Origin: an uncultured Clostridia bacterium
GTDB taxonomy: Bacteria > Bacillota > Clostridia > Oscillospirales > Acutalibacteraceae
Reading direction: 5' to 3'
Length of the DNA stretch: 44,396 nucleotides
NCBI GenBank assembly: GCA_937895645.1
Contig: CALBKQ010000082.1
Location: 1 to 44,396 of the forward strand
Shown: piece by piece, positions 1-44,396 of the stretch
Position numbering within the stretch: position 1 is the stretch's first letter
Layout: every line of letters begins with the position of its first letter
Position numbers and translations under genes: made by a program
The notes under the pieces: generated by a model
What the model saw: only the letters and a program-made list of their open reading frames with translations
Told to the model about the DNA's origin: nothing
Database searches by the model: none

Positions 1-751
1 CGGGATAAATTGAGCCGTCAAAAATACCTGTGCAAAGACCTTTAAGGATTTCTTCTTGTGTAAATGCTTCACCTTCAAAGAATTTTTCCATAAGTTCATC
101 ATCAGTTGTAGCAACAGCTTCCATAAATGCTGATGTCATTTCTTCGATGATTGGGTCGTTAGGCATAGCAACTTTTGTTGCCTTGCCTTCTGCATCATAT
201 TCATAAGCCATACCTGTAAGAAGGTTTACATAAGACTTTGTAATGTTGCCCTCCATATAAGGAATAATTGCAGGGCAAAGCTTGTTACCATAAACTTCTT
301 TAAGCGCTTCAAATGTTTTGTAGAAACTTCTGTGGTCAGAGTCAGTCTTTGTAATAGCAAAGAATTTTGCAAGACCACGTTTTTCAGCTGCCTTGAATGC
401 TTTTTCTGTACCAACGTCAACGCCTGAACCTGCACTTGTAACAATAAGAACTGCTTCTGCTGCTCTAACTGCTTCTGCTGCACCATTTTCAAAGTCAAAA
501 AGACCGGGAGCATCTATAATATTTAACTTTGTGTTATCCCATTCAATAGCTGCCATAGCAGATGAAACAGATGACTTTCTTCTCTTTTCTTCTGCGTCGA
601 AGTCAAGAACTGTGTTGCCGTCAGCTACTTTACCAAGTCTGTCAGTAGCACCTGCTACATAAAGCATTGCTTCACAAAGTGTAGTCTTTCCTTTTCCGCC
701 GTGACCAAGCACAGCAATATTTCTGATGTTGTTTGAGGTGTATGCTTTCAT
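1..751 (-). CDS. Translational GTPase of the EF-G/TetM-like family, N-terminal part (partial; runs off the window start)
   Basis: Minus-strand translation from the ATG (cat at 749-751) reads MKAYTSNNIRNIAVLGHGGKGKTTLCEAMLYVAGATDRLGKV...NIIDAPGLFDF, with the GxxxxGKT P-loop and DxPG motifs of EF-G-like GTPases. A GGGAGG RBS lies at 760-765 on the minus strand. The ORF is absent from the ORF track because no stop codon lies in the window. Confidence 0.85.
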   Translation of the reverse strand, partial: MKAYTSNNIRNIAVLGHGGKGKTTLCEAMLYVAGATDRLGKVADGNTVLDFDAEEKRRKSSVSSAMAAIEWDNTKLNIIDAPGLFDFENGAAEAVRAAEAVLIVTSAGSGVDVGTEKAFKAAEKRGLAKFFAITKTDSDHRSFYKTFEALKEVYGNKLCPAIIPYMEGNITKSYVNLLTGMAYEYDAEGKATKVAMPNDPIIEEMTSAFMEAVATTDDELMEKFFEGEAFTQEEILKGLCTGIFDGSIYP

Positions 752-909
752 AAAGCGCGCCTCCCTTTCCCTAAGATACCTATTTATGTGAAAAATATAT
801 AGAATTTTTCAACAGTTTAATGGAATTATAGCATAATTGCCCAAACAATGCAACTATGTTTTCGTAAGTTTTTCAAGATATTTTCAATTATATATATGAC
901 GGTTTTCTG

Positions 910-938
910 TTGATTTTTTAAGTTTATGAATGTATAAT
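910..938 (+). promoter_or_regulatory. Candidate SigA-type promoter for murD (TTGATT-17-TATAAT)
   Basis: TTGATT at 910-915, a 17-nt spacer, then TATAAT at 933-938, about 25 nt upstream of the murD start. Confidence 0.4.
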
Positions 939-960
939 CATTATATATGCGTTTTAGGAG

Positions 961-2256
961 ATGAAGAAAACTATGTTGCCTCCAATTATTGAATTTTTGA
1001 AAGACAAAAAAGTTCTTATTCTTGGCTTCGGACGAGAGGGAAAAAGCACATACAATTATATTAGGAAATATTTGCCAGAAAAAATACTTGCAATCGGTGA
1101 CGGCAGAGAGCAGAAAATAGACGATAATAATGTTGAGTATTTTTGCGGTGAAGATTATCTTTCACATATCGGTGAATTTCAAGTTGTTATGAAAAGCCCT
1201 GGTATTTCTTTTGTGAATGTAGATGTGCCAGAAAATACTTATGTTACTTGTCAGACAGATTTGTTCTTGCAATTTGCACCTTGCAAGAAAATCGGTGTAA
1301 CAGGTTCAAAAGGTAAAACTACAACTTCAACTCTTACATACAAAATGCTTTGTGCGGGTGGAGTGGATTGTGAGCTTATGGGCAATATGGGACTTCCCGT
1401 ACTTGATTACATTGAAGAAATGACTGAAGATAAAATCGCAGTTATTGAAATGTCATCACATCAACTTGAATTCACAAGAAATTCACCAGATGTTTCAATT
1501 CTTACGAATATATATGAAGAACACCTTGAACACTACAAGGGCGGAATGACAGGTTATGTGAATGCAAAACTTAACATTGTCCGTCATCAGAATGAAAACG
1601 ATATGTTTATATATAACGGCACACAAGGTTTAGCACCTTACCTTGATTTAAGCACCGTTAAATCAAAGGCTGTTGCAGTAGAAAAAGACGCATATTTACC
1701 ATTTGAGATTGATAATATTCATCTTGCAGGCGAACATAATCGTCACGACGTGCTTTATGCTTTCGCTGCTGCATCAAAGTTTGGCGTAAGTGCCGAAGAT
1801 GCGAAAAAAGCTATCGACGATTTTGAGGGTATTGAGCATCGAATGGAAAATGTGGGTACATATAAAGGCGTTACATTCTATAATGACTGTATTGCTACAA
1901 TCCCACATGCAGTTATGTGCGCTGTTAATGCAATCAAGGCAAATACACTTATAATCGGTGGCAAGGACAGAGGAATTGACTATACTGATTTTGCAGTTGA
2001 CCTTGAAAACAGTGATTTGAGTGTTATTATCGGCACAAAAACAACAGGACATAAAATTATTGATATGATGCTCTCAAATGGTACTGCTAAAAAACTTATA
2101 AAAGCAGAAAATCTTGAAGAGGCAGTAAAAGAGGCGTATAAAAATACAAAAGGGATTTGTATTCTTTCACCTGCTGCGTCAAGTTATAATGAATACAAGA
2201 ATTTTGAAGAAAAGGGAAGACATTATAAAGAACTGATTAAGAAATATGGTGAATAA
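961..2256 (+). CDS. murD: UDP-N-acetylmuramoyl-L-alanine--D-glutamate ligase
   Basis: Mur ligase motifs are present: KVLILGFGREGKS (N-terminal Rossmann-like), GVTGSKGKTTTSTL (P-loop), and a C-terminal ...SPAASSYNEYKNFEEKGRHYKELI typical of MurD. The start is uncertain: AGGAG abuts the ATG at 961, so the ATG at 973 is an alternative. Confidence 0.92.
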   Translation: MKKTMLPPIIEFLKDKKVLILGFGREGKSTYNYIRKYLPEKILAIGDGREQKIDDNNVEYFCGEDYLSHIGEFQVVMKSPGISFVNVDVPENTYVTCQTDLFLQFAPCKKIGVTGSKGKTTTSTLTYKMLCAGGVDCELMGNMGLPVLDYIEEMTEDKIAVIEMSSHQLEFTRNSPDVSILTNIYEEHLEHYKGGMTGYVNAKLNIVRHQNENDMFIYNGTQGLAPYLDLSTVKSKAVAVEKDAYLPFEIDNIHLAGEHNRHDVLYAFAAASKFGVSAEDAKKAIDDFEGIEHRMENVGTYKGVTFYNDCIATIPHAVMCAVNAIKANTLIIGGKDRGIDYTDFAVDLENSDLSVIIGTKTTGHKIIDMMLSNGTAKKLIKAENLEEAVKEAYKNTKGICILSPAASSYNEYKNFEEKGRHYKELIKKYGE

Positions 2257-2257
2257 T

Positions 2258-2803
2258 ATGGACTTAACAGAAAAACAAGTAAATTATGAATACAAGTTTC
2301 AGGGTAAAATTGTAAATCTTCGTGTTGATGATGCACTTCTTCCAAACGGTGCAATAGCAAAGCGTGAAATTGTTGAACATAATGGCGGTGTTTGCGTAGC
2401 GCCTCTTGATAATGATTACAATTTGTATTTTGTAAAACAGTTCCGTTATCCTTATATGGAAATTGTCACCGAACTTCCTGCAGGTAAACTTGAAAAGGGT
2501 GAAGACCCATTTGAAGCAGGCAAACGTGAACTTAAAGAAGAAACAGGCGCAGTTGCAAATAAATATATAAGTTTAGGCAAACTTTACCCTACACCGGGTT
2601 ACTGTGGTGAAATTATACATATGTACCTTGCAACAGAACTTGAATTTGGTGAACAAAGCCCTGACGAAGACGAGTTTTTAGAAGTTTATAAAATTTCCTT
2701 GGAAAAAGCAGTAGAAATGGTTATGAACGGCGAACTTCCTGACAGTAAAACTCAGACTATGATATTGAAAATCAATCAACTTAAAAATGAGGGTAAAATA
2801 TGA
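2258..2803 (+). CDS. Nudix hydrolase, ADP-ribose pyrophosphatase-like
   Basis: Nudix box GKLEKGEDPFEAGKRELKEETG. The ORF-track start is 2246, which overlaps the murD stop; the ATG at 2258 follows a GGTGA and lies 1 nt after the murD stop. Confidence 0.82.
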   Translation: MDLTEKQVNYEYKFQGKIVNLRVDDALLPNGAIAKREIVEHNGGVCVAPLDNDYNLYFVKQFRYPYMEIVTELPAGKLEKGEDPFEAGKRELKEETGAVANKYISLGKLYPTPGYCGEIIHMYLATELEFGEQSPDEDEFLEVYKISLEKAVEMVMNGELPDSKTQTMILKINQLKNEGKI

Positions 2804-3363
2804 AGTTAGTTCTTGCATCAAAATCACCTAGAAGAAGTGAAATACTTAAAAATGCAGGGTATGAGTTTACCGTGCGTGTTGCTGATGCTGATGAAACAAT
2901 CCCTGAGGGCACAAAACCTGAAAATGCAGTTGTATTTCTTGCAGCGCGAAAGGCCATGGCAGTAGACCGTGCAGATGATGAAACTGTGCTTGGTGCTGAT
3001 ACAATAGTTGTGCTTGATAATAAAATACTTGGCAAACCCCGTGACCGTGAAGATGCTTTTAATATGCTTAAAAGTCTTTCGGGCAGAGTTCACTCTGTGT
3101 TTACGGGTGTGTGCATAATTGAAAAGGGTAAATCAATGACATTCTCGGAAGAAACTCAAGTTGAGTTTTTGTCACTTACTGACGAGGAAATTTATGAGTA
3201 TATAGATACAAGTGATTGTTATGACAAGGCTGGGGCATACGGAATTCAGGGGTATGCTTCAAAGTTTGTTCGTCGCATAAATGGAGACTATTTTAATGTG
3301 GTAGGGTTGCCCATAAGTGCAATTTTTGAAAAGTTTTTCAAAAAACAAAAAAATAATGATTGA
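2800..3363 (+). CDS. maf: Maf-family nucleoside triphosphate pyrophosphatase (septum formation protein Maf)
   Basis: N-terminus MKLVLASKSPRRSEIL and ...GADTIVVLDNKILGKP...DKAGAYGIQG are classic Maf signatures. A GAGGG RBS is present, and the start overlaps the preceding gene by 4 nt. Confidence 0.9.
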   Translation: MKLVLASKSPRRSEILKNAGYEFTVRVADADETIPEGTKPENAVVFLAARKAMAVDRADDETVLGADTIVVLDNKILGKPRDREDAFNMLKSLSGRVHSVFTGVCIIEKGKSMTFSEETQVEFLSLTDEEIYEYIDTSDCYDKAGAYGIQGYASKFVRRINGDYFNVVGLPISAIFEKFFKKQKNND

Positions 3364-3409
3364 CTTTTTGCAAAATTTGTTGTAAATTTAGTATGTATAT
3401 GAATACATA
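3360..3409 (+). promoter_or_regulatory. Candidate promoter (TTGACT-17-TAAATT) followed 3 nt later by the 18-bp dyad TATGTATATGAATACATA
   Basis: TTGACT 3360-3365, spacer 17, TAAATT 3383-3388, dyad 3392-3409 (ATGT-N8-ACAT core). The same geometry occurs at 5672-5721. Confidence 0.45.
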
Positions 3410-3431
3410 TCATTGAAAGGGGAACCTAAAA

Positions 3432-4430
3432 ATGGCTAAAAAGGTTTTAACACCCGAAGAATTTCAGGCTAAATTAGAAAAAAAGACAGCTAAAAGAAAT
3501 CTCTTCTTCGGAACATTTACAAAAGCATTAGCATTCTTCCTTGCTATTGCAATCGCATGGTCACTTGCAGCAATTGCATTCACACCGGTTGGTAGTGGTA
3601 CAGTTGTTAACGGTGGCGCTCAGACACCGTCAGGCAACACAAACAATACAAGCACACCAAGTGGCGACACAAATACACCAAGTGGTGACACAAACACACC
3701 ATCAGGTGACACAAATGTACCAAGTGGTGATACAAACGCACCAAGTGGTGATACAGGTGTAACAGCAGCAGATGCAGCAAAAGCACTTAATGATGCAACA
3801 GCAAAAGCATCTAAAGCAACATACAAATGGACAAGAAGCGGTAAGTTTACAGAAGATGTTGACGTTGGTGCTCTTACAGGTGCTCTTAATGCTATTATCA
3901 GTGGCGTAGTTAAGAATAACGACTACCCAGGTGACGACCACTACACAGTTAACGAAGTTGTTGGTGGATTCCTTGGTATTAAAGACCAGTCAGCAACATT
4001 CACAAACGGCAAGTCTGCAGATTTGAATGATAAAGATAACAATAAGTATAAGCTTAAGGCAATGGCACTTACAGCAAACGATATTGCAAATGTTAGCGTA
4101 AGTGGAAATACATATACTATTAAGATTAAAGATACAAATACTCCAGATGCTAATAGCGCTTGGGCACATGCTTCAAACGACTATATCACAGTTGACGAAG
4201 TTAATGCAGAAATTGCAAGTGCAGTAGGCGATAAAGTAAAAGTTCAGAAGGATGGCACATCTGCGAACTATACAAACATCAATATTGTAGCGGTTATTGA
4301 AAATGGAAAACTCACAAGTTTGAAATATTCATATGATATGAAAGCAACACTTGTAATTAAAGTTGCTATTACTGCAACAGGTACAGGCGCAGGTCATATG
4401 GAAGCTACATATTCTGATTTCAAATATTAA
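3432..4430 (+). CDS. Membrane-anchored surface protein with five PSGDTN-type heptad repeats (paralog 1), function unknown
   Basis: AAAGGGGA RBS. The basic N-terminus is followed by one hydrophobic helix (FTKALAFFLAIAIAWSLAAIAF), then Thr/Pro/Ser/Gly/Asp/Asn repeats and a C-terminal domain of about 230 aa. The C-terminal 259 aa are identical to those of ORF 4462-5466. Confidence 0.8.
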   Translation: MAKKVLTPEEFQAKLEKKTAKRNLFFGTFTKALAFFLAIAIAWSLAAIAFTPVGSGTVVNGGAQTPSGNTNNTSTPSGDTNTPSGDTNTPSGDTNVPSGDTNAPSGDTGVTAADAAKALNDATAKASKATYKWTRSGKFTEDVDVGALTGALNAIISGVVKNNDYPGDDHYTVNEVVGGFLGIKDQSATFTNGKSADLNDKDNNKYKLKAMALTANDIANVSVSGNTYTIKIKDTNTPDANSAWAHASNDYITVDEVNAEIASAVGDKVKVQKDGTSANYTNINIVAVIENGKLTSLKYSYDMKATLVIKVAITATGTGAGHMEATYSDFKY

Positions 4431-4437
4431 TTCGTAT
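3648..4437. repeat. Copy 1 of a 790-bp perfect direct repeat (offset 1036 bp)
   Basis: Base-for-base identity with 4684-5473. Identity starts at aca-agc-aca-cca and ends 7 nt after the stop codon (taattcgtat). Confidence 0.9.
3654..3758 (+). repeat. Five in-frame 21-nt tandem repeats encoding (T/V/A)PSGDT(N/G); the same array recurs at 4690-4794
   Basis: aca cca agt ggc gac aca aat and close variants repeated five times. Confidence 0.9.
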
Positions 4438-4461
4438 GAATAGCGAAAGGAGATAATCGAC

Positions 4462-5466
4462 ATGGCAAAGAAACCTTTAACTCCAGAACAGGCAGAAATA
4501 AAGGCAATGAAAAAAGCAAAGAAGAGCGAAAACTGGACTAAGTTTTGGGCTATTCTTCTTGCAGCAACTCTTACATTCGCAGTTGTTAGCATGGGTAAAA
4601 CAGCAGCAGAAGATGCTATTGAAAAAGCAAAAGAACAGAATCAGACACAGAACGTAGATTCAAACAATACAACAAACAACAACACAAGCACACCAAGTGG
4701 CGACACAAATACACCAAGTGGTGACACAAACACACCATCAGGTGACACAAATGTACCAAGTGGTGATACAAACGCACCAAGTGGTGATACAGGTGTAACA
4801 GCAGCAGATGCAGCAAAAGCACTTAATGATGCAACAGCAAAAGCATCTAAAGCAACATACAAATGGACAAGAAGCGGTAAGTTTACAGAAGATGTTGACG
4901 TTGGTGCTCTTACAGGTGCTCTTAATGCTATTATCAGTGGCGTAGTTAAGAATAACGACTACCCAGGTGACGACCACTACACAGTTAACGAAGTTGTTGG
5001 TGGATTCCTTGGTATTAAAGACCAGTCAGCAACATTCACAAACGGCAAGTCTGCAGATTTGAATGATAAAGATAACAATAAGTATAAGCTTAAGGCAATG
5101 GCACTTACAGCAAACGATATTGCAAATGTTAGCGTAAGTGGAAATACATATACTATTAAGATTAAAGATACAAATACTCCAGATGCTAATAGCGCTTGGG
5201 CACATGCTTCAAACGACTATATCACAGTTGACGAAGTTAATGCAGAAATTGCAAGTGCAGTAGGCGATAAAGTAAAAGTTCAGAAGGATGGCACATCTGC
5301 GAACTATACAAACATCAATATTGTAGCGGTTATTGAAAATGGAAAACTCACAAGTTTGAAATATTCATATGATATGAAAGCAACACTTGTAATTAAAGTT
5401 GCTATTACTGCAACAGGTACAGGCGCAGGTCATATGGAAGCTACATATTCTGATTTCAAATATTAA
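4462..5466 (+). CDS. Membrane-anchored surface protein with PSGDTN-type repeats (paralog 2), function unknown
   Basis: AAAGGAG RBS. It has a different N-terminal cytoplasmic/TM segment (WAILLAATLTFAVVSM) and an extra polar spacer; from TSTPSGDTN onward it is identical to paralog 1. Confidence 0.8.
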   Translation: MAKKPLTPEQAEIKAMKKAKKSENWTKFWAILLAATLTFAVVSMGKTAAEDAIEKAKEQNQTQNVDSNNTTNNNTSTPSGDTNTPSGDTNTPSGDTNVPSGDTNAPSGDTGVTAADAAKALNDATAKASKATYKWTRSGKFTEDVDVGALTGALNAIISGVVKNNDYPGDDHYTVNEVVGGFLGIKDQSATFTNGKSADLNDKDNNKYKLKAMALTANDIANVSVSGNTYTIKIKDTNTPDANSAWAHASNDYITVDEVNAEIASAVGDKVKVQKDGTSANYTNINIVAVIENGKLTSLKYSYDMKATLVIKVAITATGTGAGHMEATYSDFKY

Positions 5467-5473
5467 TTCGTAT
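4684..5473. repeat. Copy 2 of the 790-bp perfect direct repeat
   Basis: Identical to 3648-4437. Even the spurious antisense ORFs in the track (79 aa, and most of the 68/73-aa pair) are the same in both copies. Confidence 0.9.
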
Positions 5474-5491
5474 AATTGAAATTAAAATTAA

Positions 5492-5522
5492 TCCCTTGAC
5501 GAATTTCGTCAAGGGATTTTTG
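5492..5522 (+). terminator. Rho-independent terminator after the duplicated surface-protein genes
   Basis: TCCCTTGACGAA-at-TTCGTCAAGGGA hairpin followed by TTTTT. Confidence 0.8.
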
Positions 5523-5671
5523 TGCATTTTGAGTAAAATCAAAAAGGTAGTTTTTGGGTTTTTACAGATGCGAATTGTGTTAAAAAAATAACAACCAAAT
5601 TATGTCAAAAACTGTATGCAAAATAGCCAAAATGCACGTTGTAATTTGTACGCGAAAATGTAAAAAAAAAG

Positions 5672-5721
5672 TTGATTTTATTGAGTTTTCATAGTAAAAT
5701 AATTATGTGTAATTATACATA
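5672..5721 (+). promoter_or_regulatory. Candidate promoter of the pilus operon (TTGATT-17-TAAAAT) followed 3 nt later by the 18-bp dyad TATGTGTAATTATACATA
   Basis: TTGATT 5672-5677, spacer 17, TAAAAT 5695-5700, dyad 5704-5721 (ATGT-N8-ACAT core). The 5-prime UTR to the ATG at 5815 is about 105-110 nt. Confidence 0.5.
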
Positions 5722-5814
5722 TTGGGGAGTAGTCTACTCTTTTTCAAAATATGTATAAAATTTTCGACAACCACTATATATTGTGTTTATTATCGTCTAG
5801 GAGGCTGTTTTATA

Positions 5815-6318
5815 ATGAATATGGACATTAAAGACTTAATCGCTAAGCTTAAAGGTAATAGCGGCGGAAATAAAAGGGGTAGGGGATTAACCGGATTCTT
5901 TGAGAAAAACCCTAAAATGAAAGTTATTATTCCTGCAATCAGTTTGGGAATTTCAGTTCTTGTAGCACTCGTTATCATTTTCACAACAGGAACAATTGAG
6001 ATTGACAACACTCCTGTAGGTGGCAACAATTCAGGCTCACAAGTGGATGTGCTTCCACAGGATGTAAGAAATTACGAAGATATTGAAGTGCTTGGCGACG
6101 ATGTTTTTGATGATGTTGCTCTTGCAAATGCAAAGGTTACAGCAATTATCGTAAACTCTGACGGTTATTATACAGCAACAGTTGAAGCAGACAATCAGTC
6201 TTACCCACATCTTCAGGTTGGTGATTATGTAGGCACATCTTCATGGCTCGTTGAAGACATAACAGACGAATGTGTTATTGTGGCACTTGGCGAAAAGAAA
6301 ATTCAGCTTACATACTAA
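5815..6318 (+). CDS. Single-pass membrane protein with a C-terminal PilP/GspC-HR-like beta domain (pilus assembly accessory)
   Basis: A TAGGAGG RBS lies 6 nt upstream of the ATG at 5815; the ORF-track start at 5722 is an unlikely extension. The TM segment is VIIPAISLGISVLVALVIIF. The C-terminal sequence VTAIIVNSDGYYTATVEADNQSYPHLQVGDYVGTSSWLVEDITDECVIVALGEKKIQL fits the GspC HR / PilP pattern (A-I-I, VGD-x-V/G, V-x-x-I, V-x-L). Confidence 0.55.
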   Translation: MNMDIKDLIAKLKGNSGGNKRGRGLTGFFEKNPKMKVIIPAISLGISVLVALVIIFTTGTIEIDNTPVGGNNSGSQVDVLPQDVRNYEDIEVLGDDVFDDVALANAKVTAIIVNSDGYYTATVEADNQSYPHLQVGDYVGTSSWLVEDITDECVIVALGEKKIQLTY

Positions 6319-6373
6319 TTCAAATCGGTAATTATTTTAATTTACATATAAAAGTTTTTAGGGGGAACTAAAA

Positions 6374-8179
6374 ATGAAAGGTTCTAAGAGACTCGGCAAA
6401 TCAATACTTGTAATTGCTTTGTCAATTATACTCCTTATCAGTGCAGTGGCTCCACTCACTGTAATGGGTTCAGAAAACAACGGAGGCGGATTAAAAGGAA
6501 CAAGCCTCGGTCAATACCGTTATTACTCAGTTAAGAGCGGTGATACACTTGCTTCAATCGCAAGTAAGAATGGTGTTACAGTTAGTGACATTATGACTTA
6601 CAACGACCTTGACAGCAGTGATTCAATTTACAGAGGTCAGATTCTTAAGGTTCCTGTGACAAGCGAGAATAAACAGAATCAGGTTATTTCTTCAAGCATC
6701 ACAATCAAAGCTAAAGAATCAAATGTAAAAGACCTTATCTCTTCAATCGCTTACAATGCAGGTTACACAGTTATCTACAAGGGTGCAGGTACAGAAACTG
6801 TGACTCTTGACCTTGAAAAAGTATCACCACTTAAAGCTATTGATTATGTTACAAGAATGGTTGGTCTTTCATATCTTAAAGACGGCAACACAATTCTTGT
6901 TGCATCAGCCGGTGAACTTAACGGTACTTTTGTTGACAGCCTTGTACTTACAAAGTTCTCATTCAAATATATTACACATGATGAACTTCTTAGCCAGGCA
7001 AGTGCTCTAGGTCTTTCAAACATGAAAACAGTTTCGCAGTCAAACAACGGCAGAGATATCTGGATTTCAGCTTATCCAAAAGAAATGGCTAAACTCCACG
7101 AACTTGTTGAAATTCTTGACGCTCCTGAAAATATCAGTGTAGGTAGTAACAGTATTGCTGCTGCATTTACCCCTATTGAACTTGACTATATTTCAGCAAC
7201 AGATTTCTCAAACCTTCTTTCAAGCCTTGGTCTTCATGCAGGTATTACTATGAACGTAAGACCTATGACTCTTTTCGTTTATGTAAGCGGTACTCAACTC
7301 GCTGACATTATGACAATTAAGAGAGTTGTTGATACTGAAGATGCTATCACAGAAGGTATGGGTGGCAATACAGGTACAGACACTCCTGTAACTACTCCTG
7401 ATGACGATACAACAGGTGACGATAACACTGCTGATACTCCTAATACTGACGATACAACAAACAATAATACAGATAATACTACTCCTGATGATACAACAAC
7501 ACCAGAAGAGCCTGTTGAAGAACCAATGATTCTTGAAAAGATTGAGTTTACAAATCTTGAAAGAGGCGATGTTGAAAGCTATATCAGAACACAGGTTGAT
7601 GAGGTTATTTTCTACGGTCACGACAGAATGACAAAAGCTGTATGGATGTATGCTAAGGAATCAGACGTTGCAAAGGCAAAAGACCTTATTGCTACTATCG
7701 ACGAAAGTGTTCCAACTGCAGCAAGTACAGTTCATACATACACAGCACAGAATTGTACAGCAAATCAGTTGATGGAAAGACTTTCAGGCGTAAGTATTGA
7801 TGGTGTAACATTCCAGACATACGAATATTCAGACCTTACAAATAGCATTATTGTTTACTGTGATGCGGCTACATGGAATAATCAGGTTTATGATTTAATT
7901 GTTGCTTTTGATACAGAACACACAGGTGTAGCAACATGGATTCCACTTGAATCAAAAGAAGCTGAATCAAAAGAGGCTGCTGAAAAGGTACTCAATGAAA
8001 GAATTAGTATTATGAAGTCACTTTACCCTGAAGTGTTTGGTGCTGTTGAATTCCAGATTGTTACTCTTGAACAGGCATCAGGTGAAACAAAGACTTTCAA
8101 AGCAGTTATTTACGCAAAGACTACATCAGATAAGGCAACAAGAATGTGTAACCTTATTGATGCTATGGATAACGCATAA
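6374..8179 (+). CDS. LysM-domain protein carrying an N0 (STN)-like domain and multiple secretin-N/N1-like domains, with no secretin pore domain
   Basis: GGGGGA RBS and an N-terminal signal/anchor. A LysM domain covers residues 49-94 (YYSVKSGDTLASIASKNGVTVSDIMTYNDL..GQILKVP, nt 6518-6655). An N0-like block sits at nt 6695-6907, followed by repeated units of about 60 aa ending EILD, RVVD, ATID, VAFD and DAMD. A T/D/N/P-rich linker spans about nt 7360-7520. Confidence 0.7.
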   Translation: MKGSKRLGKSILVIALSIILLISAVAPLTVMGSENNGGGLKGTSLGQYRYYSVKSGDTLASIASKNGVTVSDIMTYNDLDSSDSIYRGQILKVPVTSENKQNQVISSSITIKAKESNVKDLISSIAYNAGYTVIYKGAGTETVTLDLEKVSPLKAIDYVTRMVGLSYLKDGNTILVASAGELNGTFVDSLVLTKFSFKYITHDELLSQASALGLSNMKTVSQSNNGRDIWISAYPKEMAKLHELVEILDAPENISVGSNSIAAAFTPIELDYISATDFSNLLSSLGLHAGITMNVRPMTLFVYVSGTQLADIMTIKRVVDTEDAITEGMGGNTGTDTPVTTPDDDTTGDDNTADTPNTDDTTNNNTDNTTPDDTTTPEEPVEEPMILEKIEFTNLERGDVESYIRTQVDEVIFYGHDRMTKAVWMYAKESDVAKAKDLIATIDESVPTAASTVHTYTAQNCTANQLMERLSGVSIDGVTFQTYEYSDLTNSIIVYCDAATWNNQVYDLIVAFDTEHTGVATWIPLESKEAESKEAAEKVLNERISIMKSLYPEVFGAVEFQIVTLEQASGETKTFKAVIYAKTTSDKATRMCNLIDAMDNA

Positions 8180-8191
8180 GGACTATTAATA

Positions 8192-8213
8192 GGGGTGCGA
8201 TTTTCGCACCCCC
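8192..8213 (+). promoter_or_regulatory. GC-rich intra-operon stem-loop without a U-tract
   Basis: GGGGTGCGA-tttt-CGCACCCC directly after the stop at 8179 and upstream of pilT. Confidence 0.4.
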
Positions 8214-8266
8214 ATAGCCACTTATATACAGACTTTAATTTTATTGCAGAAAACGGGTTGAAAATA

Positions 8267-9367
8267 ATGAGATTTTTTGAGAAACCAAGTCAATACCCAA
8301 AAACACTTGAAGATTTATTACGAATTACCGTTGAAAAGGGTGGTTCTGACCTTCATCTTGTAAGCGGTATTGAGCCTTGCATTAGAATAAATGGTGCTCT
8401 TGTCCGTCAGGATGACCTTCCGAAAATGTATCCTGAAGACATTGAACAGATTTTACGCAAGTGCATGTCTGATGTTCAGGTTAGGGATTTTGAAGAAAAT
8501 TGGGAACTTGACCTTGCAATTTCAGTTCCTAAATGCGCTCGTTTCCGTGGAAATGTGATTATTCAGCGTGGTTCTATTGCGGCAGTTTTCAGAGCAATCC
8601 CATTTGAGATTCCCCCACTTGATAAATTAGGTTTACCTGCTGATGTTAAGCGCCTTTGTAATCTTCCACGTGGACTTGTTCTTGTTACAGGACCTACAGG
8701 TAGCGGTAAATCAACAACCCTTGCTGCAATGATTGACTATATCAACACGCACTATGAAACAAATATAGTTACGGTTGAAGACCCTATTGAGTTTTTACAT
8801 ACACATAAAAAATCAACAGTTCGACAACGTGAAATCGGTACGGATACAAGAAGTTTTGCAAACGCTCTTAAAACAGTTCTTCGTCACGACCCTGACGTTA
8901 TTATGATTGGTGAAATGCGTGACCCTGAAAGTATTCAGGTTGCGGTTACCGCCGCTGAAACAGGACATCTTGTTCTTTCAACACTTCATACGCAGACTGC
9001 ACCAATGACTATTTCCCGTATTGTTGACTCTTTCCCGATGGAGCAAAAGGGACAAATCCGTTCACAGCTCTCAAATACAATCAAAGCTGTTATTTCTCAA
9101 CAACTCATCCCAACTATTAATGGTCGAGGAAGAGTTGCTGCAATTGAATATATGGTAGATACCCCTGCAGTTAAAAACCTTATTCGTGAAGAAAAGGAAC
9201 ACCAGCTTTATGCAACTATGCAGACAGGTACAATGCAGGGTATGCAGACCATGGACCAGGCACTTCTTAATCTTCTTAAACAACAGAAAATCACAAGAGA
9301 GTCAGTTCTTGAATTCTGTGTCGACCAGAAAGAAGTTATTCGCCTTATGGGTACCATGGGGCTTTAA
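8267..9367 (+). CDS. pilT: Type IV pilus retraction ATPase PilT
   Basis: About 366 aa. Motifs present: EKGGSDLHL, Walker A GPTGSGKSTT, Asp/His boxes (IMIGEMRD, LVLSTLHT) and the PilT signature AVKNLIREEK. The start is set at the ATG at 8267 because the ORF-track start at 8195 lies inside the hairpin. Confidence 0.92.
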   Translation: MRFFEKPSQYPKTLEDLLRITVEKGGSDLHLVSGIEPCIRINGALVRQDDLPKMYPEDIEQILRKCMSDVQVRDFEENWELDLAISVPKCARFRGNVIIQRGSIAAVFRAIPFEIPPLDKLGLPADVKRLCNLPRGLVLVTGPTGSGKSTTLAAMIDYINTHYETNIVTVEDPIEFLHTHKKSTVRQREIGTDTRSFANALKTVLRHDPDVIMIGEMRDPESIQVAVTAAETGHLVLSTLHTQTAPMTISRIVDSFPMEQKGQIRSQLSNTIKAVISQQLIPTINGRGRVAAIEYMVDTPAVKNLIREEKEHQLYATMQTGTMQGMQTMDQALLNLLKQQKITRESVLEFCVDQKEVIRLMGTMGL

Positions 9368-9408
9368 TTAGAATTTTATAATTTTTACATATAAAGGGGG
9401 CAACTTAC

Positions 9409-10611
9409 TTGGCAGCCTTTACTTATAATGGTATAAATAAACAAGGTCAGAGCGTACAGGGTGAAGTTATTGCCGACAGTACTGCTCAAGCCATTGACAG
9501 ACTTCGTGAAAATGGGGTTATAGTTACAGAAATGAAAGAAAAAGCCGCTAAGAAAAAATCAAGCGGTGGCGGTAAAAAAGTTACAACTGAAGATATTGCC
9601 GTTGTATGTAAGCAACTTGCAGTTATGCTTTCGGCGGGTGTTCCTGTTACAAGAGCATTGACTACTCTTTCAAAACAGTGTGCAAACCCAAAGCTTGGAA
9701 ATATTATGGAAGAAATTGCAAAGAGCGTTGAAGGTGGTATGCCACTTTCAGAAGCATTTGCGCAGTACCCAAAAGTGTTTTCACCTCTTTTTATTGCTAT
9801 GATTGCTTCTGGTGAGGCCGGCGGTATTATGGAACAAGCGCTTGTCAGCCTTGCTGATATGATGCAGAAAGAAAAAAATCTTCAAAAAAACATAAAATCA
9901 GCTTATTCATATCCACGAAGCGTTATGATTATGGCGGTTGTTTTGCTTCTTGCAATGCTTTGGTTTATGGTTCCTATGTTTAAGAATATGATGAAAAAAG
10001 GTACTGAAGTTGAAGGTATTTCAAAAGTTATTTTCGGTATTTCAGACAGCCTTCGTGAAGATACAGGCACATGGATTCTTGTTGCTGCTCTTATTGGTGG
10101 CGCGGTGTTCGCATTTATCAAGAGCCCTATTGCCCACAAAATTTGGGAAGCAAATAAACTTACAATGCCAATGCTTGGTGACTTCATGACCAAGATGGTC
10201 GTTGCCCGTTTCTGCCGTACATTTGCCACACTCCTTGCAGGTGGTGTTACAGCAGTTGAGGCACTTAAGAGTGCAGGACCTACATCAGGTTCAGAAAAAC
10301 TTGAAAAAGCAGTCAAAGATGCAATTGAAGATATTGAAGAAGGTAAGAGTATTTCCGATGCACTTGATAAGAGTGGTATTTTCCCGCCAATGCTTACAGG
10401 TATGGTGGCTATCGGTGAAGAATCAGGTGCTTTACCTGAACTTCTTGATAAGGTTGCAGAGTTCTTTGAAGAAGACGTTGAAAACACATCACGAAATCTT
10501 CGTGCAATTATCGAACCTATCGCCCTTGTTTTTGTTGGTGTTATTGTTGGTGGTATGCTTATTGCACTTTACGTTCCAATGCTTACATCATCTACATCAA
10601 TGGGTGCATAA
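9409..10611 (+). CDS. pilC: Type IV pilus platform protein PilC (GspF family)
   Basis: TTG start 8 nt after AAGGGGG. The N-terminus FTYNGINKQGQSVQGEV is typical of PilC, and there are two GspF repeats (..LSAGVPV..AL and ..LLAGGVTAVEAL) with three TM segments. Confidence 0.9.
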   Translation: MAAFTYNGINKQGQSVQGEVIADSTAQAIDRLRENGVIVTEMKEKAAKKKSSGGGKKVTTEDIAVVCKQLAVMLSAGVPVTRALTTLSKQCANPKLGNIMEEIAKSVEGGMPLSEAFAQYPKVFSPLFIAMIASGEAGGIMEQALVSLADMMQKEKNLQKNIKSAYSYPRSVMIMAVVLLLAMLWFMVPMFKNMMKKGTEVEGISKVIFGISDSLREDTGTWILVAALIGGAVFAFIKSPIAHKIWEANKLTMPMLGDFMTKMVVARFCRTFATLLAGGVTAVEALKSAGPTSGSEKLEKAVKDAIEDIEEGKSISDALDKSGIFPPMLTGMVAIGEESGALPELLDKVAEFFEEDVENTSRNLRAIIEPIALVFVGVIVGGMLIALYVPMLTSSTSMGA

Positions 10612-10650
10612 AAACAGAAAAATCCTTATACTGACAGGAGAATGATAGAT

Positions 10651-11622
10651 ATGGCTAAACTTAAAAGCGTTATTGGTTGTGAAATTACAACTAATGAGAT
10701 AAGAGCAGTTGAAGTTGCTAAAGAAAGCGGTGCTTATAAAATTCTTGCAATGGGTTATATGCCTTTGGAAGAAGGTGTGATTGGAGAAGCATTTATCAGA
10801 GATGCTGACAAATTCAATGATGCAATCACAGAACTTATTGCTCAGGGTAATTTCCAGACAACAGATGTTGCAATCGGTGTAAACAATGAAAATGTACTTA
10901 TGCGTTATGCAACTTTCCCAAAAGTTGACAATGACAAGCTTCGCAATATGATTCTTTTACAGGCACAGGAGTTTATTCCTATTCCTATTCAGGAAATGGA
11001 AGTGGACTTTGTTGTTGCTGGTGAAACTGTTGACGAAGATGATACACCACAGGTAAACATAATGCTTATCGCAGCAAGAAAGCAGATGCTTGAAGGCTAT
11101 ATCAATCTCTTTACTGCATCAAAATTACAGGTGCAGGAAATTGACTCTTCATTACTTGCATATTGTCGCGGACTCAACGAAATCAGCGATGGTGTAAGAT
11201 ATGGTGTTGTTAATCTTACTGATGATGTGCTTAACTTTATTGTTGTCGAAGGTAACGAAATCGCAATGGTTCGTTCAATTACAATTACTGAAAGAAATCA
11301 GAATGCAGTTACTAATGTATTCAAAGGTTCAAGAGATGGCTCATATACAGACGAAGATGTTGAAACAGTTGCAACTTTCCTTTCATCTGAAACATCATCA
11401 ACAATTAGTTATTACTCAATGCAGAATAGCAAACCTATTGAAAAACTTTATTTCATTATGAACTCATCAGTAGCAGAAAAAATTGCTCCTACAGTAGCAT
11501 CAAATTTATATATTCCTATGGAAGTGCCACAGTTTTATCCAAACTTACAGGCAGAGTCAGTTACACCGTTAGGTGAATATGCAAGTTGTATAGGAATTGC
11601 AATTTCAAGTTTGGAGGGATAA
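10651..11622 (+). CDS. pilM: Type IV pilus assembly protein PilM (actin-like ATPase fold)
   Basis: Its position precedes a PilN-like gene. The sequence contains IGCEITTNEIRAVEV..., ...IGVNNENVLMRY...P and a later ...VVNLTDDVLNFIVVEG, consistent with PilM/FtsA-like subdomains. The ATG at 10651 has better spacing from the AGGAG at 10636-10640 than the ATG at 10642. Confidence 0.8.
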   Translation: MAKLKSVIGCEITTNEIRAVEVAKESGAYKILAMGYMPLEEGVIGEAFIRDADKFNDAITELIAQGNFQTTDVAIGVNNENVLMRYATFPKVDNDKLRNMILLQAQEFIPIPIQEMEVDFVVAGETVDEDDTPQVNIMLIAARKQMLEGYINLFTASKLQVQEIDSSLLAYCRGLNEISDGVRYGVVNLTDDVLNFIVVEGNEIAMVRSITITERNQNAVTNVFKGSRDGSYTDEDVETVATFLSSETSSTISYYSMQNSKPIEKLYFIMNSSVAEKIAPTVASNLYIPMEVPQFYPNLQAESVTPLGEYASCIGIAISSLEG

Positions 11623-12359
11623 TGGTGTTTAAGGTAAGTTTGTTACCAGCAAGTTATAGAAAATTGCTGGAAGGTAAAAAGAAAAAAGATTTAATTCTTA
11701 AAGTTGCATTAGTAATTTTGGTATGCATGCTTATTATGTATAGTGGTTTTGCTGTAAGATTGTTTATTCTTAAGGCTCAGCTTAAAGAGATTCAGCAGAG
11801 CAATGGTTTGATAAGTGCTGAAATTTCAGAACTTGAGCAATATAAGGCAATTTATGATAATCTCGTAGCATCTCAACAGAAAGTTGACCAGATTTTGCCA
11901 AAATCACCAAGTGCAGTTAAATTCTTGTCTTTGGTACAAGCAAATCGTCCTGAATATGCCGAATACACAGTGGTTACGATTCAGGAATGGTCAACAAATC
12001 CTATTTGTATGATTGAAGGCAGTCTTCCAGCGGCACAAAATATAGGTGACGCAGTATCACAACTTCGTGATTTAGAAGAAAACTTCAAAACCGGAGAAGA
12101 TTTCAAAGATGTTGTAACTGAGGTTAAAGTTATTAACAATATGCCATCTGTTACAACAGATGCTCAAGGTAATCAGTCATATACATTCCGCATATACCTT
12201 TCAGCCGGTGGTAGTATAGTTCTTGACGAGTCAGGTGCTCTCGTAACCACAACTACAACAACCACAACTACAACAACCACAACTACAACTACAACTACAA
12301 CAACCACTACAACAGCTCCTGCTGAAAGCACATCAACAGAAGCAAGTACTGAAGCTTAA
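11622..12359 (+). CDS. pilN: PilN-like bitopic pilus alignment protein with a C-terminal poly-Thr tail
   Basis: The start overlaps the pilM stop (TAATG) after GGAGGG. The N-terminal VSLLPASYRK resembles the conserved PilN INLLP peptide. It has one TM segment, a coiled-coil and 23 consecutive Thr codons (12246-12314). Confidence 0.7.
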   Translation: MVFKVSLLPASYRKLLEGKKKKDLILKVALVILVCMLIMYSGFAVRLFILKAQLKEIQQSNGLISAEISELEQYKAIYDNLVASQQKVDQILPKSPSAVKFLSLVQANRPEYAEYTVVTIQEWSTNPICMIEGSLPAAQNIGDAVSQLRDLEENFKTGEDFKDVVTEVKVINNMPSVTTDAQGNQSYTFRIYLSAGGSIVLDESGALVTTTTTTTTTTTTTTTTTTTTTTTAPAESTSTEASTEA

Positions 12360-12372
12360 GGAGGAAATATAA

Positions 12373-12924
12373 ATGAATACAAAAATCAATCTTTCCGGCC
12401 TTAAAGATAAAGTAAGTACTGTTGTCCTTGTTATTATTGCCATGGTATTACTTGTTGCAGTATTAGGTGTTGCCTCATATTTCACAATCAATGAAGTTGC
12501 AGAATTGAAAGAACGCATTGGCTCAAGTGTTACAGCTTACGATGAAAATAAAATTTTTGTGGCAAGTCTTGAAAAGTTAAAAGCAGACTCAAAGTATTAT
12601 GAAGCTCAACAAGCTGAATATGATAAAGTTATTGCAGATGCTGGCACATATAATGCAGTTGATTATTATGTTGCAATCGACGAAATGTGCAAAAAGTACA
12701 ATCTTAAGGTTATTGACATTTCAGTTGGCGATATGCAGCCTAACGGACTTGTAAACCAAGCAACTACAACACTTGCAGTTGTTGGTGAAGAAGTTGATGT
12801 GAGAAGAATGGCAGTTGAAATTGTATCACAAGAAAAAATAGCTAGAATTGATACTATTGCTATGGCAAAACAGCAGGATGGTACTGTTGCGGCGTCAATG
12901 GTAATTGTAAATTTCACGAAATAA
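12373..12924 (+). CDS. pilO: PilO-like bitopic pilus alignment protein
   Basis: AAGGAGG RBS, one TM segment (VVLVIIAMVLLVAVLGVASYF), a coiled-coil, then a small alpha/beta domain. It sits between pilN-like and pilB. Confidence 0.6.
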   Translation: MNTKINLSGLKDKVSTVVLVIIAMVLLVAVLGVASYFTINEVAELKERIGSSVTAYDENKIFVASLEKLKADSKYYEAQQAEYDKVIADAGTYNAVDYYVAIDEMCKKYNLKVIDISVGDMQPNGLVNQATTTLAVVGEEVDVRRMAVEIVSQEKIARIDTIAMAKQQDGTVAASMVIVNFTK

Positions 12925-12954
12925 AGATTTTGAACACGAAAGATAGGTATTTCT

Positions 12955-14640
12955 ATGGCAGATAATGTTATTATCCCCGGTAGTATTTGTGCAAGACTTA
13001 TTGATGCCGGAATTATTACAACAGAGCAGCTACAAGAAGCTCTTGAAATACAGAAGACAAGCAAACAGCTTATAGGTACAATTCTTACACAGTTAGGTTA
13101 CTGTACTGAAGAAGATGTTGCAAGAATGCTTGCAAGTAAGACAGGTCATAAGTTCGTTTCGATTGATGAAGTTGGCGTTAATATTGCAGTTGCAAATCTG
13201 ATTACTCCTGAACTTGCTGTTAAGAACAATATTCTTCCTATCTATGAGGAAGACGGTATTGTTTATGTTGCAATGAAGAATCCTAATGATATTCTTACTG
13301 TGGACTATCTCCGAATGCTCACAGGTTATGAAATCTGCCCTGTAGTAGCGGCTGATATGGAACTTCAGGCAGCTATTGAGAACTTTGCAAATATGAACAG
13401 TGGTGTTGATAATTACGATGACGAAGAAGATGATTTGGCAGTTGAGGCTGAATCTCTTGACATTGATGATAAACCTGCTGTTCAGCTTGTAAACCAGATT
13501 ATCAATAACGCTATTAAAGCAGGCGCTTCGGATATTCACGTTGAAGCTCTTGAAAAATATATGCGTGTCCGTTTCAGAATTGACGGTGTTTTGCAAGAAA
13601 TTATGCAGAACCCTATTAAAATGTATGCAGCAGTAATTTCCAGAATCAAGGTTATTGGTGGTATGGATATTGCTGAACGTCGTATTCCTCAGGACGGTCG
13701 TGCAACAGTTAAATTTGAAGACAAAACAATGGACGTTCGTATTGCTTCAATGCCAACAGTTTACGGCGAAAAAGTCGTAATGCGTTTGCTTGAAAGAAGC
13801 AATACAAACGTTGTAACTCTTAAAGATATTAAGTTCAGCCCTCGTCAGTTTGACAGATTTAACCACGCTATTCATATGCCTTACGGGTTCGTTCTTGTTA
13901 CAGGACCTACTGGTAGTGGTAAATCTACAACACTTTACGCTACATTGGCTGAAATCAGCACACTTGAAAAGAACGTTATTACACTTGAAGACCCTGTTGA
14001 ACGTAGAATGGCAGGCATTAACCAGGTACAGATGAATAACCGTGCAGGTATGACTTTCGCAGCTGCTCTTCGTTCAGTTCTTCGTTCTGACCCCGATATT
14101 GTCATGGTCGGTGAAATTCGAGACAGCGAAACTGCAAAGATTGCCGTTGAAGCTGCTCTTACAGGTCATATGGTTCTTTCAACACTTCATACAAACGATG
14201 CGTCAGGTGCTGTTACCCGTCTTGACGAAATGGGCGTTGAGCCGTTCCTTACTGCATCATCACTTGTTGGTGTTCTTGCACAGCGTCTTGTAAGAAGACT
14301 TTGTCCAAAATGTAAAGAAGAGTATGAAATTTCTCATGCAGAACTTAAAAAGATAGTTCCCGACCTTGAAGAGTATGGCTATAATCAACCAAGTTACAAA
14401 CTTTACAAGGCAAAGGGCTGTCTTACATGTAATAATACAGGCTATAAGGGACGAGAAGCTGTATTTGAATTCCTTACTGTTACAGAAGAAATGAAACGCC
14501 TTATTCTTGACCGTGCAACAGTTGCTGAAGTTAAGAAGTTGGCTATGTCACAAGAAATGTTGACACTTAAAGATGAAGGTCTTTATAAAATGATGGAAGG
14601 TAATACTTCTCTTGAAGAAGTTTTACGTGTTATCGTTTAA
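12955..14640 (+). CDS. pilB: Type IV pilus assembly (extension) ATPase PilB (GspE family)
   Basis: N-terminal GSPII_E_N-like domain, Walker A GPTGSGKSTTLYA, IMVGEIRD, LSTLHTND, and a tetracysteine zinc motif CPKC...CLTC. Confidence 0.93.
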   Translation: MADNVIIPGSICARLIDAGIITTEQLQEALEIQKTSKQLIGTILTQLGYCTEEDVARMLASKTGHKFVSIDEVGVNIAVANLITPELAVKNNILPIYEEDGIVYVAMKNPNDILTVDYLRMLTGYEICPVVAADMELQAAIENFANMNSGVDNYDDEEDDLAVEAESLDIDDKPAVQLVNQIINNAIKAGASDIHVEALEKYMRVRFRIDGVLQEIMQNPIKMYAAVISRIKVIGGMDIAERRIPQDGRATVKFEDKTMDVRIASMPTVYGEKVVMRLLERSNTNVVTLKDIKFSPRQFDRFNHAIHMPYGFVLVTGPTGSGKSTTLYATLAEISTLEKNVITLEDPVERRMAGINQVQMNNRAGMTFAAALRSVLRSDPDIVMVGEIRDSETAKIAVEAALTGHMVLSTLHTNDASGAVTRLDEMGVEPFLTASSLVGVLAQRLVRRLCPKCKEEYEISHAELKKIVPDLEEYGYNQPSYKLYKAKGCLTCNNTGYKGREAVFEFLTVTEEMKRLILDRATVAEVKKLAMSQEMLTLKDEGLYKMMEGNTSLEEVLRVIV

Positions 14641-14682
14641 TTTTTTCCATTTAATAAAATCTTTTGAAAGGAGCGTATCATT

Positions 14683-16488
14683 ATGAAGAAATATCTTAAA
14701 AACCGTGAAGGTATGGCATTGCCTATGGTTTTGATTATTATGCTGATTTTAACTATGTTTGCAGCTGCTCTTGGTACTTATGCAAGTCAGTCTTTAAGGT
14801 CGGTTAAATATATGAACGCTCAGAAACAGGCTTATTATCTTGCCCGTGTTGGTGTTGAAGCAGGTGCTTATGCTTATCAGAACGCATCACTCAATACAAG
14901 CGATGCTTATAAGAATTTTAACACGGCTGGTTACAATGGAATTGATGCTATTGTATCAGTATTGCAGGATGTAACTGATGGTAATGACAACCTCATTAGT
15001 AATCCTGGTAAGGTTACAAGCAACAAAGTTTATGTTGTATATGATAAAAATGACATAACAGATGGTAGTATCTGGACGGGACTTAATTTTGTATCTGAAG
15101 GAACAGGTGGATTTGATAATACTTCCCCAAATATTATTGGATATTTTTCAGTTGAGGCATCTGCCGCAGCAAATACAGTTCTTCAGGAAACCGAAAATGC
15201 TGATGGTACTACTTCAATGGTAGAGACTGACCTTCCTGTTGTTGAATTTAGAAGTACTGCAGTGTGTTATGATGGTAGTGGAAATGAAGTTAAAAATGTT
15301 GTCAGCGGTTTTGTTTACCCTGCGGAGAAAGTAGACCCAACAAAGATTGCTGATGATAACGGTGTTCTTTCTACAAATGCTAACGACTTTTCAGACCATG
15401 TAACTGAAACTATTTCTATTGATTCAGGTGGTACGGTTACAAGTAATCAGGGTGATGGCTTTTTTAAGCGTATTGCAACATTCCTTAAGCGACTTTGGAA
15501 TGGTATTGTAAAAACTATTTATAAGGCAATTACAGGAAATGAGTCATTTTCAACTAAAGTTGAAATTTATCAATATTTAAGTGGTGGCGATTTAGTTTTT
15601 GATGCTCCTAAAAATTCTGACACATACAAACTTCCTGATTTTGCATCTGGTCAGTCAGCTTATGCTTACGCTTTTGCGTCATCAGGTACATTGTTCTTAA
15701 ATGCAGGTCTTGATGTTACTACCGATAAAGGTGAATATGCTACAGTTGGCCTTTTTGGTAAGGACATTGTTGTTGACGGCGATATTAAGATGGCTGTTTA
15801 TGTCAACAATCCTGACTATGCTTTGTCGGGTCTTAGCAATATTATTTCAACTTTTGGTAACCGTTATCGCCTTGGTACTGTTGTAATTGGTTCAGGTGCC
15901 AAGTCCGGTGGAGATTTTGCTGAATATTTAAGTGTCGGCAGCGGCGGAATTACTGATGAAACAGGAAAAACAATTAATAATGCAAACCGCATTTTCTTTA
16001 AGGGTAATGTAACGGTTACAGTTTATATGCAGGGTAGTAAAGCAGAAACCTATAGACTTTTCGATGCAGGTGATATTTGCTTGTTTGATGGCTGGTATGC
16101 AAATGATACTGGCGATTCATCATCAGAACCAACCTATGGTGTGGACCTTTTGAAATTCTTTGTTGACTCTGTTGTTGACAGCGACCCAAATTTTGCACAC
16201 TATGGTGAATCAGTTAGAAAAAAGCTTAAGGCAGTTCGTGAATTCTATTACGGTGACCAGCCTTCATACATAACAAAAAAAGATAATAATGTTACAACAC
16301 GACCATTACGAGTTATTGATGTTGACCACAACTCATCAATTGATAGCACTGGTATGGCAATTGATAAAAAGAAAATTACAAATGAAGTTAATGGTGTAAA
16401 GTTGTTAAGATACATTCAACAACCCGTTGTTTCACAGTCCTCAAACATTAATTGGGGACAACCTACAGATTCAGCTTGGGGAAATTAA
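14683..16488 (+). CDS. PilX/GspK-like large minor pilin-type protein lacking Glu5
   Basis: GAAAGGAG RBS. The N-terminus KNREG-MALPMVLIIMLILTMFAAALGTYA fits the PilX-N type segment: Gly precedes the hydrophobic helix, and position +5 is Met rather than Glu. Total length is 601 aa. Confidence 0.6.
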   Translation: MKKYLKNREGMALPMVLIIMLILTMFAAALGTYASQSLRSVKYMNAQKQAYYLARVGVEAGAYAYQNASLNTSDAYKNFNTAGYNGIDAIVSVLQDVTDGNDNLISNPGKVTSNKVYVVYDKNDITDGSIWTGLNFVSEGTGGFDNTSPNIIGYFSVEASAAANTVLQETENADGTTSMVETDLPVVEFRSTAVCYDGSGNEVKNVVSGFVYPAEKVDPTKIADDNGVLSTNANDFSDHVTETISIDSGGTVTSNQGDGFFKRIATFLKRLWNGIVKTIYKAITGNESFSTKVEIYQYLSGGDLVFDAPKNSDTYKLPDFASGQSAYAYAFASSGTLFLNAGLDVTTDKGEYATVGLFGKDIVVDGDIKMAVYVNNPDYALSGLSNIISTFGNRYRLGTVVIGSGAKSGGDFAEYLSVGSGGITDETGKTINNANRIFFKGNVTVTVYMQGSKAETYRLFDAGDICLFDGWYANDTGDSSSEPTYGVDLLKFFVDSVVDSDPNFAHYGESVRKKLKAVREFYYGDQPSYITKKDNNVTTRPLRVIDVDHNSSIDSTGMAIDKKKITNEVNGVKLLRYIQQPVVSQSSNINWGQPTDSAWGN

Positions 16489-16507
16489 ATAAGAAAGGGG
16501 AAAATAT

Positions 16508-19500
16508 ATGAAGAATAGAATTAAAAGTTATTTCAACAATAAAAAAGGTATGACTTTAGTTGAAGTGCTTACCGCTATGGCGCTGATTTCGCTTATAATA
16601 TTCTGCTTTGCCCCTTTGTTTTTAACGTATCTTGATTCAATTGTTGTTGCAGGTCGAGAGGTTGACGAAGTAAATACTCAATCCGGTATAATGCAAACAG
16701 TTATTGGTTTGGCTGATAGTACAGAGTCTTCGGGGTATTCTACCGCAGTTGGTGAAATACCTTTGTCACTTCAGGCGAATTCGGGAACAAACGTTTCGCG
16801 AAAGGGAACTGAGGGGGCTATAGTAAATACGGCGACTGCGACTCTCGGTAGTGATTTAAGTAGTTTTAAGGGAGATTTATTATTCTCTGATGCTGACAAC
16901 CCTCAGAATTCGTATATAACAGTTAATGGTGCAAGTACGGCTTCGGGTTTAAGTTATTATCCATCAAGTATTACTGATGATTTTTATAAAGCACAAATTA
17001 CACTTGTTGGTAATGGTAGCGCTAAGTTTGGCGATGGCTTGAGTTATGATGATTTTGAAATAACCGTTTCTAATGTATCAGGGGAATTAGATAGCAGTGA
17101 CTATGCAATCAGAAGAATTGATGAGGAGATAGTAATTCTTGAGTTTTATGGTGGCGGAGATGTTTGTTTTGAAAACTCACCATTGATAATTAAATACAGA
17201 AGTTATAAATGCGTTGTTGAAATAGATGCACCAATGATGATTATGGTTGGTGAAGCTGATGGTGACGGGGATTATAACTATTATGTTTCTCGTGGTGAAA
17301 TTGACGATGCTGGTAATTTGCTTATCCATCGTAGAAAAATGAATAGTGCGCCTTTAACCTCAGCTATGAATGACGTTGAGTGGGTTTCAGCTGACGATGC
17401 GGACTCTTATGCTACTGATAGTAGCGGTAATAAATATGGTTATTATGTAATGTGCGGCGATGAGGGACAAATTCGTCGTTTCTGGAAAGATAATACAACA
17501 GGTAACTATTACTGGGGTGGCGACTATACTTATCATACAGATATTAATATTGACACAGCAAGTGCAGATAGCTCAGGTGCAATAATAAATAAAGTGCGTT
17601 ATGATACTGAGTGGAAAAAAGCACTTGAAACCGATTTCACGTACGTTTACCGTGGGTCACACATTACATCAAGTGAAGGTATGACTAATGTAGTAGGTGG
17701 TTATAGTAATTTAAGACTTTTCAATTCAATTCTTTTTTCTATTAATGCACTCGACACAGATAAAAGAGGTAGTAACACTAATATTGAAGTGTATATTCCT
17801 GACGGTGAAGTTTATTGGTTTGAGTCTATGAAAAAAGATAAAAACTATCCCGACCTTGAAAACTCGGTAACAACTCGCGATAAAATGTTTAACATTTTTA
17901 ACGCTGACGCTGATTTCAATAATGCTACAATAGGTGGTCAAAGTGTAGAAGGTCTTAACCGTTATTGGAATATTAACCTTGCAACCGACTGGATTGGCTT
18001 AAAGGATAATGCCACATATTATGCCGTAAAAGGTCAGGCACAGGATTCCAATATGATTACACTTACCTGTGTTGACGTTATTAATATGTCAAACCTTTCT
18101 GCTTCGGCGAAAGAGGCAGGCGGACCTTATTACACTGTTGCAACTGATGGTTCGAACTATCTTTCGAGTGGTATTGAGTACCCTGATTCAACATACAACC
18201 TTTACTGTGGTTATATTCCTGCGGTAATGGATTTATGGGCAAATGGTAACAGCCGTGGTGATGGTCGAATTACAAGAACGGACGACTGGAAAAAGTATAC
18301 CTTTAATCAGGTCGGTAACAGTTCAATAAGAAGAGATGATGTTCTATATACTGCCGATAATGTTTTTTATTTTGGTAGTAATGACAATAATAACAATGCT
18401 GCCGCAAGTGACTTCTGGTTATGGCCATATTGGAAAGGAACTTATGGTTTGATGCCATATACAACCAATAGTAGCAATAAAATAAAGTATTATTCTCCTA
18501 ACAATGATGGCAATGAGTTGCAACGTGCGTTAGATGCCCACACAGATGCATGGTTCGGAAGTCAGAACTGGAATGCAGATATTGTGTATTATGCATTTGA
18601 TAATATTGGATTTGCTCCTGTAGGCAAAGCTTTTGATAGCAACACAAAAATTGACTCATCTATTGTTGGACCATTTACCTCTATAATCCCAACCAATGCT
18701 TCTCGTCTTGTTGTTCCTCAGATTTATGTTAATGGTGGAGCTGGTTATAACCAACAAAATATCACAGGTGGTCAGTCGGTTGATATTACAGTATCATATC
18801 TTTCACATCCTCTTGCAGTATCTGGTGCAATGAACCCTACTGATGATATGGTATATGATATGTCAAACGACAAGAGTGGTAATCGAGTTTTCTATTGGAA
18901 TAGCACTCGTGATGCGACAACATATCTTGATTGTGCAAGTACAATGGTACCAAACGGGGAAGATGATATTCCTGTATCATTACTTGTTGGTTATGTTACT
19001 GGCGGTCTTGCTGAATATACAGGTGGTAACATAAAGGATGACGCGTTCATTAACTCAATATTCACCAATGGTATTGTTCTGCTTAGAGCAGGTAAAGGCA
19101 ATAGTGTAGGTGCCGGTTCAGCAAACTTTGATACAAAAGAAGAAAGAGCAATGGACAATGGTGGTTATACACTCACCAAAACATCAAATGCGTTCCACCA
19201 GTTTTACTACCTTAACTCAAGAACAAATGAGAGTGAAAAGCCAGAACGTAACCACCCTACAATTAGAGATAGTATTGGTGACATTCACGGCGCAATTTTT
19301 TGGCAGAACAACAGACATATTGCTTATGTTTCAGTAAATGGTGAACAAAATGCAATGGCAACAGGCACATTTGATTCAAATAGTTACGAATACCTTCGTT
19401 GTCATCCGCTTACAAACACAAAGGTTACTTGCGTAACATGGGGTACCTCATGGTGTGGTAACCCTGTTGCGATGTGGGGTACTGAAAACGGTACACTTCT

Positions 19501-20461
19501 CAGTTGGAAGTGCGAAATTAATGATGATAACAATGATGGTGAAACTATTACAGTGTGTACTGGCGGCGAAGGATTCCTGGGTGGACTGTTTTCAAAAGGA
19601 CATACTAAAGAAGAGCATCCAGAATATCATAACGACCGTTCTGTTGTAGCAGAATTCCAGTCATATCAATGGATTGATAATGTAAATAAGACGGCTAACT
19701 TTAAGATTACTTCTGACCAGTGGTTAGATAGTCTTGGTTCAGCAAAACCAAATCAGGCCGGGAACAGTACTCAACTACCATTTACAGACGAAAACTTTTC
19801 GTCTTATGAAGGTTTCTATGACGCATGTTCAAGACTCGCCGCAAAACAGTATCCAGCACTTAATGTTGTTCAGAATATTGGCTTTATTTCAACACTTGAA
19901 AATATCAATGATGTCGAATATTCTGATGACGTTTGGGTTGCTTGTGGTGACCAAAGTGATGCTAATCCAGCAGACTATTGTAAAGCAGGTTATTTTGAAA
20001 TTGGTAATGCAAGTAAGGGCACAAATTTTGTGACTCGTCCTTATATCAGTAAAGATAATTACCAAAAAGCAGTTTCCAATAAAGCACACGGAACAGGTGG
20101 CTCATGGATTAATGTAAACTACTGGATTGACTGTTCAGGTACAGGTCAACAGAGTGTTGATAACAGATTGTACCAGTGGTCCGCTGTTCAAATTTCAACT
20201 GAAGTAGATTGTAACATTGTTCAGATTAACAATGTTAACGGTATGTGGATTGCTACAGGTTATAAAGATACAAATGGTAACGATGATTATGATAACGGCG
20301 AAGAGGCAAGAATTTTCTGGACCTATGACCCTCGCATTCCTTGTGGCGTTAAAGGTGGTTGGAGTAGTTCCGTTAAGCTTTACGATGGTAAGACCCCAGT
20401 TGATGGCAATCTTGCAGCAATGGGTGGTATCAACTCTTGTGCAACTCGTTCAGAAGATTAA
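16508..20461 (+). CDS. Giant (1317 aa) protein with a prepilin-type N-terminal cleavage/methylation signal; putative modular tip pilin/adhesin
   Basis: AAAGGGGA RBS. The class III signal is NNKKG-MTLVEVLTAMALISLIIF, with Gly-1 and Glu+5. The remainder is rich in W/Y/N/G/D. A DTNGNDDYD loop lies at nt 20267-20293. Confidence 0.8.
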   Translation: MKNRIKSYFNNKKGMTLVEVLTAMALISLIIFCFAPLFLTYLDSIVVAGREVDEVNTQSGIMQTVIGLADSTESSGYSTAVGEIPLSLQANSGTNVSRKGTEGAIVNTATATLGSDLSSFKGDLLFSDADNPQNSYITVNGASTASGLSYYPSSITDDFYKAQITLVGNGSAKFGDGLSYDDFEITVSNVSGELDSSDYAIRRIDEEIVILEFYGGGDVCFENSPLIIKYRSYKCVVEIDAPMMIMVGEADGDGDYNYYVSRGEIDDAGNLLIHRRKMNSAPLTSAMNDVEWVSADDADSYATDSSGNKYGYYVMCGDEGQIRRFWKDNTTGNYYWGGDYTYHTDINIDTASADSSGAIINKVRYDTEWKKALETDFTYVYRGSHITSSEGMTNVVGGYSNLRLFNSILFSINALDTDKRGSNTNIEVYIPDGEVYWFESMKKDKNYPDLENSVTTRDKMFNIFNADADFNNATIGGQSVEGLNRYWNINLATDWIGLKDNATYYAVKGQAQDSNMITLTCVDVINMSNLSASAKEAGGPYYTVATDGSNYLSSGIEYPDSTYNLYCGYIPAVMDLWANGNSRGDGRITRTDDWKKYTFNQVGNSSIRRDDVLYTADNVFYFGSNDNNNNAAASDFWLWPYWKGTYGLMPYTTNSSNKIKYYSPNNDGNELQRALDAHTDAWFGSQNWNADIVYYAFDNIGFAPVGKAFDSNTKIDSSIVGPFTSIIPTNASRLVVPQIYVNGGAGYNQQNITGGQSVDITVSYLSHPLAVSGAMNPTDDMVYDMSNDKSGNRVFYWNSTRDATTYLDCASTMVPNGEDDIPVSLLVGYVTGGLAEYTGGNIKDDAFINSIFTNGIVLLRAGKGNSVGAGSANFDTKEERAMDNGGYTLTKTSNAFHQFYYLNSRTNESEKPERNHPTIRDSIGDIHGAIFWQNNRHIAYVSVNGEQNAMATGTFDSNSYEYLRCHPLTNTKVTCVTWGTSWCGNPVAMWGTENGTLLSWKCEINDDNNDGETITVCTGGEGFLGGLFSKGHTKEEHPEYHNDRSVVAEFQSYQWIDNVNKTANFKITSDQWLDSLGSAKPNQAGNSTQLPFTDENFSSYEGFYDACSRLAAKQYPALNVVQNIGFISTLENINDVEYSDDVWVACGDQSDANPADYCKAGYFEIGNASKGTNFVTRPYISKDNYQKAVSNKAHGTGGSWINVNYWIDCSGTGQQSVDNRLYQWSAVQISTEVDCNIVQINNVNGMWIATGYKDTNGNDDYDNGEEARIFWTYDPRIPCGVKGGWSSSVKLYDGKTPVDGNLAAMGGINSCATRSED

Positions 20462-20474
20462 TTAATTTTTAGGG

Positions 20475-20493
20475 CGGGGGGCTCAGCCCCCCG
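20475..20493 (+). promoter_or_regulatory. GC-only intra-operon stem-loop (CGGGGGG-ctcag-CCCCCCG) without a U-tract
   Basis: A seven-bp G:C stem in an otherwise AT-rich spacer between the 1317-aa and 426-aa genes. Confidence 0.4.
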
Positions 20494-20531
20494 AATACAA
20501 GTGTAAACTCATTTATAAATGAGGTGAAAGT

Positions 20532-21812
20532 ATGTTTGAGCTTTTCTATAAAAACAAAAAGGGTTTATCTCTAATTGAGCTTATTGTTACAATTGTTATT
20601 CTTGGTCTTGTTATGGTTATCGCGGGCTCAGTTCTTTATCAGTTTACTAACAACCACAACAATGCAACTGAGCGTTGGCAGGTGCAAAACGCTGTTCGTC
20701 TAGCGTGCAGTAAGTTTGAAAACAATGCTAACTATATCATTAATTCAAAGCAAATTGACATTTTTAAAGACAAAGCTCTTGATGCGGGTATTATTTATGA
20801 TTCCGATACAGGCAAATGGCTTTGGCAATCAACCCCAACCATTATTACTTCCGATGCTGATGATTATACCTACATTTTTTCCGTAAAAGCTTATGAAGCA
20901 CCTGACAACTGGAATGGAATTTCTACCGTAACTGATACCAGCACTCTTACAGAACTTGGATATTACCTTTTCATTAAATATGATAAGGAAATAATGGAAA
21001 AAGCCACAGGAACAGAGTTGGGTACTAATTCAAATTATCCTGCTTGTGTACTATTTCTTAATAATGAGGGATTTGGTGAGGTGCCTGTTCAGGTTGAATT
21101 TTCAGTTGGCACAAATTATTTGCCACCTGTAACTACAACAACTACGCAATCAGGCGAAACTATAACTGAAACTACAACTAGTGCTGTGGCAAAGACATAT
21201 ATGAGCAATAGCGTGAATATTGACTTTAAGTCTGGTAACACAAAGATTATTAACTACAATACAAGCACTAATTATGTTTCTGAAAATCTTGCTTCCTCAA
21301 AATCCGTGGGAATGGAAAACGGTAGACTGATTTATGACAATTCTTGGAAAAATGGCGACACAATGAAGGCGTACCCTTGCGGGTGGGTTGACACATCAGT
21401 TTCTGGATACCCTGCAGGTGAAGCTCTAAAGGTTTATGACCCCAATAATGCGGGAAGTGTAATTTACACTTATGGTGGTGAAATAAACGATACAGGTAAC
21501 GTTTTAAGATTCTTGTCACCGTTATCGGATAAAAGCTTTGAAGATGGAAGTGGCTCATCTGTTACCACGCTTCCAAATTGCCTTAGTGAGTGGACTTTCT
21601 CAAGTACTATAAATTCAGAGGTGTATCTTGACAATCTTCGAAATTTCCGTGACGAAGTATTAAGAGGTACTGAATTTGGTGACTGGTTTATTGAACAGTA
21701 TTATTATGTGTGGTCACCTTTCTTAATTGAGCATACTGCTTTCTTAAAACCTGTTTATAAGGCAGTTATGATTCCTATATCATATATTTGTGAGTTTATA
21801 GCAGATTTATAA
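20532..21812 (+). CDS. Minor pilin-like protein (426 aa) with a prepilin N-terminus and an unusual C-terminal tail
   Basis: GAGGTGA RBS. The class III signal is KNKKG-LSLIELIVTIVILGLVMVIAG (Glu+5). The C-terminal 63 aa contain LRNFRDEVL...YYYVWSP...FLKPVYKAVMIPISYICEFI. Confidence 0.8.
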   Translation: MFELFYKNKKGLSLIELIVTIVILGLVMVIAGSVLYQFTNNHNNATERWQVQNAVRLACSKFENNANYIINSKQIDIFKDKALDAGIIYDSDTGKWLWQSTPTIITSDADDYTYIFSVKAYEAPDNWNGISTVTDTSTLTELGYYLFIKYDKEIMEKATGTELGTNSNYPACVLFLNNEGFGEVPVQVEFSVGTNYLPPVTTTTTQSGETITETTTSAVAKTYMSNSVNIDFKSGNTKIINYNTSTNYVSENLASSKSVGMENGRLIYDNSWKNGDTMKAYPCGWVDTSVSGYPAGEALKVYDPNNAGSVIYTYGGEINDTGNVLRFLSPLSDKSFEDGSGSSVTTLPNCLSEWTFSSTINSEVYLDNLRNFRDEVLRGTEFGDWFIEQYYYVWSPFLIEHTAFLKPVYKAVMIPISYICEFIADL

Positions 21813-21817
21813 ATATT

Positions 21818-21853
21818 AAAAGTGAGAGATGTTAAAAATTTCTCACTTTTTTT
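21818..21853 (+). terminator. Rho-independent terminator ending the long pilus assembly operon
   Basis: AGTGAGA...TCTCACT stem flanked by an A-tract and TTTTTTT. Confidence 0.65.
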
Positions 21854-21868
21854 GTGTAGAATACGATA

Positions 21869-21897
21869 TTGACTAAGATTTATAAATGGTATATAAT
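21869..21897 (+). promoter_or_regulatory. Promoter of pilin gene 1 (TTGACT-17-TATAAT)
   Basis: TTGACT 21869-21874, 17-nt spacer, TATAAT 21892-21897. Confidence 0.6.
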
Positions 21898-21911
21898 CAA
21901 ATTGTTAAGAT

Positions 21912-21933
21912 GCACGGAATTTTCCCACTTACA
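21912..21933 (+). promoter_or_regulatory. Conserved pilin leader box, copy 1 (GCACGGAATTTTCCCACTTACA)
   Basis: Shares GyACGGAnnnTTCCCryT with the boxes at 22506 and 23065. It lies just downstream of the predicted transcription start. Confidence 0.5.
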
Positions 21934-21954
21934 CTTTTGAAAGGTATGACATTT

Positions 21955-22398
21955 ATGAGAAAGCTGTTAAATAAAAAAGGCTTTACAATGCTTGAACTTG
22001 TGGTTGTTGTGTTTATACTTGGCATTTTACTTGCTGTTGGTATTCCTGCGTATAACGGGCTACAGACAAGGTCAGAAAACAAGGCTTGTGCCACAAATAT
22101 TGAAATAATTCAACTGGCGGTTGTTGAGTATTACACTGCAAACCAAGTTAAACCATCAAATATAAACGATTTAGCACCATTTTTAGATGAAGGTGGAATG
22201 CCACTTTGTTCTAAGAGTGTTGATGGTGCAGTTGAGTATCATTATGGTTTGGCGGTAGTAAAAAATGCTGATGGTACATATACAGGTCAGGTTATTTGTC
22301 CTTGCACAGAAAAAGGTCATGCACCTAAGGGGGCAGTTGCTAGTTTTTCAGGTGAATATACAGTATTACAAGATGCAAAAACAGTTAATATAGGTTAA
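21955..22398 (+). CDS. pilA: Type IV pilin paralog 1 (147 aa)
   Basis: MRKLLNKKG-FTMLELVVVVFILGILLAVGIPAY prepilin signal with Glu+5, and Cys residues in the C-terminal half. The start is set at 21955, by analogy with the other pilins and by spacing from GAAAGG. Confidence 0.88.
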   Translation: MRKLLNKKGFTMLELVVVVFILGILLAVGIPAYNGLQTRSENKACATNIEIIQLAVVEYYTANQVKPSNINDLAPFLDEGGMPLCSKSVDGAVEYHYGLAVVKNADGTYTGQVICPCTEKGHAPKGAVASFSGEYTVLQDAKTVNIG

Positions 22399-22415
22399 TT
22401 TTAATTGTAATTATT

Positions 22416-22447
22416 AAGGCGAGGCTAGTTCCTCGCCTTTTGCTTTT
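22416..22447 (+). terminator. Rho-independent terminator after pilin 1
   Basis: AAGGCGAGG-ctagtt-CCTCGCCTT followed by a T-rich tract. Confidence 0.8.
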
Positions 22448-22464
22448 CATATTTAACTTAAATA

Positions 22465-22493
22465 TTGACATTTTCCAATAATTAGTATATAAT
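22465..22493 (+). promoter_or_regulatory. Promoter of pilin gene 2 (perfect TTGACA-17-TATAAT)
   Basis: TTGACA 22465-22470, 17-nt spacer, TATAAT 22488-22493. Confidence 0.7.
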
Positions 22494-22505
22494 TAAGTTA
22501 CAAGG

Positions 22506-22527
22506 GTACGGATTGTTCCCGTTGCAA
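22506..22527 (+). promoter_or_regulatory. Conserved pilin leader box, copy 2 (GTACGGATTGTTCCCGTTGCAA)
   Basis: The motif is shared with 21912 and 23065. It starts about 6 nt after the predicted transcription start. Confidence 0.5.
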
Positions 22528-22547
22528 TCTGAAAGTGAGGACTTTAT

Positions 22548-22967
22548 ATGAGAAAAATGATAAACAAAAAAGGCTTTTCACTTGTTGAATTGATGATAGT
22601 TGTTGTTATTATGGGTATTCTTGTTGCGGTTGCAATTCCACTTTATGGTGCAATAACTGAAAATGCTGAGAAAAAGACCTGTCAGTCTAATCAGAAATTG
22701 GTTCACGAAATGTTTGCAAAATATTGTGTTATGGACGGTACATATTCAGCAAGTTCTTTGTTGCCGAGTGGCTCTTTCAGTAGTAAGAACGGTAATACAA
22801 GTGGTATTGACGAGATTTTTGTTGAAAGTTTTGACGGCGGTTTCCCGGAATGTCCTATAGAAGGCCATTATTTTGTCTTAACAAAAGTAAATCAATATGA
22901 AATTAAAGTTGAATGTTATGACGAAAACGGAAATCTTGATGCAAAACACAATCAGGTAAATGAATAA
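22548..22967 (+). CDS. pilA: Type IV pilin paralog 2 (139 aa)
   Basis: MRKMINKKG-FSLVELMIVVVIMGILVAVAIPLYGAITENAEKKTC. The first 40 or so residues are nearly identical to paralog 3, while the C-terminal domain has diverged. Confidence 0.9.
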   Translation: MRKMINKKGFSLVELMIVVVIMGILVAVAIPLYGAITENAEKKTCQSNQKLVHEMFAKYCVMDGTYSASSLLPSGSFSSKNGNTSGIDEIFVESFDGGFPECPIEGHYFVLTKVNQYEIKVECYDENGNLDAKHNQVNE

Positions 22968-23031
22968 TTGGTAAAACCTTACAAACAAACAAGAGTATCA
23001 TTGTTGGTTTCGACAAATTTCAAAAAAAGGC

Positions 23032-23060
23032 TTTACAAATCACTTGATTTGTAGTAGTAT
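23032..23060 (+). promoter_or_regulatory. Candidate promoter of pilin gene 3 (TTTACA-17-TAGTAT)
   Basis: TTTACA 23032-23037, 17-nt spacer, TAGTAT 23055-23060. No terminator is evident between pilin 2 and this promoter. Confidence 0.45.
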
Positions 23061-23064
23061 AAGA

Positions 23065-23086
23065 GTACGGAAAGTTCCCGTTACAA
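23065..23086 (+). promoter_or_regulatory. Conserved pilin leader box, copy 3 (GTACGGAAAGTTCCCGTTACAA)
   Basis: The motif is shared with 21912 and 22506. It sits at about +1 of the predicted transcript, leaving a leader of about 90 nt before the AAAGGAG RBS. Confidence 0.5.
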
Positions 23087-23155
23087 AATTTGGTATTCAG
23101 GTCAACAGGGACCTTAATATAAAACAAAATTCTTTAATTAAAGGAGAAAATTATT

Positions 23156-23581
23156 ATGAGAAAAATGATGAACAAAAAAGGCTTCTCACTCGTTGAGCTT
23201 ATGATTGTTGTTGTTATCATGGGTATCCTTATTGCTGTTGCTATTCCACTTTACGGTGCAATCACAGAAAACGCAAATAACAAGACATGTACAAACAACA
23301 TCAAAGCTATCAAGTCAAACGCTGCAACTTACAAATCATCTTACAATGCAGATGTTAACTTAGCAGAACTTAAGAAAATGTTTGACGATGGTAATCTTCC
23401 TGACTGTCCATTTGACCAGGACGGCGACAACACAGACTATGATGTTTCTATTGAAACAAATGGTGCAGTAAAAGTTGCTTGTTTGTATAATGGTACTGAA
23501 AAACACGCTCCAAAAGAAGATACAGTTGGTTCTACTAAGATTGTTACAGGTGTAGCATTCGGCGCAGCTGCTCAGTCATAA
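23156..23581 (+). CDS. pilA: Type IV pilin paralog 3 (141 aa), likely the major pilin
   Basis: MRKMMNKKG-FSLVELMIVVVIMGILIAVAIPLYGAITENANNKTC. It has the strongest RBS of the three (AAAGGAG), more C-ending synonymous codons than paralog 2, and a strong terminator. Confidence 0.9.
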   Translation: MRKMMNKKGFSLVELMIVVVIMGILIAVAIPLYGAITENANNKTCTNNIKAIKSNAATYKSSYNADVNLAELKKMFDDGNLPDCPFDQDGDNTDYDVSIETNGAVKVACLYNGTEKHAPKEDTVGSTKIVTGVAFGAAAQS

Positions 23582-23619
23582 TTTAATATTATATTAAATT
23601 AAATTAACACGTACATAAA

Positions 23620-23648
23620 GGCGAGGGGTTTATACCCCTCGTTTTTTG
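23620..23648 (+). terminator. Rho-independent terminator after pilin 3
   Basis: CGAGGGGT-ttat-ACCCCTCG followed by TTTTTT. Confidence 0.85.
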
Positions 23649-23677
23649 TTGACCTTTATATTGTTTTGTAGTAAAAT
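23649..23677 (+). promoter_or_regulatory. Candidate promoter for yfhO-like/pilD (TTGACC-17-TAAAAT)
   Basis: TTGACC 23649-23654, 17-nt spacer, TAAAAT 23672-23677. Confidence 0.5.
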
Positions 23678-23706
23678 ATAAAAAATATGTGAAAGCAGGA
23701 ATGATT

Positions 23707-26556
23707 ATGAAAACAAAGAAACAAATATCATTTATTTGGTTAGGACCTATAATAACACTTGGTATAATGCTTGTGCTTTATGCTATAAGTGGGGTTTACC
23801 CATTTGGTACAGAGTCAACTGCTTTTGCTGATGGTTTTTCACAATACATTCCATTTTTGGCTGAATTAAAAAATAAAATAGTTGAGGGTAGCTCTTTGCT
23901 TTTCACTTGGCATGCAGGTGGTGGCGTTAATTTCTGGGCAACTATCGGTTACTACCTTACAAGCCCCCTTAATCTTATAGCTTTATTATTTCCTGTTGAA
24001 GAAATGCAAAATGCTTTTTCCCTTATAACTTTAATCAAGCCATTTTTTATGGCATTAACTTTCTCTGTTTTCTTAAAGAATTCATATAAAAAGAATGATT
24101 TGTCAGTAGTAATTTTCTCAATTCTTTGGGCAATGTCCGGATTTATGGTAGGTAGTATAAATATTACATCATGGTATGATGCAATAATTTACTTTCCGCT
24201 TGTTATTATGGGACTTAAAAAGTTAATGGATGGAGGTAACGCATGGGTTTATTCATTATTTTTAGGTCTTACCATTACATCTAACTTTTATTTTGGTTGG
24301 ATGACTTGCATTTTCTGCGTAATTTTCTTTGTTTATTGCTTTATTTCTGATGACGATGTTTATTACGAAGGTAAGGTTACAGAAGAACAGCAAGATGAGG
24401 AAACTGAAAGCGTAAATATATTTGCAGTTTTCAAAAATTCATATTTATTGGGTAGTCTTTTCAAGTTTGGACTTTCATCACTTCTTGCAGGTGGTATTTC
24501 TGCAATTTTCACCTTGCCAATGGCAAGTATCTTACAAAACACAGGCAAGGGTACAGTTTCAGGTGATATATTTGTTGTTAATGGTGAGGGCGTATTAGGA
24601 TTACTTGCATCTCATATATTCCCATTCAAAAACACCTACGATACGTTAACTTCATTAGAATATATATTTATGTTTGCGGGTATTTTGACACTTGTTTTAG
24701 TAATTGCTTATTTCTTCGCAAAAGGTATTTCTATCCGCAAAAAAATTGGCAACGGTTTTTTAATTGCAGTAATGTGGGCATCAATGCTTATTAATGCATT
24801 ATATACGGCTTGGCACGGCTTTGGCGAGCCTATGGGAATAATGTATCGCTTTGCCTTTATATACAGTTTTGTGCTTATAAAAATTGCTTATGAAGCTTTT
24901 TGTGAAATCAAAAACATTAAATGGTATGGCTTTTTAGTTGGTGCAATTTTTGCAGGTGGTTGTTTAGCTTGTTCTTATTTTAATGATTTTATCAACAACC
25001 ATTTTTTCTCAATATCACTTGTTATAAAAGTTGTTTTAGCTATAGTAATTTTTACTGTTGTTTTAATTTTATTAAGCAAGAAAGAACAAAGAAAAACTGT
25101 ACTTACAATTATTTTGCTTATTTGCGTAATTTCTGAAACCATTATCTTTAATTGTGGTACTTTTAACACTTTTAATTCTTTAGAAAATCTTTCAGAAAAA
25201 CAAATTGTTGATGAATTAACTGAAAATATCAGCGAAAGTGACAGAGTTCATTTTGCAAGTAAAAATCAGGAGTTTAAGGATTTAGTACAATATGGCTTGA
25301 ATTTTGGTTTTAATGGTTGGGAAAATTATTCGTCTTTGGCGGATAACGACTTTACCTTGACGGTCCAATTCTTAGGAAGTTATGGTAATTCCTTAAATAT
25401 TCAAAATGGTGCAAGTGAGGAAACACCTGTTTTCAATATGCTTTTCCCAACAAAGTATTATATTGATGGTACAGGCAACATACAGGAAAGTGCATATAGA
25501 GAAGAGTTAGAAGAAAAAGACGGCTATACGCTTTACAAAAACAACTACACTATGCCGTTTATGTATACAATCAGTGAAAATATTGCAAACTGGAATCCTT
25601 TTTCATTCTTTATTCTTGTTGACAGTCTTAATGAAGTAGCAAAATCAATGACAGAAACAACTGAAAATGTTGTAGTTTATAATAATCCTGAAAACTTTGT
25701 TTATGAGAATTGTACTCACATTTCTGCAACAGATAGATTGAATGCAAACCAGGAACTTTTACACGAACATGAAGAAGGTCATTCGCATAGTCACGATGGT
25801 GAATCAAGTATGAATGCTCTTTATGAATATCTTGAAAAAAGAATGGATGGATATTCATATAAGGTTACTGATATGACAAAACCTGCATATATTACCTTCG
25901 ATTCAGTTGCTGAGGCTGATGGTATGATGTATCTTTATGTTGATACTTACGAGTTAACAGACCTTAAAGTTACACTTAACGGAAAAACAACTGAATACTA
26001 TCTTTACGGTGTGGGTGACAACTGCACATACGAACTTGGTGAAGTTAAAAAAGGTGATGTTGCAACTATTACTATTGGTGGTTACAGAGAAAATGATGTG
26101 GATAGTGACCAAGTTTATTTTGTAGAAAACAATAGTTTCACAACAACTTCATTTACCGTTGATATGGAAAAATTTGAAAAAGTTTATAACAAACTCGATG
26201 CTATGAGTGATACTGAACTTTTAGAATTTGACGACACTTATATAAAAGCAAAAGTTACAAGTTATGAGGATGGTTTGCTTTACATTCCAACAACTTATGA
26301 CGAGGGTTGGACTATTCTTATTGACGGCGTTGAGGCAGAACTTTATGAGCACCACAGTCATATTCTTATGACAGGTATTACTGAAGGTGAGCATATTGTT
26401 GAAATGAAATATTGTCCTGTTGGATTTGTGCCGGGGGCTATAATCACAGGCATAAGCGTGGTAATTATTATTGCCTGGGCAATAATTGCAACAAAACGCT
26501 CGAAAAAAGAACAAGAATATGCTACAATAAACGAAACAAGTGTGAATGAGGAGTAA
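23707..26556 (+). CDS. YfhO-family polytopic membrane protein (GT-C type glycosyltransferase family)
   Basis: The N-terminal signature ...GVYPFGTESTAFADGFSQYIPFLAELKNKI..SLLFTWHAGGGVNFWATIGYYLTSPLNLIALLF is typical of YfhO. There are many TM segments, a large extracytoplasmic C-terminal domain and a final TM. The ATG at 23707 lies 6 nt after AGGA; the ORF-track start is a GTG at 23689. Confidence 0.82.
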   Translation: MKTKKQISFIWLGPIITLGIMLVLYAISGVYPFGTESTAFADGFSQYIPFLAELKNKIVEGSSLLFTWHAGGGVNFWATIGYYLTSPLNLIALLFPVEEMQNAFSLITLIKPFFMALTFSVFLKNSYKKNDLSVVIFSILWAMSGFMVGSINITSWYDAIIYFPLVIMGLKKLMDGGNAWVYSLFLGLTITSNFYFGWMTCIFCVIFFVYCFISDDDVYYEGKVTEEQQDEETESVNIFAVFKNSYLLGSLFKFGLSSLLAGGISAIFTLPMASILQNTGKGTVSGDIFVVNGEGVLGLLASHIFPFKNTYDTLTSLEYIFMFAGILTLVLVIAYFFAKGISIRKKIGNGFLIAVMWASMLINALYTAWHGFGEPMGIMYRFAFIYSFVLIKIAYEAFCEIKNIKWYGFLVGAIFAGGCLACSYFNDFINNHFFSISLVIKVVLAIVIFTVVLILLSKKEQRKTVLTIILLICVISETIIFNCGTFNTFNSLENLSEKQIVDELTENISESDRVHFASKNQEFKDLVQYGLNFGFNGWENYSSLADNDFTLTVQFLGSYGNSLNIQNGASEETPVFNMLFPTKYYIDGTGNIQESAYREELEEKDGYTLYKNNYTMPFMYTISENIANWNPFSFFILVDSLNEVAKSMTETTENVVVYNNPENFVYENCTHISATDRLNANQELLHEHEEGHSHSHDGESSMNALYEYLEKRMDGYSYKVTDMTKPAYITFDSVAEADGMMYLYVDTYELTDLKVTLNGKTTEYYLYGVGDNCTYELGEVKKGDVATITIGGYRENDVDSDQVYFVENNSFTTTSFTVDMEKFEKVYNKLDAMSDTELLEFDDTYIKAKVTSYEDGLLYIPTTYDEGWTILIDGVEAELYEHHSHILMTGITEGEHIVEMKYCPVGFVPGAIITGISVVIIIAWAIIATKRSKKEQEYATINETSVNEE

Positions 26557-26559
26557 TTT

Positions 26560-27387
26560 ATGGATTATTTACTTATACCAAAACTTTTTATAACGTTTTT
26601 TGTGTTCCTTATAGGTATTTGTATCGGCAGTTTTCTTAATGTGCTTATTTACAGATTACCAAAAGGCGAAAATGTTACAACTACAAACAGTCATTGTATG
26701 AGTTGCAATCATCGTCTTTATGCAAAAGATTTATTCCCTCTTTTTAGTTGGATTTTTCTTGGTGGTAAATGTCGTTATTGCAAGGCAAAGATTTCTGTAC
26801 AGTACCCAATAGTCGAGGCAATCAACGGTATTATGTATTCACTCATTTTCTGGTTTGTATGCGATGCAAAACCAAGCCTTGCACTTGTTGGTTACTGTGT
26901 GGCATTCTCTGCTTTGCTTGTAACTACCGTTATTGACTGGCGTACAATGGAAATACCTGACTCAATGTGGATTACAATTTTTGTTGGCGGTGCGTTCGTT
27001 TACATAGATGAACTTATTAAAGAGGGATTTGACACACATTGTCTTATTGAAAGAGTAATAGGCATTTTTGCCGCAAGTGGTATTCTTTTCATTCTTGCTG
27101 TAATCACAAAAGGCGGAATGGGTGGCGGTGACATTAAACTTATGGCTGCCTGTGGATTTTTGCTTGGCTGGAAAGTAGTTTTTCTATCACTTATTATGGG
27201 TGGATTTATCGGTACACTTTATCTTATCTTTATGGCAATCAAGAATAAAGGCAAGGTGCCAAGAAAAGTACCGTTTGCACCACATTTATCTCTTGCTGTT
27301 GTAATTTGTATGTTCTGTGGCAGTGAGATTATTGATTGGTATTTAGCACTTTGTGGAATTGTTTCACACCATAATCATATTCATTAA
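26560..27387 (+). CDS. pilD: Prepilin peptidase / N-methyltransferase PilD (peptidase A24)
   Basis: Cys pairs CMSC...CRYC in the N-terminal methyltransferase region, QYPIVE, and the catalytic Asp motifs (..VIDWRTMEIPD.. and GGGDIKLMAACG). GAGGAG RBS. Confidence 0.93.
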   Translation: MDYLLIPKLFITFFVFLIGICIGSFLNVLIYRLPKGENVTTTNSHCMSCNHRLYAKDLFPLFSWIFLGGKCRYCKAKISVQYPIVEAINGIMYSLIFWFVCDAKPSLALVGYCVAFSALLVTTVIDWRTMEIPDSMWITIFVGGAFVYIDELIKEGFDTHCLIERVIGIFAASGILFILAVITKGGMGGGDIKLMAACGFLLGWKVVFLSLIMGGFIGTLYLIFMAIKNKGKVPRKVPFAPHLSLAVVICMFCGSEIIDWYLALCGIVSHHNHIH

Positions 27388-27394
27388 TTATTTT

Positions 27395-27427
27395 GGCGGA
27401 AGTTAAGTCTTCCGCCTTTATTTTTTA
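27395..27427 (+). terminator. Rho-independent terminator after pilD
   Basis: GGCGGAAG-ttaagt-CTTCCGCC followed by TTTATTTTTT. Confidence 0.8.
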
Positions 27428-27454
27428 ACAAACTATTAATTTTTATAAACTATC

Positions 27455-27483
27455 TTGCATTATTTAATAGTGTGTGATATTAT
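27455..27483 (+). promoter_or_regulatory. Candidate promoter of the PadR operon (TTGCAT-17-TATTAT with an upstream TG)
   Basis: TTGCAT 27455-27460 and TGaTATTAT 27475-27483. The direct repeat AATAGTGT (27465-27472 and 27484-27491) flanks the -10 element. Confidence 0.4.
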
Positions 27484-27517
27484 AATAGTGTAATAATAAA
27501 ATTAAGGAGGGCAGGAT

Positions 27518-27835
27518 ATGAATACGCAGTTCAAAAAAGGCGTATTGGAACTTTGTGCACTAACGGTTTTGCTAAATGGTGACCGTTACGGGTACGAATT
27601 AGCCGATATGCTTGGTAAGAAAATGTCAATATCTGAAGGCTCGGTTTATCCAATGCTTAAAAGATTGCAGAGTGATGGGTATTTTGACTCATACTTAAAA
27701 GAGTCGCCAAACGGTCCTGCAAGAAAATATTATAAAATTACACTTGAAGGTCGCGACAGACAAAAACTTCTGCAAGACCAATGGAGCGAATTCGCAAGTC
27801 AAGTAAACTCATTTTTTGAGGGGGTAACAAAATGA
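27518..27835 (+). CDS. PadR-family transcriptional regulator (short, about 105 aa subtype)
   Basis: Winged-HTH signature ...LELCALTVLLNGDRYGYELADML......SEGSVYPMLKRLQSDGY...ARKYYKITLEGR. AAGGAGGG RBS. Confidence 0.9.
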   Translation: MNTQFKKGVLELCALTVLLNGDRYGYELADMLGKKMSISEGSVYPMLKRLQSDGYFDSYLKESPNGPARKYYKITLEGRDRQKLLQDQWSEFASQVNSFFEGVTK

Positions 27836-28320
27836 ACAAAGTAGACTTTTTGAATGAGTTATATTATTATCTTTCACCGCTTAAAAAGGAAGAGCGTAAC
27901 GAAATTCTTGAAGATTTTCGTGCACACTTCCGCGAGGGTGAGGCAGCAGGTAAAACACAGGAGCAAATCTGCCAAGAACTTGGCTCACCATTTGAATGTG
28001 CAAAACAGTATGTAGGTGATGCAATAGTTCAAAAAAGAGTTGAGCCCAATAAAGAGAAAAAGCCAAACAAAACTTTTTGGACAGTTGCATTAGTCTGGAA
28101 TGTTATTCAGGCGTTTATTTCAATCCCGTTAACACTTGGGTTGTTTGTTGCATCTGCAGTAATGGCTGTGTTCTTCTGCTTTGTAGTACCTGCAATCGGC
28201 TCAGTAGCATTTCTTGTGTTTGCAATTTCTTCAACAGTTGCGGTGTTCTTACTTGGTATAATTACATTGCTTTGGAGTATATTAGAAATTAAAACCTGCG
28301 TTAAAATGTTATATAAGTAA
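27832..28320 (+). CDS. DUF1700-type membrane protein commonly paired with PadR regulators
   Basis: The N-terminus MNKVDFLNELYYYLSPLKKEERNEILEDFRAHFREGEAAGKTQEQICQELGSPFECAKQY is followed by hydrophobic helices. The start overlaps the padR stop by 4 nt. Confidence 0.72.
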   Translation: MNKVDFLNELYYYLSPLKKEERNEILEDFRAHFREGEAAGKTQEQICQELGSPFECAKQYVGDAIVQKRVEPNKEKKPNKTFWTVALVWNVIQAFISIPLTLGLFVASAVMAVFFCFVVPAIGSVAFLVFAISSTVAVFLLGIITLLWSILEIKTCVKMLYK

Positions 28321-28332
28321 GGAGAGATTTAT

Positions 28333-28515
28333 ATGAAAAAAGCACTTATAACTTTCGTTGTACTTTTTGTGATTTCGCTCTTTACTGCCATTGTCAGTTT
28401 TGCAGTTTGCGGCGGCGAACTTATTAAAACAGGCATTGAATACGGTGTTGAGCAGTATCGCGAATACAAATCAACAGGTGAAAATGATATTACAGATATT
28501 ATTGAAAATCTGTAA
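28333..28515 (+). CDS. Small single-pass membrane protein (60 aa), function unknown
   Basis: TAAGGAGAG RBS and the hydrophobic N-terminus ALITFVVLFVISLFTAIVSFAV. Confidence 0.5.
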   Translation: MKKALITFVVLFVISLFTAIVSFAVCGGELIKTGIEYGVEQYREYKSTGENDITDIIENL

Positions 28516-28560
28516 TTAAAGGTATATAATTAAAGTATCAAAATATAGGAGGAACGTAAT

Positions 28561-28809
28561 ATGTTCAAAGAAAAGAAATTATACAAGAGTTCAGACAAAA
28601 AAATCAGCGGTGTTTGTGCAGGTTTCGCAGAGTTTTTTGAAATCGACCCAACAATCGTTAGAGTAATTTATGCTTTAGTTGCATTGTTTACTGCTGCAAT
28701 TCCTTGCATTATTATCTATGCAGTTCTTGCATTCGTAATCCCACAGCGTCCATTCCCTGAATATCAGTATAATGAATTTGAAGAAAACAAAACAGACGAT
28801 AATCAGTAA
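28561..28809 (+). CDS. PspC-domain membrane protein
   Basis: LYKSSDKKISGVCAGFAEFFEIDPTIVRVIYALVALFT is the PspC N-terminal domain signature. TAGGAGGA RBS. Confidence 0.85.
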   Translation: MFKEKKLYKSSDKKISGVCAGFAEFFEIDPTIVRVIYALVALFTAAIPCIIIYAVLAFVIPQRPFPEYQYNEFEENKTDDNQ

Positions 28810-28816
28810 TTGAATT

Positions 28817-29056
28817 ATGGGCGAGATTTACGAATTTTCAAACAAGTCGTCAAAAGAACTCGAAGATTTAATGGAGCGTCTTTCTGACGAATATGACGAT
28901 TTAGAAGACCAACTTTTAGACCTTGAAGATTTTGCGCCTGAAAAAGACGATAAAAAAGAATACGCCTTATGGCAGGAGGAATACGCAACACTTGAAAAGC
29001 GTATGGCAGAAATCGAAAAAGAGTATGACGAACTTCAGAAAAAATTAAATAAATAA
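28817..29056 (+). CDS. Small acidic coiled-coil protein (79 aa), function unknown
   Basis: The ORF has a strongly acidic heptad-like sequence and is followed by a strong terminator. No clear RBS is present. Confidence 0.4.
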   Translation: MGEIYEFSNKSSKELEDLMERLSDEYDDLEDQLLDLEDFAPEKDDKKEYALWQEEYATLEKRMAEIEKEYDELQKKLNK

Positions 29057-29062
29057 AAAATC

Positions 29063-29103
29063 AACAGTCAGTTCAATATTGGGTATTGAATTGGCTGTTT
29101 TAT
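29063..29103 (+). terminator. Rho-independent terminator closing the PadR/PspC operon
   Basis: A 15-bp stem AACAGTCAGTTCAAT / ATTGAATTGGCTGTT (two G:U pairs) followed by a T-run. Confidence 0.7.
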
Positions 29104-29146
29104 ATTGTTATAATTATAATAATGGAAAATTTAGGGAAGTGATTTT

Positions 29147-30244
29147 ATGTCAAAAGAATTACCAAGAACTTATAAAAGCTTTACTGAGTGGGAAACAAAG
29201 TCTAAACAGACTGAATACACAGAAGAAACTCCGCTTTTATCAGAAGACGGAACACTCCTTGCTAAAGGTTGGGCAAGACACAATGTATTCACTTATAACC
29301 GTGACCATTCAAAACCTAACTGGCGTAAAAAAGAATGGGATTTTTATGTTATCCGCAACAAAGATTATGTTGTTGATTTAAGTTTTGCAAATATTTCTAT
29401 TGGTGGTTATGTTAGTGCAAAACTTACTGACATTAAAAACAAATGTGTAATAGCAGATGCAAACTATATGTATGTTGGTGGCTCTAACAAATACATTCTT
29501 CCACCTAAAGGTGATGTGCCAAACACATTTAAGGGAAATGTTAGACAGGCACAATTTGAGTTTGTTACTCACGAAACATACAGAACGCTCTGGTTCAGAG
29601 CACCATATAAAGGTGAGGTTGTTGAGTGTGAGTTTCATATGGATATTATGCCAGGGCTTGAAAATATTACAACTGTTCTTCCTTTCAAAGACCAGCCTAC
29701 AAGATACTTTATGACAACAAAACAGAACTGTATGCCTTGTGGCGGTACATATAAGTTCGGTGACGAAGTTTATGAGTTTTCAAAAGAAAACACTTTCTGT
29801 TATATGGACTGGGGTCGCGTAAATACTCCTCATAAGCTTGTGTGGTATTGGGGTAACGGTGCACAGTATATTTATGACGAAGATGGCACAAAACATCTTT
29901 TCGGATTTGAAATTACCTGGGCAATCGGTGACGAGAGTAACGCCACTGAAACTTGTCTTTTCTGGGACGGTAAAGCACATAAAATCGGTGCAGTTGATGT
30001 TGAAAAATTCCCAAAAGGCAGATTTATGGAAGAGTGGAAAATCATTTCTGAAGACGGAAGATTTAATATGACACTTACACCTACTTTCGATAGTGTAACT
30101 GACCTTAATGTTTTGGATATTGCAAGAATGAATTGCCATCAGGTAAACGGCATTTGGAATGGTACAGTAACACTTGACGACGGTAAAGTAATTGAAATTA
30201 AAGACTTACCTTCATGGTGCGAATATGTAGAAAATAAGTGGTAA
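29147..30244 (+). CDS. DUF2804-like protein (365 aa), function unknown
   Basis: The pattern ...GWARHNVFTYNRD....NWRKKEWDFYVI... recalls DUF2804 family N-termini. The assignment is from memory only. Confidence 0.55.
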   Translation: MSKELPRTYKSFTEWETKSKQTEYTEETPLLSEDGTLLAKGWARHNVFTYNRDHSKPNWRKKEWDFYVIRNKDYVVDLSFANISIGGYVSAKLTDIKNKCVIADANYMYVGGSNKYILPPKGDVPNTFKGNVRQAQFEFVTHETYRTLWFRAPYKGEVVECEFHMDIMPGLENITTVLPFKDQPTRYFMTTKQNCMPCGGTYKFGDEVYEFSKENTFCYMDWGRVNTPHKLVWYWGNGAQYIYDEDGTKHLFGFEITWAIGDESNATETCLFWDGKAHKIGAVDVEKFPKGRFMEEWKIISEDGRFNMTLTPTFDSVTDLNVLDIARMNCHQVNGIWNGTVTLDDGKVIEIKDLPSWCEYVENKW

Positions 30245-30378
30245 TTGACAAGCAATATTTCTCAACACTCTATACAAAAAATTTTCTATATTTTCGGTGT
30301 TTTATACCTATCTATTTTGGAAAAAATATTGTATAATGAATGCGTATAAATTTTCTGAATTTTATCAGGAGGTAAAAT

Positions 30379-31854
30379 ATGAGTAAACAAGAACTTTTTT
30401 GTGAGAAAAACGGTAAACTCCACACATGGCATACTATACTTACCGGTTTTGCTTTCCTCACAACATCAATCGCGTGGGCAATTTATGACCCATATATCAC
30501 AAAGATTCTTAACAGATTACTTACAGAATCAGTATGGATTTCAGACCTTAGTGCAAAACTTAACGAAGCGTTCCCTGTACTTGCAAAATTTGCAGAAACA
30601 CAGGGTCAGGATGTTAACGTAGCAGGTGGCGGAATTACACTTGTTCCACTTTTCATCGGTGTTATTATGACATTTGATAACATCTTCGGTGTTATTTTCC
30701 AGCCGACATTCGGTAAAATTTCAGACCGTTGCCGTTCAAAACTCGGTAAACGTCGTCCTTTCATTGTTTACGGTGCACCTATTTCAGCACTTCTTTTTGC
30801 ACTTATTCCTTGGATTGCATTGAAGTCAACTCTCCCTGTAACAATGATTTTCATTATCCTTTTCGTATTCTCAATGTCACTCTGGCGTGCTCCTGCAGTT
30901 GCGCTTATGCCTGCTCTTACACCATCACATCTTCGTTCAGAAGGTAACGCTATCATCAACCTTATGGGTGGTGTAGGTTCTGTTATCGGTATGGTTGCTG
31001 GTACTCTTGTAAGTGCTATTTACTTGGCAACAACAGGCGTTAAAGTTACTGCTGAAAACGAACAGTTTACCAGTTTCCCTTATGTGTTCCTTCTTGGTGC
31101 AGTTGTTATGGTTATTGGTATGCTTGTTGTTCGTATTTTCGTTAAAGAGCCATCAAGCCTTGAAGAAGTTGCAGCAAACAACCAGTATGCTGACGAAAAA
31201 GCTGCAAAGAAAGCTGAAAAGGCTGCAAGAAAAGCAGAAAAGCTTTCAAAGGGCGAAAGAAAGAGTCTTATCTTTATGCTTGGCGGTTTGTTCTTCCTTT
31301 TCTGCGGTACAAACGCTATTACAACATTCTTTGCACTCTTTGCTGAAGAAGTTCTTGGAAAGAGCACAGGCGAAGCAACAATTATGACAACACTCTTCGC
31401 AGTTTGTTCTGCTGCTGCTGCAATTCCTGCAGGTAAAATGGGTAAGAAAATTGGTCGTAAAAAGACAATTCTTATTGGCCTTATAGTATTTATGGCAGTA
31501 TTCCTTCTTTATGTACTTACACAGAGTATGGCACTTATCTGGGTTGCTCTTGTTCTTGGTGGTGCAGCAAATATGTTCATCACAGTTAATACATTGCCAC
31601 TTGTTCTTGATATTGGTGGTATTGAAAAAGTTGGTACTTTCACAGGCTACTACTACACAGCAACATTCTCAGCACAAATTGCTTCTCCAATTATTTACGG
31701 TATTGTTCGTATGTTCACAGGCTCATATATGTCACTCTTCGTATATAGCCCAATTATGTTTATCTTGAGTATTGCTTGTATCCTCTTTGTTAAGCACGGT
31801 GAGGCAGTTCCACAAGAAATCGTTGATAAAATTGAAGAAGAAAACGCTGACTAA
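30379..31854 (+). CDS. MFS transporter (GPH/SLC45-like sugar-type) with a Lys/Ala/Glu-rich central loop
   Basis: About 12 hydrophobic segments, the loop 2-3 motif GKISDRCRSKLGKRRPFIVYG, and the central loop ADEKAAKKAEKAARKAEKLSKGERK. AGGAGG RBS. Confidence 0.85.
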   Translation: MSKQELFCEKNGKLHTWHTILTGFAFLTTSIAWAIYDPYITKILNRLLTESVWISDLSAKLNEAFPVLAKFAETQGQDVNVAGGGITLVPLFIGVIMTFDNIFGVIFQPTFGKISDRCRSKLGKRRPFIVYGAPISALLFALIPWIALKSTLPVTMIFIILFVFSMSLWRAPAVALMPALTPSHLRSEGNAIINLMGGVGSVIGMVAGTLVSAIYLATTGVKVTAENEQFTSFPYVFLLGAVVMVIGMLVVRIFVKEPSSLEEVAANNQYADEKAAKKAEKAARKAEKLSKGERKSLIFMLGGLFFLFCGTNAITTFFALFAEEVLGKSTGEATIMTTLFAVCSAAAAIPAGKMGKKIGRKKTILIGLIVFMAVFLLYVLTQSMALIWVALVLGGAANMFITVNTLPLVLDIGGIEKVGTFTGYYYTATFSAQIASPIIYGIVRMFTGSYMSLFVYSPIMFILSIACILFVKHGEAVPQEIVDKIEEENAD

Positions 31855-31863
31855 TTAGCAAAA

Positions 31864-31904
31864 CAAAAAATTACCCACCAAGGATTTCCTTGGTGGGATT
31901 TTTT
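31864..31904. terminator. Bidirectional rho-independent terminator between convergent operons
   Basis: CCCACCAAGG-atttc-CTTGGTGGG flanked by AAAAAA upstream and TTTTTT downstream. Confidence 0.8.
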
Positions 31905-32334
31905 ATGCCGAAACGTTGTTGTTAAAGATAAAGTATGTACGAAGAATTATTGCTTCGCAATCACTATCATAATCTGTGTTGTAGCAAACGGATTTTGAAA
32001 TGTTGTGTTTTTTTGTAAATAAAAGATGTGTTGCAATTCTGTCAAAAATCTTGTGACCTGCGCTTCCACCCTGTGAGTAGGGAAGATAAATATCTGCGCT
32101 TAAGGTTGTCTTCATTTCTCTTTTGTTGGTTACTGTTATTTCACCTGTTTCAAGAGTTTCGGTGAGTTTTTCGCCGATTTCACATCCCTTTACAGATATT
32201 GCTACAATAGGTTTGTCGATAGGGGTTGGCTTTATTTCGTTTTCGTAAGCCACCACAAAAGTTATGTCGCTGAATAAAGTATCTGCTGATAACGCAGACA
32301 CAAGAGTTTCAGCCAGCGTTCCGTTAAGTGTCAT
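31903..32334 (-). CDS. Phage-module protein of unknown function (143 aa), last gene before the terminator
   Basis: GGAGGTG lies 4 nt upstream of the ATG at 32334 (MTLNGTLAETL), which is preferred over the ORF-track start at 32361. Confidence 0.4.
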   Translation of the reverse strand: MTLNGTLAETLVSALSADTLFSDITFVVAYENEIKPTPIDKPIVAISVKGCEIGEKLTETLETGEITVTNKREMKTTLSADIYLPYSQGGSAGHKIFDRIATHLLFTKKHNISKSVCYNTDYDSDCEAIILRTYFIFNNNVSA

Positions 32335-32335
32335 A

Positions 32336-32671
32336 TTACACCTCCGTTGTCTGTCTAACAACCGCCCAAATATAAATTACAGAATCTTTAACAGTAATTT
32401 TTTCGGCACGGTCAATTATATATTTTTTATTTGCGCTATCGTGGATTCTGTAAGTATTGTCAAGTTTTGTAAGGTCGTGATGGTTAGGGCCAATGTAAAG
32501 ATAAACATTGTTTTTGTTGATGCCCAAAGGCGTGTAGCTGCCTTGCTGATACAATTTGTTTTTGTATCGTAATGGTTGAAGAAATGCCTTAAATAAGGGG
32601 GATTGCCAACCATCTGCACCTGAAATATAAACAGTGTTGCCATAGATGTCAAGCATTTTATTTATGTTCAT
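32336..32671 (-). CDS. Putative head-closure/neck protein (111 aa)
   Basis: A 4-nt overlap with the preceding gene. The call is positional only. Confidence 0.35.
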   Translation of the reverse strand: MNINKMLDIYGNTVYISGADGWQSPLFKAFLQPLRYKNKLYQQGSYTPLGINKNNVYLYIGPNHHDLTKLDNTYRIHDSANKKYIIDRAEKITVKDSVIYIWAVVRQTTEV

Positions 32672-33042
32672 ATTTCCACCGCCTTAAATACAAAATCCAC
32701 ATCAGTTAAGTATTCAGATGCCTGAAGTAATGTTTCATCACGAAACTTCACAGCGTTTTCAATGGATGCTGATGAACTTTTGCTCACGGTAACATCACCT
32801 GCTTTGAATGATGAAAAATCGTCATTCCCACTACTTTGTAAAAGAGTGTAGCTATAAAGTGCAATTCCTGCACAAGCGTTGATTACAGCAGGTTCATCTT
32901 CGCTCTTTACATCTTTTAGACGCTTTGAAAGTCTTGCACAGGCTGAAACGCAAAAGGGCATAGCCTTTTTACATTCTTCTGGCGATAACACGCCCGTATC
33001 TTCAAGTACTTGCGAAACTGACCAGACATTTATCATTTTCAC
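32668..33042 (-). CDS. Putative head-tail connector (gp6-like adaptor)
   Basis: A 124-aa ORF directly after the capsid gene; size and position are typical of head-tail adaptors. Confidence 0.45.
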   Translation of the reverse strand: MKMINVWSVSQVLEDTGVLSPEECKKAMPFCVSACARLSKRLKDVKSEDEPAVINACAGIALYSYTLLQSSGNDDFSSFKAGDVTVSKSSSASIENAVKFRDETLLQASEYLTDVDFVFKAVEI

Positions 33043-33050
33043 TCACCAAC

Positions 33051-34055
33051 TTACACATTCATAACTTTTGACGCATCTGCGAAGATTTTTGCAAAACCTG
33101 AAATCTGTGTAATTGCAGCGCGTTCAAGCTGACGGTCAATAAGTTTGTCAAATTCTGTCATAACACCGCCTGCGGTTACCATCTCAAGTGCGCAGCTTTT
33201 ATCAAGACCGATAAGAGTAGCGTTAATATCGTTTGACTTGATAAGTTTAGCACCAAGTGGTGTAATCATTGTGCCTTTACCGTGGAAATTAAGACCTGCT
33301 GGTGCGTCGCGGAATTCAGGCATTGTAAGAAGTTTTGCAGTAATGTCAGGTGACGCAATAAGAGTATTCATTTCATAAGGTGAAAATGAATTCCAGAGTG
33401 TAACCAAATCTTCATAAGTGATTTTGCCATCAGTTGCAGGTGAGATTTCACTGGCTGCATTCTCGTTGCCATCACCATTGATAAGAACATTCACTGCATC
33501 TTTGAACTGTGTACGGGCAATATAAGCACCAATCTGACGAAGTGTGACTGTGAACAAATCAAGACGCTGAAAACGGATTGCCTCATAAGATGCCACAAGC
33601 ATTCTGCCACGCTTTTTAAGTGTAACAAGATTATCTTGTGTATGGACAACTGTTTCAGGAATAGATGCGCCTTCTGCTACATCTTTAAGTTCCTTTTCTT
33701 CATTGGTTGGTACAGATGCGATTGTTCTGTAATCAAGACCGTTAATGTTTGTTCTTGTTGCGATGATAGCGTCAAGATTATTTGCTTCTTCAATACCCTG
33801 ACGCACTGCGCGTGATACATATTCAGGGAAAAGTACAGCAGAATCAGTTGTAGCAAAAAACTTTTCTACTGCGTCACTACCGGCGCCTTTGATTTTAATG
33901 TTAAAACGTTTTAACTGTCGTTCAAATGCGTCAAGATTTTCAAGGGAAGTGCCCTTGTAGTTTTCACTTGGGTCAATTTTTTCAAGTTCAGTAAGAAATC
34001 CCTTACCTGTACCGTAAAGACCTTTGTCGAGTTTAATTGTTTCAAAATTTGCCAT
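33051..34055 (-). CDS. Phage major capsid protein (presumed HK97 fold)
   Basis: A 334-aa ORF after the protease/scaffold gene with an AGGAGGA RBS. The call rests on position and size, with no sequence signature verified. Confidence 0.7.
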   Translation of the reverse strand: MANFETIKLDKGLYGTGKGFLTELEKIDPSENYKGTSLENLDAFERQLKRFNIKIKGAGSDAVEKFFATTDSAVLFPEYVSRAVRQGIEEANNLDAIIATRTNINGLDYRTIASVPTNEEKELKDVAEGASIPETVVHTQDNLVTLKKRGRMLVASYEAIRFQRLDLFTVTLRQIGAYIARTQFKDAVNVLINGDGNENAASEISPATDGKITYEDLVTLWNSFSPYEMNTLIASPDITAKLLTMPEFRDAPAGLNFHGKGTMITPLGAKLIKSNDINATLIGLDKSCALEMVTAGGVMTEFDKLIDRQLERAAITQISGFAKIFADASKVMNV

Positions 34056-34069
34056 TGTAAAAATCCTCC

Positions 34070-35020
34070 TTAAAATTTGAATTGGCTGTTAGCATTGTCA
34101 TCGTCATTTTCTTCCGTATAAAGCTGACCTGTAATCGGAACAATAGTATTGGCTTTTTTTCTCATAGCCTTTGAAAGTACTTCAAGACTATCAGTTGAAA
34201 GGTTTTTAATCATTTCGTTAACACAATCCTCATTGATTTCAGGAACTGCCAAAGAAAAGTACGATTTGATTTTTGTGCAAAGAGAAAGTCTGAATTTTTC
34301 ACCGTCTGCACTTTTTATTTCAAGATTTTCAATGTAATCGGAAACCTTTTTAAGTTCGTTTTCACTTAAAGTAAGCGATTTTTCCTCTTTAATGGATTTA
34401 AGAATATTTTCCATAGATTTCTCCTTTTTATAAGATTTTGTAACACCTGCGTTTCTTTGTGCAGGAACAGCCACAAATGACCATTCATAAGCGTCTGTAA
34501 TACCTGTAATCGTTTTATAACAACGCTCACCATTGTATTTTCGACCTGCTATGTGATTACAATGCTTTTCACCACAGATTGAACAAACACGCCCGTCACT
34601 TGCACAACTGATACTGACCTCTTTTTTTATTCCACTTTCAATATCACGGATAAGTGACTCATTTTTCTCACTTTTCGCCATATAACACCACGCTTTTAAG
34701 TAGGTGTAGGGTAATCCGTCGCAAGTTTTTCGTGAGTTATCTGTAATTAACTGCGTTTTGTATGTGCGTGAGTTCTGGTCCTCACTTTTCATACTGTGGT
34801 TGTGAATACCAGTTTTGCCAACAAAAAGTTTTTCAAGTGTTTTAAGGGCGCTTTCATCAAAACGTTCAAAATCACGGTCAATGTCGTTGTCGCAAAGTAT
34901 TACGCTGAAACAGAAAACATCATCTTTTGTGAGAGTTTTAAGAGTATACTTATTGATAAGAGTCACATCTTCATCTGTAGGCATACCGACTTCATTTTTT
35001 GACTGATAACATTTAATCAT
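34070..35020 (-). CDS. Putative prohead protease fused to a scaffold-like C-terminal region
   Basis: Located between the portal and capsid genes. The N-terminal half has a prohead-protease-like pattern (..RFDESALKTLEKLFVGKTGIHNHS.., ..EVSISCAS..). The C-terminal 110 aa are helical and charged, which is scaffold-like. It also has a Cys/His cluster CSICGEKHCNH. Confidence 0.5.
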   Translation of the reverse strand: MIKCYQSKNEVGMPTDEDVTLINKYTLKTLTKDDVFCFSVILCDNDIDRDFERFDESALKTLEKLFVGKTGIHNHSMKSEDQNSRTYKTQLITDNSRKTCDGLPYTYLKAWCYMAKSEKNESLIRDIESGIKKEVSISCASDGRVCSICGEKHCNHIAGRKYNGERCYKTITGITDAYEWSFVAVPAQRNAGVTKSYKKEKSMENILKSIKEEKSLTLSENELKKVSDYIENLEIKSADGEKFRLSLCTKIKSYFSLAVPEINEDCVNEMIKNLSTDSLEVLSKAMRKKANTIVPITGQLYTEENDDDNANSQFKF

Positions 35021-36147
35021 TTACTGTCACCTCCCAAAAGTGATTTTGCCTGTGCAGAATATAGTTCTGCTTTTGCCTGTTCAACTGCATCCTGTAATGT
35101 GATTTCATCCCATATCACTTGCACTCCGTCGCTATTGCCACAAAGACGCAAGAAAATATTGCAGATTTTCTCAATAACGGGTGTGAGAATTCGTCTGTAT
35201 GCAGTAAGTTCAGTTGTAAGGGCATCTGCTTGTTGTGATGACATTCTTTCAGTAGTACTCCAACTAAGCCCCAACATAAATGGTGGAACACCGAGTTTAG
35301 CAACAATCTGTTCAAGCATTTGTTTAACGGGGATTTCGCTGTCAAGCACCTGATTATCTGCGCCGATTACTTTAATCTGCACATCGCCAACTGCAACAAA
35401 ATCCTTGACGCTGTTTTTGTCCATGGCATTTGCCCACTCATTAGCAATCTGTGTTGCTCTCTCTTTGGCATAAGCACGGTCAAGCATATCAGAGCCAGGG
35501 TTGTATGTAACTGCATATCGAAGATTACCTGCACGTTCCCAATTCTGCCCGATAGACTCATAAATCTTAACAAGAATTGATGCTACAAAAGGAAGTCCCT
35601 TAAGAATAGAATTACCCGTAATACTACCAGCTTCTGGGTTAAGCGCTGAATACATAACAAGTTCTTGAAATTTTACAGGGGTGCAGTCACTGTCAGGTCT
35701 GCAAATAAGAACTTCGTTGAAGTTTTTATGATTTCTTTTAAGACATATATTGCGGATTGGCACATTGTAAAGAGAGTTAATATTGTTACCGTCCGTTACA
35801 ATTTCACCTGCAGATGTACCGTAAGTGAGCAACTGTTCAAAATAAATATCAATAAACTGTTGAAGTCCTTTGCCAGTACCACCAACATTTATGTTGCGTA
35901 TAAAATCTTCAAGTTGTGTCTGATTTCTGCCATTATTGGTTTTTACAGTAAATCCTCCTGTAAGACGAATAATTTTGTAAATTGCTGTATCAATCACAGG
36001 AATTGCTTCTCTTAACATTCTGTAAAGTTCAGGGTTGCAGATACAAGCAGGTGAGTAACTGCCCAATAGGTCAAAAGCGTGTTGGTTTGAAGTTTGTGGA
36101 GAAGAAGTGCAGACCTTTTTCTTTGCCATTTTTGAAAATATTGACAA
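35017..36147 (-). CDS. Phage portal protein
   Basis: A 376-aa ORF immediately after terL, in the size range of HK97-type portals. TTG start 8 nt after AAGGAG. Confidence 0.75.
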   Translation of the reverse strand: MSIFSKMAKKKVCTSSPQTSNQHAFDLLGSYSPACICNPELYRMLREAIPVIDTAIYKIIRLTGGFTVKTNNGRNQTQLEDFIRNINVGGTGKGLQQFIDIYFEQLLTYGTSAGEIVTDGNNINSLYNVPIRNICLKRNHKNFNEVLICRPDSDCTPVKFQELVMYSALNPEAGSITGNSILKGLPFVASILVKIYESIGQNWERAGNLRYAVTYNPGSDMLDRAYAKERATQIANEWANAMDKNSVKDFVAVGDVQIKVIGADNQVLDSEIPVKQMLEQIVAKLGVPPFMLGLSWSTTERMSSQQADALTTELTAYRRILTPVIEKICNIFLRLCGNSDGVQVIWDEITLQDAVEQAKAELYSAQAKSLLGGDSK

Positions 36148-36166
36148 ACTTGTTTTCTCCTTTCAT

Positions 36167-37429
36167 TTAGTTTCTTTCAACGGATAAGGCAAAGCCAAGT
36201 CCGTCAGTTTGTTCAAGAGCAGTAGCCACAAAATAACGAATATCGTCCATTGCGTGGTCATACTCTTTTCGTGGGGCATCGTGTACCCCGTTTGTATCCC
36301 ATCGATACATTCCGAACTCGCGGATTGTATCAACACAGGAATTGCCAATTAAAATTTCTTTGCATTTCAGTTTTTCGCTGACTTTTCGTATTCCGTCTGC
36401 CACATTGTTTTTTGCGGGGATTACGCGAAATTTACCTTCGCGACGAATACACTCCATAAAGGAGGCGGCAGAGGGGTCAACTATCACCGCTTCAATTCTT
36501 TTGTCACCTGCAAGAGTAACTAATTCATCATAGTACTCTCTGTCGGTCATCTGAAAGCCTTTTGCTTTTGAATCGTGATAGAATTCCCTTATTCTGTACC
36601 ATACGCCTTTATAAAATCCCCACAAGCCGAATGAGGCAGGGTTAACGGTACCGTAGTCACAAGAAATATAATACTGACTGCAATTTTTAGGGAGAGTATC
36701 TGTAATGTGTTCTTTTTCATTGAAAAAGGGGTAAACAAGACCGTCAACTGCTACCCATTTTCCAAGCACAAATCTTTCATAAAAAGCACCTGAATACAAG
36801 GTTTTGTAACGGTCCCGTATTTCTGTTGAAAGTGATGGATTGTCCTCCATAAGAAAGTGAAGATAAAGACAGTTTTTCTCACTTGCTTTCTTAATCCATT
36901 CAGTATGAAACCAATGACGGGGATTTTCAGGGTTGCAGTTAAACCATAGTTTAGAACCTGTTACAGAGCATCTTGCCATTGCCTGTTCAACAAATGAACG
37001 TGGCATAAGTGCTACCTCGTCAAGTAAAATTCCACAAAGTGTCATACCTTGAATAAGTGACGCAGAGGATTCATCACGACCACCGAAAAGGTAAAATCTG
37101 TTAACTTTGTTACCATTTGATATTTCAATAACATTACTGCTTTTTCTGTCTTTTACAGTAAATCCCATTTGGCAAAGTAACGGTAGTAGGGGAGTAACTA
37201 CGTTACGACGAAGGGAAGTAATTGTTTTACCACAAAGCGCAAACGAGCAATCAGAAAATCGGTAAAAAGCCCAAAGAATGAACGAAATTGACATACAAAC
37301 AGTTTTGCCACTTCTTACAGCGCCGTCACAGATAATAGCGTCATAATCCTTATACGGACTATTTTTACACCACCAGTTAAGCACAATAAGTTGTTTTTCT
37401 GAAAATTCACGAAACTTAATGTCAGCCAT
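36167..37429 (-). CDS. terL: Phage terminase large subunit (PBSX-like family)
   Basis: The start is at MADIKFREFSEKQLIVLNWW; the ORF-track start at 37624 lies inside terS. Motifs present: Walker A CDGAVRSGKT, Walker B ILLDEV, and C-terminal nuclease-type acidic motifs (DYG..., HAMDDIRY). Confidence 0.9.
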   Translation of the reverse strand: MADIKFREFSEKQLIVLNWWCKNSPYKDYDAIICDGAVRSGKTVCMSISFILWAFYRFSDCSFALCGKTITSLRRNVVTPLLPLLCQMGFTVKDRKSSNVIEISNGNKVNRFYLFGGRDESSASLIQGMTLCGILLDEVALMPRSFVEQAMARCSVTGSKLWFNCNPENPRHWFHTEWIKKASEKNCLYLHFLMEDNPSLSTEIRDRYKTLYSGAFYERFVLGKWVAVDGLVYPFFNEKEHITDTLPKNCSQYYISCDYGTVNPASFGLWGFYKGVWYRIREFYHDSKAKGFQMTDREYYDELVTLAGDKRIEAVIVDPSAASFMECIRREGKFRVIPAKNNVADGIRKVSEKLKCKEILIGNSCVDTIREFGMYRWDTNGVHDAPRKEYDHAMDDIRYFVATALEQTDGLGFALSVERN

Positions 37430-37913
37430 TATCTTCACTCTCCGTAAGTTTTCCTGCACTTCTTTCAAGAGCCTCATAGAAAGATAAAGTGCCGGTTTTT
37501 TTACCGTTTTGTGATAATTCAGAAAGTTTTTCAAGGGCTTTAAGTCTGTCAAAAAACTTGATTTCCATACCTTTTCCGCAAGTGAACTTAATTTCTGCCA
37601 CATTGAATAAATCAAGTGAATCAATGTCGGGGGAAGTATTTTGATTTGCAGAAAGAATAAGTTTCACCGCATCTGCACAAGAGCCGAAAGCAAGGCGTTC
37701 TAGACCTGCTGACACAAGGCTTTCATCAACAAGGTTTTCTTTTTCTAACTCTGTGATTTTCTGGCGGATTTCTTTTTTAGATAACAGACTTATTGCACGG
37801 TATTCGGGTAAGATTTCATATCCTGCCCTAATTGCTGCTTCTTTTGGATTCCGTAGTCGTACATATATACGACAAAAATCCAACTCTTTTTTTGTAAGTT
37901 TTCGTTCGTTCAT
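37422..37913 (-). CDS. terS: Phage terminase small subunit
   Basis: The N-terminus KLTKKELDFCRIYVRLRNPKEAAIRAGYE... is the HTH signature of Terminase_2-type small subunits. It has an AAAGGAG RBS and overlaps terL by 8 nt. Confidence 0.75.
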   Translation of the reverse strand: MNERKLTKKELDFCRIYVRLRNPKEAAIRAGYEILPEYRAISLLSKKEIRQKITELEKENLVDESLVSAGLERLAFGSCADAVKLILSANQNTSPDIDSLDLFNVAEIKFTCGKGMEIKFFDRLKALEKLSELSQNGKKTGTLSFYEALERSAGKLTESEDNG

Positions 37914-37962
37914 TTTTTACTCCTTTCCGAAGAGCTTCAAAAAATACTCTCCATAAATAGTC

Positions 37963-37997
37963 CCAAAAATAAAAAACGTCCCGCAATTTGTGGGACG
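37963..37997 (-). terminator. Minus-strand rho-independent terminator located upstream of terS
   Basis: On the minus strand: CGTCCCACAAATTGCGGGACG followed by TTTTTTATTTTT. It lies about 50 nt before the terS start. Confidence 0.6.
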
Positions 37998-38056
37998 ATT
38001 TCTGAAAATTGCCGATTTGTTTACAAAAAGTTCATAATTAAGGGCAAAAATCGGGG

Positions 38057-38084
38057 TTGACTTATATAAAAAAGAGTATATAAT
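38057..38084 (+). promoter_or_regulatory. Candidate marR/ABC operon promoter (TTGACT-16-TATAAT)
   Basis: TTGACT 38057-38062 and TATAAT 38079-38084. Confidence 0.55.
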
Positions 38085-38091
38085 AAAAAAC

Positions 38092-38126
38092 AGTTAATCG
38101 GTTAATTATTAAACGGTTAATTAATT
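38092..38126 (+). promoter_or_regulatory. Repeated GTTAAT / CGGTTAATTA elements between the promoter and marR (candidate MarR operator)
   Basis: CGGTTAATTA at 38099-38108 and 38114-38123 (15-bp period), plus AGTTAATCG at 38092-38100. TTAATTAA palindromes are also present. Confidence 0.35.
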
Positions 38127-38144
38127 TGAATAGGTAGTGAAAAG

Positions 38145-38594
38145 ATGATAGAAAAAGTAAAAAAAATAAATGATGCTTTTCATCGTTATCATTGTAGTCA
38201 CAGAAATATTATTGATGCAAGATTTCGTGAAAGGGGCATATATTTTGGGCAACCACCAATACTTAAATATTTAAGTGACCATAATGACGCAACGCAAAAA
38301 GAAATTGCAGAATTTTTGCATATTTCACCACCGTCTGTGGCAACATCACTTAAAAGAATGGAAGAATCAGGTCTTGTTGTGCGACTGGAAAATAAAAAAG
38401 ATGCACGAAGAAACACTGTAAAACTTACAAAAAAAGGAAAAGAACTTTTTCTGTTTGCCGAAAATACTTTTATGCGTATTGATGATATTGCGTATAAGGG
38501 TTTTACAGAAGAAGAGATGGATTTAATGGTAACATTCCTTGAAAGAATGAATAATAATTTAACTGATTTTGTAAAGGAGGATGAAAATGTTTAA
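38145..38594 (+). CDS. MarR-family transcriptional regulator
   Basis: Winged-HTH region ...ATQKEIAEFLHISPPSVATSLKRMEESGLVVRLENKKDARRNTVKLTKKG. Confidence 0.9.
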   Translation: MIEKVKKINDAFHRYHCSHRNIIDARFRERGIYFGQPPILKYLSDHNDATQKEIAEFLHISPPSVATSLKRMEESGLVVRLENKKDARRNTVKLTKKGKELFLFAENTFMRIDDIAYKGFTEEEMDLMVTFLERMNNNLTDFVKEDENV

Positions 38595-40344
38595 GTTGTT
38601 GAAATACGCTAAAAAGTATATAATCCCTGCAATAATTTCTCCGATTTTTATGGTGGGTGAAGTTATACTTGAACTTATGATTCCTCTCGTAATGGCAGAG
38701 ATTGTGAATCTTATTCAGTCAGATGGCTTTGGTGATGAAAGCCTTAACCAGATGTTAAGATACGGTATTCGTATGCTCATATACGCATTAGGTTCACTTT
38801 GTTGTGGCACAATAGCAGCACGTGCTGCCGCAGTTGCAGGTATGGGATTTGGTGCAAAACTCCGTGAAAATATGATGGATAAAATTCAGACATTCTCATT
38901 TTCAAATATTGACAGATTTTCAACTGCCTCACTTATTACCCGTCTCACAACTGATGTAAACAGTGTGCAGAATACGTTTGTTATGATGATTAGAATGCTT
39001 TTCCGCTCACCTGTTCAGTTTGTGGTGGCACTTGTGTTTACAATAAGAATGAGCAAAGAGATTTCGTCAGCATTTCTTGTGTCACTTCCTCTTATTATGC
39101 TTATACTTGTAATTTTTGCTCCGATAGCAATGAAACGATTTAAGAAATTACTTGAAATGTTTGATGGCTTTAACGCATCTATTCAGGAAAACCTTACTAA
39201 CATAAGAGTTGTTAAAGCTTTTGTCCGTTCTGATTATGAGAAAGATAAATTCAAAAAGGCAAACGATAATCTTCTTAATGCGGCATTACACGCAGAAAAA
39301 CTTATGATATTGGGTCAGCCTACATTTATGATGATTATGTATGGCACAATCCTTTCAATTCTTTATATTGCAGCAAAATGTATTTCGGCAGAAACTCTCA
39401 ATATAGGCGACTTTACTGCTGTTTACACTTATGCAATGCAGATTTTAATGAGTTTCTTGATGGTTATTTTTCTTATTATGCAATTCTTTATGTCACAGGC
39501 AAGTGCAAAGCGTATAAATGAGGTTATCAATGAAATTCCTGATATAAGAGATGACACCGCTACAGAAACAACAGTAAAAGATGGCTCTATTGAATTTAAG
39601 AATGTGTCATTCAAATATAATGGTGCTAATAATCCTGTAATCAAAAACGCCGATTTCAGAATTGAAAGTGGTGAAATGGTTGGTATTATCGGTGCAACTG
39701 GTAGTGCAAAAACAACTCTTGTACAGTTAATCCCAAGACTTTATGATGTAACTGACGGTCAAGTGACAGTTGGTGGGGTTGACGTTAAAGATTACAAAAT
39801 CCACGCTCTTCGTGAAGAAGTAAGTATGGTATTACAGAAAAATGTGCTTTTTTCAGGCTCTATCGCAGAAAATCTTCGTTGGGGTAACAAAAATGCAACT
39901 GATGAAGAATTAGTTGAGGCTTGTAAAATTGCAGATGCACATTCATTCATTTCTTCTTTCCCTGATGGATATAATACTGATTTGAGTCAAGGCGGCTCAA
40001 ATGTTTCGGGTGGACAAAAGCAAAGACTTTGTATTGCCCGTGCAATTCTTAAAAAGCCGAAAATTCTTATTCTTGACGACTCAACAAGCGCAGTTGATAC
40101 ATTTACAGATTCAAAAATCCGTAAAGGACTTCGCGAGTGTATTCCAGATACAACAAAAATCATTATCGCACAACGAATTTCATCAGTTGAAGATTGCGAT
40201 AAGATTATTATTCTTGAAAATGGTGGAATTAACGACATAGGCACTCACTACGAGTTGTTAGAGCGTAATGAAATCTATAAAGATATTTATGAATCGCAAC
40301 AAAAAGGCGGAGACGATTTCGATTTGCAAGGAGGTGGTAACTGA
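38587..40344 (+). CDS. ABC transporter, fused permease/ATPase (heterodimeric exporter subunit 1)
   Basis: Six-TM exporter domain, then Walker A GATGSAKTT, signature VSGGQKQR and Walker B ILILDD. The ATG at 38587 lies 6 nt after GGAGG. Confidence 0.92.
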   Translation: MFKLLKYAKKYIIPAIISPIFMVGEVILELMIPLVMAEIVNLIQSDGFGDESLNQMLRYGIRMLIYALGSLCCGTIAARAAAVAGMGFGAKLRENMMDKIQTFSFSNIDRFSTASLITRLTTDVNSVQNTFVMMIRMLFRSPVQFVVALVFTIRMSKEISSAFLVSLPLIMLILVIFAPIAMKRFKKLLEMFDGFNASIQENLTNIRVVKAFVRSDYEKDKFKKANDNLLNAALHAEKLMILGQPTFMMIMYGTILSILYIAAKCISAETLNIGDFTAVYTYAMQILMSFLMVIFLIMQFFMSQASAKRINEVINEIPDIRDDTATETTVKDGSIEFKNVSFKYNGANNPVIKNADFRIESGEMVGIIGATGSAKTTLVQLIPRLYDVTDGQVTVGGVDVKDYKIHALREEVSMVLQKNVLFSGSIAENLRWGNKNATDEELVEACKIADAHSFISSFPDGYNTDLSQGGSNVSGGQKQRLCIARAILKKPKILILDDSTSAVDTFTDSKIRKGLRECIPDTTKIIIAQRISSVEDCDKIIILENGGINDIGTHYELLERNEIYKDIYESQQKGGDDFDLQGGGN

Positions 40345-42260
40345 TGGCAGGACCAATGGGCACACCAGGTAACCGTGGCAGAGGCAGACCGGCACCACCA
40401 AAACCAAAGAATACAAAAGGCACAATCCGAAGATTATTAAAGTATATCTTAATGCAAAAAGGACTTTTTATAGGTATGCTTTTCTTTGCGGCTATCAGTT
40501 CACTTGCATCTGTTTCAGGCGCACTTTTTATTGAGCCTATAATTGACGATTATCTTACCCCTCTTATAGGACGAAACTTTGAGGGAGAACTTGTTACTGG
40601 CCTTTTTAAGATGATGGGCATTATGGCAGCAGTCTTTTTAAGTGGTGTTGTGGCTTCTTACGGGCAATCAAAATGTTCAGTATGGCTTACTCAAAAAACA
40701 CTTAACAAAATCCGTAAAGACTTGTTTGACTCACTTTCAGATTTACCAATCAGTTATTTTGATTCCCGTGCAAACGGTGAAATTATGAGCCGTTTTACAA
40801 ACGATGTTGAAACATTGAGAATGTTCATAAGTCAAGGCGTTACACAGTTTATCTCATCAGGTATTATGATTTTCGGTTCGTTGATTATTATGATATTTTT
40901 GAGTTGGCAAATGACTTTAGTTGTTCTCTTGATGGTAGTTGTAATGACAATCGTTACTAAAGTTATTGGTAAACGAAGTGCTTTTTTCTTCAAAAGACAG
41001 CAAGAAGATTTGGGTAAAGTAAACGGTTATATTGAGGAGATTATTGAAGGTCAGAAAGTTGTTAAAGTCTTTAATCACGAGGAAGAGGTTTCTGCCCACT
41101 TCGACGAGATAAACGAGAAACTCCGTAAGGTATCAACAAGTGCAAACTCTTTTGCAAATATGTTAGGTCCAATTATGAACAACTTGTCTCATGTGGCTTA
41201 TGCACTTTCTGCGGCACTTGGCGGTGTTTTAGCAATCAAGAGTATTATTTCTCCTGGTGAAATTGTTGCTTTCTTGCAGTATATAAGAAGTTTCACTCAA
41301 CCAATTTCAAATATTACTCAACAATTCAACAATGCGTTTATGGCACTTGCTGGTGCAGAAAGAATTTTTGATGTTATTGACCAAAAGGCAGAAATCGACG
41401 AGGGTTATGTAATGCTTGTCAATGCAAAAATCAACGACAAGGGTGAAATTGAGGAAACCCAGAAGCACACAGGCATCTGGGCTTGGAAACATACTCATGG
41501 TGACGGCACAATCACTTATACCCGTCTTGCAGGTGACATTGTTTTTGAAGATGTTACATTCGGTTATACTGATGAAAAAACTGTTCTTCACGATGTTTCA
41601 CTTTACGCAAAACCAGGTCAGAAAATCGCGTTTGTTGGTTCAACAGGTGCGGGTAAAACAACAATTACAAATCTTATTAACCGTTTCTATGAAATCCAAG
41701 AAGGTAAAATCCGTTATGACGGTATAAATATTCAGAAAATCAAGAAAGATGATTTACGCCGTTCACTTGGCATTGTTCTTCAGGATACACATCTCTTTAC
41801 AGGCACTATTGAAGATAATATTCGTTACGGTAATCTTGATGCTACCCACGAAGATATTGTAAAAGCTGCAAAAATTGCAAATGCACACTCATTTATTGAA
41901 AACTTACCTGACGGTTACAATACAATACTTACAGGTGATGGTGCAAACCTCAGCCAAGGCCAACGTCAGTTGCTTTCAATCGCTCGTGCTGCAGTTGCAG
42001 ACCCACCGGTGCTTATTCTTGACGAGGCAACAAGTTCAATCGACACAAGAACTGAAAAGCAGATAGAAAAGGGTATGGATGCTCTTATGGAGGGCAGAAC
42101 AGTATTTGTTATTGCCCATAGACTGTCAACTGTACGAAATGCGAATGCTATTATGGTACTTGAAAACGGACGCATTATTGAGCGTGGCGACCATGACGAC
42201 TTGATTTCACAAAAGGGTAAGTATTATCAACTTTATACCGGTAGTTTTGAAGAACTTTGA
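40344..42260 (+). CDS. ABC transporter, fused permease/ATPase (heterodimeric exporter subunit 2)
   Basis: TGATG stop/start overlap. A Gly/Pro/Arg-rich N-terminal tail is followed by a TM domain, Walker A GSTGAGKTT, signature LSQGQRQL and Walker B LILDEATS. Confidence 0.92.
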   Translation: MAGPMGTPGNRGRGRPAPPKPKNTKGTIRRLLKYILMQKGLFIGMLFFAAISSLASVSGALFIEPIIDDYLTPLIGRNFEGELVTGLFKMMGIMAAVFLSGVVASYGQSKCSVWLTQKTLNKIRKDLFDSLSDLPISYFDSRANGEIMSRFTNDVETLRMFISQGVTQFISSGIMIFGSLIIMIFLSWQMTLVVLLMVVVMTIVTKVIGKRSAFFFKRQQEDLGKVNGYIEEIIEGQKVVKVFNHEEEVSAHFDEINEKLRKVSTSANSFANMLGPIMNNLSHVAYALSAALGGVLAIKSIISPGEIVAFLQYIRSFTQPISNITQQFNNAFMALAGAERIFDVIDQKAEIDEGYVMLVNAKINDKGEIEETQKHTGIWAWKHTHGDGTITYTRLAGDIVFEDVTFGYTDEKTVLHDVSLYAKPGQKIAFVGSTGAGKTTITNLINRFYEIQEGKIRYDGINIQKIKKDDLRRSLGIVLQDTHLFTGTIEDNIRYGNLDATHEDIVKAAKIANAHSFIENLPDGYNTILTGDGANLSQGQRQLLSIARAAVADPPVLILDEATSSIDTRTEKQIEKGMDALMEGRTVFVIAHRLSTVRNANAIMVLENGRIIERGDHDDLISQKGKYYQLYTGSFEEL

Positions 42261-42310
42261 TTTTTTGTCTTTATATAATAATTATATATTTTATTTATAT
42301 ATTATTTATA

Positions 42311-42376
42311 GGTCACAAAAAATGAGATACTCGGTCACAAAAAATGAGATACTCGGTCACAAAAAATGAGATACTC
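42311..42376. repeat. Three exact tandem copies of a 22-bp unit, GGTCACAAAAAATGAGATACTC, plus a degenerate fourth copy to about 42393
   Basis: The units start at 42311, 42333 and 42355. They are preceded by a 50-nt tract (42261-42310) that is 48/50 A/T. Confidence 0.9.
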
Positions 42377-42404
42377 GGTTGCAAAATATCAAGTGGTTAA
42401 GTCA

Positions 42405-42446
42405 ACAAAAAAGGAACTCCCAATTTGGAAGTTCCTTAATTTTTTG
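42405..42446. terminator. Bidirectional terminator between the ABC operon and the convergent aldolase-like gene
   Basis: AAGGAACT..AGTTCCTT stem with an A-run upstream and a T-run downstream. Confidence 0.7.
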
Positions 42447-42455
42447 TATTAAGTT

Positions 42456-43685
42456 TTATTTACCAGCCTGTTTTGAATACTTGAGTTTGTAAACAAGACG
42501 CATAATTCTTGTTTCAAGTGGGTTGATTGGTTCAACTTTTTCAAACATCTGTGCACTAATCTGAATCTTAGCACCTTTGTTTGTAATAAACTCAATAGCA
42601 CCTGCGTCGTATTCGCTACCTGCTACGCAAAGAGCACCATTATTCTCAAGAAGAACTGCATTTCTGCCCTTAAGTTTCTTAACAACTTTTTTTGAGGTTG
42701 CAAGTGAGTTGTTAGGGTCATACTTTGCGCTCTTAACAGTAACACCAACAATCTGAGCAAAGTCATCAATAAGTGGACGCATTGTTTTGCCCATTTTTGA
42801 ACATGCAACTGTGTAAGGGTCTTTTGAATGAGAAATAAAGTTAACGTCAGCACGTTTCTTGTAAACTGCACGGTGAAGTTCAATTGATTCGTTTGAAGCG
42901 TCACCAGCAATAACGTTACCTGTTTCAATGTCAATTCTTGTGATTGCACCGTCGCCATCAATAACTGAAATATTGAAAACTGAACCGTCACGTTCACTCT
43001 TACAAGCAGGGAATTCAGGAGCAGTTGATGGTTTCTTTGTGAACTTTTCAACTACATAATCGTTGATTGCTGTAAGATTATCAGCAACCTTACCTGTAAG
43101 TGAAGTGTATTTGTCCATAACATACTGTTCGCAAATATCTTCAACTTTCTGTGCAACATTGAATGCGTCGTCATAGTCAACACCCATACATACTGCACCG
43201 TGGTGAGCCATAACTGCTGCTTTTGCATCAGAACGAGTGATTGCGTCAATAACGCCTTTGCGAAGTTTCTTTGTTCCAGGAAGACCATAAGATGCAATAG
43301 GAAGATTAGTACCAACAACCTGTGCGTTTTCGCCATCAACGTTGTTAATGTCCATACCAAGTGCAGAAACGATTGAAGCGTTTACCTGATGAGTATGTAT
43401 AACAAAATTTACTTCAGGACGAAGTTTGTAACAAGCTGCGTGAATACCTTTTTCGCTTGATGGCTTGATTTCACCTTCATATTCAAGGTCTTCAATATTT
43501 ACAAGCACGATTTCTTCAGGAGTCAAAGTGTCATAAGCACGACCACTTGGTGTGATTACAAACTGAGTTTCACTGATTCTGCAAGAAATGTTACCCCAAG
43601 TACGAGCAATAAGCCCAGCAGCAATAAGTTCATGACCTGCTCTGATAACAGTTTCTTTTGCCTGCATAATATCCATAGTTTTCAC
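42456..43685 (-). CDS. Class II aldolase/adducin-family protein with a duplicated (two-domain) architecture
   Basis: The N-terminal domain has ...ARTWGNISCR..FVITPSG......FVIHTHQ..(HxH)...AAVMAHHGAVCMG. A second aldolase-like half has NFISHSKD and AVLLENNGALCVAG. AGAGGTG RBS. Confidence 0.8.
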   Translation of the reverse strand: MKTMDIMQAKETVIRAGHELIAAGLIARTWGNISCRISETQFVITPSGRAYDTLTPEEIVLVNIEDLEYEGEIKPSSEKGIHAACYKLRPEVNFVIHTHQVNASIVSALGMDINNVDGENAQVVGTNLPIASYGLPGTKKLRKGVIDAITRSDAKAAVMAHHGAVCMGVDYDDAFNVAQKVEDICEQYVMDKYTSLTGKVADNLTAINDYVVEKFTKKPSTAPEFPACKSERDGSVFNISVIDGDGAITRIDIETGNVIAGDASNESIELHRAVYKKRADVNFISHSKDPYTVACSKMGKTMRPLIDDFAQIVGVTVKSAKYDPNNSLATSKKVVKKLKGRNAVLLENNGALCVAGSEYDAGAIEFITNKGAKIQISAQMFEKVEPINPLETRIMRLVYKLKYSKQAGK

Positions 43686-43704
43686 CTCTTATTTAGTGAT
43701 TAAA

Positions 43705-43726
43705 GGCGGACGAAAATCCGTCCGCC
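43705..43726 (-). promoter_or_regulatory. GC-rich stem-loop between the aminotransferase and aldolase-like genes (weak terminator or processing site)
   Basis: GGCGGACG-aaaatc-CGTCCGCC. On the minus strand it is followed only by a short T-run. Confidence 0.4.
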
Positions 43727-43742
43727 CCGAATAAGTCAAGAT

Positions 43743-44396
43743 TTATTTTGCAGATGGCTTAACAGCAACGTTTGCAAAAACTTTGTCAAAGCACTGAAGT
43801 GCCTGGTCAATCATCTTAGGTGTGTATGCAGCTGATGTGTAGAGACGGCTACCAGCAAGAGTAACAAGTCCTTCTGCCATGTAAGCAGCGCCCATGTACT
43901 GCATTTCTTTCTTTCTTTCGCTTGTAGCTGAAAGAACACCAGGGATTTTCCAAGGTTTGCACCAGTCGATTGAATAGTGCATTGTACCAACTGTTTCAAG
44001 GTGGCAAACTGAACCTTCGTTCCAGCATACGAATGGAAGACCATGTTTAGCAACGAGTTCCTGAAGACCTGTTGTAAGTCTGTCACCCATTTCGCCAGCT
44101 TTCTGACATGCGTTCTGTTTGTCGATTTCTTCAAGAGTGAAGTAACCTGCACAGCAAGAAAGTGGGTTAGCAGTCATTGTACCGCCTGTAAATGCTTTCT
44201 TAACTTTCATACCTGAATCGTCAAGACCAGCACCAAGGTGTTTCATATACTGTTTCTTACCGCCGACACCGCCTGCACCTGGGTAACCACCAGCAATAAC
44301 TTTACCGAAGATTGTAAGGTCAGGAGATACGCCGAAGAAGCCCTGAGCACCTGCCATACCGATACGGAAACCTGTAACAACTTCATCAAATACAAG
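43743..44396 (-). CDS. Class-III (PLP) aminotransferase, glutamate-1-semialdehyde aminomutase-like, C-terminal part (partial)
   Basis: The minus-strand frame stays open to the window end: LVFDEVVTGFRIGMAGAQGFFGVSPDLTIFGKVIAGGYPGAGGVGGKKQYM, which holds the FDEV.TGFR and GK(PLP-Lys)..GGG motifs. Confidence 0.85.
   Translation of the reverse strand, partial: LVFDEVVTGFRIGMAGAQGFFGVSPDLTIFGKVIAGGYPGAGGVGGKKQYMKHLGAGLDDSGMKVKKAFTGGTMTANPLSCCAGYFTLEEIDKQNACQKAGEMGDRLTTGLQELVAKHGLPFVCWNEGSVCHLETVGTMHYSIDWCKPWKIPGVLSATSERKKEMQYMGAAYMAEGLVTLAGSRLYTSAAYTPKMIDQALQCFDKVFANVAVKPSAK

What the first reader, a model, noticed from the sequence alone, without database searches (positions are those of the whole stretch)
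16508..20461. 1317-aa protein with a bona fide prepilin signal: a giant modular pilin with PilY1-like calcium-loop motifs
The N-terminus NNKKG-MTLVEVLTAMALISLIIF is a canonical class III signal (Gly-1, Glu+5), so this protein should be processed by PilD and inserted into the pilus. It is roughly ten times the size of a normal pilin.

The body is rich in W/Y/N/G/D, consistent with beta-propeller or lectin-like folds. Near the C-terminus, the loop D-T-N-G-N-D-D-Y-D (nt 20267-20293) follows the D-x-N-x-(D/N)-x-x-x-D spacing of the EF-hand-like calcium site described in the PilY1 C-terminal propeller. A second loop, DGDGDYNYY, lies at nt 17258-17284. This suggests that a PilY1-like adhesin or anti-retraction function is fused directly to a pilin stalk. 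Modular pilins are known in Streptococcus sanguinis, but at much smaller sizes.
Basis: partly seen in the sequence, partly recalled or inferred. Interest (0 to 1): 0.65.

Follow-up and report, generated by a model that had tools for sequence, protein, structure and literature searches.

The report
Giant calcium-loop tip pilin of gut Clostridia
This gene in a cattle-gut Clostridia bacterium encodes a 1317-residue type IV pilin whose stalk carries a huge, previously undescribed beta-rich head with a conserved calcium-binding-type loop, so it probably acts as the built-in sticky tip of the pilus, the job done in Gram-negative bacteria by the separate protein PilY1.

Summary
ORF 16508..20461 (+) encodes 1317 aa with a class III prepilin signal (G14|M15, E19). 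It lies inside a complete type IV pilus operon that includes PilD.

It belongs to a conserved, unannotated, MAG-only family from gut and rumen Clostridia. One search found 284 hits, and 119 of the 120 sequences returned (full-length ones 1224-1429 aa; a 2109-aa member came) keep the signal.

The C-terminal loop is more than a chance motif. It is a 12-residue EF-hand-type loop, D-x-N-x-N-[D/G]-E-Y-D-x-G-E. D1 and E12 are invariant in 112 of 112 sequences, and the loop sits in a confidently modelled beta-hairpin. The second loop, DGDGDYNYY, is not conserved.

The PilY1-propeller interpretation is only partly supported. The gene's position, its size and the calcium motif all parallel PilY1. However, Pfam, a PDB profile search, an exhaustive HMMER search of 1.84 billion proteins and Foldseek found no link to PilY1/PilC. 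The roughly 1080-aa head is a compact sequence orphan (pTM 0.88) with only weak matches to propeller proteins.

The gene always sits between a GspK-like cap pilin that lacks Glu5 and a roughly 400-aa pilin. Some genomes carry two such cassettes.

Best reading: a minor pilin of the tip/priming complex with a built-in, calcium-dependent adhesin head. I rate it a new variant of a known kind.

The parts
16508..20461 (+). Gene for the giant prepilin: 1317 aa, mature form about 143 kDa, pI 4.4, net charge -73
   Evidence: The family was found (284 hits; full-length members 1224-1429 aa, 34-76 % identity).
16508..16549 (+). Class III leader peptide, aa 1-14 (MKNRIKSYFNNKKG), ending in the invariant Gly-1
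   Evidence: Pfam N_methyl and TIGR02532 both score above their cut-offs. G14 is invariant. 119/120 homologues keep the signal.
16550..16714 (+). Pilin alpha1 helix, aa 15-69, with Glu+5 (E19) and the conserved Pro at +22 (P36)
   Evidence: AF2 predicts one continuous helix over aa 17-69, pLDDT 69-84. E19, A23 and P36 are invariant.
16715..16945 (+). Small, variable beta region, aa 70-146. This is presumably the pilin head or a linker, and it is poorly modelled.
   Evidence: Six short strands at pLDDT 40-55. Conservation is lowest here and gaps are frequent.
16946..17227 (+). Ig-like beta-sandwich domain, aa 147-240, containing the invariant P152 and T-D-D-F (156-159) motif
   Evidence: Eight strands at pLDDT 82-91 in both models. 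Foldseek hits NCAM Ig1 and Ig1-2 (prob 0.96-0.99) and filamin-NHL.
17228..20458 (+). Head of about 1080 aa (aa 241-1317). It is a compact, mostly-beta orphan fold with seven recurrent strand motifs h-h-h-x-G-[D/E/Y] at aa 244, 313, 565, 825, 973, 1143 and 1247, separated by variable insertions.
   Evidence: AF2 pLDDT 83.6, pTM 0.88. Motifs and conservation profile. Only weak propeller-type Foldseek hits. No Pfam family in 34 members. No relatives outside the family among 1.84e9 proteins.
20267..20302 (+). EF-hand-type 12-residue loop D1254-T-N-G-N-D-D-Y-D-N-G-E1265, lying between strands aa 1246-1253 and 1267-1272
   Evidence: Flanking strands and pLDDT 89-94. PilY1 consensus in PMC8833165.
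17258..17284 (+). It is not a conserved acidic loop; only the Tyr residues are invariant.
14683..16488 (+). 601-aa GspK/PilX-like minor pilin lacking Glu5 (REG|MALPM), the presumed cap of the tip complex
   Evidence: NCBIfam T2SS_GspK N-terminus at E 3.8e-5 and Pfam PilX_N at E 0.011, both below their cut-offs. Sequence. Conserved upstream partner in L002, L003, L004, L005 and L006.
20532..21812 (+). 426-aa minor pilin with Glu5 (KKG|LSLIE), the conserved downstream partner
   Evidence: Pfam N_methyl E 4e-7. Conserved in L002-L006.
21955..22398 (+). Small pilin of about 147 aa (MRKLLNKKG|FTMLE). The listed ORF starts at 21886, but ATG 21955 fits a prepilin leader.
22548..23581 (+). Two tandem major-pilin-like genes (139 and 141 aa) with their own consensus sigma-70 promoter at 22465-22493
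   Evidence: RNA contigs of related strains give very high depth at 22609-23808.
26560..27387 (+). Prepilin peptidase PilD (Peptidase_A24 plus A24_N_bact)
8195..14640 (+). Assembly machinery: PilT 8195-9367, PilC platform 9409-10611, PilM 10642-11622, PilN/PilO-like 11586-12924 and PilB 12955-14640
   Evidence: The same order is found in L002 and L003.
21818..21850 (+). Terminator-like hairpin closing the pilB/601/1317/426 transcription unit
   Evidence: Gaps between pilB, 601, 1317 and 426 are 19-70 nt.

Best explanation
The gene encodes a minor type IV pilin that is its own adhesin.

Proposed mechanism:
1. PilD (26560-27387) cleaves the 14-residue leader after Gly14.
2. The 53-residue alpha1 helix with Glu5 anchors the protein in the membrane and later in the filament core.
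3. With the upstream GspK-like 601-aa pilin (no Glu5, so the cap), the downstream 426-aa pilin and a small pilin, it forms the complex that primes pilus assembly. That complex then stays at the pilus tip.
4. An Ig-like spacer (aa 147-240) holds out a rigid, acidic, all-beta head of about 120 kDa (aa 241-1317). The head has conserved blade-like strands and lineage-variable insertions.
5. A conserved EF-hand-type loop in the last beta-hairpin binds calcium. This stabilises or switches the head, as in PilY1/PilC.
6. The variable insertions bind the ligand. In a cattle-gut Clostridia organism that ligand is most likely plant-fibre or host/microbial glycan.

Because the head is far too bulky to fit within the shaft of the filament, it can only sit at the tip. 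There it would also act as a stop against complete retraction by PilT.

In function this merges a minor pilin with a PilY1-like tip effector in one polypeptide. It is not a detectable PilY1 homologue.

Shown here: the signal, the alpha1 prediction, the operon context, the conservation of the family and cassette, the conservation of the loop, and the compact head. Inferred: cleavage, tip location, calcium binding, adhesion and ligand class.
For: - Prepilin signal above the curated cut-offs and invariant in the family.
- AF2 predicts an alpha1 helix over aa 17-69.
- The operon is complete, with PilT/C/M/N/O/B, five further pilin genes and PilD. The order is the same in relatives at 42-56 % identity.
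- The trio of a cap pilin lacking Glu5, the giant, and a roughly 400-aa pilin recurs even in divergent genomes. It occurs twice in L004/L005, where the two giants share 46 % identity and diverge most in the central insert. It also occurs as a stand-alone cassette in L006. This parallels the multiple minor-pilin/PilY1 clusters of M. xanthus (PMC7541494).
- The head is modelled as one rigid body with pTM 0.88.
- The 12-residue acidic loop has D1 and E12 in 112/112 sequences. It is kept in members at only 27-32 % identity, sits between two strands at pLDDT about 90, and is a near match to the PilY1 motif.
- Conserved strand motifs alternate with gap-rich variable segments.
- Published work holds that minor pilins form a tip complex capped by a subunit lacking Glu5, and that modular pilins carry adhesive modules at the tip (PMC10191384, PMC8179133).
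- In bovine metatranscriptome contigs the major pilin genes are very deep and the giant gene is near zero, as expected for a low-abundance minor pilin (weak evidence, because the contigs come from related strains).
Against: - There is no experimental evidence at all. Every member comes from a MAG or a metagenome.
- The pilin globular head (aa 70-146) is modelled at low confidence, so a canonical pilin fold beyond alpha1 is not shown.
- No recognised adhesin, lectin or CBM domain was found by Pfam or Foldseek, so the ligand class is a guess from habitat.
- Calcium binding is inferred from a motif alone.
- The flanks of the loop are beta-strands, not the helices of true EF-hands.
- I could not obtain the model coordinates, so the blade count and the surface position of the loop are unverified.
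Confidence: 0.6

Rival explanations
1. This is a true, very divergent PilY1/PilC homologue. The head would be the PilY1 seven-bladed propeller, inherited from a common ancestor and fused to a pilin. It would have the same calcium-controlled anti-retraction function.
For: A near-consensus calcium motif lies in a beta-hairpin near the C-terminus. The gene is adjacent to the K-like minor pilin. There are seven recurrent strand motifs. The last two candidate blades align with each other at hhalign E 8e-5. The best whole-chain Foldseek hits are multi-propeller proteins and a filamin-NHL protein.
Against: PF05567 does not match at E<=10 on segments or in 34 members. The family profile searched against all PDB sequences, which include PilY1/PilC structures, gives nothing. 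The exhaustive HMMER search finds 47 proteins, all family members, with no bridging sequences. No PilY1/PilC chain appears in the Foldseek top 50, and the propeller hits have probability <=0.12. DxDxDG-type loops recur in unrelated folds (my own knowledge). Most candidate-blade pairs show no significant similarity.
Confidence: 0.15
2. This is a pilin-anchored enzyme or fibre-binding module rather than a tip-complex component. The head would be a carbohydrate-active or carbohydrate-binding beta-propeller-like domain displayed on, or secreted through, the pilus machinery. This would fit fibre attachment in the rumen or gut, as proposed for Ruminococcus pilins.
For: The habitat is bovine gut. Ruminococcus T4P pilins are linked to cellulose adhesion and are induced on cellulose (PMC3672088). 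The head is acidic, rich in Y/W/N/G and all-beta. Many acidic and aromatic residues are invariant.
Against: No glycoside-hydrolase, CBM or lectin family was hit by Pfam in 34 members or by Foldseek. The strict linkage to a K-like cap pilin and a second large pilin argues for a structural role in the tip complex. The adhesion part of this reading overlaps with the best explanation rather than excluding it.
Confidence: 0.15
3. This is a pilin-like protein that is never polymerised. It would be a membrane-anchored assembly or alignment factor, or a cell-wall-spanning plug of the machine in a monoderm envelope. It would use the prepilin N-terminus only as a membrane anchor and PilD substrate.
For: A body of about 120 kDa is hard to pass through peptidoglycan. 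M. xanthus data show that bulky additions to tip proteins can jam the machine (PMC7541494). The operon also encodes a LysM/secretin-N-like wall protein.
Against: Glu5 is invariant. Glu5 is the residue used for filament incorporation, and non-polymerising cap subunits typically lack it (PMC10191384). The Ig-like spacer and the variable surface inserts suggest an exposed, ligand-facing module.
Confidence: 0.07
4. This is a DNA receptor of a competence-type pilus, analogous to Thermus ComZ, which is a large tip pilin with an inserted beta-solenoid.
For: It is a large tip-type pilin in a retractile system with PilT. ComZ is a precedent (PMC8179133; PMC6561018 listed).
Against: The head is strongly acidic, with pI 4.55 and net charge -54, which is unfavourable for DNA binding. 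No competence genes (comEA/comEC) were found among the ORFs of at least 100 aa that I scanned in this window.
Confidence: 0.03

Closest known systems
PilY1 / PilC tip adhesin of diderm type IVa pili (Pseudomonas, Neisseria, Kingella, Myxococcus)
   Same: It is a protein of more than 1000 aa encoded beside the GspK/PilX-like minor pilin. It has a conserved C-terminal beta-rich scaffold and variable regions. It carries an EF-hand-like acidic loop (PilY1 consensus Dx[DN]xDGxxD) between two beta-strands near the C-terminus. Some genomes hold several alternative cassettes. The expected roles are the same: priming, tip adhesion and limiting retraction.
   Different: PilY1 has a Sec (type I) signal and is explicitly not a pilin, whereas this protein has a class III signal and an alpha1 helix. 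No sequence match was found (PF05567, PDB profile, exhaustive HMMER). No specific fold match was found in the Foldseek top 50. The loop here extends to a 12-residue form with an invariant Glu12. The host is a presumed monoderm.
Modular type IV pilins: Streptococcus sanguinis PilB (vWA) and PilC (lectin), ETEC CofB, Thermus ComZ, T2SS GspK
   Same: An N-terminal pilin module carries one or more bulky extra modules and is predicted to sit at the tip. It works with other minor pilins. PilB also has a metal-dependent site (MIDAS).
   Different: This protein is about three times larger (1317 aa versus about 460-550 aa; the largest case cited in the 2021 survey is 860 aa). Its extra module is not a known domain, so InterPro-based surveys would not have counted it. 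An Ig-like spacer is combined with a single rigid body of about 1080 aa.
Saccharibacteria (TM7x) PilX2
   Same: It is a pilin-like minor subunit of a monoderm-type T4P that carries a C-terminal seven-bladed beta-propeller. It is proposed to be the host-binding adhesin and shows only distant structural similarity to PilY1 (PMC11623550).
   Different: The PilX2 propeller has recognisable RCC1 repeats, and PilX2 is reported to lack a predicted PilD signal. The protein here has a canonical signal, no recognisable repeats and a conserved calcium loop.
Ruminococcus albus / R. flavefaciens type IV pili (CbpC, GP25, Pil3/Pil4)
   Same: These are T4P of fibre-associated gut Clostridia with two tandem small major pilins. 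They are implicated in adhesion to cellulose.
   Different: In those systems adhesion is attributed to the roughly 14-kDa major pilins. The paper read here (PMC3672088) describes no giant pilin.

Membership tests
Type IV pilin (class III signal peptide protein) | Short basic leader ending in Gly, followed by about 20 hydrophobic residues with Glu at +5 | tested here: met
   MKNRIKSYFNNKKG|MTLVEVLTAMALISLIIF. Pfam N_methyl scores 21.8 bits against a cut-off of 21.2. TIGR02532 scores 18.9 against 16.3. G14 and E19 are invariant. 119/120 homologues keep the signal.
Type IV pilin (class III signal peptide protein) | Extended N-terminal alpha-helix (alpha1) of about 50 residues | tested here: met
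   AF2 predicts a helix over aa 17-69. This is a prediction only.
Type IV pilin (class III signal peptide protein) | Globular head with a beta-sheet packed on alpha1-C | tested here: inconclusive
   aa 78-126 are predicted as six short strands, but at pLDDT 40-55. Foldseek on that model returns only Ig-type hits.
Type IV pilin (class III signal peptide protein) | Prepilin peptidase and assembly ATPase/platform encoded with it | tested here: met
   PilD, PilB, PilT, PilC and PilM are in the same operon. The arrangement is conserved in L002 and L003.
Type IV pilin (class III signal peptide protein) | Cleavage by PilD and incorporation into filaments | not testable with these tools
   This needs N-terminal sequencing or mass spectrometry of pili from a carrier organism.
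PilY1/PilC (Neisseria_PilC, PF05567 / IPR008707) | Sequence match to the PilY1/PilC C-terminal domain | tested here: not met
   There is no PF05567 hit on the whole protein, on five overlapping segments at E<=10, or in 34 diverse members. The PDB profile search gives no PilY1/PilC hit at E<=10. The exhaustive HMMER search finds only the family itself.
PilY1/PilC (Neisseria_PilC, PF05567 / IPR008707) | Modified seven-bladed beta-propeller fold like PDB 3HX6 | tested here: inconclusive
   No PilY1/PilC chain appears among the top 50 Foldseek PDB hits. Propeller proteins (SF3B130, DDB1, Elp2, NHL) appear at E 1e-4 to 4e-2 but mostly with low probability. There are seven blade-like strand motifs, but only one blade pair is significantly similar. 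I could not inspect the coordinates.
PilY1/PilC (Neisseria_PilC, PF05567 / IPR008707) | Type I (Sec) signal peptide; soluble non-pilin | tested here: not met
   The protein has a class III signal and an alpha1 helix. The PilY1 definition comes from PMC7541494 and PMC8833165.
PilY1/PilC (Neisseria_PilC, PF05567 / IPR008707) | EF-hand-like Dx[DN]xDGxxD loop between two beta-strands in the C-terminal domain | tested here: met
   DTNGNDDYD: positions 1, 3 and 9 match, position 5 is N (D in 14/112) and position 6 is D (G in 42/112). The loop is flanked by strands 1246-1253 and 1267-1272. Calcium binding itself was not tested.
PilY1/PilC (Neisseria_PilC, PF05567 / IPR008707) | Encoded with the core minor pilins, next to the K-type subunit | tested here: met
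   The gene lies directly downstream of the GspK-like 601-aa pilin. The same holds in L002-L006.
Modular type IV pilins (sensu Raynaud et al. 2021) | N-terminal pilin module fused to one or more modules not specific to T4P biology | tested here: met
   alpha1 is followed by an Ig-like domain (Foldseek prob up to 0.99) and a body of about 1080 aa. The large module has no database signature.
Canonical EF-hand | 12-residue loop with ligands at positions 1, 3, 5, 7, 9 and 12 and Glu at 12 | tested here: met
   D1254, N1256, N1258, D1260, D1262 and E1265. D1 and E12 are present in 112/112 sequences.
Canonical EF-hand | Helix-loop-helix flanks, usually paired | tested here: not met
   The flanks are predicted beta-strands and the site is single.

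The most novel reading that the evidence does not exclude
Gut and rumen Clostridia have solved the pilus-tip problem differently from diderm bacteria. Instead of four small minor pilins plus a separate, Sec-exported PilY1, they use a cassette of three oversized pilins: a cap without Glu5 of about 480-660 aa, a giant of about 1200-2100 aa, and a third of about 320-450 aa. In this cassette the calcium-switched adhesin and retraction stop is itself a polymerisable pilin, built on a fold with no relative in sequence databases or the PDB. Either the fold arose independently and converged on a PilY1-type calcium loop, or it is the long-sought monoderm counterpart of PilY1, diverged beyond recognition. 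Swappable cassettes with variable inserts would set the binding specificity.
Probability: 0.35. Interest if true: 0.72.

Novelty: new variant of a known kind. Interest (0 to 1): 0.56.

Why it matters
How monoderm type IV pili prime assembly and adhere without a PilY1/PilC protein is an open question. The only well-studied case, S. sanguinis, uses small modular pilins.

This family offers a second solution that is widespread in gut and rumen Clostridia: a pilin of about 145 kDa with a built-in calcium-loop head, always partnered with a Glu5-less cap pilin.

It gives a concrete, testable candidate for the adhesin that attaches uncultured fibre-associated Clostridia to their substrate or host. 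It would also be among the largest pilins described. The survey I read (PMC8179133) cites 860 aa as its extreme case.

The head is a structurally confident orphan fold of about 1080 aa, which makes it a good target for experimental structure determination. It also shows that domain-signature surveys of modular pilins miss such proteins.

Tried and rejected
1. Pfam, at E<=10 on the whole protein and on five overlapping 250-367-aa segments, and NCBIfam (E<=0.1, whole protein), found nothing beyond the N-terminal methylation motif.
2. Pfam on 34 diverse family members found only N_methyl (33/34) and no propeller, lectin, CBM or PilC family.
3. phmmer and a family-profile hmmsearch against all PDB sequences hit only a geopilin N-terminus.
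4. Foldseek of the 1200-residue model against the PDB gave only weak hits to generic propellers and Ig domains. Against BFVD (viral) nothing was meaningful. Foldseek of the aa 1-470 model gave tandem Ig hits only.
5. hhalign between the seven candidate blades gave one significant pair of 21 (aa 1128-1165 vs 1215-1275, E 8e-5). Internal repeat homology is therefore not demonstrated.
6. An exhaustive HMMER search with a head-only profile found no remote relatives or bridging sequences.
8. I could not get a PilY1 sequence or alignment into the session for a direct profile-profile comparison.
9. The original PilY1 structure paper (PMC2824316) is not held. I took the motif from PMC8833165 instead.
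10. RNA evidence is limited to contigs of related strains at 90-95 % identity. It shows that the major pilins are highly expressed but says little about the giant gene.
11. I rejected the DGDGDYNYY loop as a calcium site because it is not conserved.
12. I rejected a DNA-receptor role because the head is strongly acidic.

Full report
OBSERVATION

The ORF at 16508..20461 (+) is real and uninterrupted. It encodes 1317 aa, starts with ATG, and has a purine-rich ribosome-binding stretch upstream.

Its N-terminus, MKNRIKSYFNNKKG|MTLVEVLTAMALISLIIF, scores above the curated cut-offs of Pfam N_methyl and TIGR02532.

The composition is rich in G, N, S, D, T and Y, and the mature protein is strongly acidic, with pI 4.4 and net charge -73.

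GENOMIC CONTEXT

The gene lies in a co-directional type IV pilus operon. In order, the genes are:
- a LysM/secretin-N-like wall protein (6374-8179)
- PilT (8195-9367)
- the PilC platform protein (9409-10611)
- PilM (10642-11622)
- two single-pass PilN/PilO-like proteins (11586-12924)
- PilB (12955-14640)
- a 601-aa pilin-like protein whose N-terminus matches GspK/PilX and lacks Glu5 (REG|MALPM; 14683-16488)
- the giant pilin
- a 426-aa pilin with Glu5 (20532-21812)
- a pilin of about 147 aa (21955-22398)
- two tandem small major-type pilins (22548-22967 and 23156-23581)
- a YfhO/PgfM-like glycosyltransferase (23689-26556)
- the prepilin peptidase PilD (26560-27387)

The gaps between pilB, the 601-aa gene, the giant gene and the 426-aa gene are 19-70 nt. 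A terminator-like hairpin follows the 426-aa gene. The major pilins have their own perfect sigma-70 consensus promoter.

In bovine metatranscriptome contigs from related strains, depth is very high over the major pilin genes and near zero over the giant gene. This fits a low-abundance minor pilin, but the evidence is weak.

The sequence itself is found in bovine gut metagenomes.

THE FAMILY

A word-indexed search found 284 relatives. Of the 120 best, all but three partial matches cover the query end to end, at 34-76 % identity and 1224-1429 aa. None has a Pfam domain other than an occasional N_methyl. [quoted passage not shown] They come from MAGs of Clostridia, Oscillospiraceae, Clostridiales and Candidatus Fimenecus.

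119 of 120 keep the G|[M]-x-L-x-E signal. The exception is truncated at its N-terminus.

An exhaustive HMMER search of 1.84 billion representative proteins, using a profile of the head alone (aa 231-1317), returned only 47 proteins. Forty-six of them had E<=1e-10, and all are family members or fragments. In the full-length members the matched region begins at about residue 230-276. The family is therefore an island in sequence space. Every full-length divergent member whose sequence I read carries the pilin N-terminus.

The gene order is conserved in relatives at 42-56 % identity (L002 and L003).

More divergent genomes show that the conserved unit is a trio: a K-like pilin of about 480-660 aa, then the giant, then a pilin of about 320-450 aa with Glu5.
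- L004 and L005 carry two such cassettes. Their two giants (1374 and 1315 aa) share 46 % identity, and their alignment breaks down in the central insert.
- L006 carries a stand-alone cassette whose giant is 2109 aa, owing to a Lys/Glu-rich insertion of about 900 aa.

STRUCTURE

AF2 on aa 118-1317 with a 112-sequence alignment gave mean pLDDT 83.6 and pTM 0.88. The body is therefore one compact, mostly-beta assembly.

AF2 on aa 1-470 gave the following:
- a continuous helix over aa 17-69, the pilin alpha1
- six short strands at aa 78-126 with low confidence (pLDDT 40-55)
- a well-modelled eight-strand Ig-like sandwich at aa 147-240

Foldseek confirmed the Ig-like domain, with hits to NCAM Ig and filamin at probability up to 0.99.

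For the body of about 1080 aa, Foldseek gave only weak matches. These were to multi-propeller proteins (SF3B130, DDB1, Elp2; E 1e-4 to 4e-2, probability <=0.12) and to a filamin-NHL protein (E 2e-4, probability 0.96, 322 columns). No PilY1/PilC chain was in the top 50. The viral library gave nothing useful.

The alignment shows seven recurrent strand motifs of the form h-h-h-x-G-[D/E/Y]:
- MIMVGE at aa 244
- YVMCGD at aa 313
- LYCGY at aa 565
- LLVGY at aa 825
- VTCVTWG at aa 973
- WVACGD at aa 1143
- WIATGY at aa 1247

Each lies on a predicted strand, and three are preceded by an [IV]-N-[DN]-V strand. Conservation peaks at these motifs and drops in the gap-rich segments between them. This pattern is what a seven-bladed propeller with large inserts would look like. 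However, profile-profile comparison of the candidate blades was significant for only one pair (E 8e-5), and I could not inspect coordinates. I therefore call the head 'propeller-like, unproven'.

THE CALCIUM-TYPE LOOP

Two further findings make it convincing.

First, the loop extends to a 12-residue EF-hand-type pattern, D1254-x-N-x-N-D-D-Y-D-x-G-E1265. Only 0.2 % of shuffles contain that pattern.

Second, it is very strongly conserved across 112 homologues:

| Loop position | Residues (count of 112) |
|---|---|
| 1 | D 112 |
| 3 | N 82, S 15, D 6, T 6 |
| 5 | N 97, D 14 |
| 6 | D 46, G 42, E 22 |
| 7 | E 98, D 6 |
| 8 | aromatic (Y, W or F) 102 |
| 9 | D 109 |
| 11 | G 103 |
| 12 | E 112 |

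The loop persists in members at only 27-32 % identity. Examples are DADGDGKNDANE, DRNKDGINDDGE and DENGNGTNDAEE. It is absent in one of the 20 divergent members examined (P0142).

It lies between predicted strands 1246-1253 and 1267-1272, in a region with pLDDT 89-94.

The PilY1 consensus is Dx[DN]xDGxxD in a surface loop between two beta-strands (PMC8833165).

The second loop, DGDGDYNYY, is not a conserved acidic site. Only its tyrosines are invariant.

IS IT PilY1?

By every test I could run for homology, the answer is no. There is no PF05567 match on the whole protein, on segments at E<=10, or in 34 diverse members. There is no PilY1/PilC hit with a family profile against all PDB sequences. 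There are no bridging sequences in the exhaustive search. There is no PilY1 among the top Foldseek hits.

By definition PilY1/PilC is a Sec-exported non-pilin (PMC7541494, PMC10191384), whereas this protein is a prepilin. Membership is therefore rejected on sequence and on signal type, and it stays inconclusive at the fold level.

The functional analogy is strong. The shared features are the position beside the K-type subunit, the large size, a conserved scaffold with variable parts, a conserved calcium-type loop near the C-terminus, and multiple cassettes per genome, as in M. xanthus.

MECHANISM PROPOSED

1. PilD removes the 14-residue leader.
2. alpha1, with Glu5, docks the protein into the nascent filament beneath the Glu5-less 601-aa cap, together with the 426-aa and small pilins.
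3. This complex primes assembly and stays at the tip (general model from PMC10191384 and PMC7541494).
4. The Ig-like domain spaces the 120-kDa head away from the shaft.
5. Calcium bound in the 1254-1265 loop stabilises or switches the head.
6. The variable inserts bind the ligand.
7. The bulk of the head stops PilT-driven retraction at the wall.

Steps 1-3 rest on sequence features and context. Steps 4-7 are inference. The ligand class (plant fibre, or host or microbial glycan) is suggested only by habitat and by the Ruminococcus precedent for pilus-mediated cellulose adhesion (PMC3672088). A DNA-receptor role like that of ComZ is unlikely given the acidic head.

COMPARISON AND NOVELTY

The closest concept is the modular pilin (S. 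sanguinis PilB/PilC, CofB, ComZ, GspK). The 2021 survey cites 860 aa as its extreme case, states that PilY1 is not a pilin, and predicts that modular pilins with unrecognised modules are under-counted (PMC8179133). This family is one of those.

Saccharibacteria PilX2, a pilin-like protein with an RCC1 propeller and no predicted PilD signal, is a looser parallel (PMC11623550).

My searches found no paper describing this family.

I rate it a new variant of a known kind: a tip or modular minor pilin, but of unprecedented size, with an orphan head and a conserved EF-hand-type loop, linked to a conserved three-pilin cassette in uncultured gut Clostridia.

VERDICT

Confidence in the tip-adhesin-pilin mechanism is about 0.6, and interest is 0.56.

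Noticed in passing
window 6374-8179 (+): The first gene of the pilus operon encodes a 601-aa protein with a signal-anchor, a LysM domain and weak secretin N0/N1-type matches (Secretin_N, STN, PilQ/YscC N-terminal regions). No secretin pore domain was detected. A secretin-N-like, peptidoglycan-binding protein in a presumed monoderm T4P system is unusual. It is conserved in L003, and an ORF of similar size sits at the same position in L002 (not scanned).
   Followed up: partly
window 23689-26556 (+): A 955-aa YfhO family membrane protein, similar to the streptococcal PgfM1/PgfM2 glycosyltransferases, sits between the major pilin genes and pilD. A YfhO family protein is called at the same place in L003 (a 939-aa ORF, not scanned, occupies that place in L002) and near the cassettes in L004/L005. 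It is a candidate pilin glycosylation enzyme.
   Followed up: no
window 20532-21812 (+), aa 366-410: The 426-aa minor pilin ends in a hydrophobic tail (…LIEHTAFLKPVYKAVMIPISYICEFIADL). The tail matches the NCBIfam CFI-box-CTERM domain at E 1.4e-7, below its cut-off, and is conserved in L002 and L003. A pilin with a second, C-terminal membrane or sorting-type segment is odd.
   Followed up: no
window 21818-23581 (+): Terminator-like hairpins lie at 21818-21850 and 22416-22439. A perfect TTGACA-17-TATAAT promoter lies at 22465-22493, just before two tandem major pilin genes (139 and 141 aa). Bovine metatranscriptome contigs that are 90-95 % alike reach word depths of hundreds to thousands there.
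   Followed up: partly
window about 27500-42300: In L003, pilD is followed directly by the aldolase and aminotransferase genes that lie at 42456-44357 (-) in this window. The roughly 15 kb in between therefore looks like an insertion. It holds PadR, a HAAS-domain protein, DUF2804, an MFS transporter, a phage head-packaging module on the minus strand (small terminase 37422-37913, large terminase 36167-37624, portal 35017-36147, capsid 33051-34055), MarR and two ABC exporters. No tail genes were seen, so it may be a defective prophage or a PICI/GTA-like element.
   Followed up: partly
L004/L005 10001-14125 (+) and about 17363-21326 (-); L006 6770-13099 (+): Some genomes carry two paralogous cassettes of K-like pilin, giant pilin and a roughly 400-aa pilin. 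Their giants share 46 % identity and diverge most in a central insert. One member (P0130, 2109 aa) has an insertion of about 900 aa, rich in Lys and Glu and coiled-coil-like, in the middle of the head. It lies in a cassette away from the machinery genes.
   Followed up: partly
window 21886-22398 (+): The mechanical ORF starts at 21886, but the prepilin leader MRKLLNKKG|FTMLE begins at the internal ATG at 21955. That is the more likely start, giving a pilin of about 147 aa.
   Followed up: yes
window 3432-4430 and 4462-5466 (+): Two adjacent paralogous ORFs of 332 and 334 aa (MAKK…LTPE…, one predicted transmembrane helix near the N-terminus) lie just upstream of the pilus operon. Neither matches any Pfam family.
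   Followed up: no

What the first reader, a model, noticed from the sequence alone, without database searches (positions are those of the whole stretch)
31903..37913. Intact-looking but tail-less, integrase-less 6-kb capsid and packaging module
Eight minus-strand genes in canonical order are packed with 4-8-nt overlaps or gaps of 8-19 nt: terS, terL, portal, protease/scaffold, major capsid, adaptor and two small neck-type proteins. They have good RBSs and no frameshifts or internal stops. The module ends at a strong bidirectional terminator.

There are no tail, lysis, integrase, repressor or replication genes on either side; the neighbours are an MFS transporter and a MarR/ABC operon. A decaying prophage would be expected to show pseudogenes. 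This gene content, heads and connectors only, is exactly what capsid-forming phage-inducible chromosomal islands (cf-PICIs) keep in order to hijack helper-phage tails, and it also resembles the head half of gene-transfer agents. Here it lacks the usual integrase/replication half, so it may be a domesticated or helper-dependent capsid-producing unit.
Basis: partly seen in the sequence, partly recalled or inferred. Interest (0 to 1): 0.65.

Follow-up and report, generated by a model that had tools for sequence, protein, structure and literature searches.

The report
Domesticated phage head-only operon in gut Clostridia
A gut bacterium (Candidatus Fimenecus) keeps, intact and under purifying selection, only the DNA-packaging head and neck genes of an ancient PBSX-like phage element, so it probably makes tail-less DNA-filled capsids whose use is unknown.

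Summary
Eight tightly packed minus-strand genes (37913-31903) encode TerS, TerL, portal, an XkdF-like protease-scaffold, a major capsid protein, an adaptor, a small neck protein and a protein with a tail-terminator fold. The row ends at a bidirectional terminator. The window has no tail, lysis, integrase or replication gene.

It is not a decaying prophage and not a cf-PICI.
- The same eight genes sit at the same chromosomal site in other Candidatus Fimenecus genomes. dN/dS is 0.04-0.28, like the flanking host genes.
- At least 569 loci in species-representative genomes (the best 80 are Acutalibacteraceae and allied Clostridia MAGs) carry relatives. They form a reduction series.
  - Oscillibacter: head, sheath, baseplate and lysis genes.
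  - Ruminococcus bromii: head, tube-like protein and baseplate.
  - Many MAGs: head plus a terminator-domain fusion.
  - Fimenecus: head and neck only.
- None has an integrase or replication gene nearby.
- The R. bromii-type operon is transcribed as one 10.6-kb RNA in culture.

The family differs from the published Faecalibacterium FpGTA, which has an N4-type capsid.

Most likely this is a domesticated capsid-producing unit. It is unresolved whether the particles stay tail-less or receive tails made elsewhere.

The parts
37977..37997 (-). Conserved hairpin (CGTCCC...GGGACG) followed by a T-run (37965-37976). It lies about 65-85 nt upstream of terS and looks like a terminator or insulator.
   Evidence: Sequence read. 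In the alignment of 13 Fimenecus-group upstream regions the stem is kept through two-sided changes (L021 GTCTCA/TGAGAC; L023 GTCGCA/TGCGAC). The function is inferred.
37949..37960 (-). Conserved box CTATTTATGGAG, a probable -10 region of the operon promoter. A palindrome TTGTAAACAA lies further upstream at 38017-38026.
   Evidence: It occurs once in the window. The box, written as a degenerate pattern, is found upstream of terS in 29 of 90 related loci, against 0.024 expected per 700 nt. In an R. bromii-type relative the RNA contigs begin 13 nt downstream of the equivalent TATAAG box. The promoter role is inferred.
37422..37913 (-). terS, small terminase (163 aa), with a full-length Terminase_2 match that includes the N-terminal DNA-binding part.
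   Evidence: Pfam PF03592, E 7.9e-15, residues 6-134 on profile positions 1-128 of 141; phrog_51.
36167..37429 (-). terL, large terminase (420 aa). The start is corrected to the ATG at 37429 and overlaps terS by 8 nt.
   Evidence: Terminase_6N E 1.4e-15; phrog_2 E 1.5e-52. Orthologues are called at 417-423 aa. Start located.
35017..36147 (-). Portal protein (376 aa).
   Evidence: phrog_30703 E 2e-129; Phage_portal E 1.4e-8.
34070..35020 (-). Prohead protease-scaffold fusion (316 aa). It has an N-terminal XkdF-like protease domain with an inserted Cys/His cluster and a variable C-terminal part that looks like a scaffold.
   Evidence: phrog_16951 E 4e-86. In the alignment of 27 orthologues, H75, S136 (GIKKEVS), the DAYEWSFVAVPAQ block and C146/C149/C154/H156/C167 are invariant. 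Two of the 27 members hit Peptidase_S78_2 (XkdF), best E 4.6e-5. The protease and scaffold roles are inferred.
33051..34055 (-). Major capsid protein (334 aa), the most conserved gene of the module.
   Evidence: PF25209 Phage_capsid_4 E 1.4e-18; phrog_3922 E 1.4e-97. All 8000 scored candidates have E <= 1e-10.
32668..33042 (-). g6, probable head-tail adaptor (124 aa).
   Evidence: phrog_541 head-tail adaptor, E 9.7e-5. Conserved in position in 51 loci. No match in the PDB or Pfam profile searches.
32336..32671 (-). g7, small neck protein (111 aa), probably a head-closure or stopper protein.
   Evidence: The position is conserved in 59 loci. Only weak Caud_tail_N hits, in 4 of 29 members, best E 0.0011. 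The single-sequence AF2 model failed (pLDDT 42). The assignment rests on position only.
31903..32334 (-). g8, a protein with the tail-terminator or 'gateway' fold (143 aa). It is the last gene of the operon.
   Evidence: AF2 model with 48 homologues, pLDDT 88.5. Foldseek against the PDB matches lambda gpU, T5 p142, the PhiTE, Pa193 and E217 neck proteins and the pyocin and diffocin collars (probability 1.0, TM 0.5-0.6). 136 homologues have E <= 0.001; of the 120 listed, 117 are 143 aa.
31874..31897 (.). Bidirectional intrinsic terminator shared with the convergent MFS gene.
   Evidence: 10-bp stem with 7 GC pairs and T-runs on both strands.

Best explanation
The module is a domesticated, chromosomally fixed, vertically inherited head-and-neck operon. 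It is the most reduced form of a family of PBSX-like phage-derived elements that is widespread in Oscillospirales.

Proposed mechanism:
1. The operon is transcribed as one unit from a conserved promoter box just upstream of terS.
2. The portal, the XkdF-like protease-scaffold and the capsid protein build a small HK97-type prohead.
3. TerS and TerL fill the prohead with DNA.
4. The adaptor, g7 and the tail-terminator-like g8 close the portal.

The product would be a DNA-filled capsid with a neck but no tail encoded at this locus.

Shown here:
- gene identities and the fold of g8;
- intactness, fixed position and purifying selection;
- the family-wide reduction series;
- transcription of a less reduced relative as one RNA.

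Inferred:
- that particles are made in this organism;
- that they contain DNA;
- what they are for.

My best guess is that they are tail-less GTA-like DNA parcels. These could release DNA to competent kin or acquire tails afterwards.
For: Identity of the genes:
- All eight genes are as listed in the observation check.
- g8 has the tail-terminator fold.
- The protease is XkdF-like.

Fixed position and selection:
- The same eight genes lie between MarR-ABC-ABC and MFS in other Fimenecus genomes, including contigs of 58-481 kb.
- dN/dS is 0.04-0.28 for every module gene, against 0.05-0.35 for the flanking genes, at dS 0.5-2.
- There are no att repeats.
- Four bovine-gut metagenomes show no empty-site joint and no coverage bump over the module.

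Breadth:
- At least 569 loci in species-representative genomes carry a relative.
- All 8000 scored MCP candidates have E <= 1e-10.

Reduction series:
- Type E (Oscillibacter) has sheath, tube-like protein, baseplate, XhlA-like protein and endolysin.
- Type D (R. bromii, R. bovis, Hominenteromicrobium) has a tube-like protein and a baseplate but no sheath or tape measure.
- Type B has g8 fused to a C-terminal domain that in type D is the separate last gene.
- Type A (the window) ends at g8.
- In the top 80 genome loci the counts are 20 A, 32 B and 10 D.
- Every flank that was examined holds housekeeping genes.

Expression in a relative:
- Four RNA-seq runs of a cultured organism, 98.4% identical to the R. 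bromii-type locus L109, each hold one RNA contig that covers the operon. Three of them, 10.6-10.7 kb long, start at or shortly upstream of terS; the fourth starts inside terS and runs on into the PPDK gene.
- That contig ends about 85 nt after the last gene in three runs. Its depth is equal to or above that of the neighbouring PPDK contig.

Other:
- A conserved upstream box and hairpin are shared across the family.
- No cultured phage has close relatives of the MCP or the portal.
Against: - There is no direct evidence of particles, packaged DNA or transcription for the window organism. No RNA run could be found.
- The rest of its genome was not searchable, so tail, baseplate or lysis genes elsewhere are not excluded.
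- No lysis genes are linked to types A, B or D, so how particles would be released is unexplained.
- A tail-terminator protein normally belongs to a tail. Its retention fits docking of a tail at least as well as it fits a role as a plug.
- The tree that orders the series is a midpoint-rooted NJ tree without support values.
- The assignment of the VLP-derived GenBank contigs to a DNase-treated virome study is plausible but was not confirmed.
Confidence: 0.55

Rival explanations
1. Split-locus GTA or PBSX-like element. The window holds only the head operon. Baseplate, short-tail and lysis genes sit elsewhere in the same genome and are co-regulated, as in RcGTA and in Faecalibacterium FpGTA (operons I and II, 125 kb apart). 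Complete particles would then be made.
For: - FpGTA sets a precedent for split operons in Oscillospirales.
- g8 has a tail-terminator fold, which suggests an interface with a tube.
- Relatives nested within the A/B clade (L042, L044, L091) still carry baseplate genes next to the head genes. Relocation is therefore as conceivable as loss.
Against: - No tail-like gene lies within 31 kb upstream or 6 kb downstream in the window, nor within +-10 kb in the 52 type A and B loci with enough downstream sequence among the top 80 genome loci.
- All three Baseplate_J homologue contexts that were examined lie beside head genes. None is a stand-alone operon, but the sample is small.
- In type B the terminator is fused to a domain that comes from the end of the baseplate operon. 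That looks like compaction after loss rather than relocation.
Confidence: 0.2
2. Immobile tail pirate. The capsids are released without tails and become infective by binding free tails of resident or foreign phages, as cf-PICI capsids do. Here, though, the element itself does not excise or replicate.
For: - cf-PICIs make tail-less DNA-filled capsids whose adaptor and connector proteins determine which tails they bind.
- The window has the same gene content.
- The neck genes g6-g8 diverge much faster than the MCP and terL. Against L009, g8 is 65% identical and the MCP 92%. This would be expected if tail partners change.
Against: - There is no integrase, replication module or att site, and inheritance is vertical. 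The selfish rationale of a satellite is therefore missing.
- No helper phage or compatible tail has been identified.
- Homology to cf-PICI proteins was not tested.
Confidence: 0.15
3. Prophage remnant with no present function, not yet eroded.
For: Head-only fragments are common products of prophage decay.
Against: - All eight genes are intact in every locus with sufficient sequence, across MCP identities from 94% down to 64%.
- dN/dS is 0.04-0.28 at dS up to 2.
- The site is fixed, and g8 keeps the same length in 117 of the 120 listed homologues.
- A related operon is transcribed.
Confidence: 0.03
4. The module serves a purpose that does not involve transfer. It might interfere with assembly or packaging of infecting phages (defence), or degrade and export chromosomal DNA during lysis or sporulation.
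For: - Satellite-derived capsid genes can interfere with helper phages (established knowledge about PICIs).
- PBSX particles act as bacteriocins, not as transfer agents.
Against: - Keeping a complete packaging machine with a closed neck is more than interference would need.
- No defence genes are linked to the module. PADLOC was not searched.
Confidence: 0.07

Closest known systems
PBSX-type defective prophages of Bacillus (xtmA/xtmB, xkdE-xkdX, xhlA/xhlB/xlyA)
   Same: - Phage-derived structural cluster without lysogeny or replication genes, fixed in the chromosome.
- XkdF-like protease-scaffold.
- In the type D and E relatives, the same order as PBSX: LysM protein, hub, gp45-like, gp25-like, Baseplate_J and P2-I/Mu-gp48-like proteins. 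Type E also has a sheath, an XhlA-like protein and an endolysin.
   Different: - The window copy has lost everything after the tail terminator: sheath, tube, tape measure, baseplate, fibres and lysis genes.
- Sequence similarity to PBSX proteins themselves was not measured. The link rests on Pfam and PHROG family matches and on gene order.
Gene transfer agents / viriforms (RcGTA; FpGTA of Faecalibacterium, Borodovich et al. 2026, PMC12946183)
   Same: - Domesticated, vertically inherited and under purifying selection.
- Found in the same bacterial order in which GTA-like packaging of 4.6-8.9 kb fragments was seen in faecal VLPs.
- The genes responsible are still unidentified in several of those genera: Gemmiger, R. 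callidus, Onthomonas and Christensenellaceae.
   Different: - FpGTA has an N4-gp56-family capsid protein and a Prp-type protease. This module has Phage_capsid_4 and an XkdF-like protease, so it is an independent domestication.
- Its TerS keeps a full Terminase_2 domain, whereas the FpGTA TerS lacks an obvious DNA-binding domain.
- No tail or lysis genes are linked, and random packaging has not been shown.
Capsid-forming PICIs (cf-PICIs)
   Same: The gene content is the same as the cf-PICI packaging operon: terS, terL, portal, protease, capsid, adaptor and connector, with no tail genes. cf-PICIs do release tail-less DNA-filled capsids.
   Different: - No integrase, no alpA/primase-replication half and no att sites.
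- Not mobile: it sits at one site and diverges along with the host genome.
- The extra last gene has a tail-terminator fold.

Membership tests
cf-PICI | Integrase and flanking att sites (an integrated, excisable island) | tested here: not met
   There is no integrase anywhere in the 44-kb window. No flanking direct repeats exceed chance. Four metagenomes show no empty-site joints.
cf-PICI | Replication/regulation half (alpA, primase-rep, repressor) | tested here: not met
   The neighbours are MarR/ABC and MFS/DUF2804 host genes, and they are syntenic in relatives.
cf-PICI | Own HK97-type packaging operon with adaptor and connector, and no tail genes | tested here: met
   Searches show the gene content. 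Homology to actual cf-PICI proteins was not tested.
cf-PICI | Horizontal spread (near-identical islands in different species) and helper-phage induction | tested here: not met
   Orthologous copies differ by dS 0.5-2, in step with the flanking genes. Induction cannot be tested with these tools.
Gene transfer agent (viriform) | Phage-derived structural genes without replication or integration functions, vertically inherited and under purifying selection | tested here: met
Gene transfer agent (viriform) | Encodes a complete delivery particle (head and tail), plus lysis for release | tested here: not met
   The window and +-10 kb of the type A loci hold no tail, baseplate or lysis genes. The rest of the genome could not be searched.
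Gene transfer agent (viriform) | Packages more or less random host DNA in fragments too short to carry the whole element | not testable with these tools
   This needs VLP DNA sequencing. The VLP-derived GenBank contigs with family members are only suggestive.
PBSX-like element | XkdF-type prohead protease with head genes in xtm/xkd order | tested here: inconclusive
   Peptidase_S78_2 is hit by 2 of 27 orthologues (best E 4.6e-5), not by the window protein itself. The conserved motifs fit.
PBSX-like element | Contractile tail (sheath, tube), XkdP-U baseplate and xhlA/holin/lysin cassette | tested here: not met
   All are absent from the window. They are present in the type E relatives, and the baseplate alone in type D.
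FpGTA (Faecalibacterium) | [quoted passage not shown] | tested here: not met
   The paper's supplement names RCH50849.1 as N4-gp56 family and RCH50850.1 as Prp. The window MCP is PF25209. No direct sequence comparison was possible.

The most novel reading that the evidence does not exclude
A 'capsid-only viriform'. Several lineages of gut Clostridia have independently stripped a domesticated PBSX-like element down to its DNA-packaging head and neck. They keep it because tail-less capsids are useful in themselves. Such capsids could be DNase-proof parcels of chromosomal DNA that are taken up by competent kin. A large type IV pilus cluster lies about 4.5 kb away in Fimenecus. Alternatively the capsids could be universal heads that accept whatever tails are available. 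If so, part of the unexplained GTA-like packaging seen in faecal viromes would come from this family.
Probability: 0.3. Interest if true: 0.85.

Novelty: new variant of a known kind. Interest (0 to 1): 0.62.

Why it matters
Domesticated phage particles (GTAs, tailocins, PBSX) are known, and so are mobile satellites that make tail-less capsids. This case differs from both: an immobile, host-owned, head-only element kept under purifying selection across many species.

The family includes cultivable keystone gut species. Ruminococcus bromii has the head-plus-baseplate form and Oscillibacter valericigenes has the form with a contractile tail. The graded loss of tail parts can therefore be studied by experiment.

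It also offers candidate genes for the GTA-like DNA packaging recently observed in gut Oscillospirales, whose genes are unidentified outside Faecalibacterium.

Practically, these loci are routinely deposited and counted as 'phages' in viromes and in IMG/VR.

Tried and rejected
- **Decaying prophage:** rejected on conservation and dN/dS.
- **cf-PICI membership:** rejected. There is no integrase, replication module or att site, and inheritance is vertical.
- **FpGTA membership:** rejected on the capsid and protease families.
- **Rfam scan of the window:** nothing found.
- **Flanking repeats:** only short chance matches.
- **Using the upstream box to find a regulon** (CTATWTATGGAGRGTATTTTTT in metagenome contigs): 4 hits.
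  - Two are terS upstream regions of Fimenecus-like contigs.
  - Two lie in unrelated mobile-element contexts: a RepA-like gene, and Mob/primase genes. These are probably chance matches in AT-rich DNA.
  - No second operon was found.
- **Stand-alone baseplate operons, searched through Baseplate_J homologues:** 42 hits, and the three contexts examined are all head-linked type D.
- **PDB profile searches for the protease-scaffold, g6, g7 and g8:** no significant hits.
- **Single-sequence AF2 of g7:** failed, pLDDT 42.
- **RNA runs for the window MCP:** none listed.
- **Runs for the VLP-derived record MT835508 and for the R. bromii contig L176:** these could not be requested.
- **Bulk metagenome contigs laid on the window:** even depth and no excision joints, so not informative about packaging.
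- **Genes just downstream in the second type A clade (L033, L034):** these looked like CotJB/CotJC spore-coat genes by eye, not lysis genes.
- **Six large IMG/VR contigs (for example L133):** they share only the MCP and protease (about 60% identity), and their putative terminase has no match among deposited phages. This was left unresolved.

Full report
**1. Observation**

The eight minus-strand ORFs are real, and five have clear family matches:
- TerS: Terminase_2, E 7.9e-15.
- TerL: Terminase_6N, E 1.4e-15; phrog_2, E 1.5e-52.
- Portal: phrog_30703, E 2e-129.
- A 316-aa protein: phrog_16951, E 4e-86.
- Major capsid protein: Phage_capsid_4, E 1.4e-18; phrog_3922, E 1.4e-97.

The 124-aa protein weakly matches head-tail adaptors (phrog_541, E 9.7e-5). 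The last two proteins match nothing by sequence.

Two starts need correcting. terL begins at 37429 (420 aa). The last gene begins at the ATG at 32334 (143 aa).

With these starts the junctions are 4-8-nt overlaps or 1-19-nt gaps. The operon ends at a bidirectional terminator at 31874-31897.

The rest of the window is ordinary chromosome:
- a Mur-ligase-family gene, NUDIX and Maf;
- a 24-kb type IV pilus cluster;
- YfhO, prepilin peptidase, PadR/HAAS, DUF2804 and MFS;
- the module;
- MarR, two ABC transporters, an aldolase and an aminotransferase.

There is no tRNA, no Rfam match, no att-like repeat and no integrase, repressor, replication, tail or lysis gene.

**2. Whose genome it is, and whether the module is decaying**

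A scan of one genome per species found at least 569 loci that encode a relative of the capsid protein. The closest (84-94% identity) are Candidatus Fimenecus MAGs. After them come Acutalibacteraceae, 'Ruminococcus' and unnamed Clostridia from animal and human guts. In the protein database all 8000 scored candidates have E <= 1e-10. The runs that hold the window sequence are bovine-gut metagenomes.

In Fimenecus relatives the same eight genes lie between MarR-ABC-ABC and MFS. These relatives include contigs of 58-481 kb, and in L167 the pilus cluster is also present.

Every gene is intact in every locus that is long enough.

Pairwise dN/dS against five orthologous loci is 0.04-0.28 for all eight genes. 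For MFS, MarR and DUF2804 it is 0.05-0.35, at dS 0.4-2.5.

Contigs from four metagenomes cover the module at the same depth as its flanks and show no empty-site joints.

The module is therefore fixed, vertically inherited and under purifying selection.

**3. The family and its reduction series**

I clustered the ORFs of 86 loci, and later 168. I annotated representatives and found four architectures. All begin with terS, terL, portal, protease, (a 113-aa ORF), MCP, g6, g7 and g8.

- **Type E** continues with:
  - a tail sheath (phrog_279, E 1.6e-44);
  - a 129-aa phrog_27038 protein, read as tube-like from its position after the sheath;
  - two small proteins;
  - a LysM protein, a baseplate hub, Mu gp45-like and gp25-like proteins, Baseplate_J and a P2-I/Mu-gp48-like protein;
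  - an XhlA-like protein and an endolysin.

  This is PBSX-like in content and order. Exact-sequence look-up assigns these loci to Oscillibacter valericigenes Sjm18-20, Oscillibacter sp. PC13 and O. ruminantium. Upstream of terS in L123 lies a host two-component system, not a lysogeny module.
- **Type D** lacks the sheath and the tape measure but keeps the tube-like protein and the baseplate. It occurs in Ruminococcus bromii, R. bovis and Hominenteromicrobium. It spans 10.5-11.5 kb with 16-19 genes and is flanked by PPDK, NrdD, tRNA synthetase and other host genes.
- **Type B** ends with a 280-aa g8. Its C-terminal half is homologous to the separate last gene of type D. Housekeeping genes follow directly: DHDPS, TrmB, thiamin pyrophosphokinase and HAD.
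- **Type A**, the window's type, ends with the 143-aa g8.

Among the 62 nearest genome loci with enough downstream sequence there are 20 A, 32 B and 10 D. Among the more distant IMG/VR loci there are 34 D and 14 E.

A midpoint-rooted NJ tree of TerL+portal+MCP places E basal, then D, then a clade of A and B with a nested D group. Type A arises in at least two clades. The tree has no support values. It suggests stepwise loss of tail parts, repeated in several lineages, while the head genes stay under selection.

**4. What the unannotated proteins are**

*g8.* An AlphaFold2 model built with 48 homologues has pLDDT 88.5. Foldseek matches it to tail-terminator or 'gateway' proteins at probability 1.0 and TM 0.5-0.6:
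- lambda gpU and T5 p142;
- the PhiTE, Pa193 and E217 neck proteins;
- the R-pyocin and diffocin collars;
- the SaPI1 neck.

*The 316-aa protein.* It has an invariant His, a GIKKEVS serine motif, a DAYEWSFVAVPAQ block and a Cys/His cluster, followed by a variable C-terminal part. Two of 27 orthologues hit Pfam Peptidase_S78_2, the XkdF family of PBSX (E 4.6e-5). I read it as a prohead protease fused to a scaffold. The chemistry is inferred.

*g6 and g7.* These remain assigned by position, by a weak adaptor hit and by weak Caud_tail_N hits. The PDB profile searches and a single-sequence model gave nothing usable.

**5. Expression and regulation**

No RNA run holds the window's capsid gene. For the R. 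bromii-type element, four RNA-seq runs of a cultured organism (coded B) gave the following.
- Each run holds one RNA contig that covers the operon (10,625, 10,722, 10,651 and 15,092 nt).
- These contigs are 98.4% identical to locus L109.
- They begin at 5743, 5646, 5740 and 5856; the terS match starts at 5778, so three begin at or upstream of terS and one about 80 nt inside it.
- Three end at 16365-16367, about 85 nt after the last gene. The 15-kb contig runs on into the convergent PPDK gene.
- In one run, adapter sequence directly abuts the 5' end at 5740.
- The DNA upstream is not covered.
- The convergent PPDK gene forms a separate contig of similar or lower depth in three of the four runs.

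The operon is thus transcribed as a unit in culture. Contig depth is only a rough measure of expression level.

Upstream of terS, the Fimenecus group shares three features:
- a palindrome, TTGTWAACAA;
- a hairpin kept by compensatory changes and followed by a T-run;
- the box CTATWTATGGAG.

A degenerate form of the box precedes terS in 29 of 90 loci, against 0.024 expected. In L109 the equivalent TATAAG box lies 13 nt before the RNA 5' ends. I take the box to be the -10 region of a promoter with no sigma-70-like -35 element, and the hairpin to be an insulator. Both readings are inferences.

**6. Comparison with known systems**

*FpGTA.* The only literature found on such elements in this order is Borodovich et al. 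2026 (PMC12946183).
- They saw GTA-like packaging of 4.6-8.9-kb host fragments in faecal VLPs from Ruminococcaceae, Oscillospiraceae and Christensenellaceae.
- They identified FpGTA in Faecalibacterium.
- Its capsid protein is annotated as N4-gp56 family and its neighbour as a Prp protease. FpGTA is therefore a different lineage from this one.
- Its homologues were not found in Gemmiger or Subdoligranulum, so other elements must exist.

*cf-PICIs.* They share the gene content, and they do release tail-less capsids that later bind free tails. The window element fails the integrase, replication, att and mobility criteria.

*PBSX.* It is the best match in architecture for the family's ancestral form, but the window copy has lost all tail and lysis parts.

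*Cultured phages.* No cultured phage is close. The best MCP match has 27% identity and the best portal match 29%. The only close 'phage' records are five unannotated human-faecal contigs from Mexico.
- One of them, MT835508 (46.7 kb), is a chromosomal fragment with a type A module beside MarR-ABC-ABC.
- They probably come from a DNase-treated VLP study. I could not confirm that link.
- If the link is true, it hints that DNA of such loci is protected in particles.

**7. Verdict**

The finding is real and is more than a remnant. The best-supported reading is a domesticated capsid-producing head-and-neck operon, the end point of repeated tail loss in a PBSX-like family (confidence 0.55).

Three things remain open:
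- whether tails, baseplates or lysis functions are supplied from elsewhere in the genome (0.2) or by other phages (0.15);
- what DNA is packaged;
- what benefit keeps the module.

I rate it a new variant of a known kind, with interest 0.62.

Noticed in passing
window 3432-27387 (+): A large type IV pilus cluster lies about 4.5 kb from the module. It holds two T2SSE ATPases, T2SSF, PilM, a LysM/secretin-N protein, four N-methyl pilins, unannotated 601-aa and 1317-aa proteins, YfhO and a prepilin peptidase. The cluster is syntenic in L167. Any link to DNA uptake is speculation.
   Followed up: partly
window 38060-38140: The MarR promoter region carries repeated TTAACCG motifs (TTAACCGTTTAATAATTAACCGATTAAC) that are conserved across Fimenecus. 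They are probably the MarR operator. MarR-ABC-ABC stays next to the module even in relatives with 70% MCP identity (L001, L027, L031, L037), whereas the other flank changes.
   Followed up: partly
L022 versus window 33286-33585 (MCP C-terminal half): L022 is the closest genome overall (85-91% nucleotide identity across the flanks and most of the module, dipping to about 80% in places). It drops to 69% in one 300-nt stretch of the capsid gene. This looks like a recombination patch from a divergent allele. Conversely, L009 is about 70% identical in the module but about 90% in the MFS gene.
   Followed up: partly
L053:11725-12567, L056:11718-12563 versus L079:10460-10924, L064:16448-16906: Domain shuffling. 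The C-terminal 135 aa of the 280-aa g8 in type B loci is homologous to the stand-alone last gene of the baseplate operon in type D loci. Its fold and function are unknown. It could not be modelled under the tool's input rule.
   Followed up: partly
L109:5740-16365 (R. bromii-type element): A single RNA contig of about 10.6 kb covers the whole 17-gene operon in RNA-seq runs of a cultured organism (a fourth run gives a 15-kb contig that starts inside terS and runs on into PPDK). Its depth is similar to or above that of the adjacent PPDK gene in the three runs where PPDK forms its own contig. This suggests substantial expression without induction.
   Followed up: yes
L096, L133, L138, L144, L146, L166 (IMG/VR contigs of 56-114 kb from one sample): These contigs carry an MCP (60-63% identity) and a protease related to the family, but no recognisable family terminase or portal. 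The putative terminase of L133 has no match among deposited phages. They may be true phages that share the head genes.
   Followed up: partly
MT835508.1, MT835769.1, MT835952.1, MT836604.1, MT838993.1 (GenBank 'Bacteriophage sp.'): Records deposited as phages carry members of this family. At least MT835508 is a bacterial chromosome fragment with a domesticated module. Elements like this inflate 'phage' counts in viromes and in IMG/VR, where 279 contigs match.
   Followed up: partly
window 37921-37948 (-): Between the conserved box and the terS start, the sequence CTCTTCGGAAAGGAG can pair with itself and hide the ribosome-binding site. It can also pair with the upstream GGAGAG of the box. This may be a translational switch. 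It is present only in the closest relatives.
   Followed up: no
L171:2729-2750 and L169:866-887 (metagenome contigs): Exact copies of the 22-nt upstream box occur in two unrelated mobile-element contexts. One is before a RepA-like gene. The other is upstream of Mob-relaxase and primase genes. They are probably chance matches in AT-rich DNA, but a shared promoter type is not excluded.
   Followed up: partly
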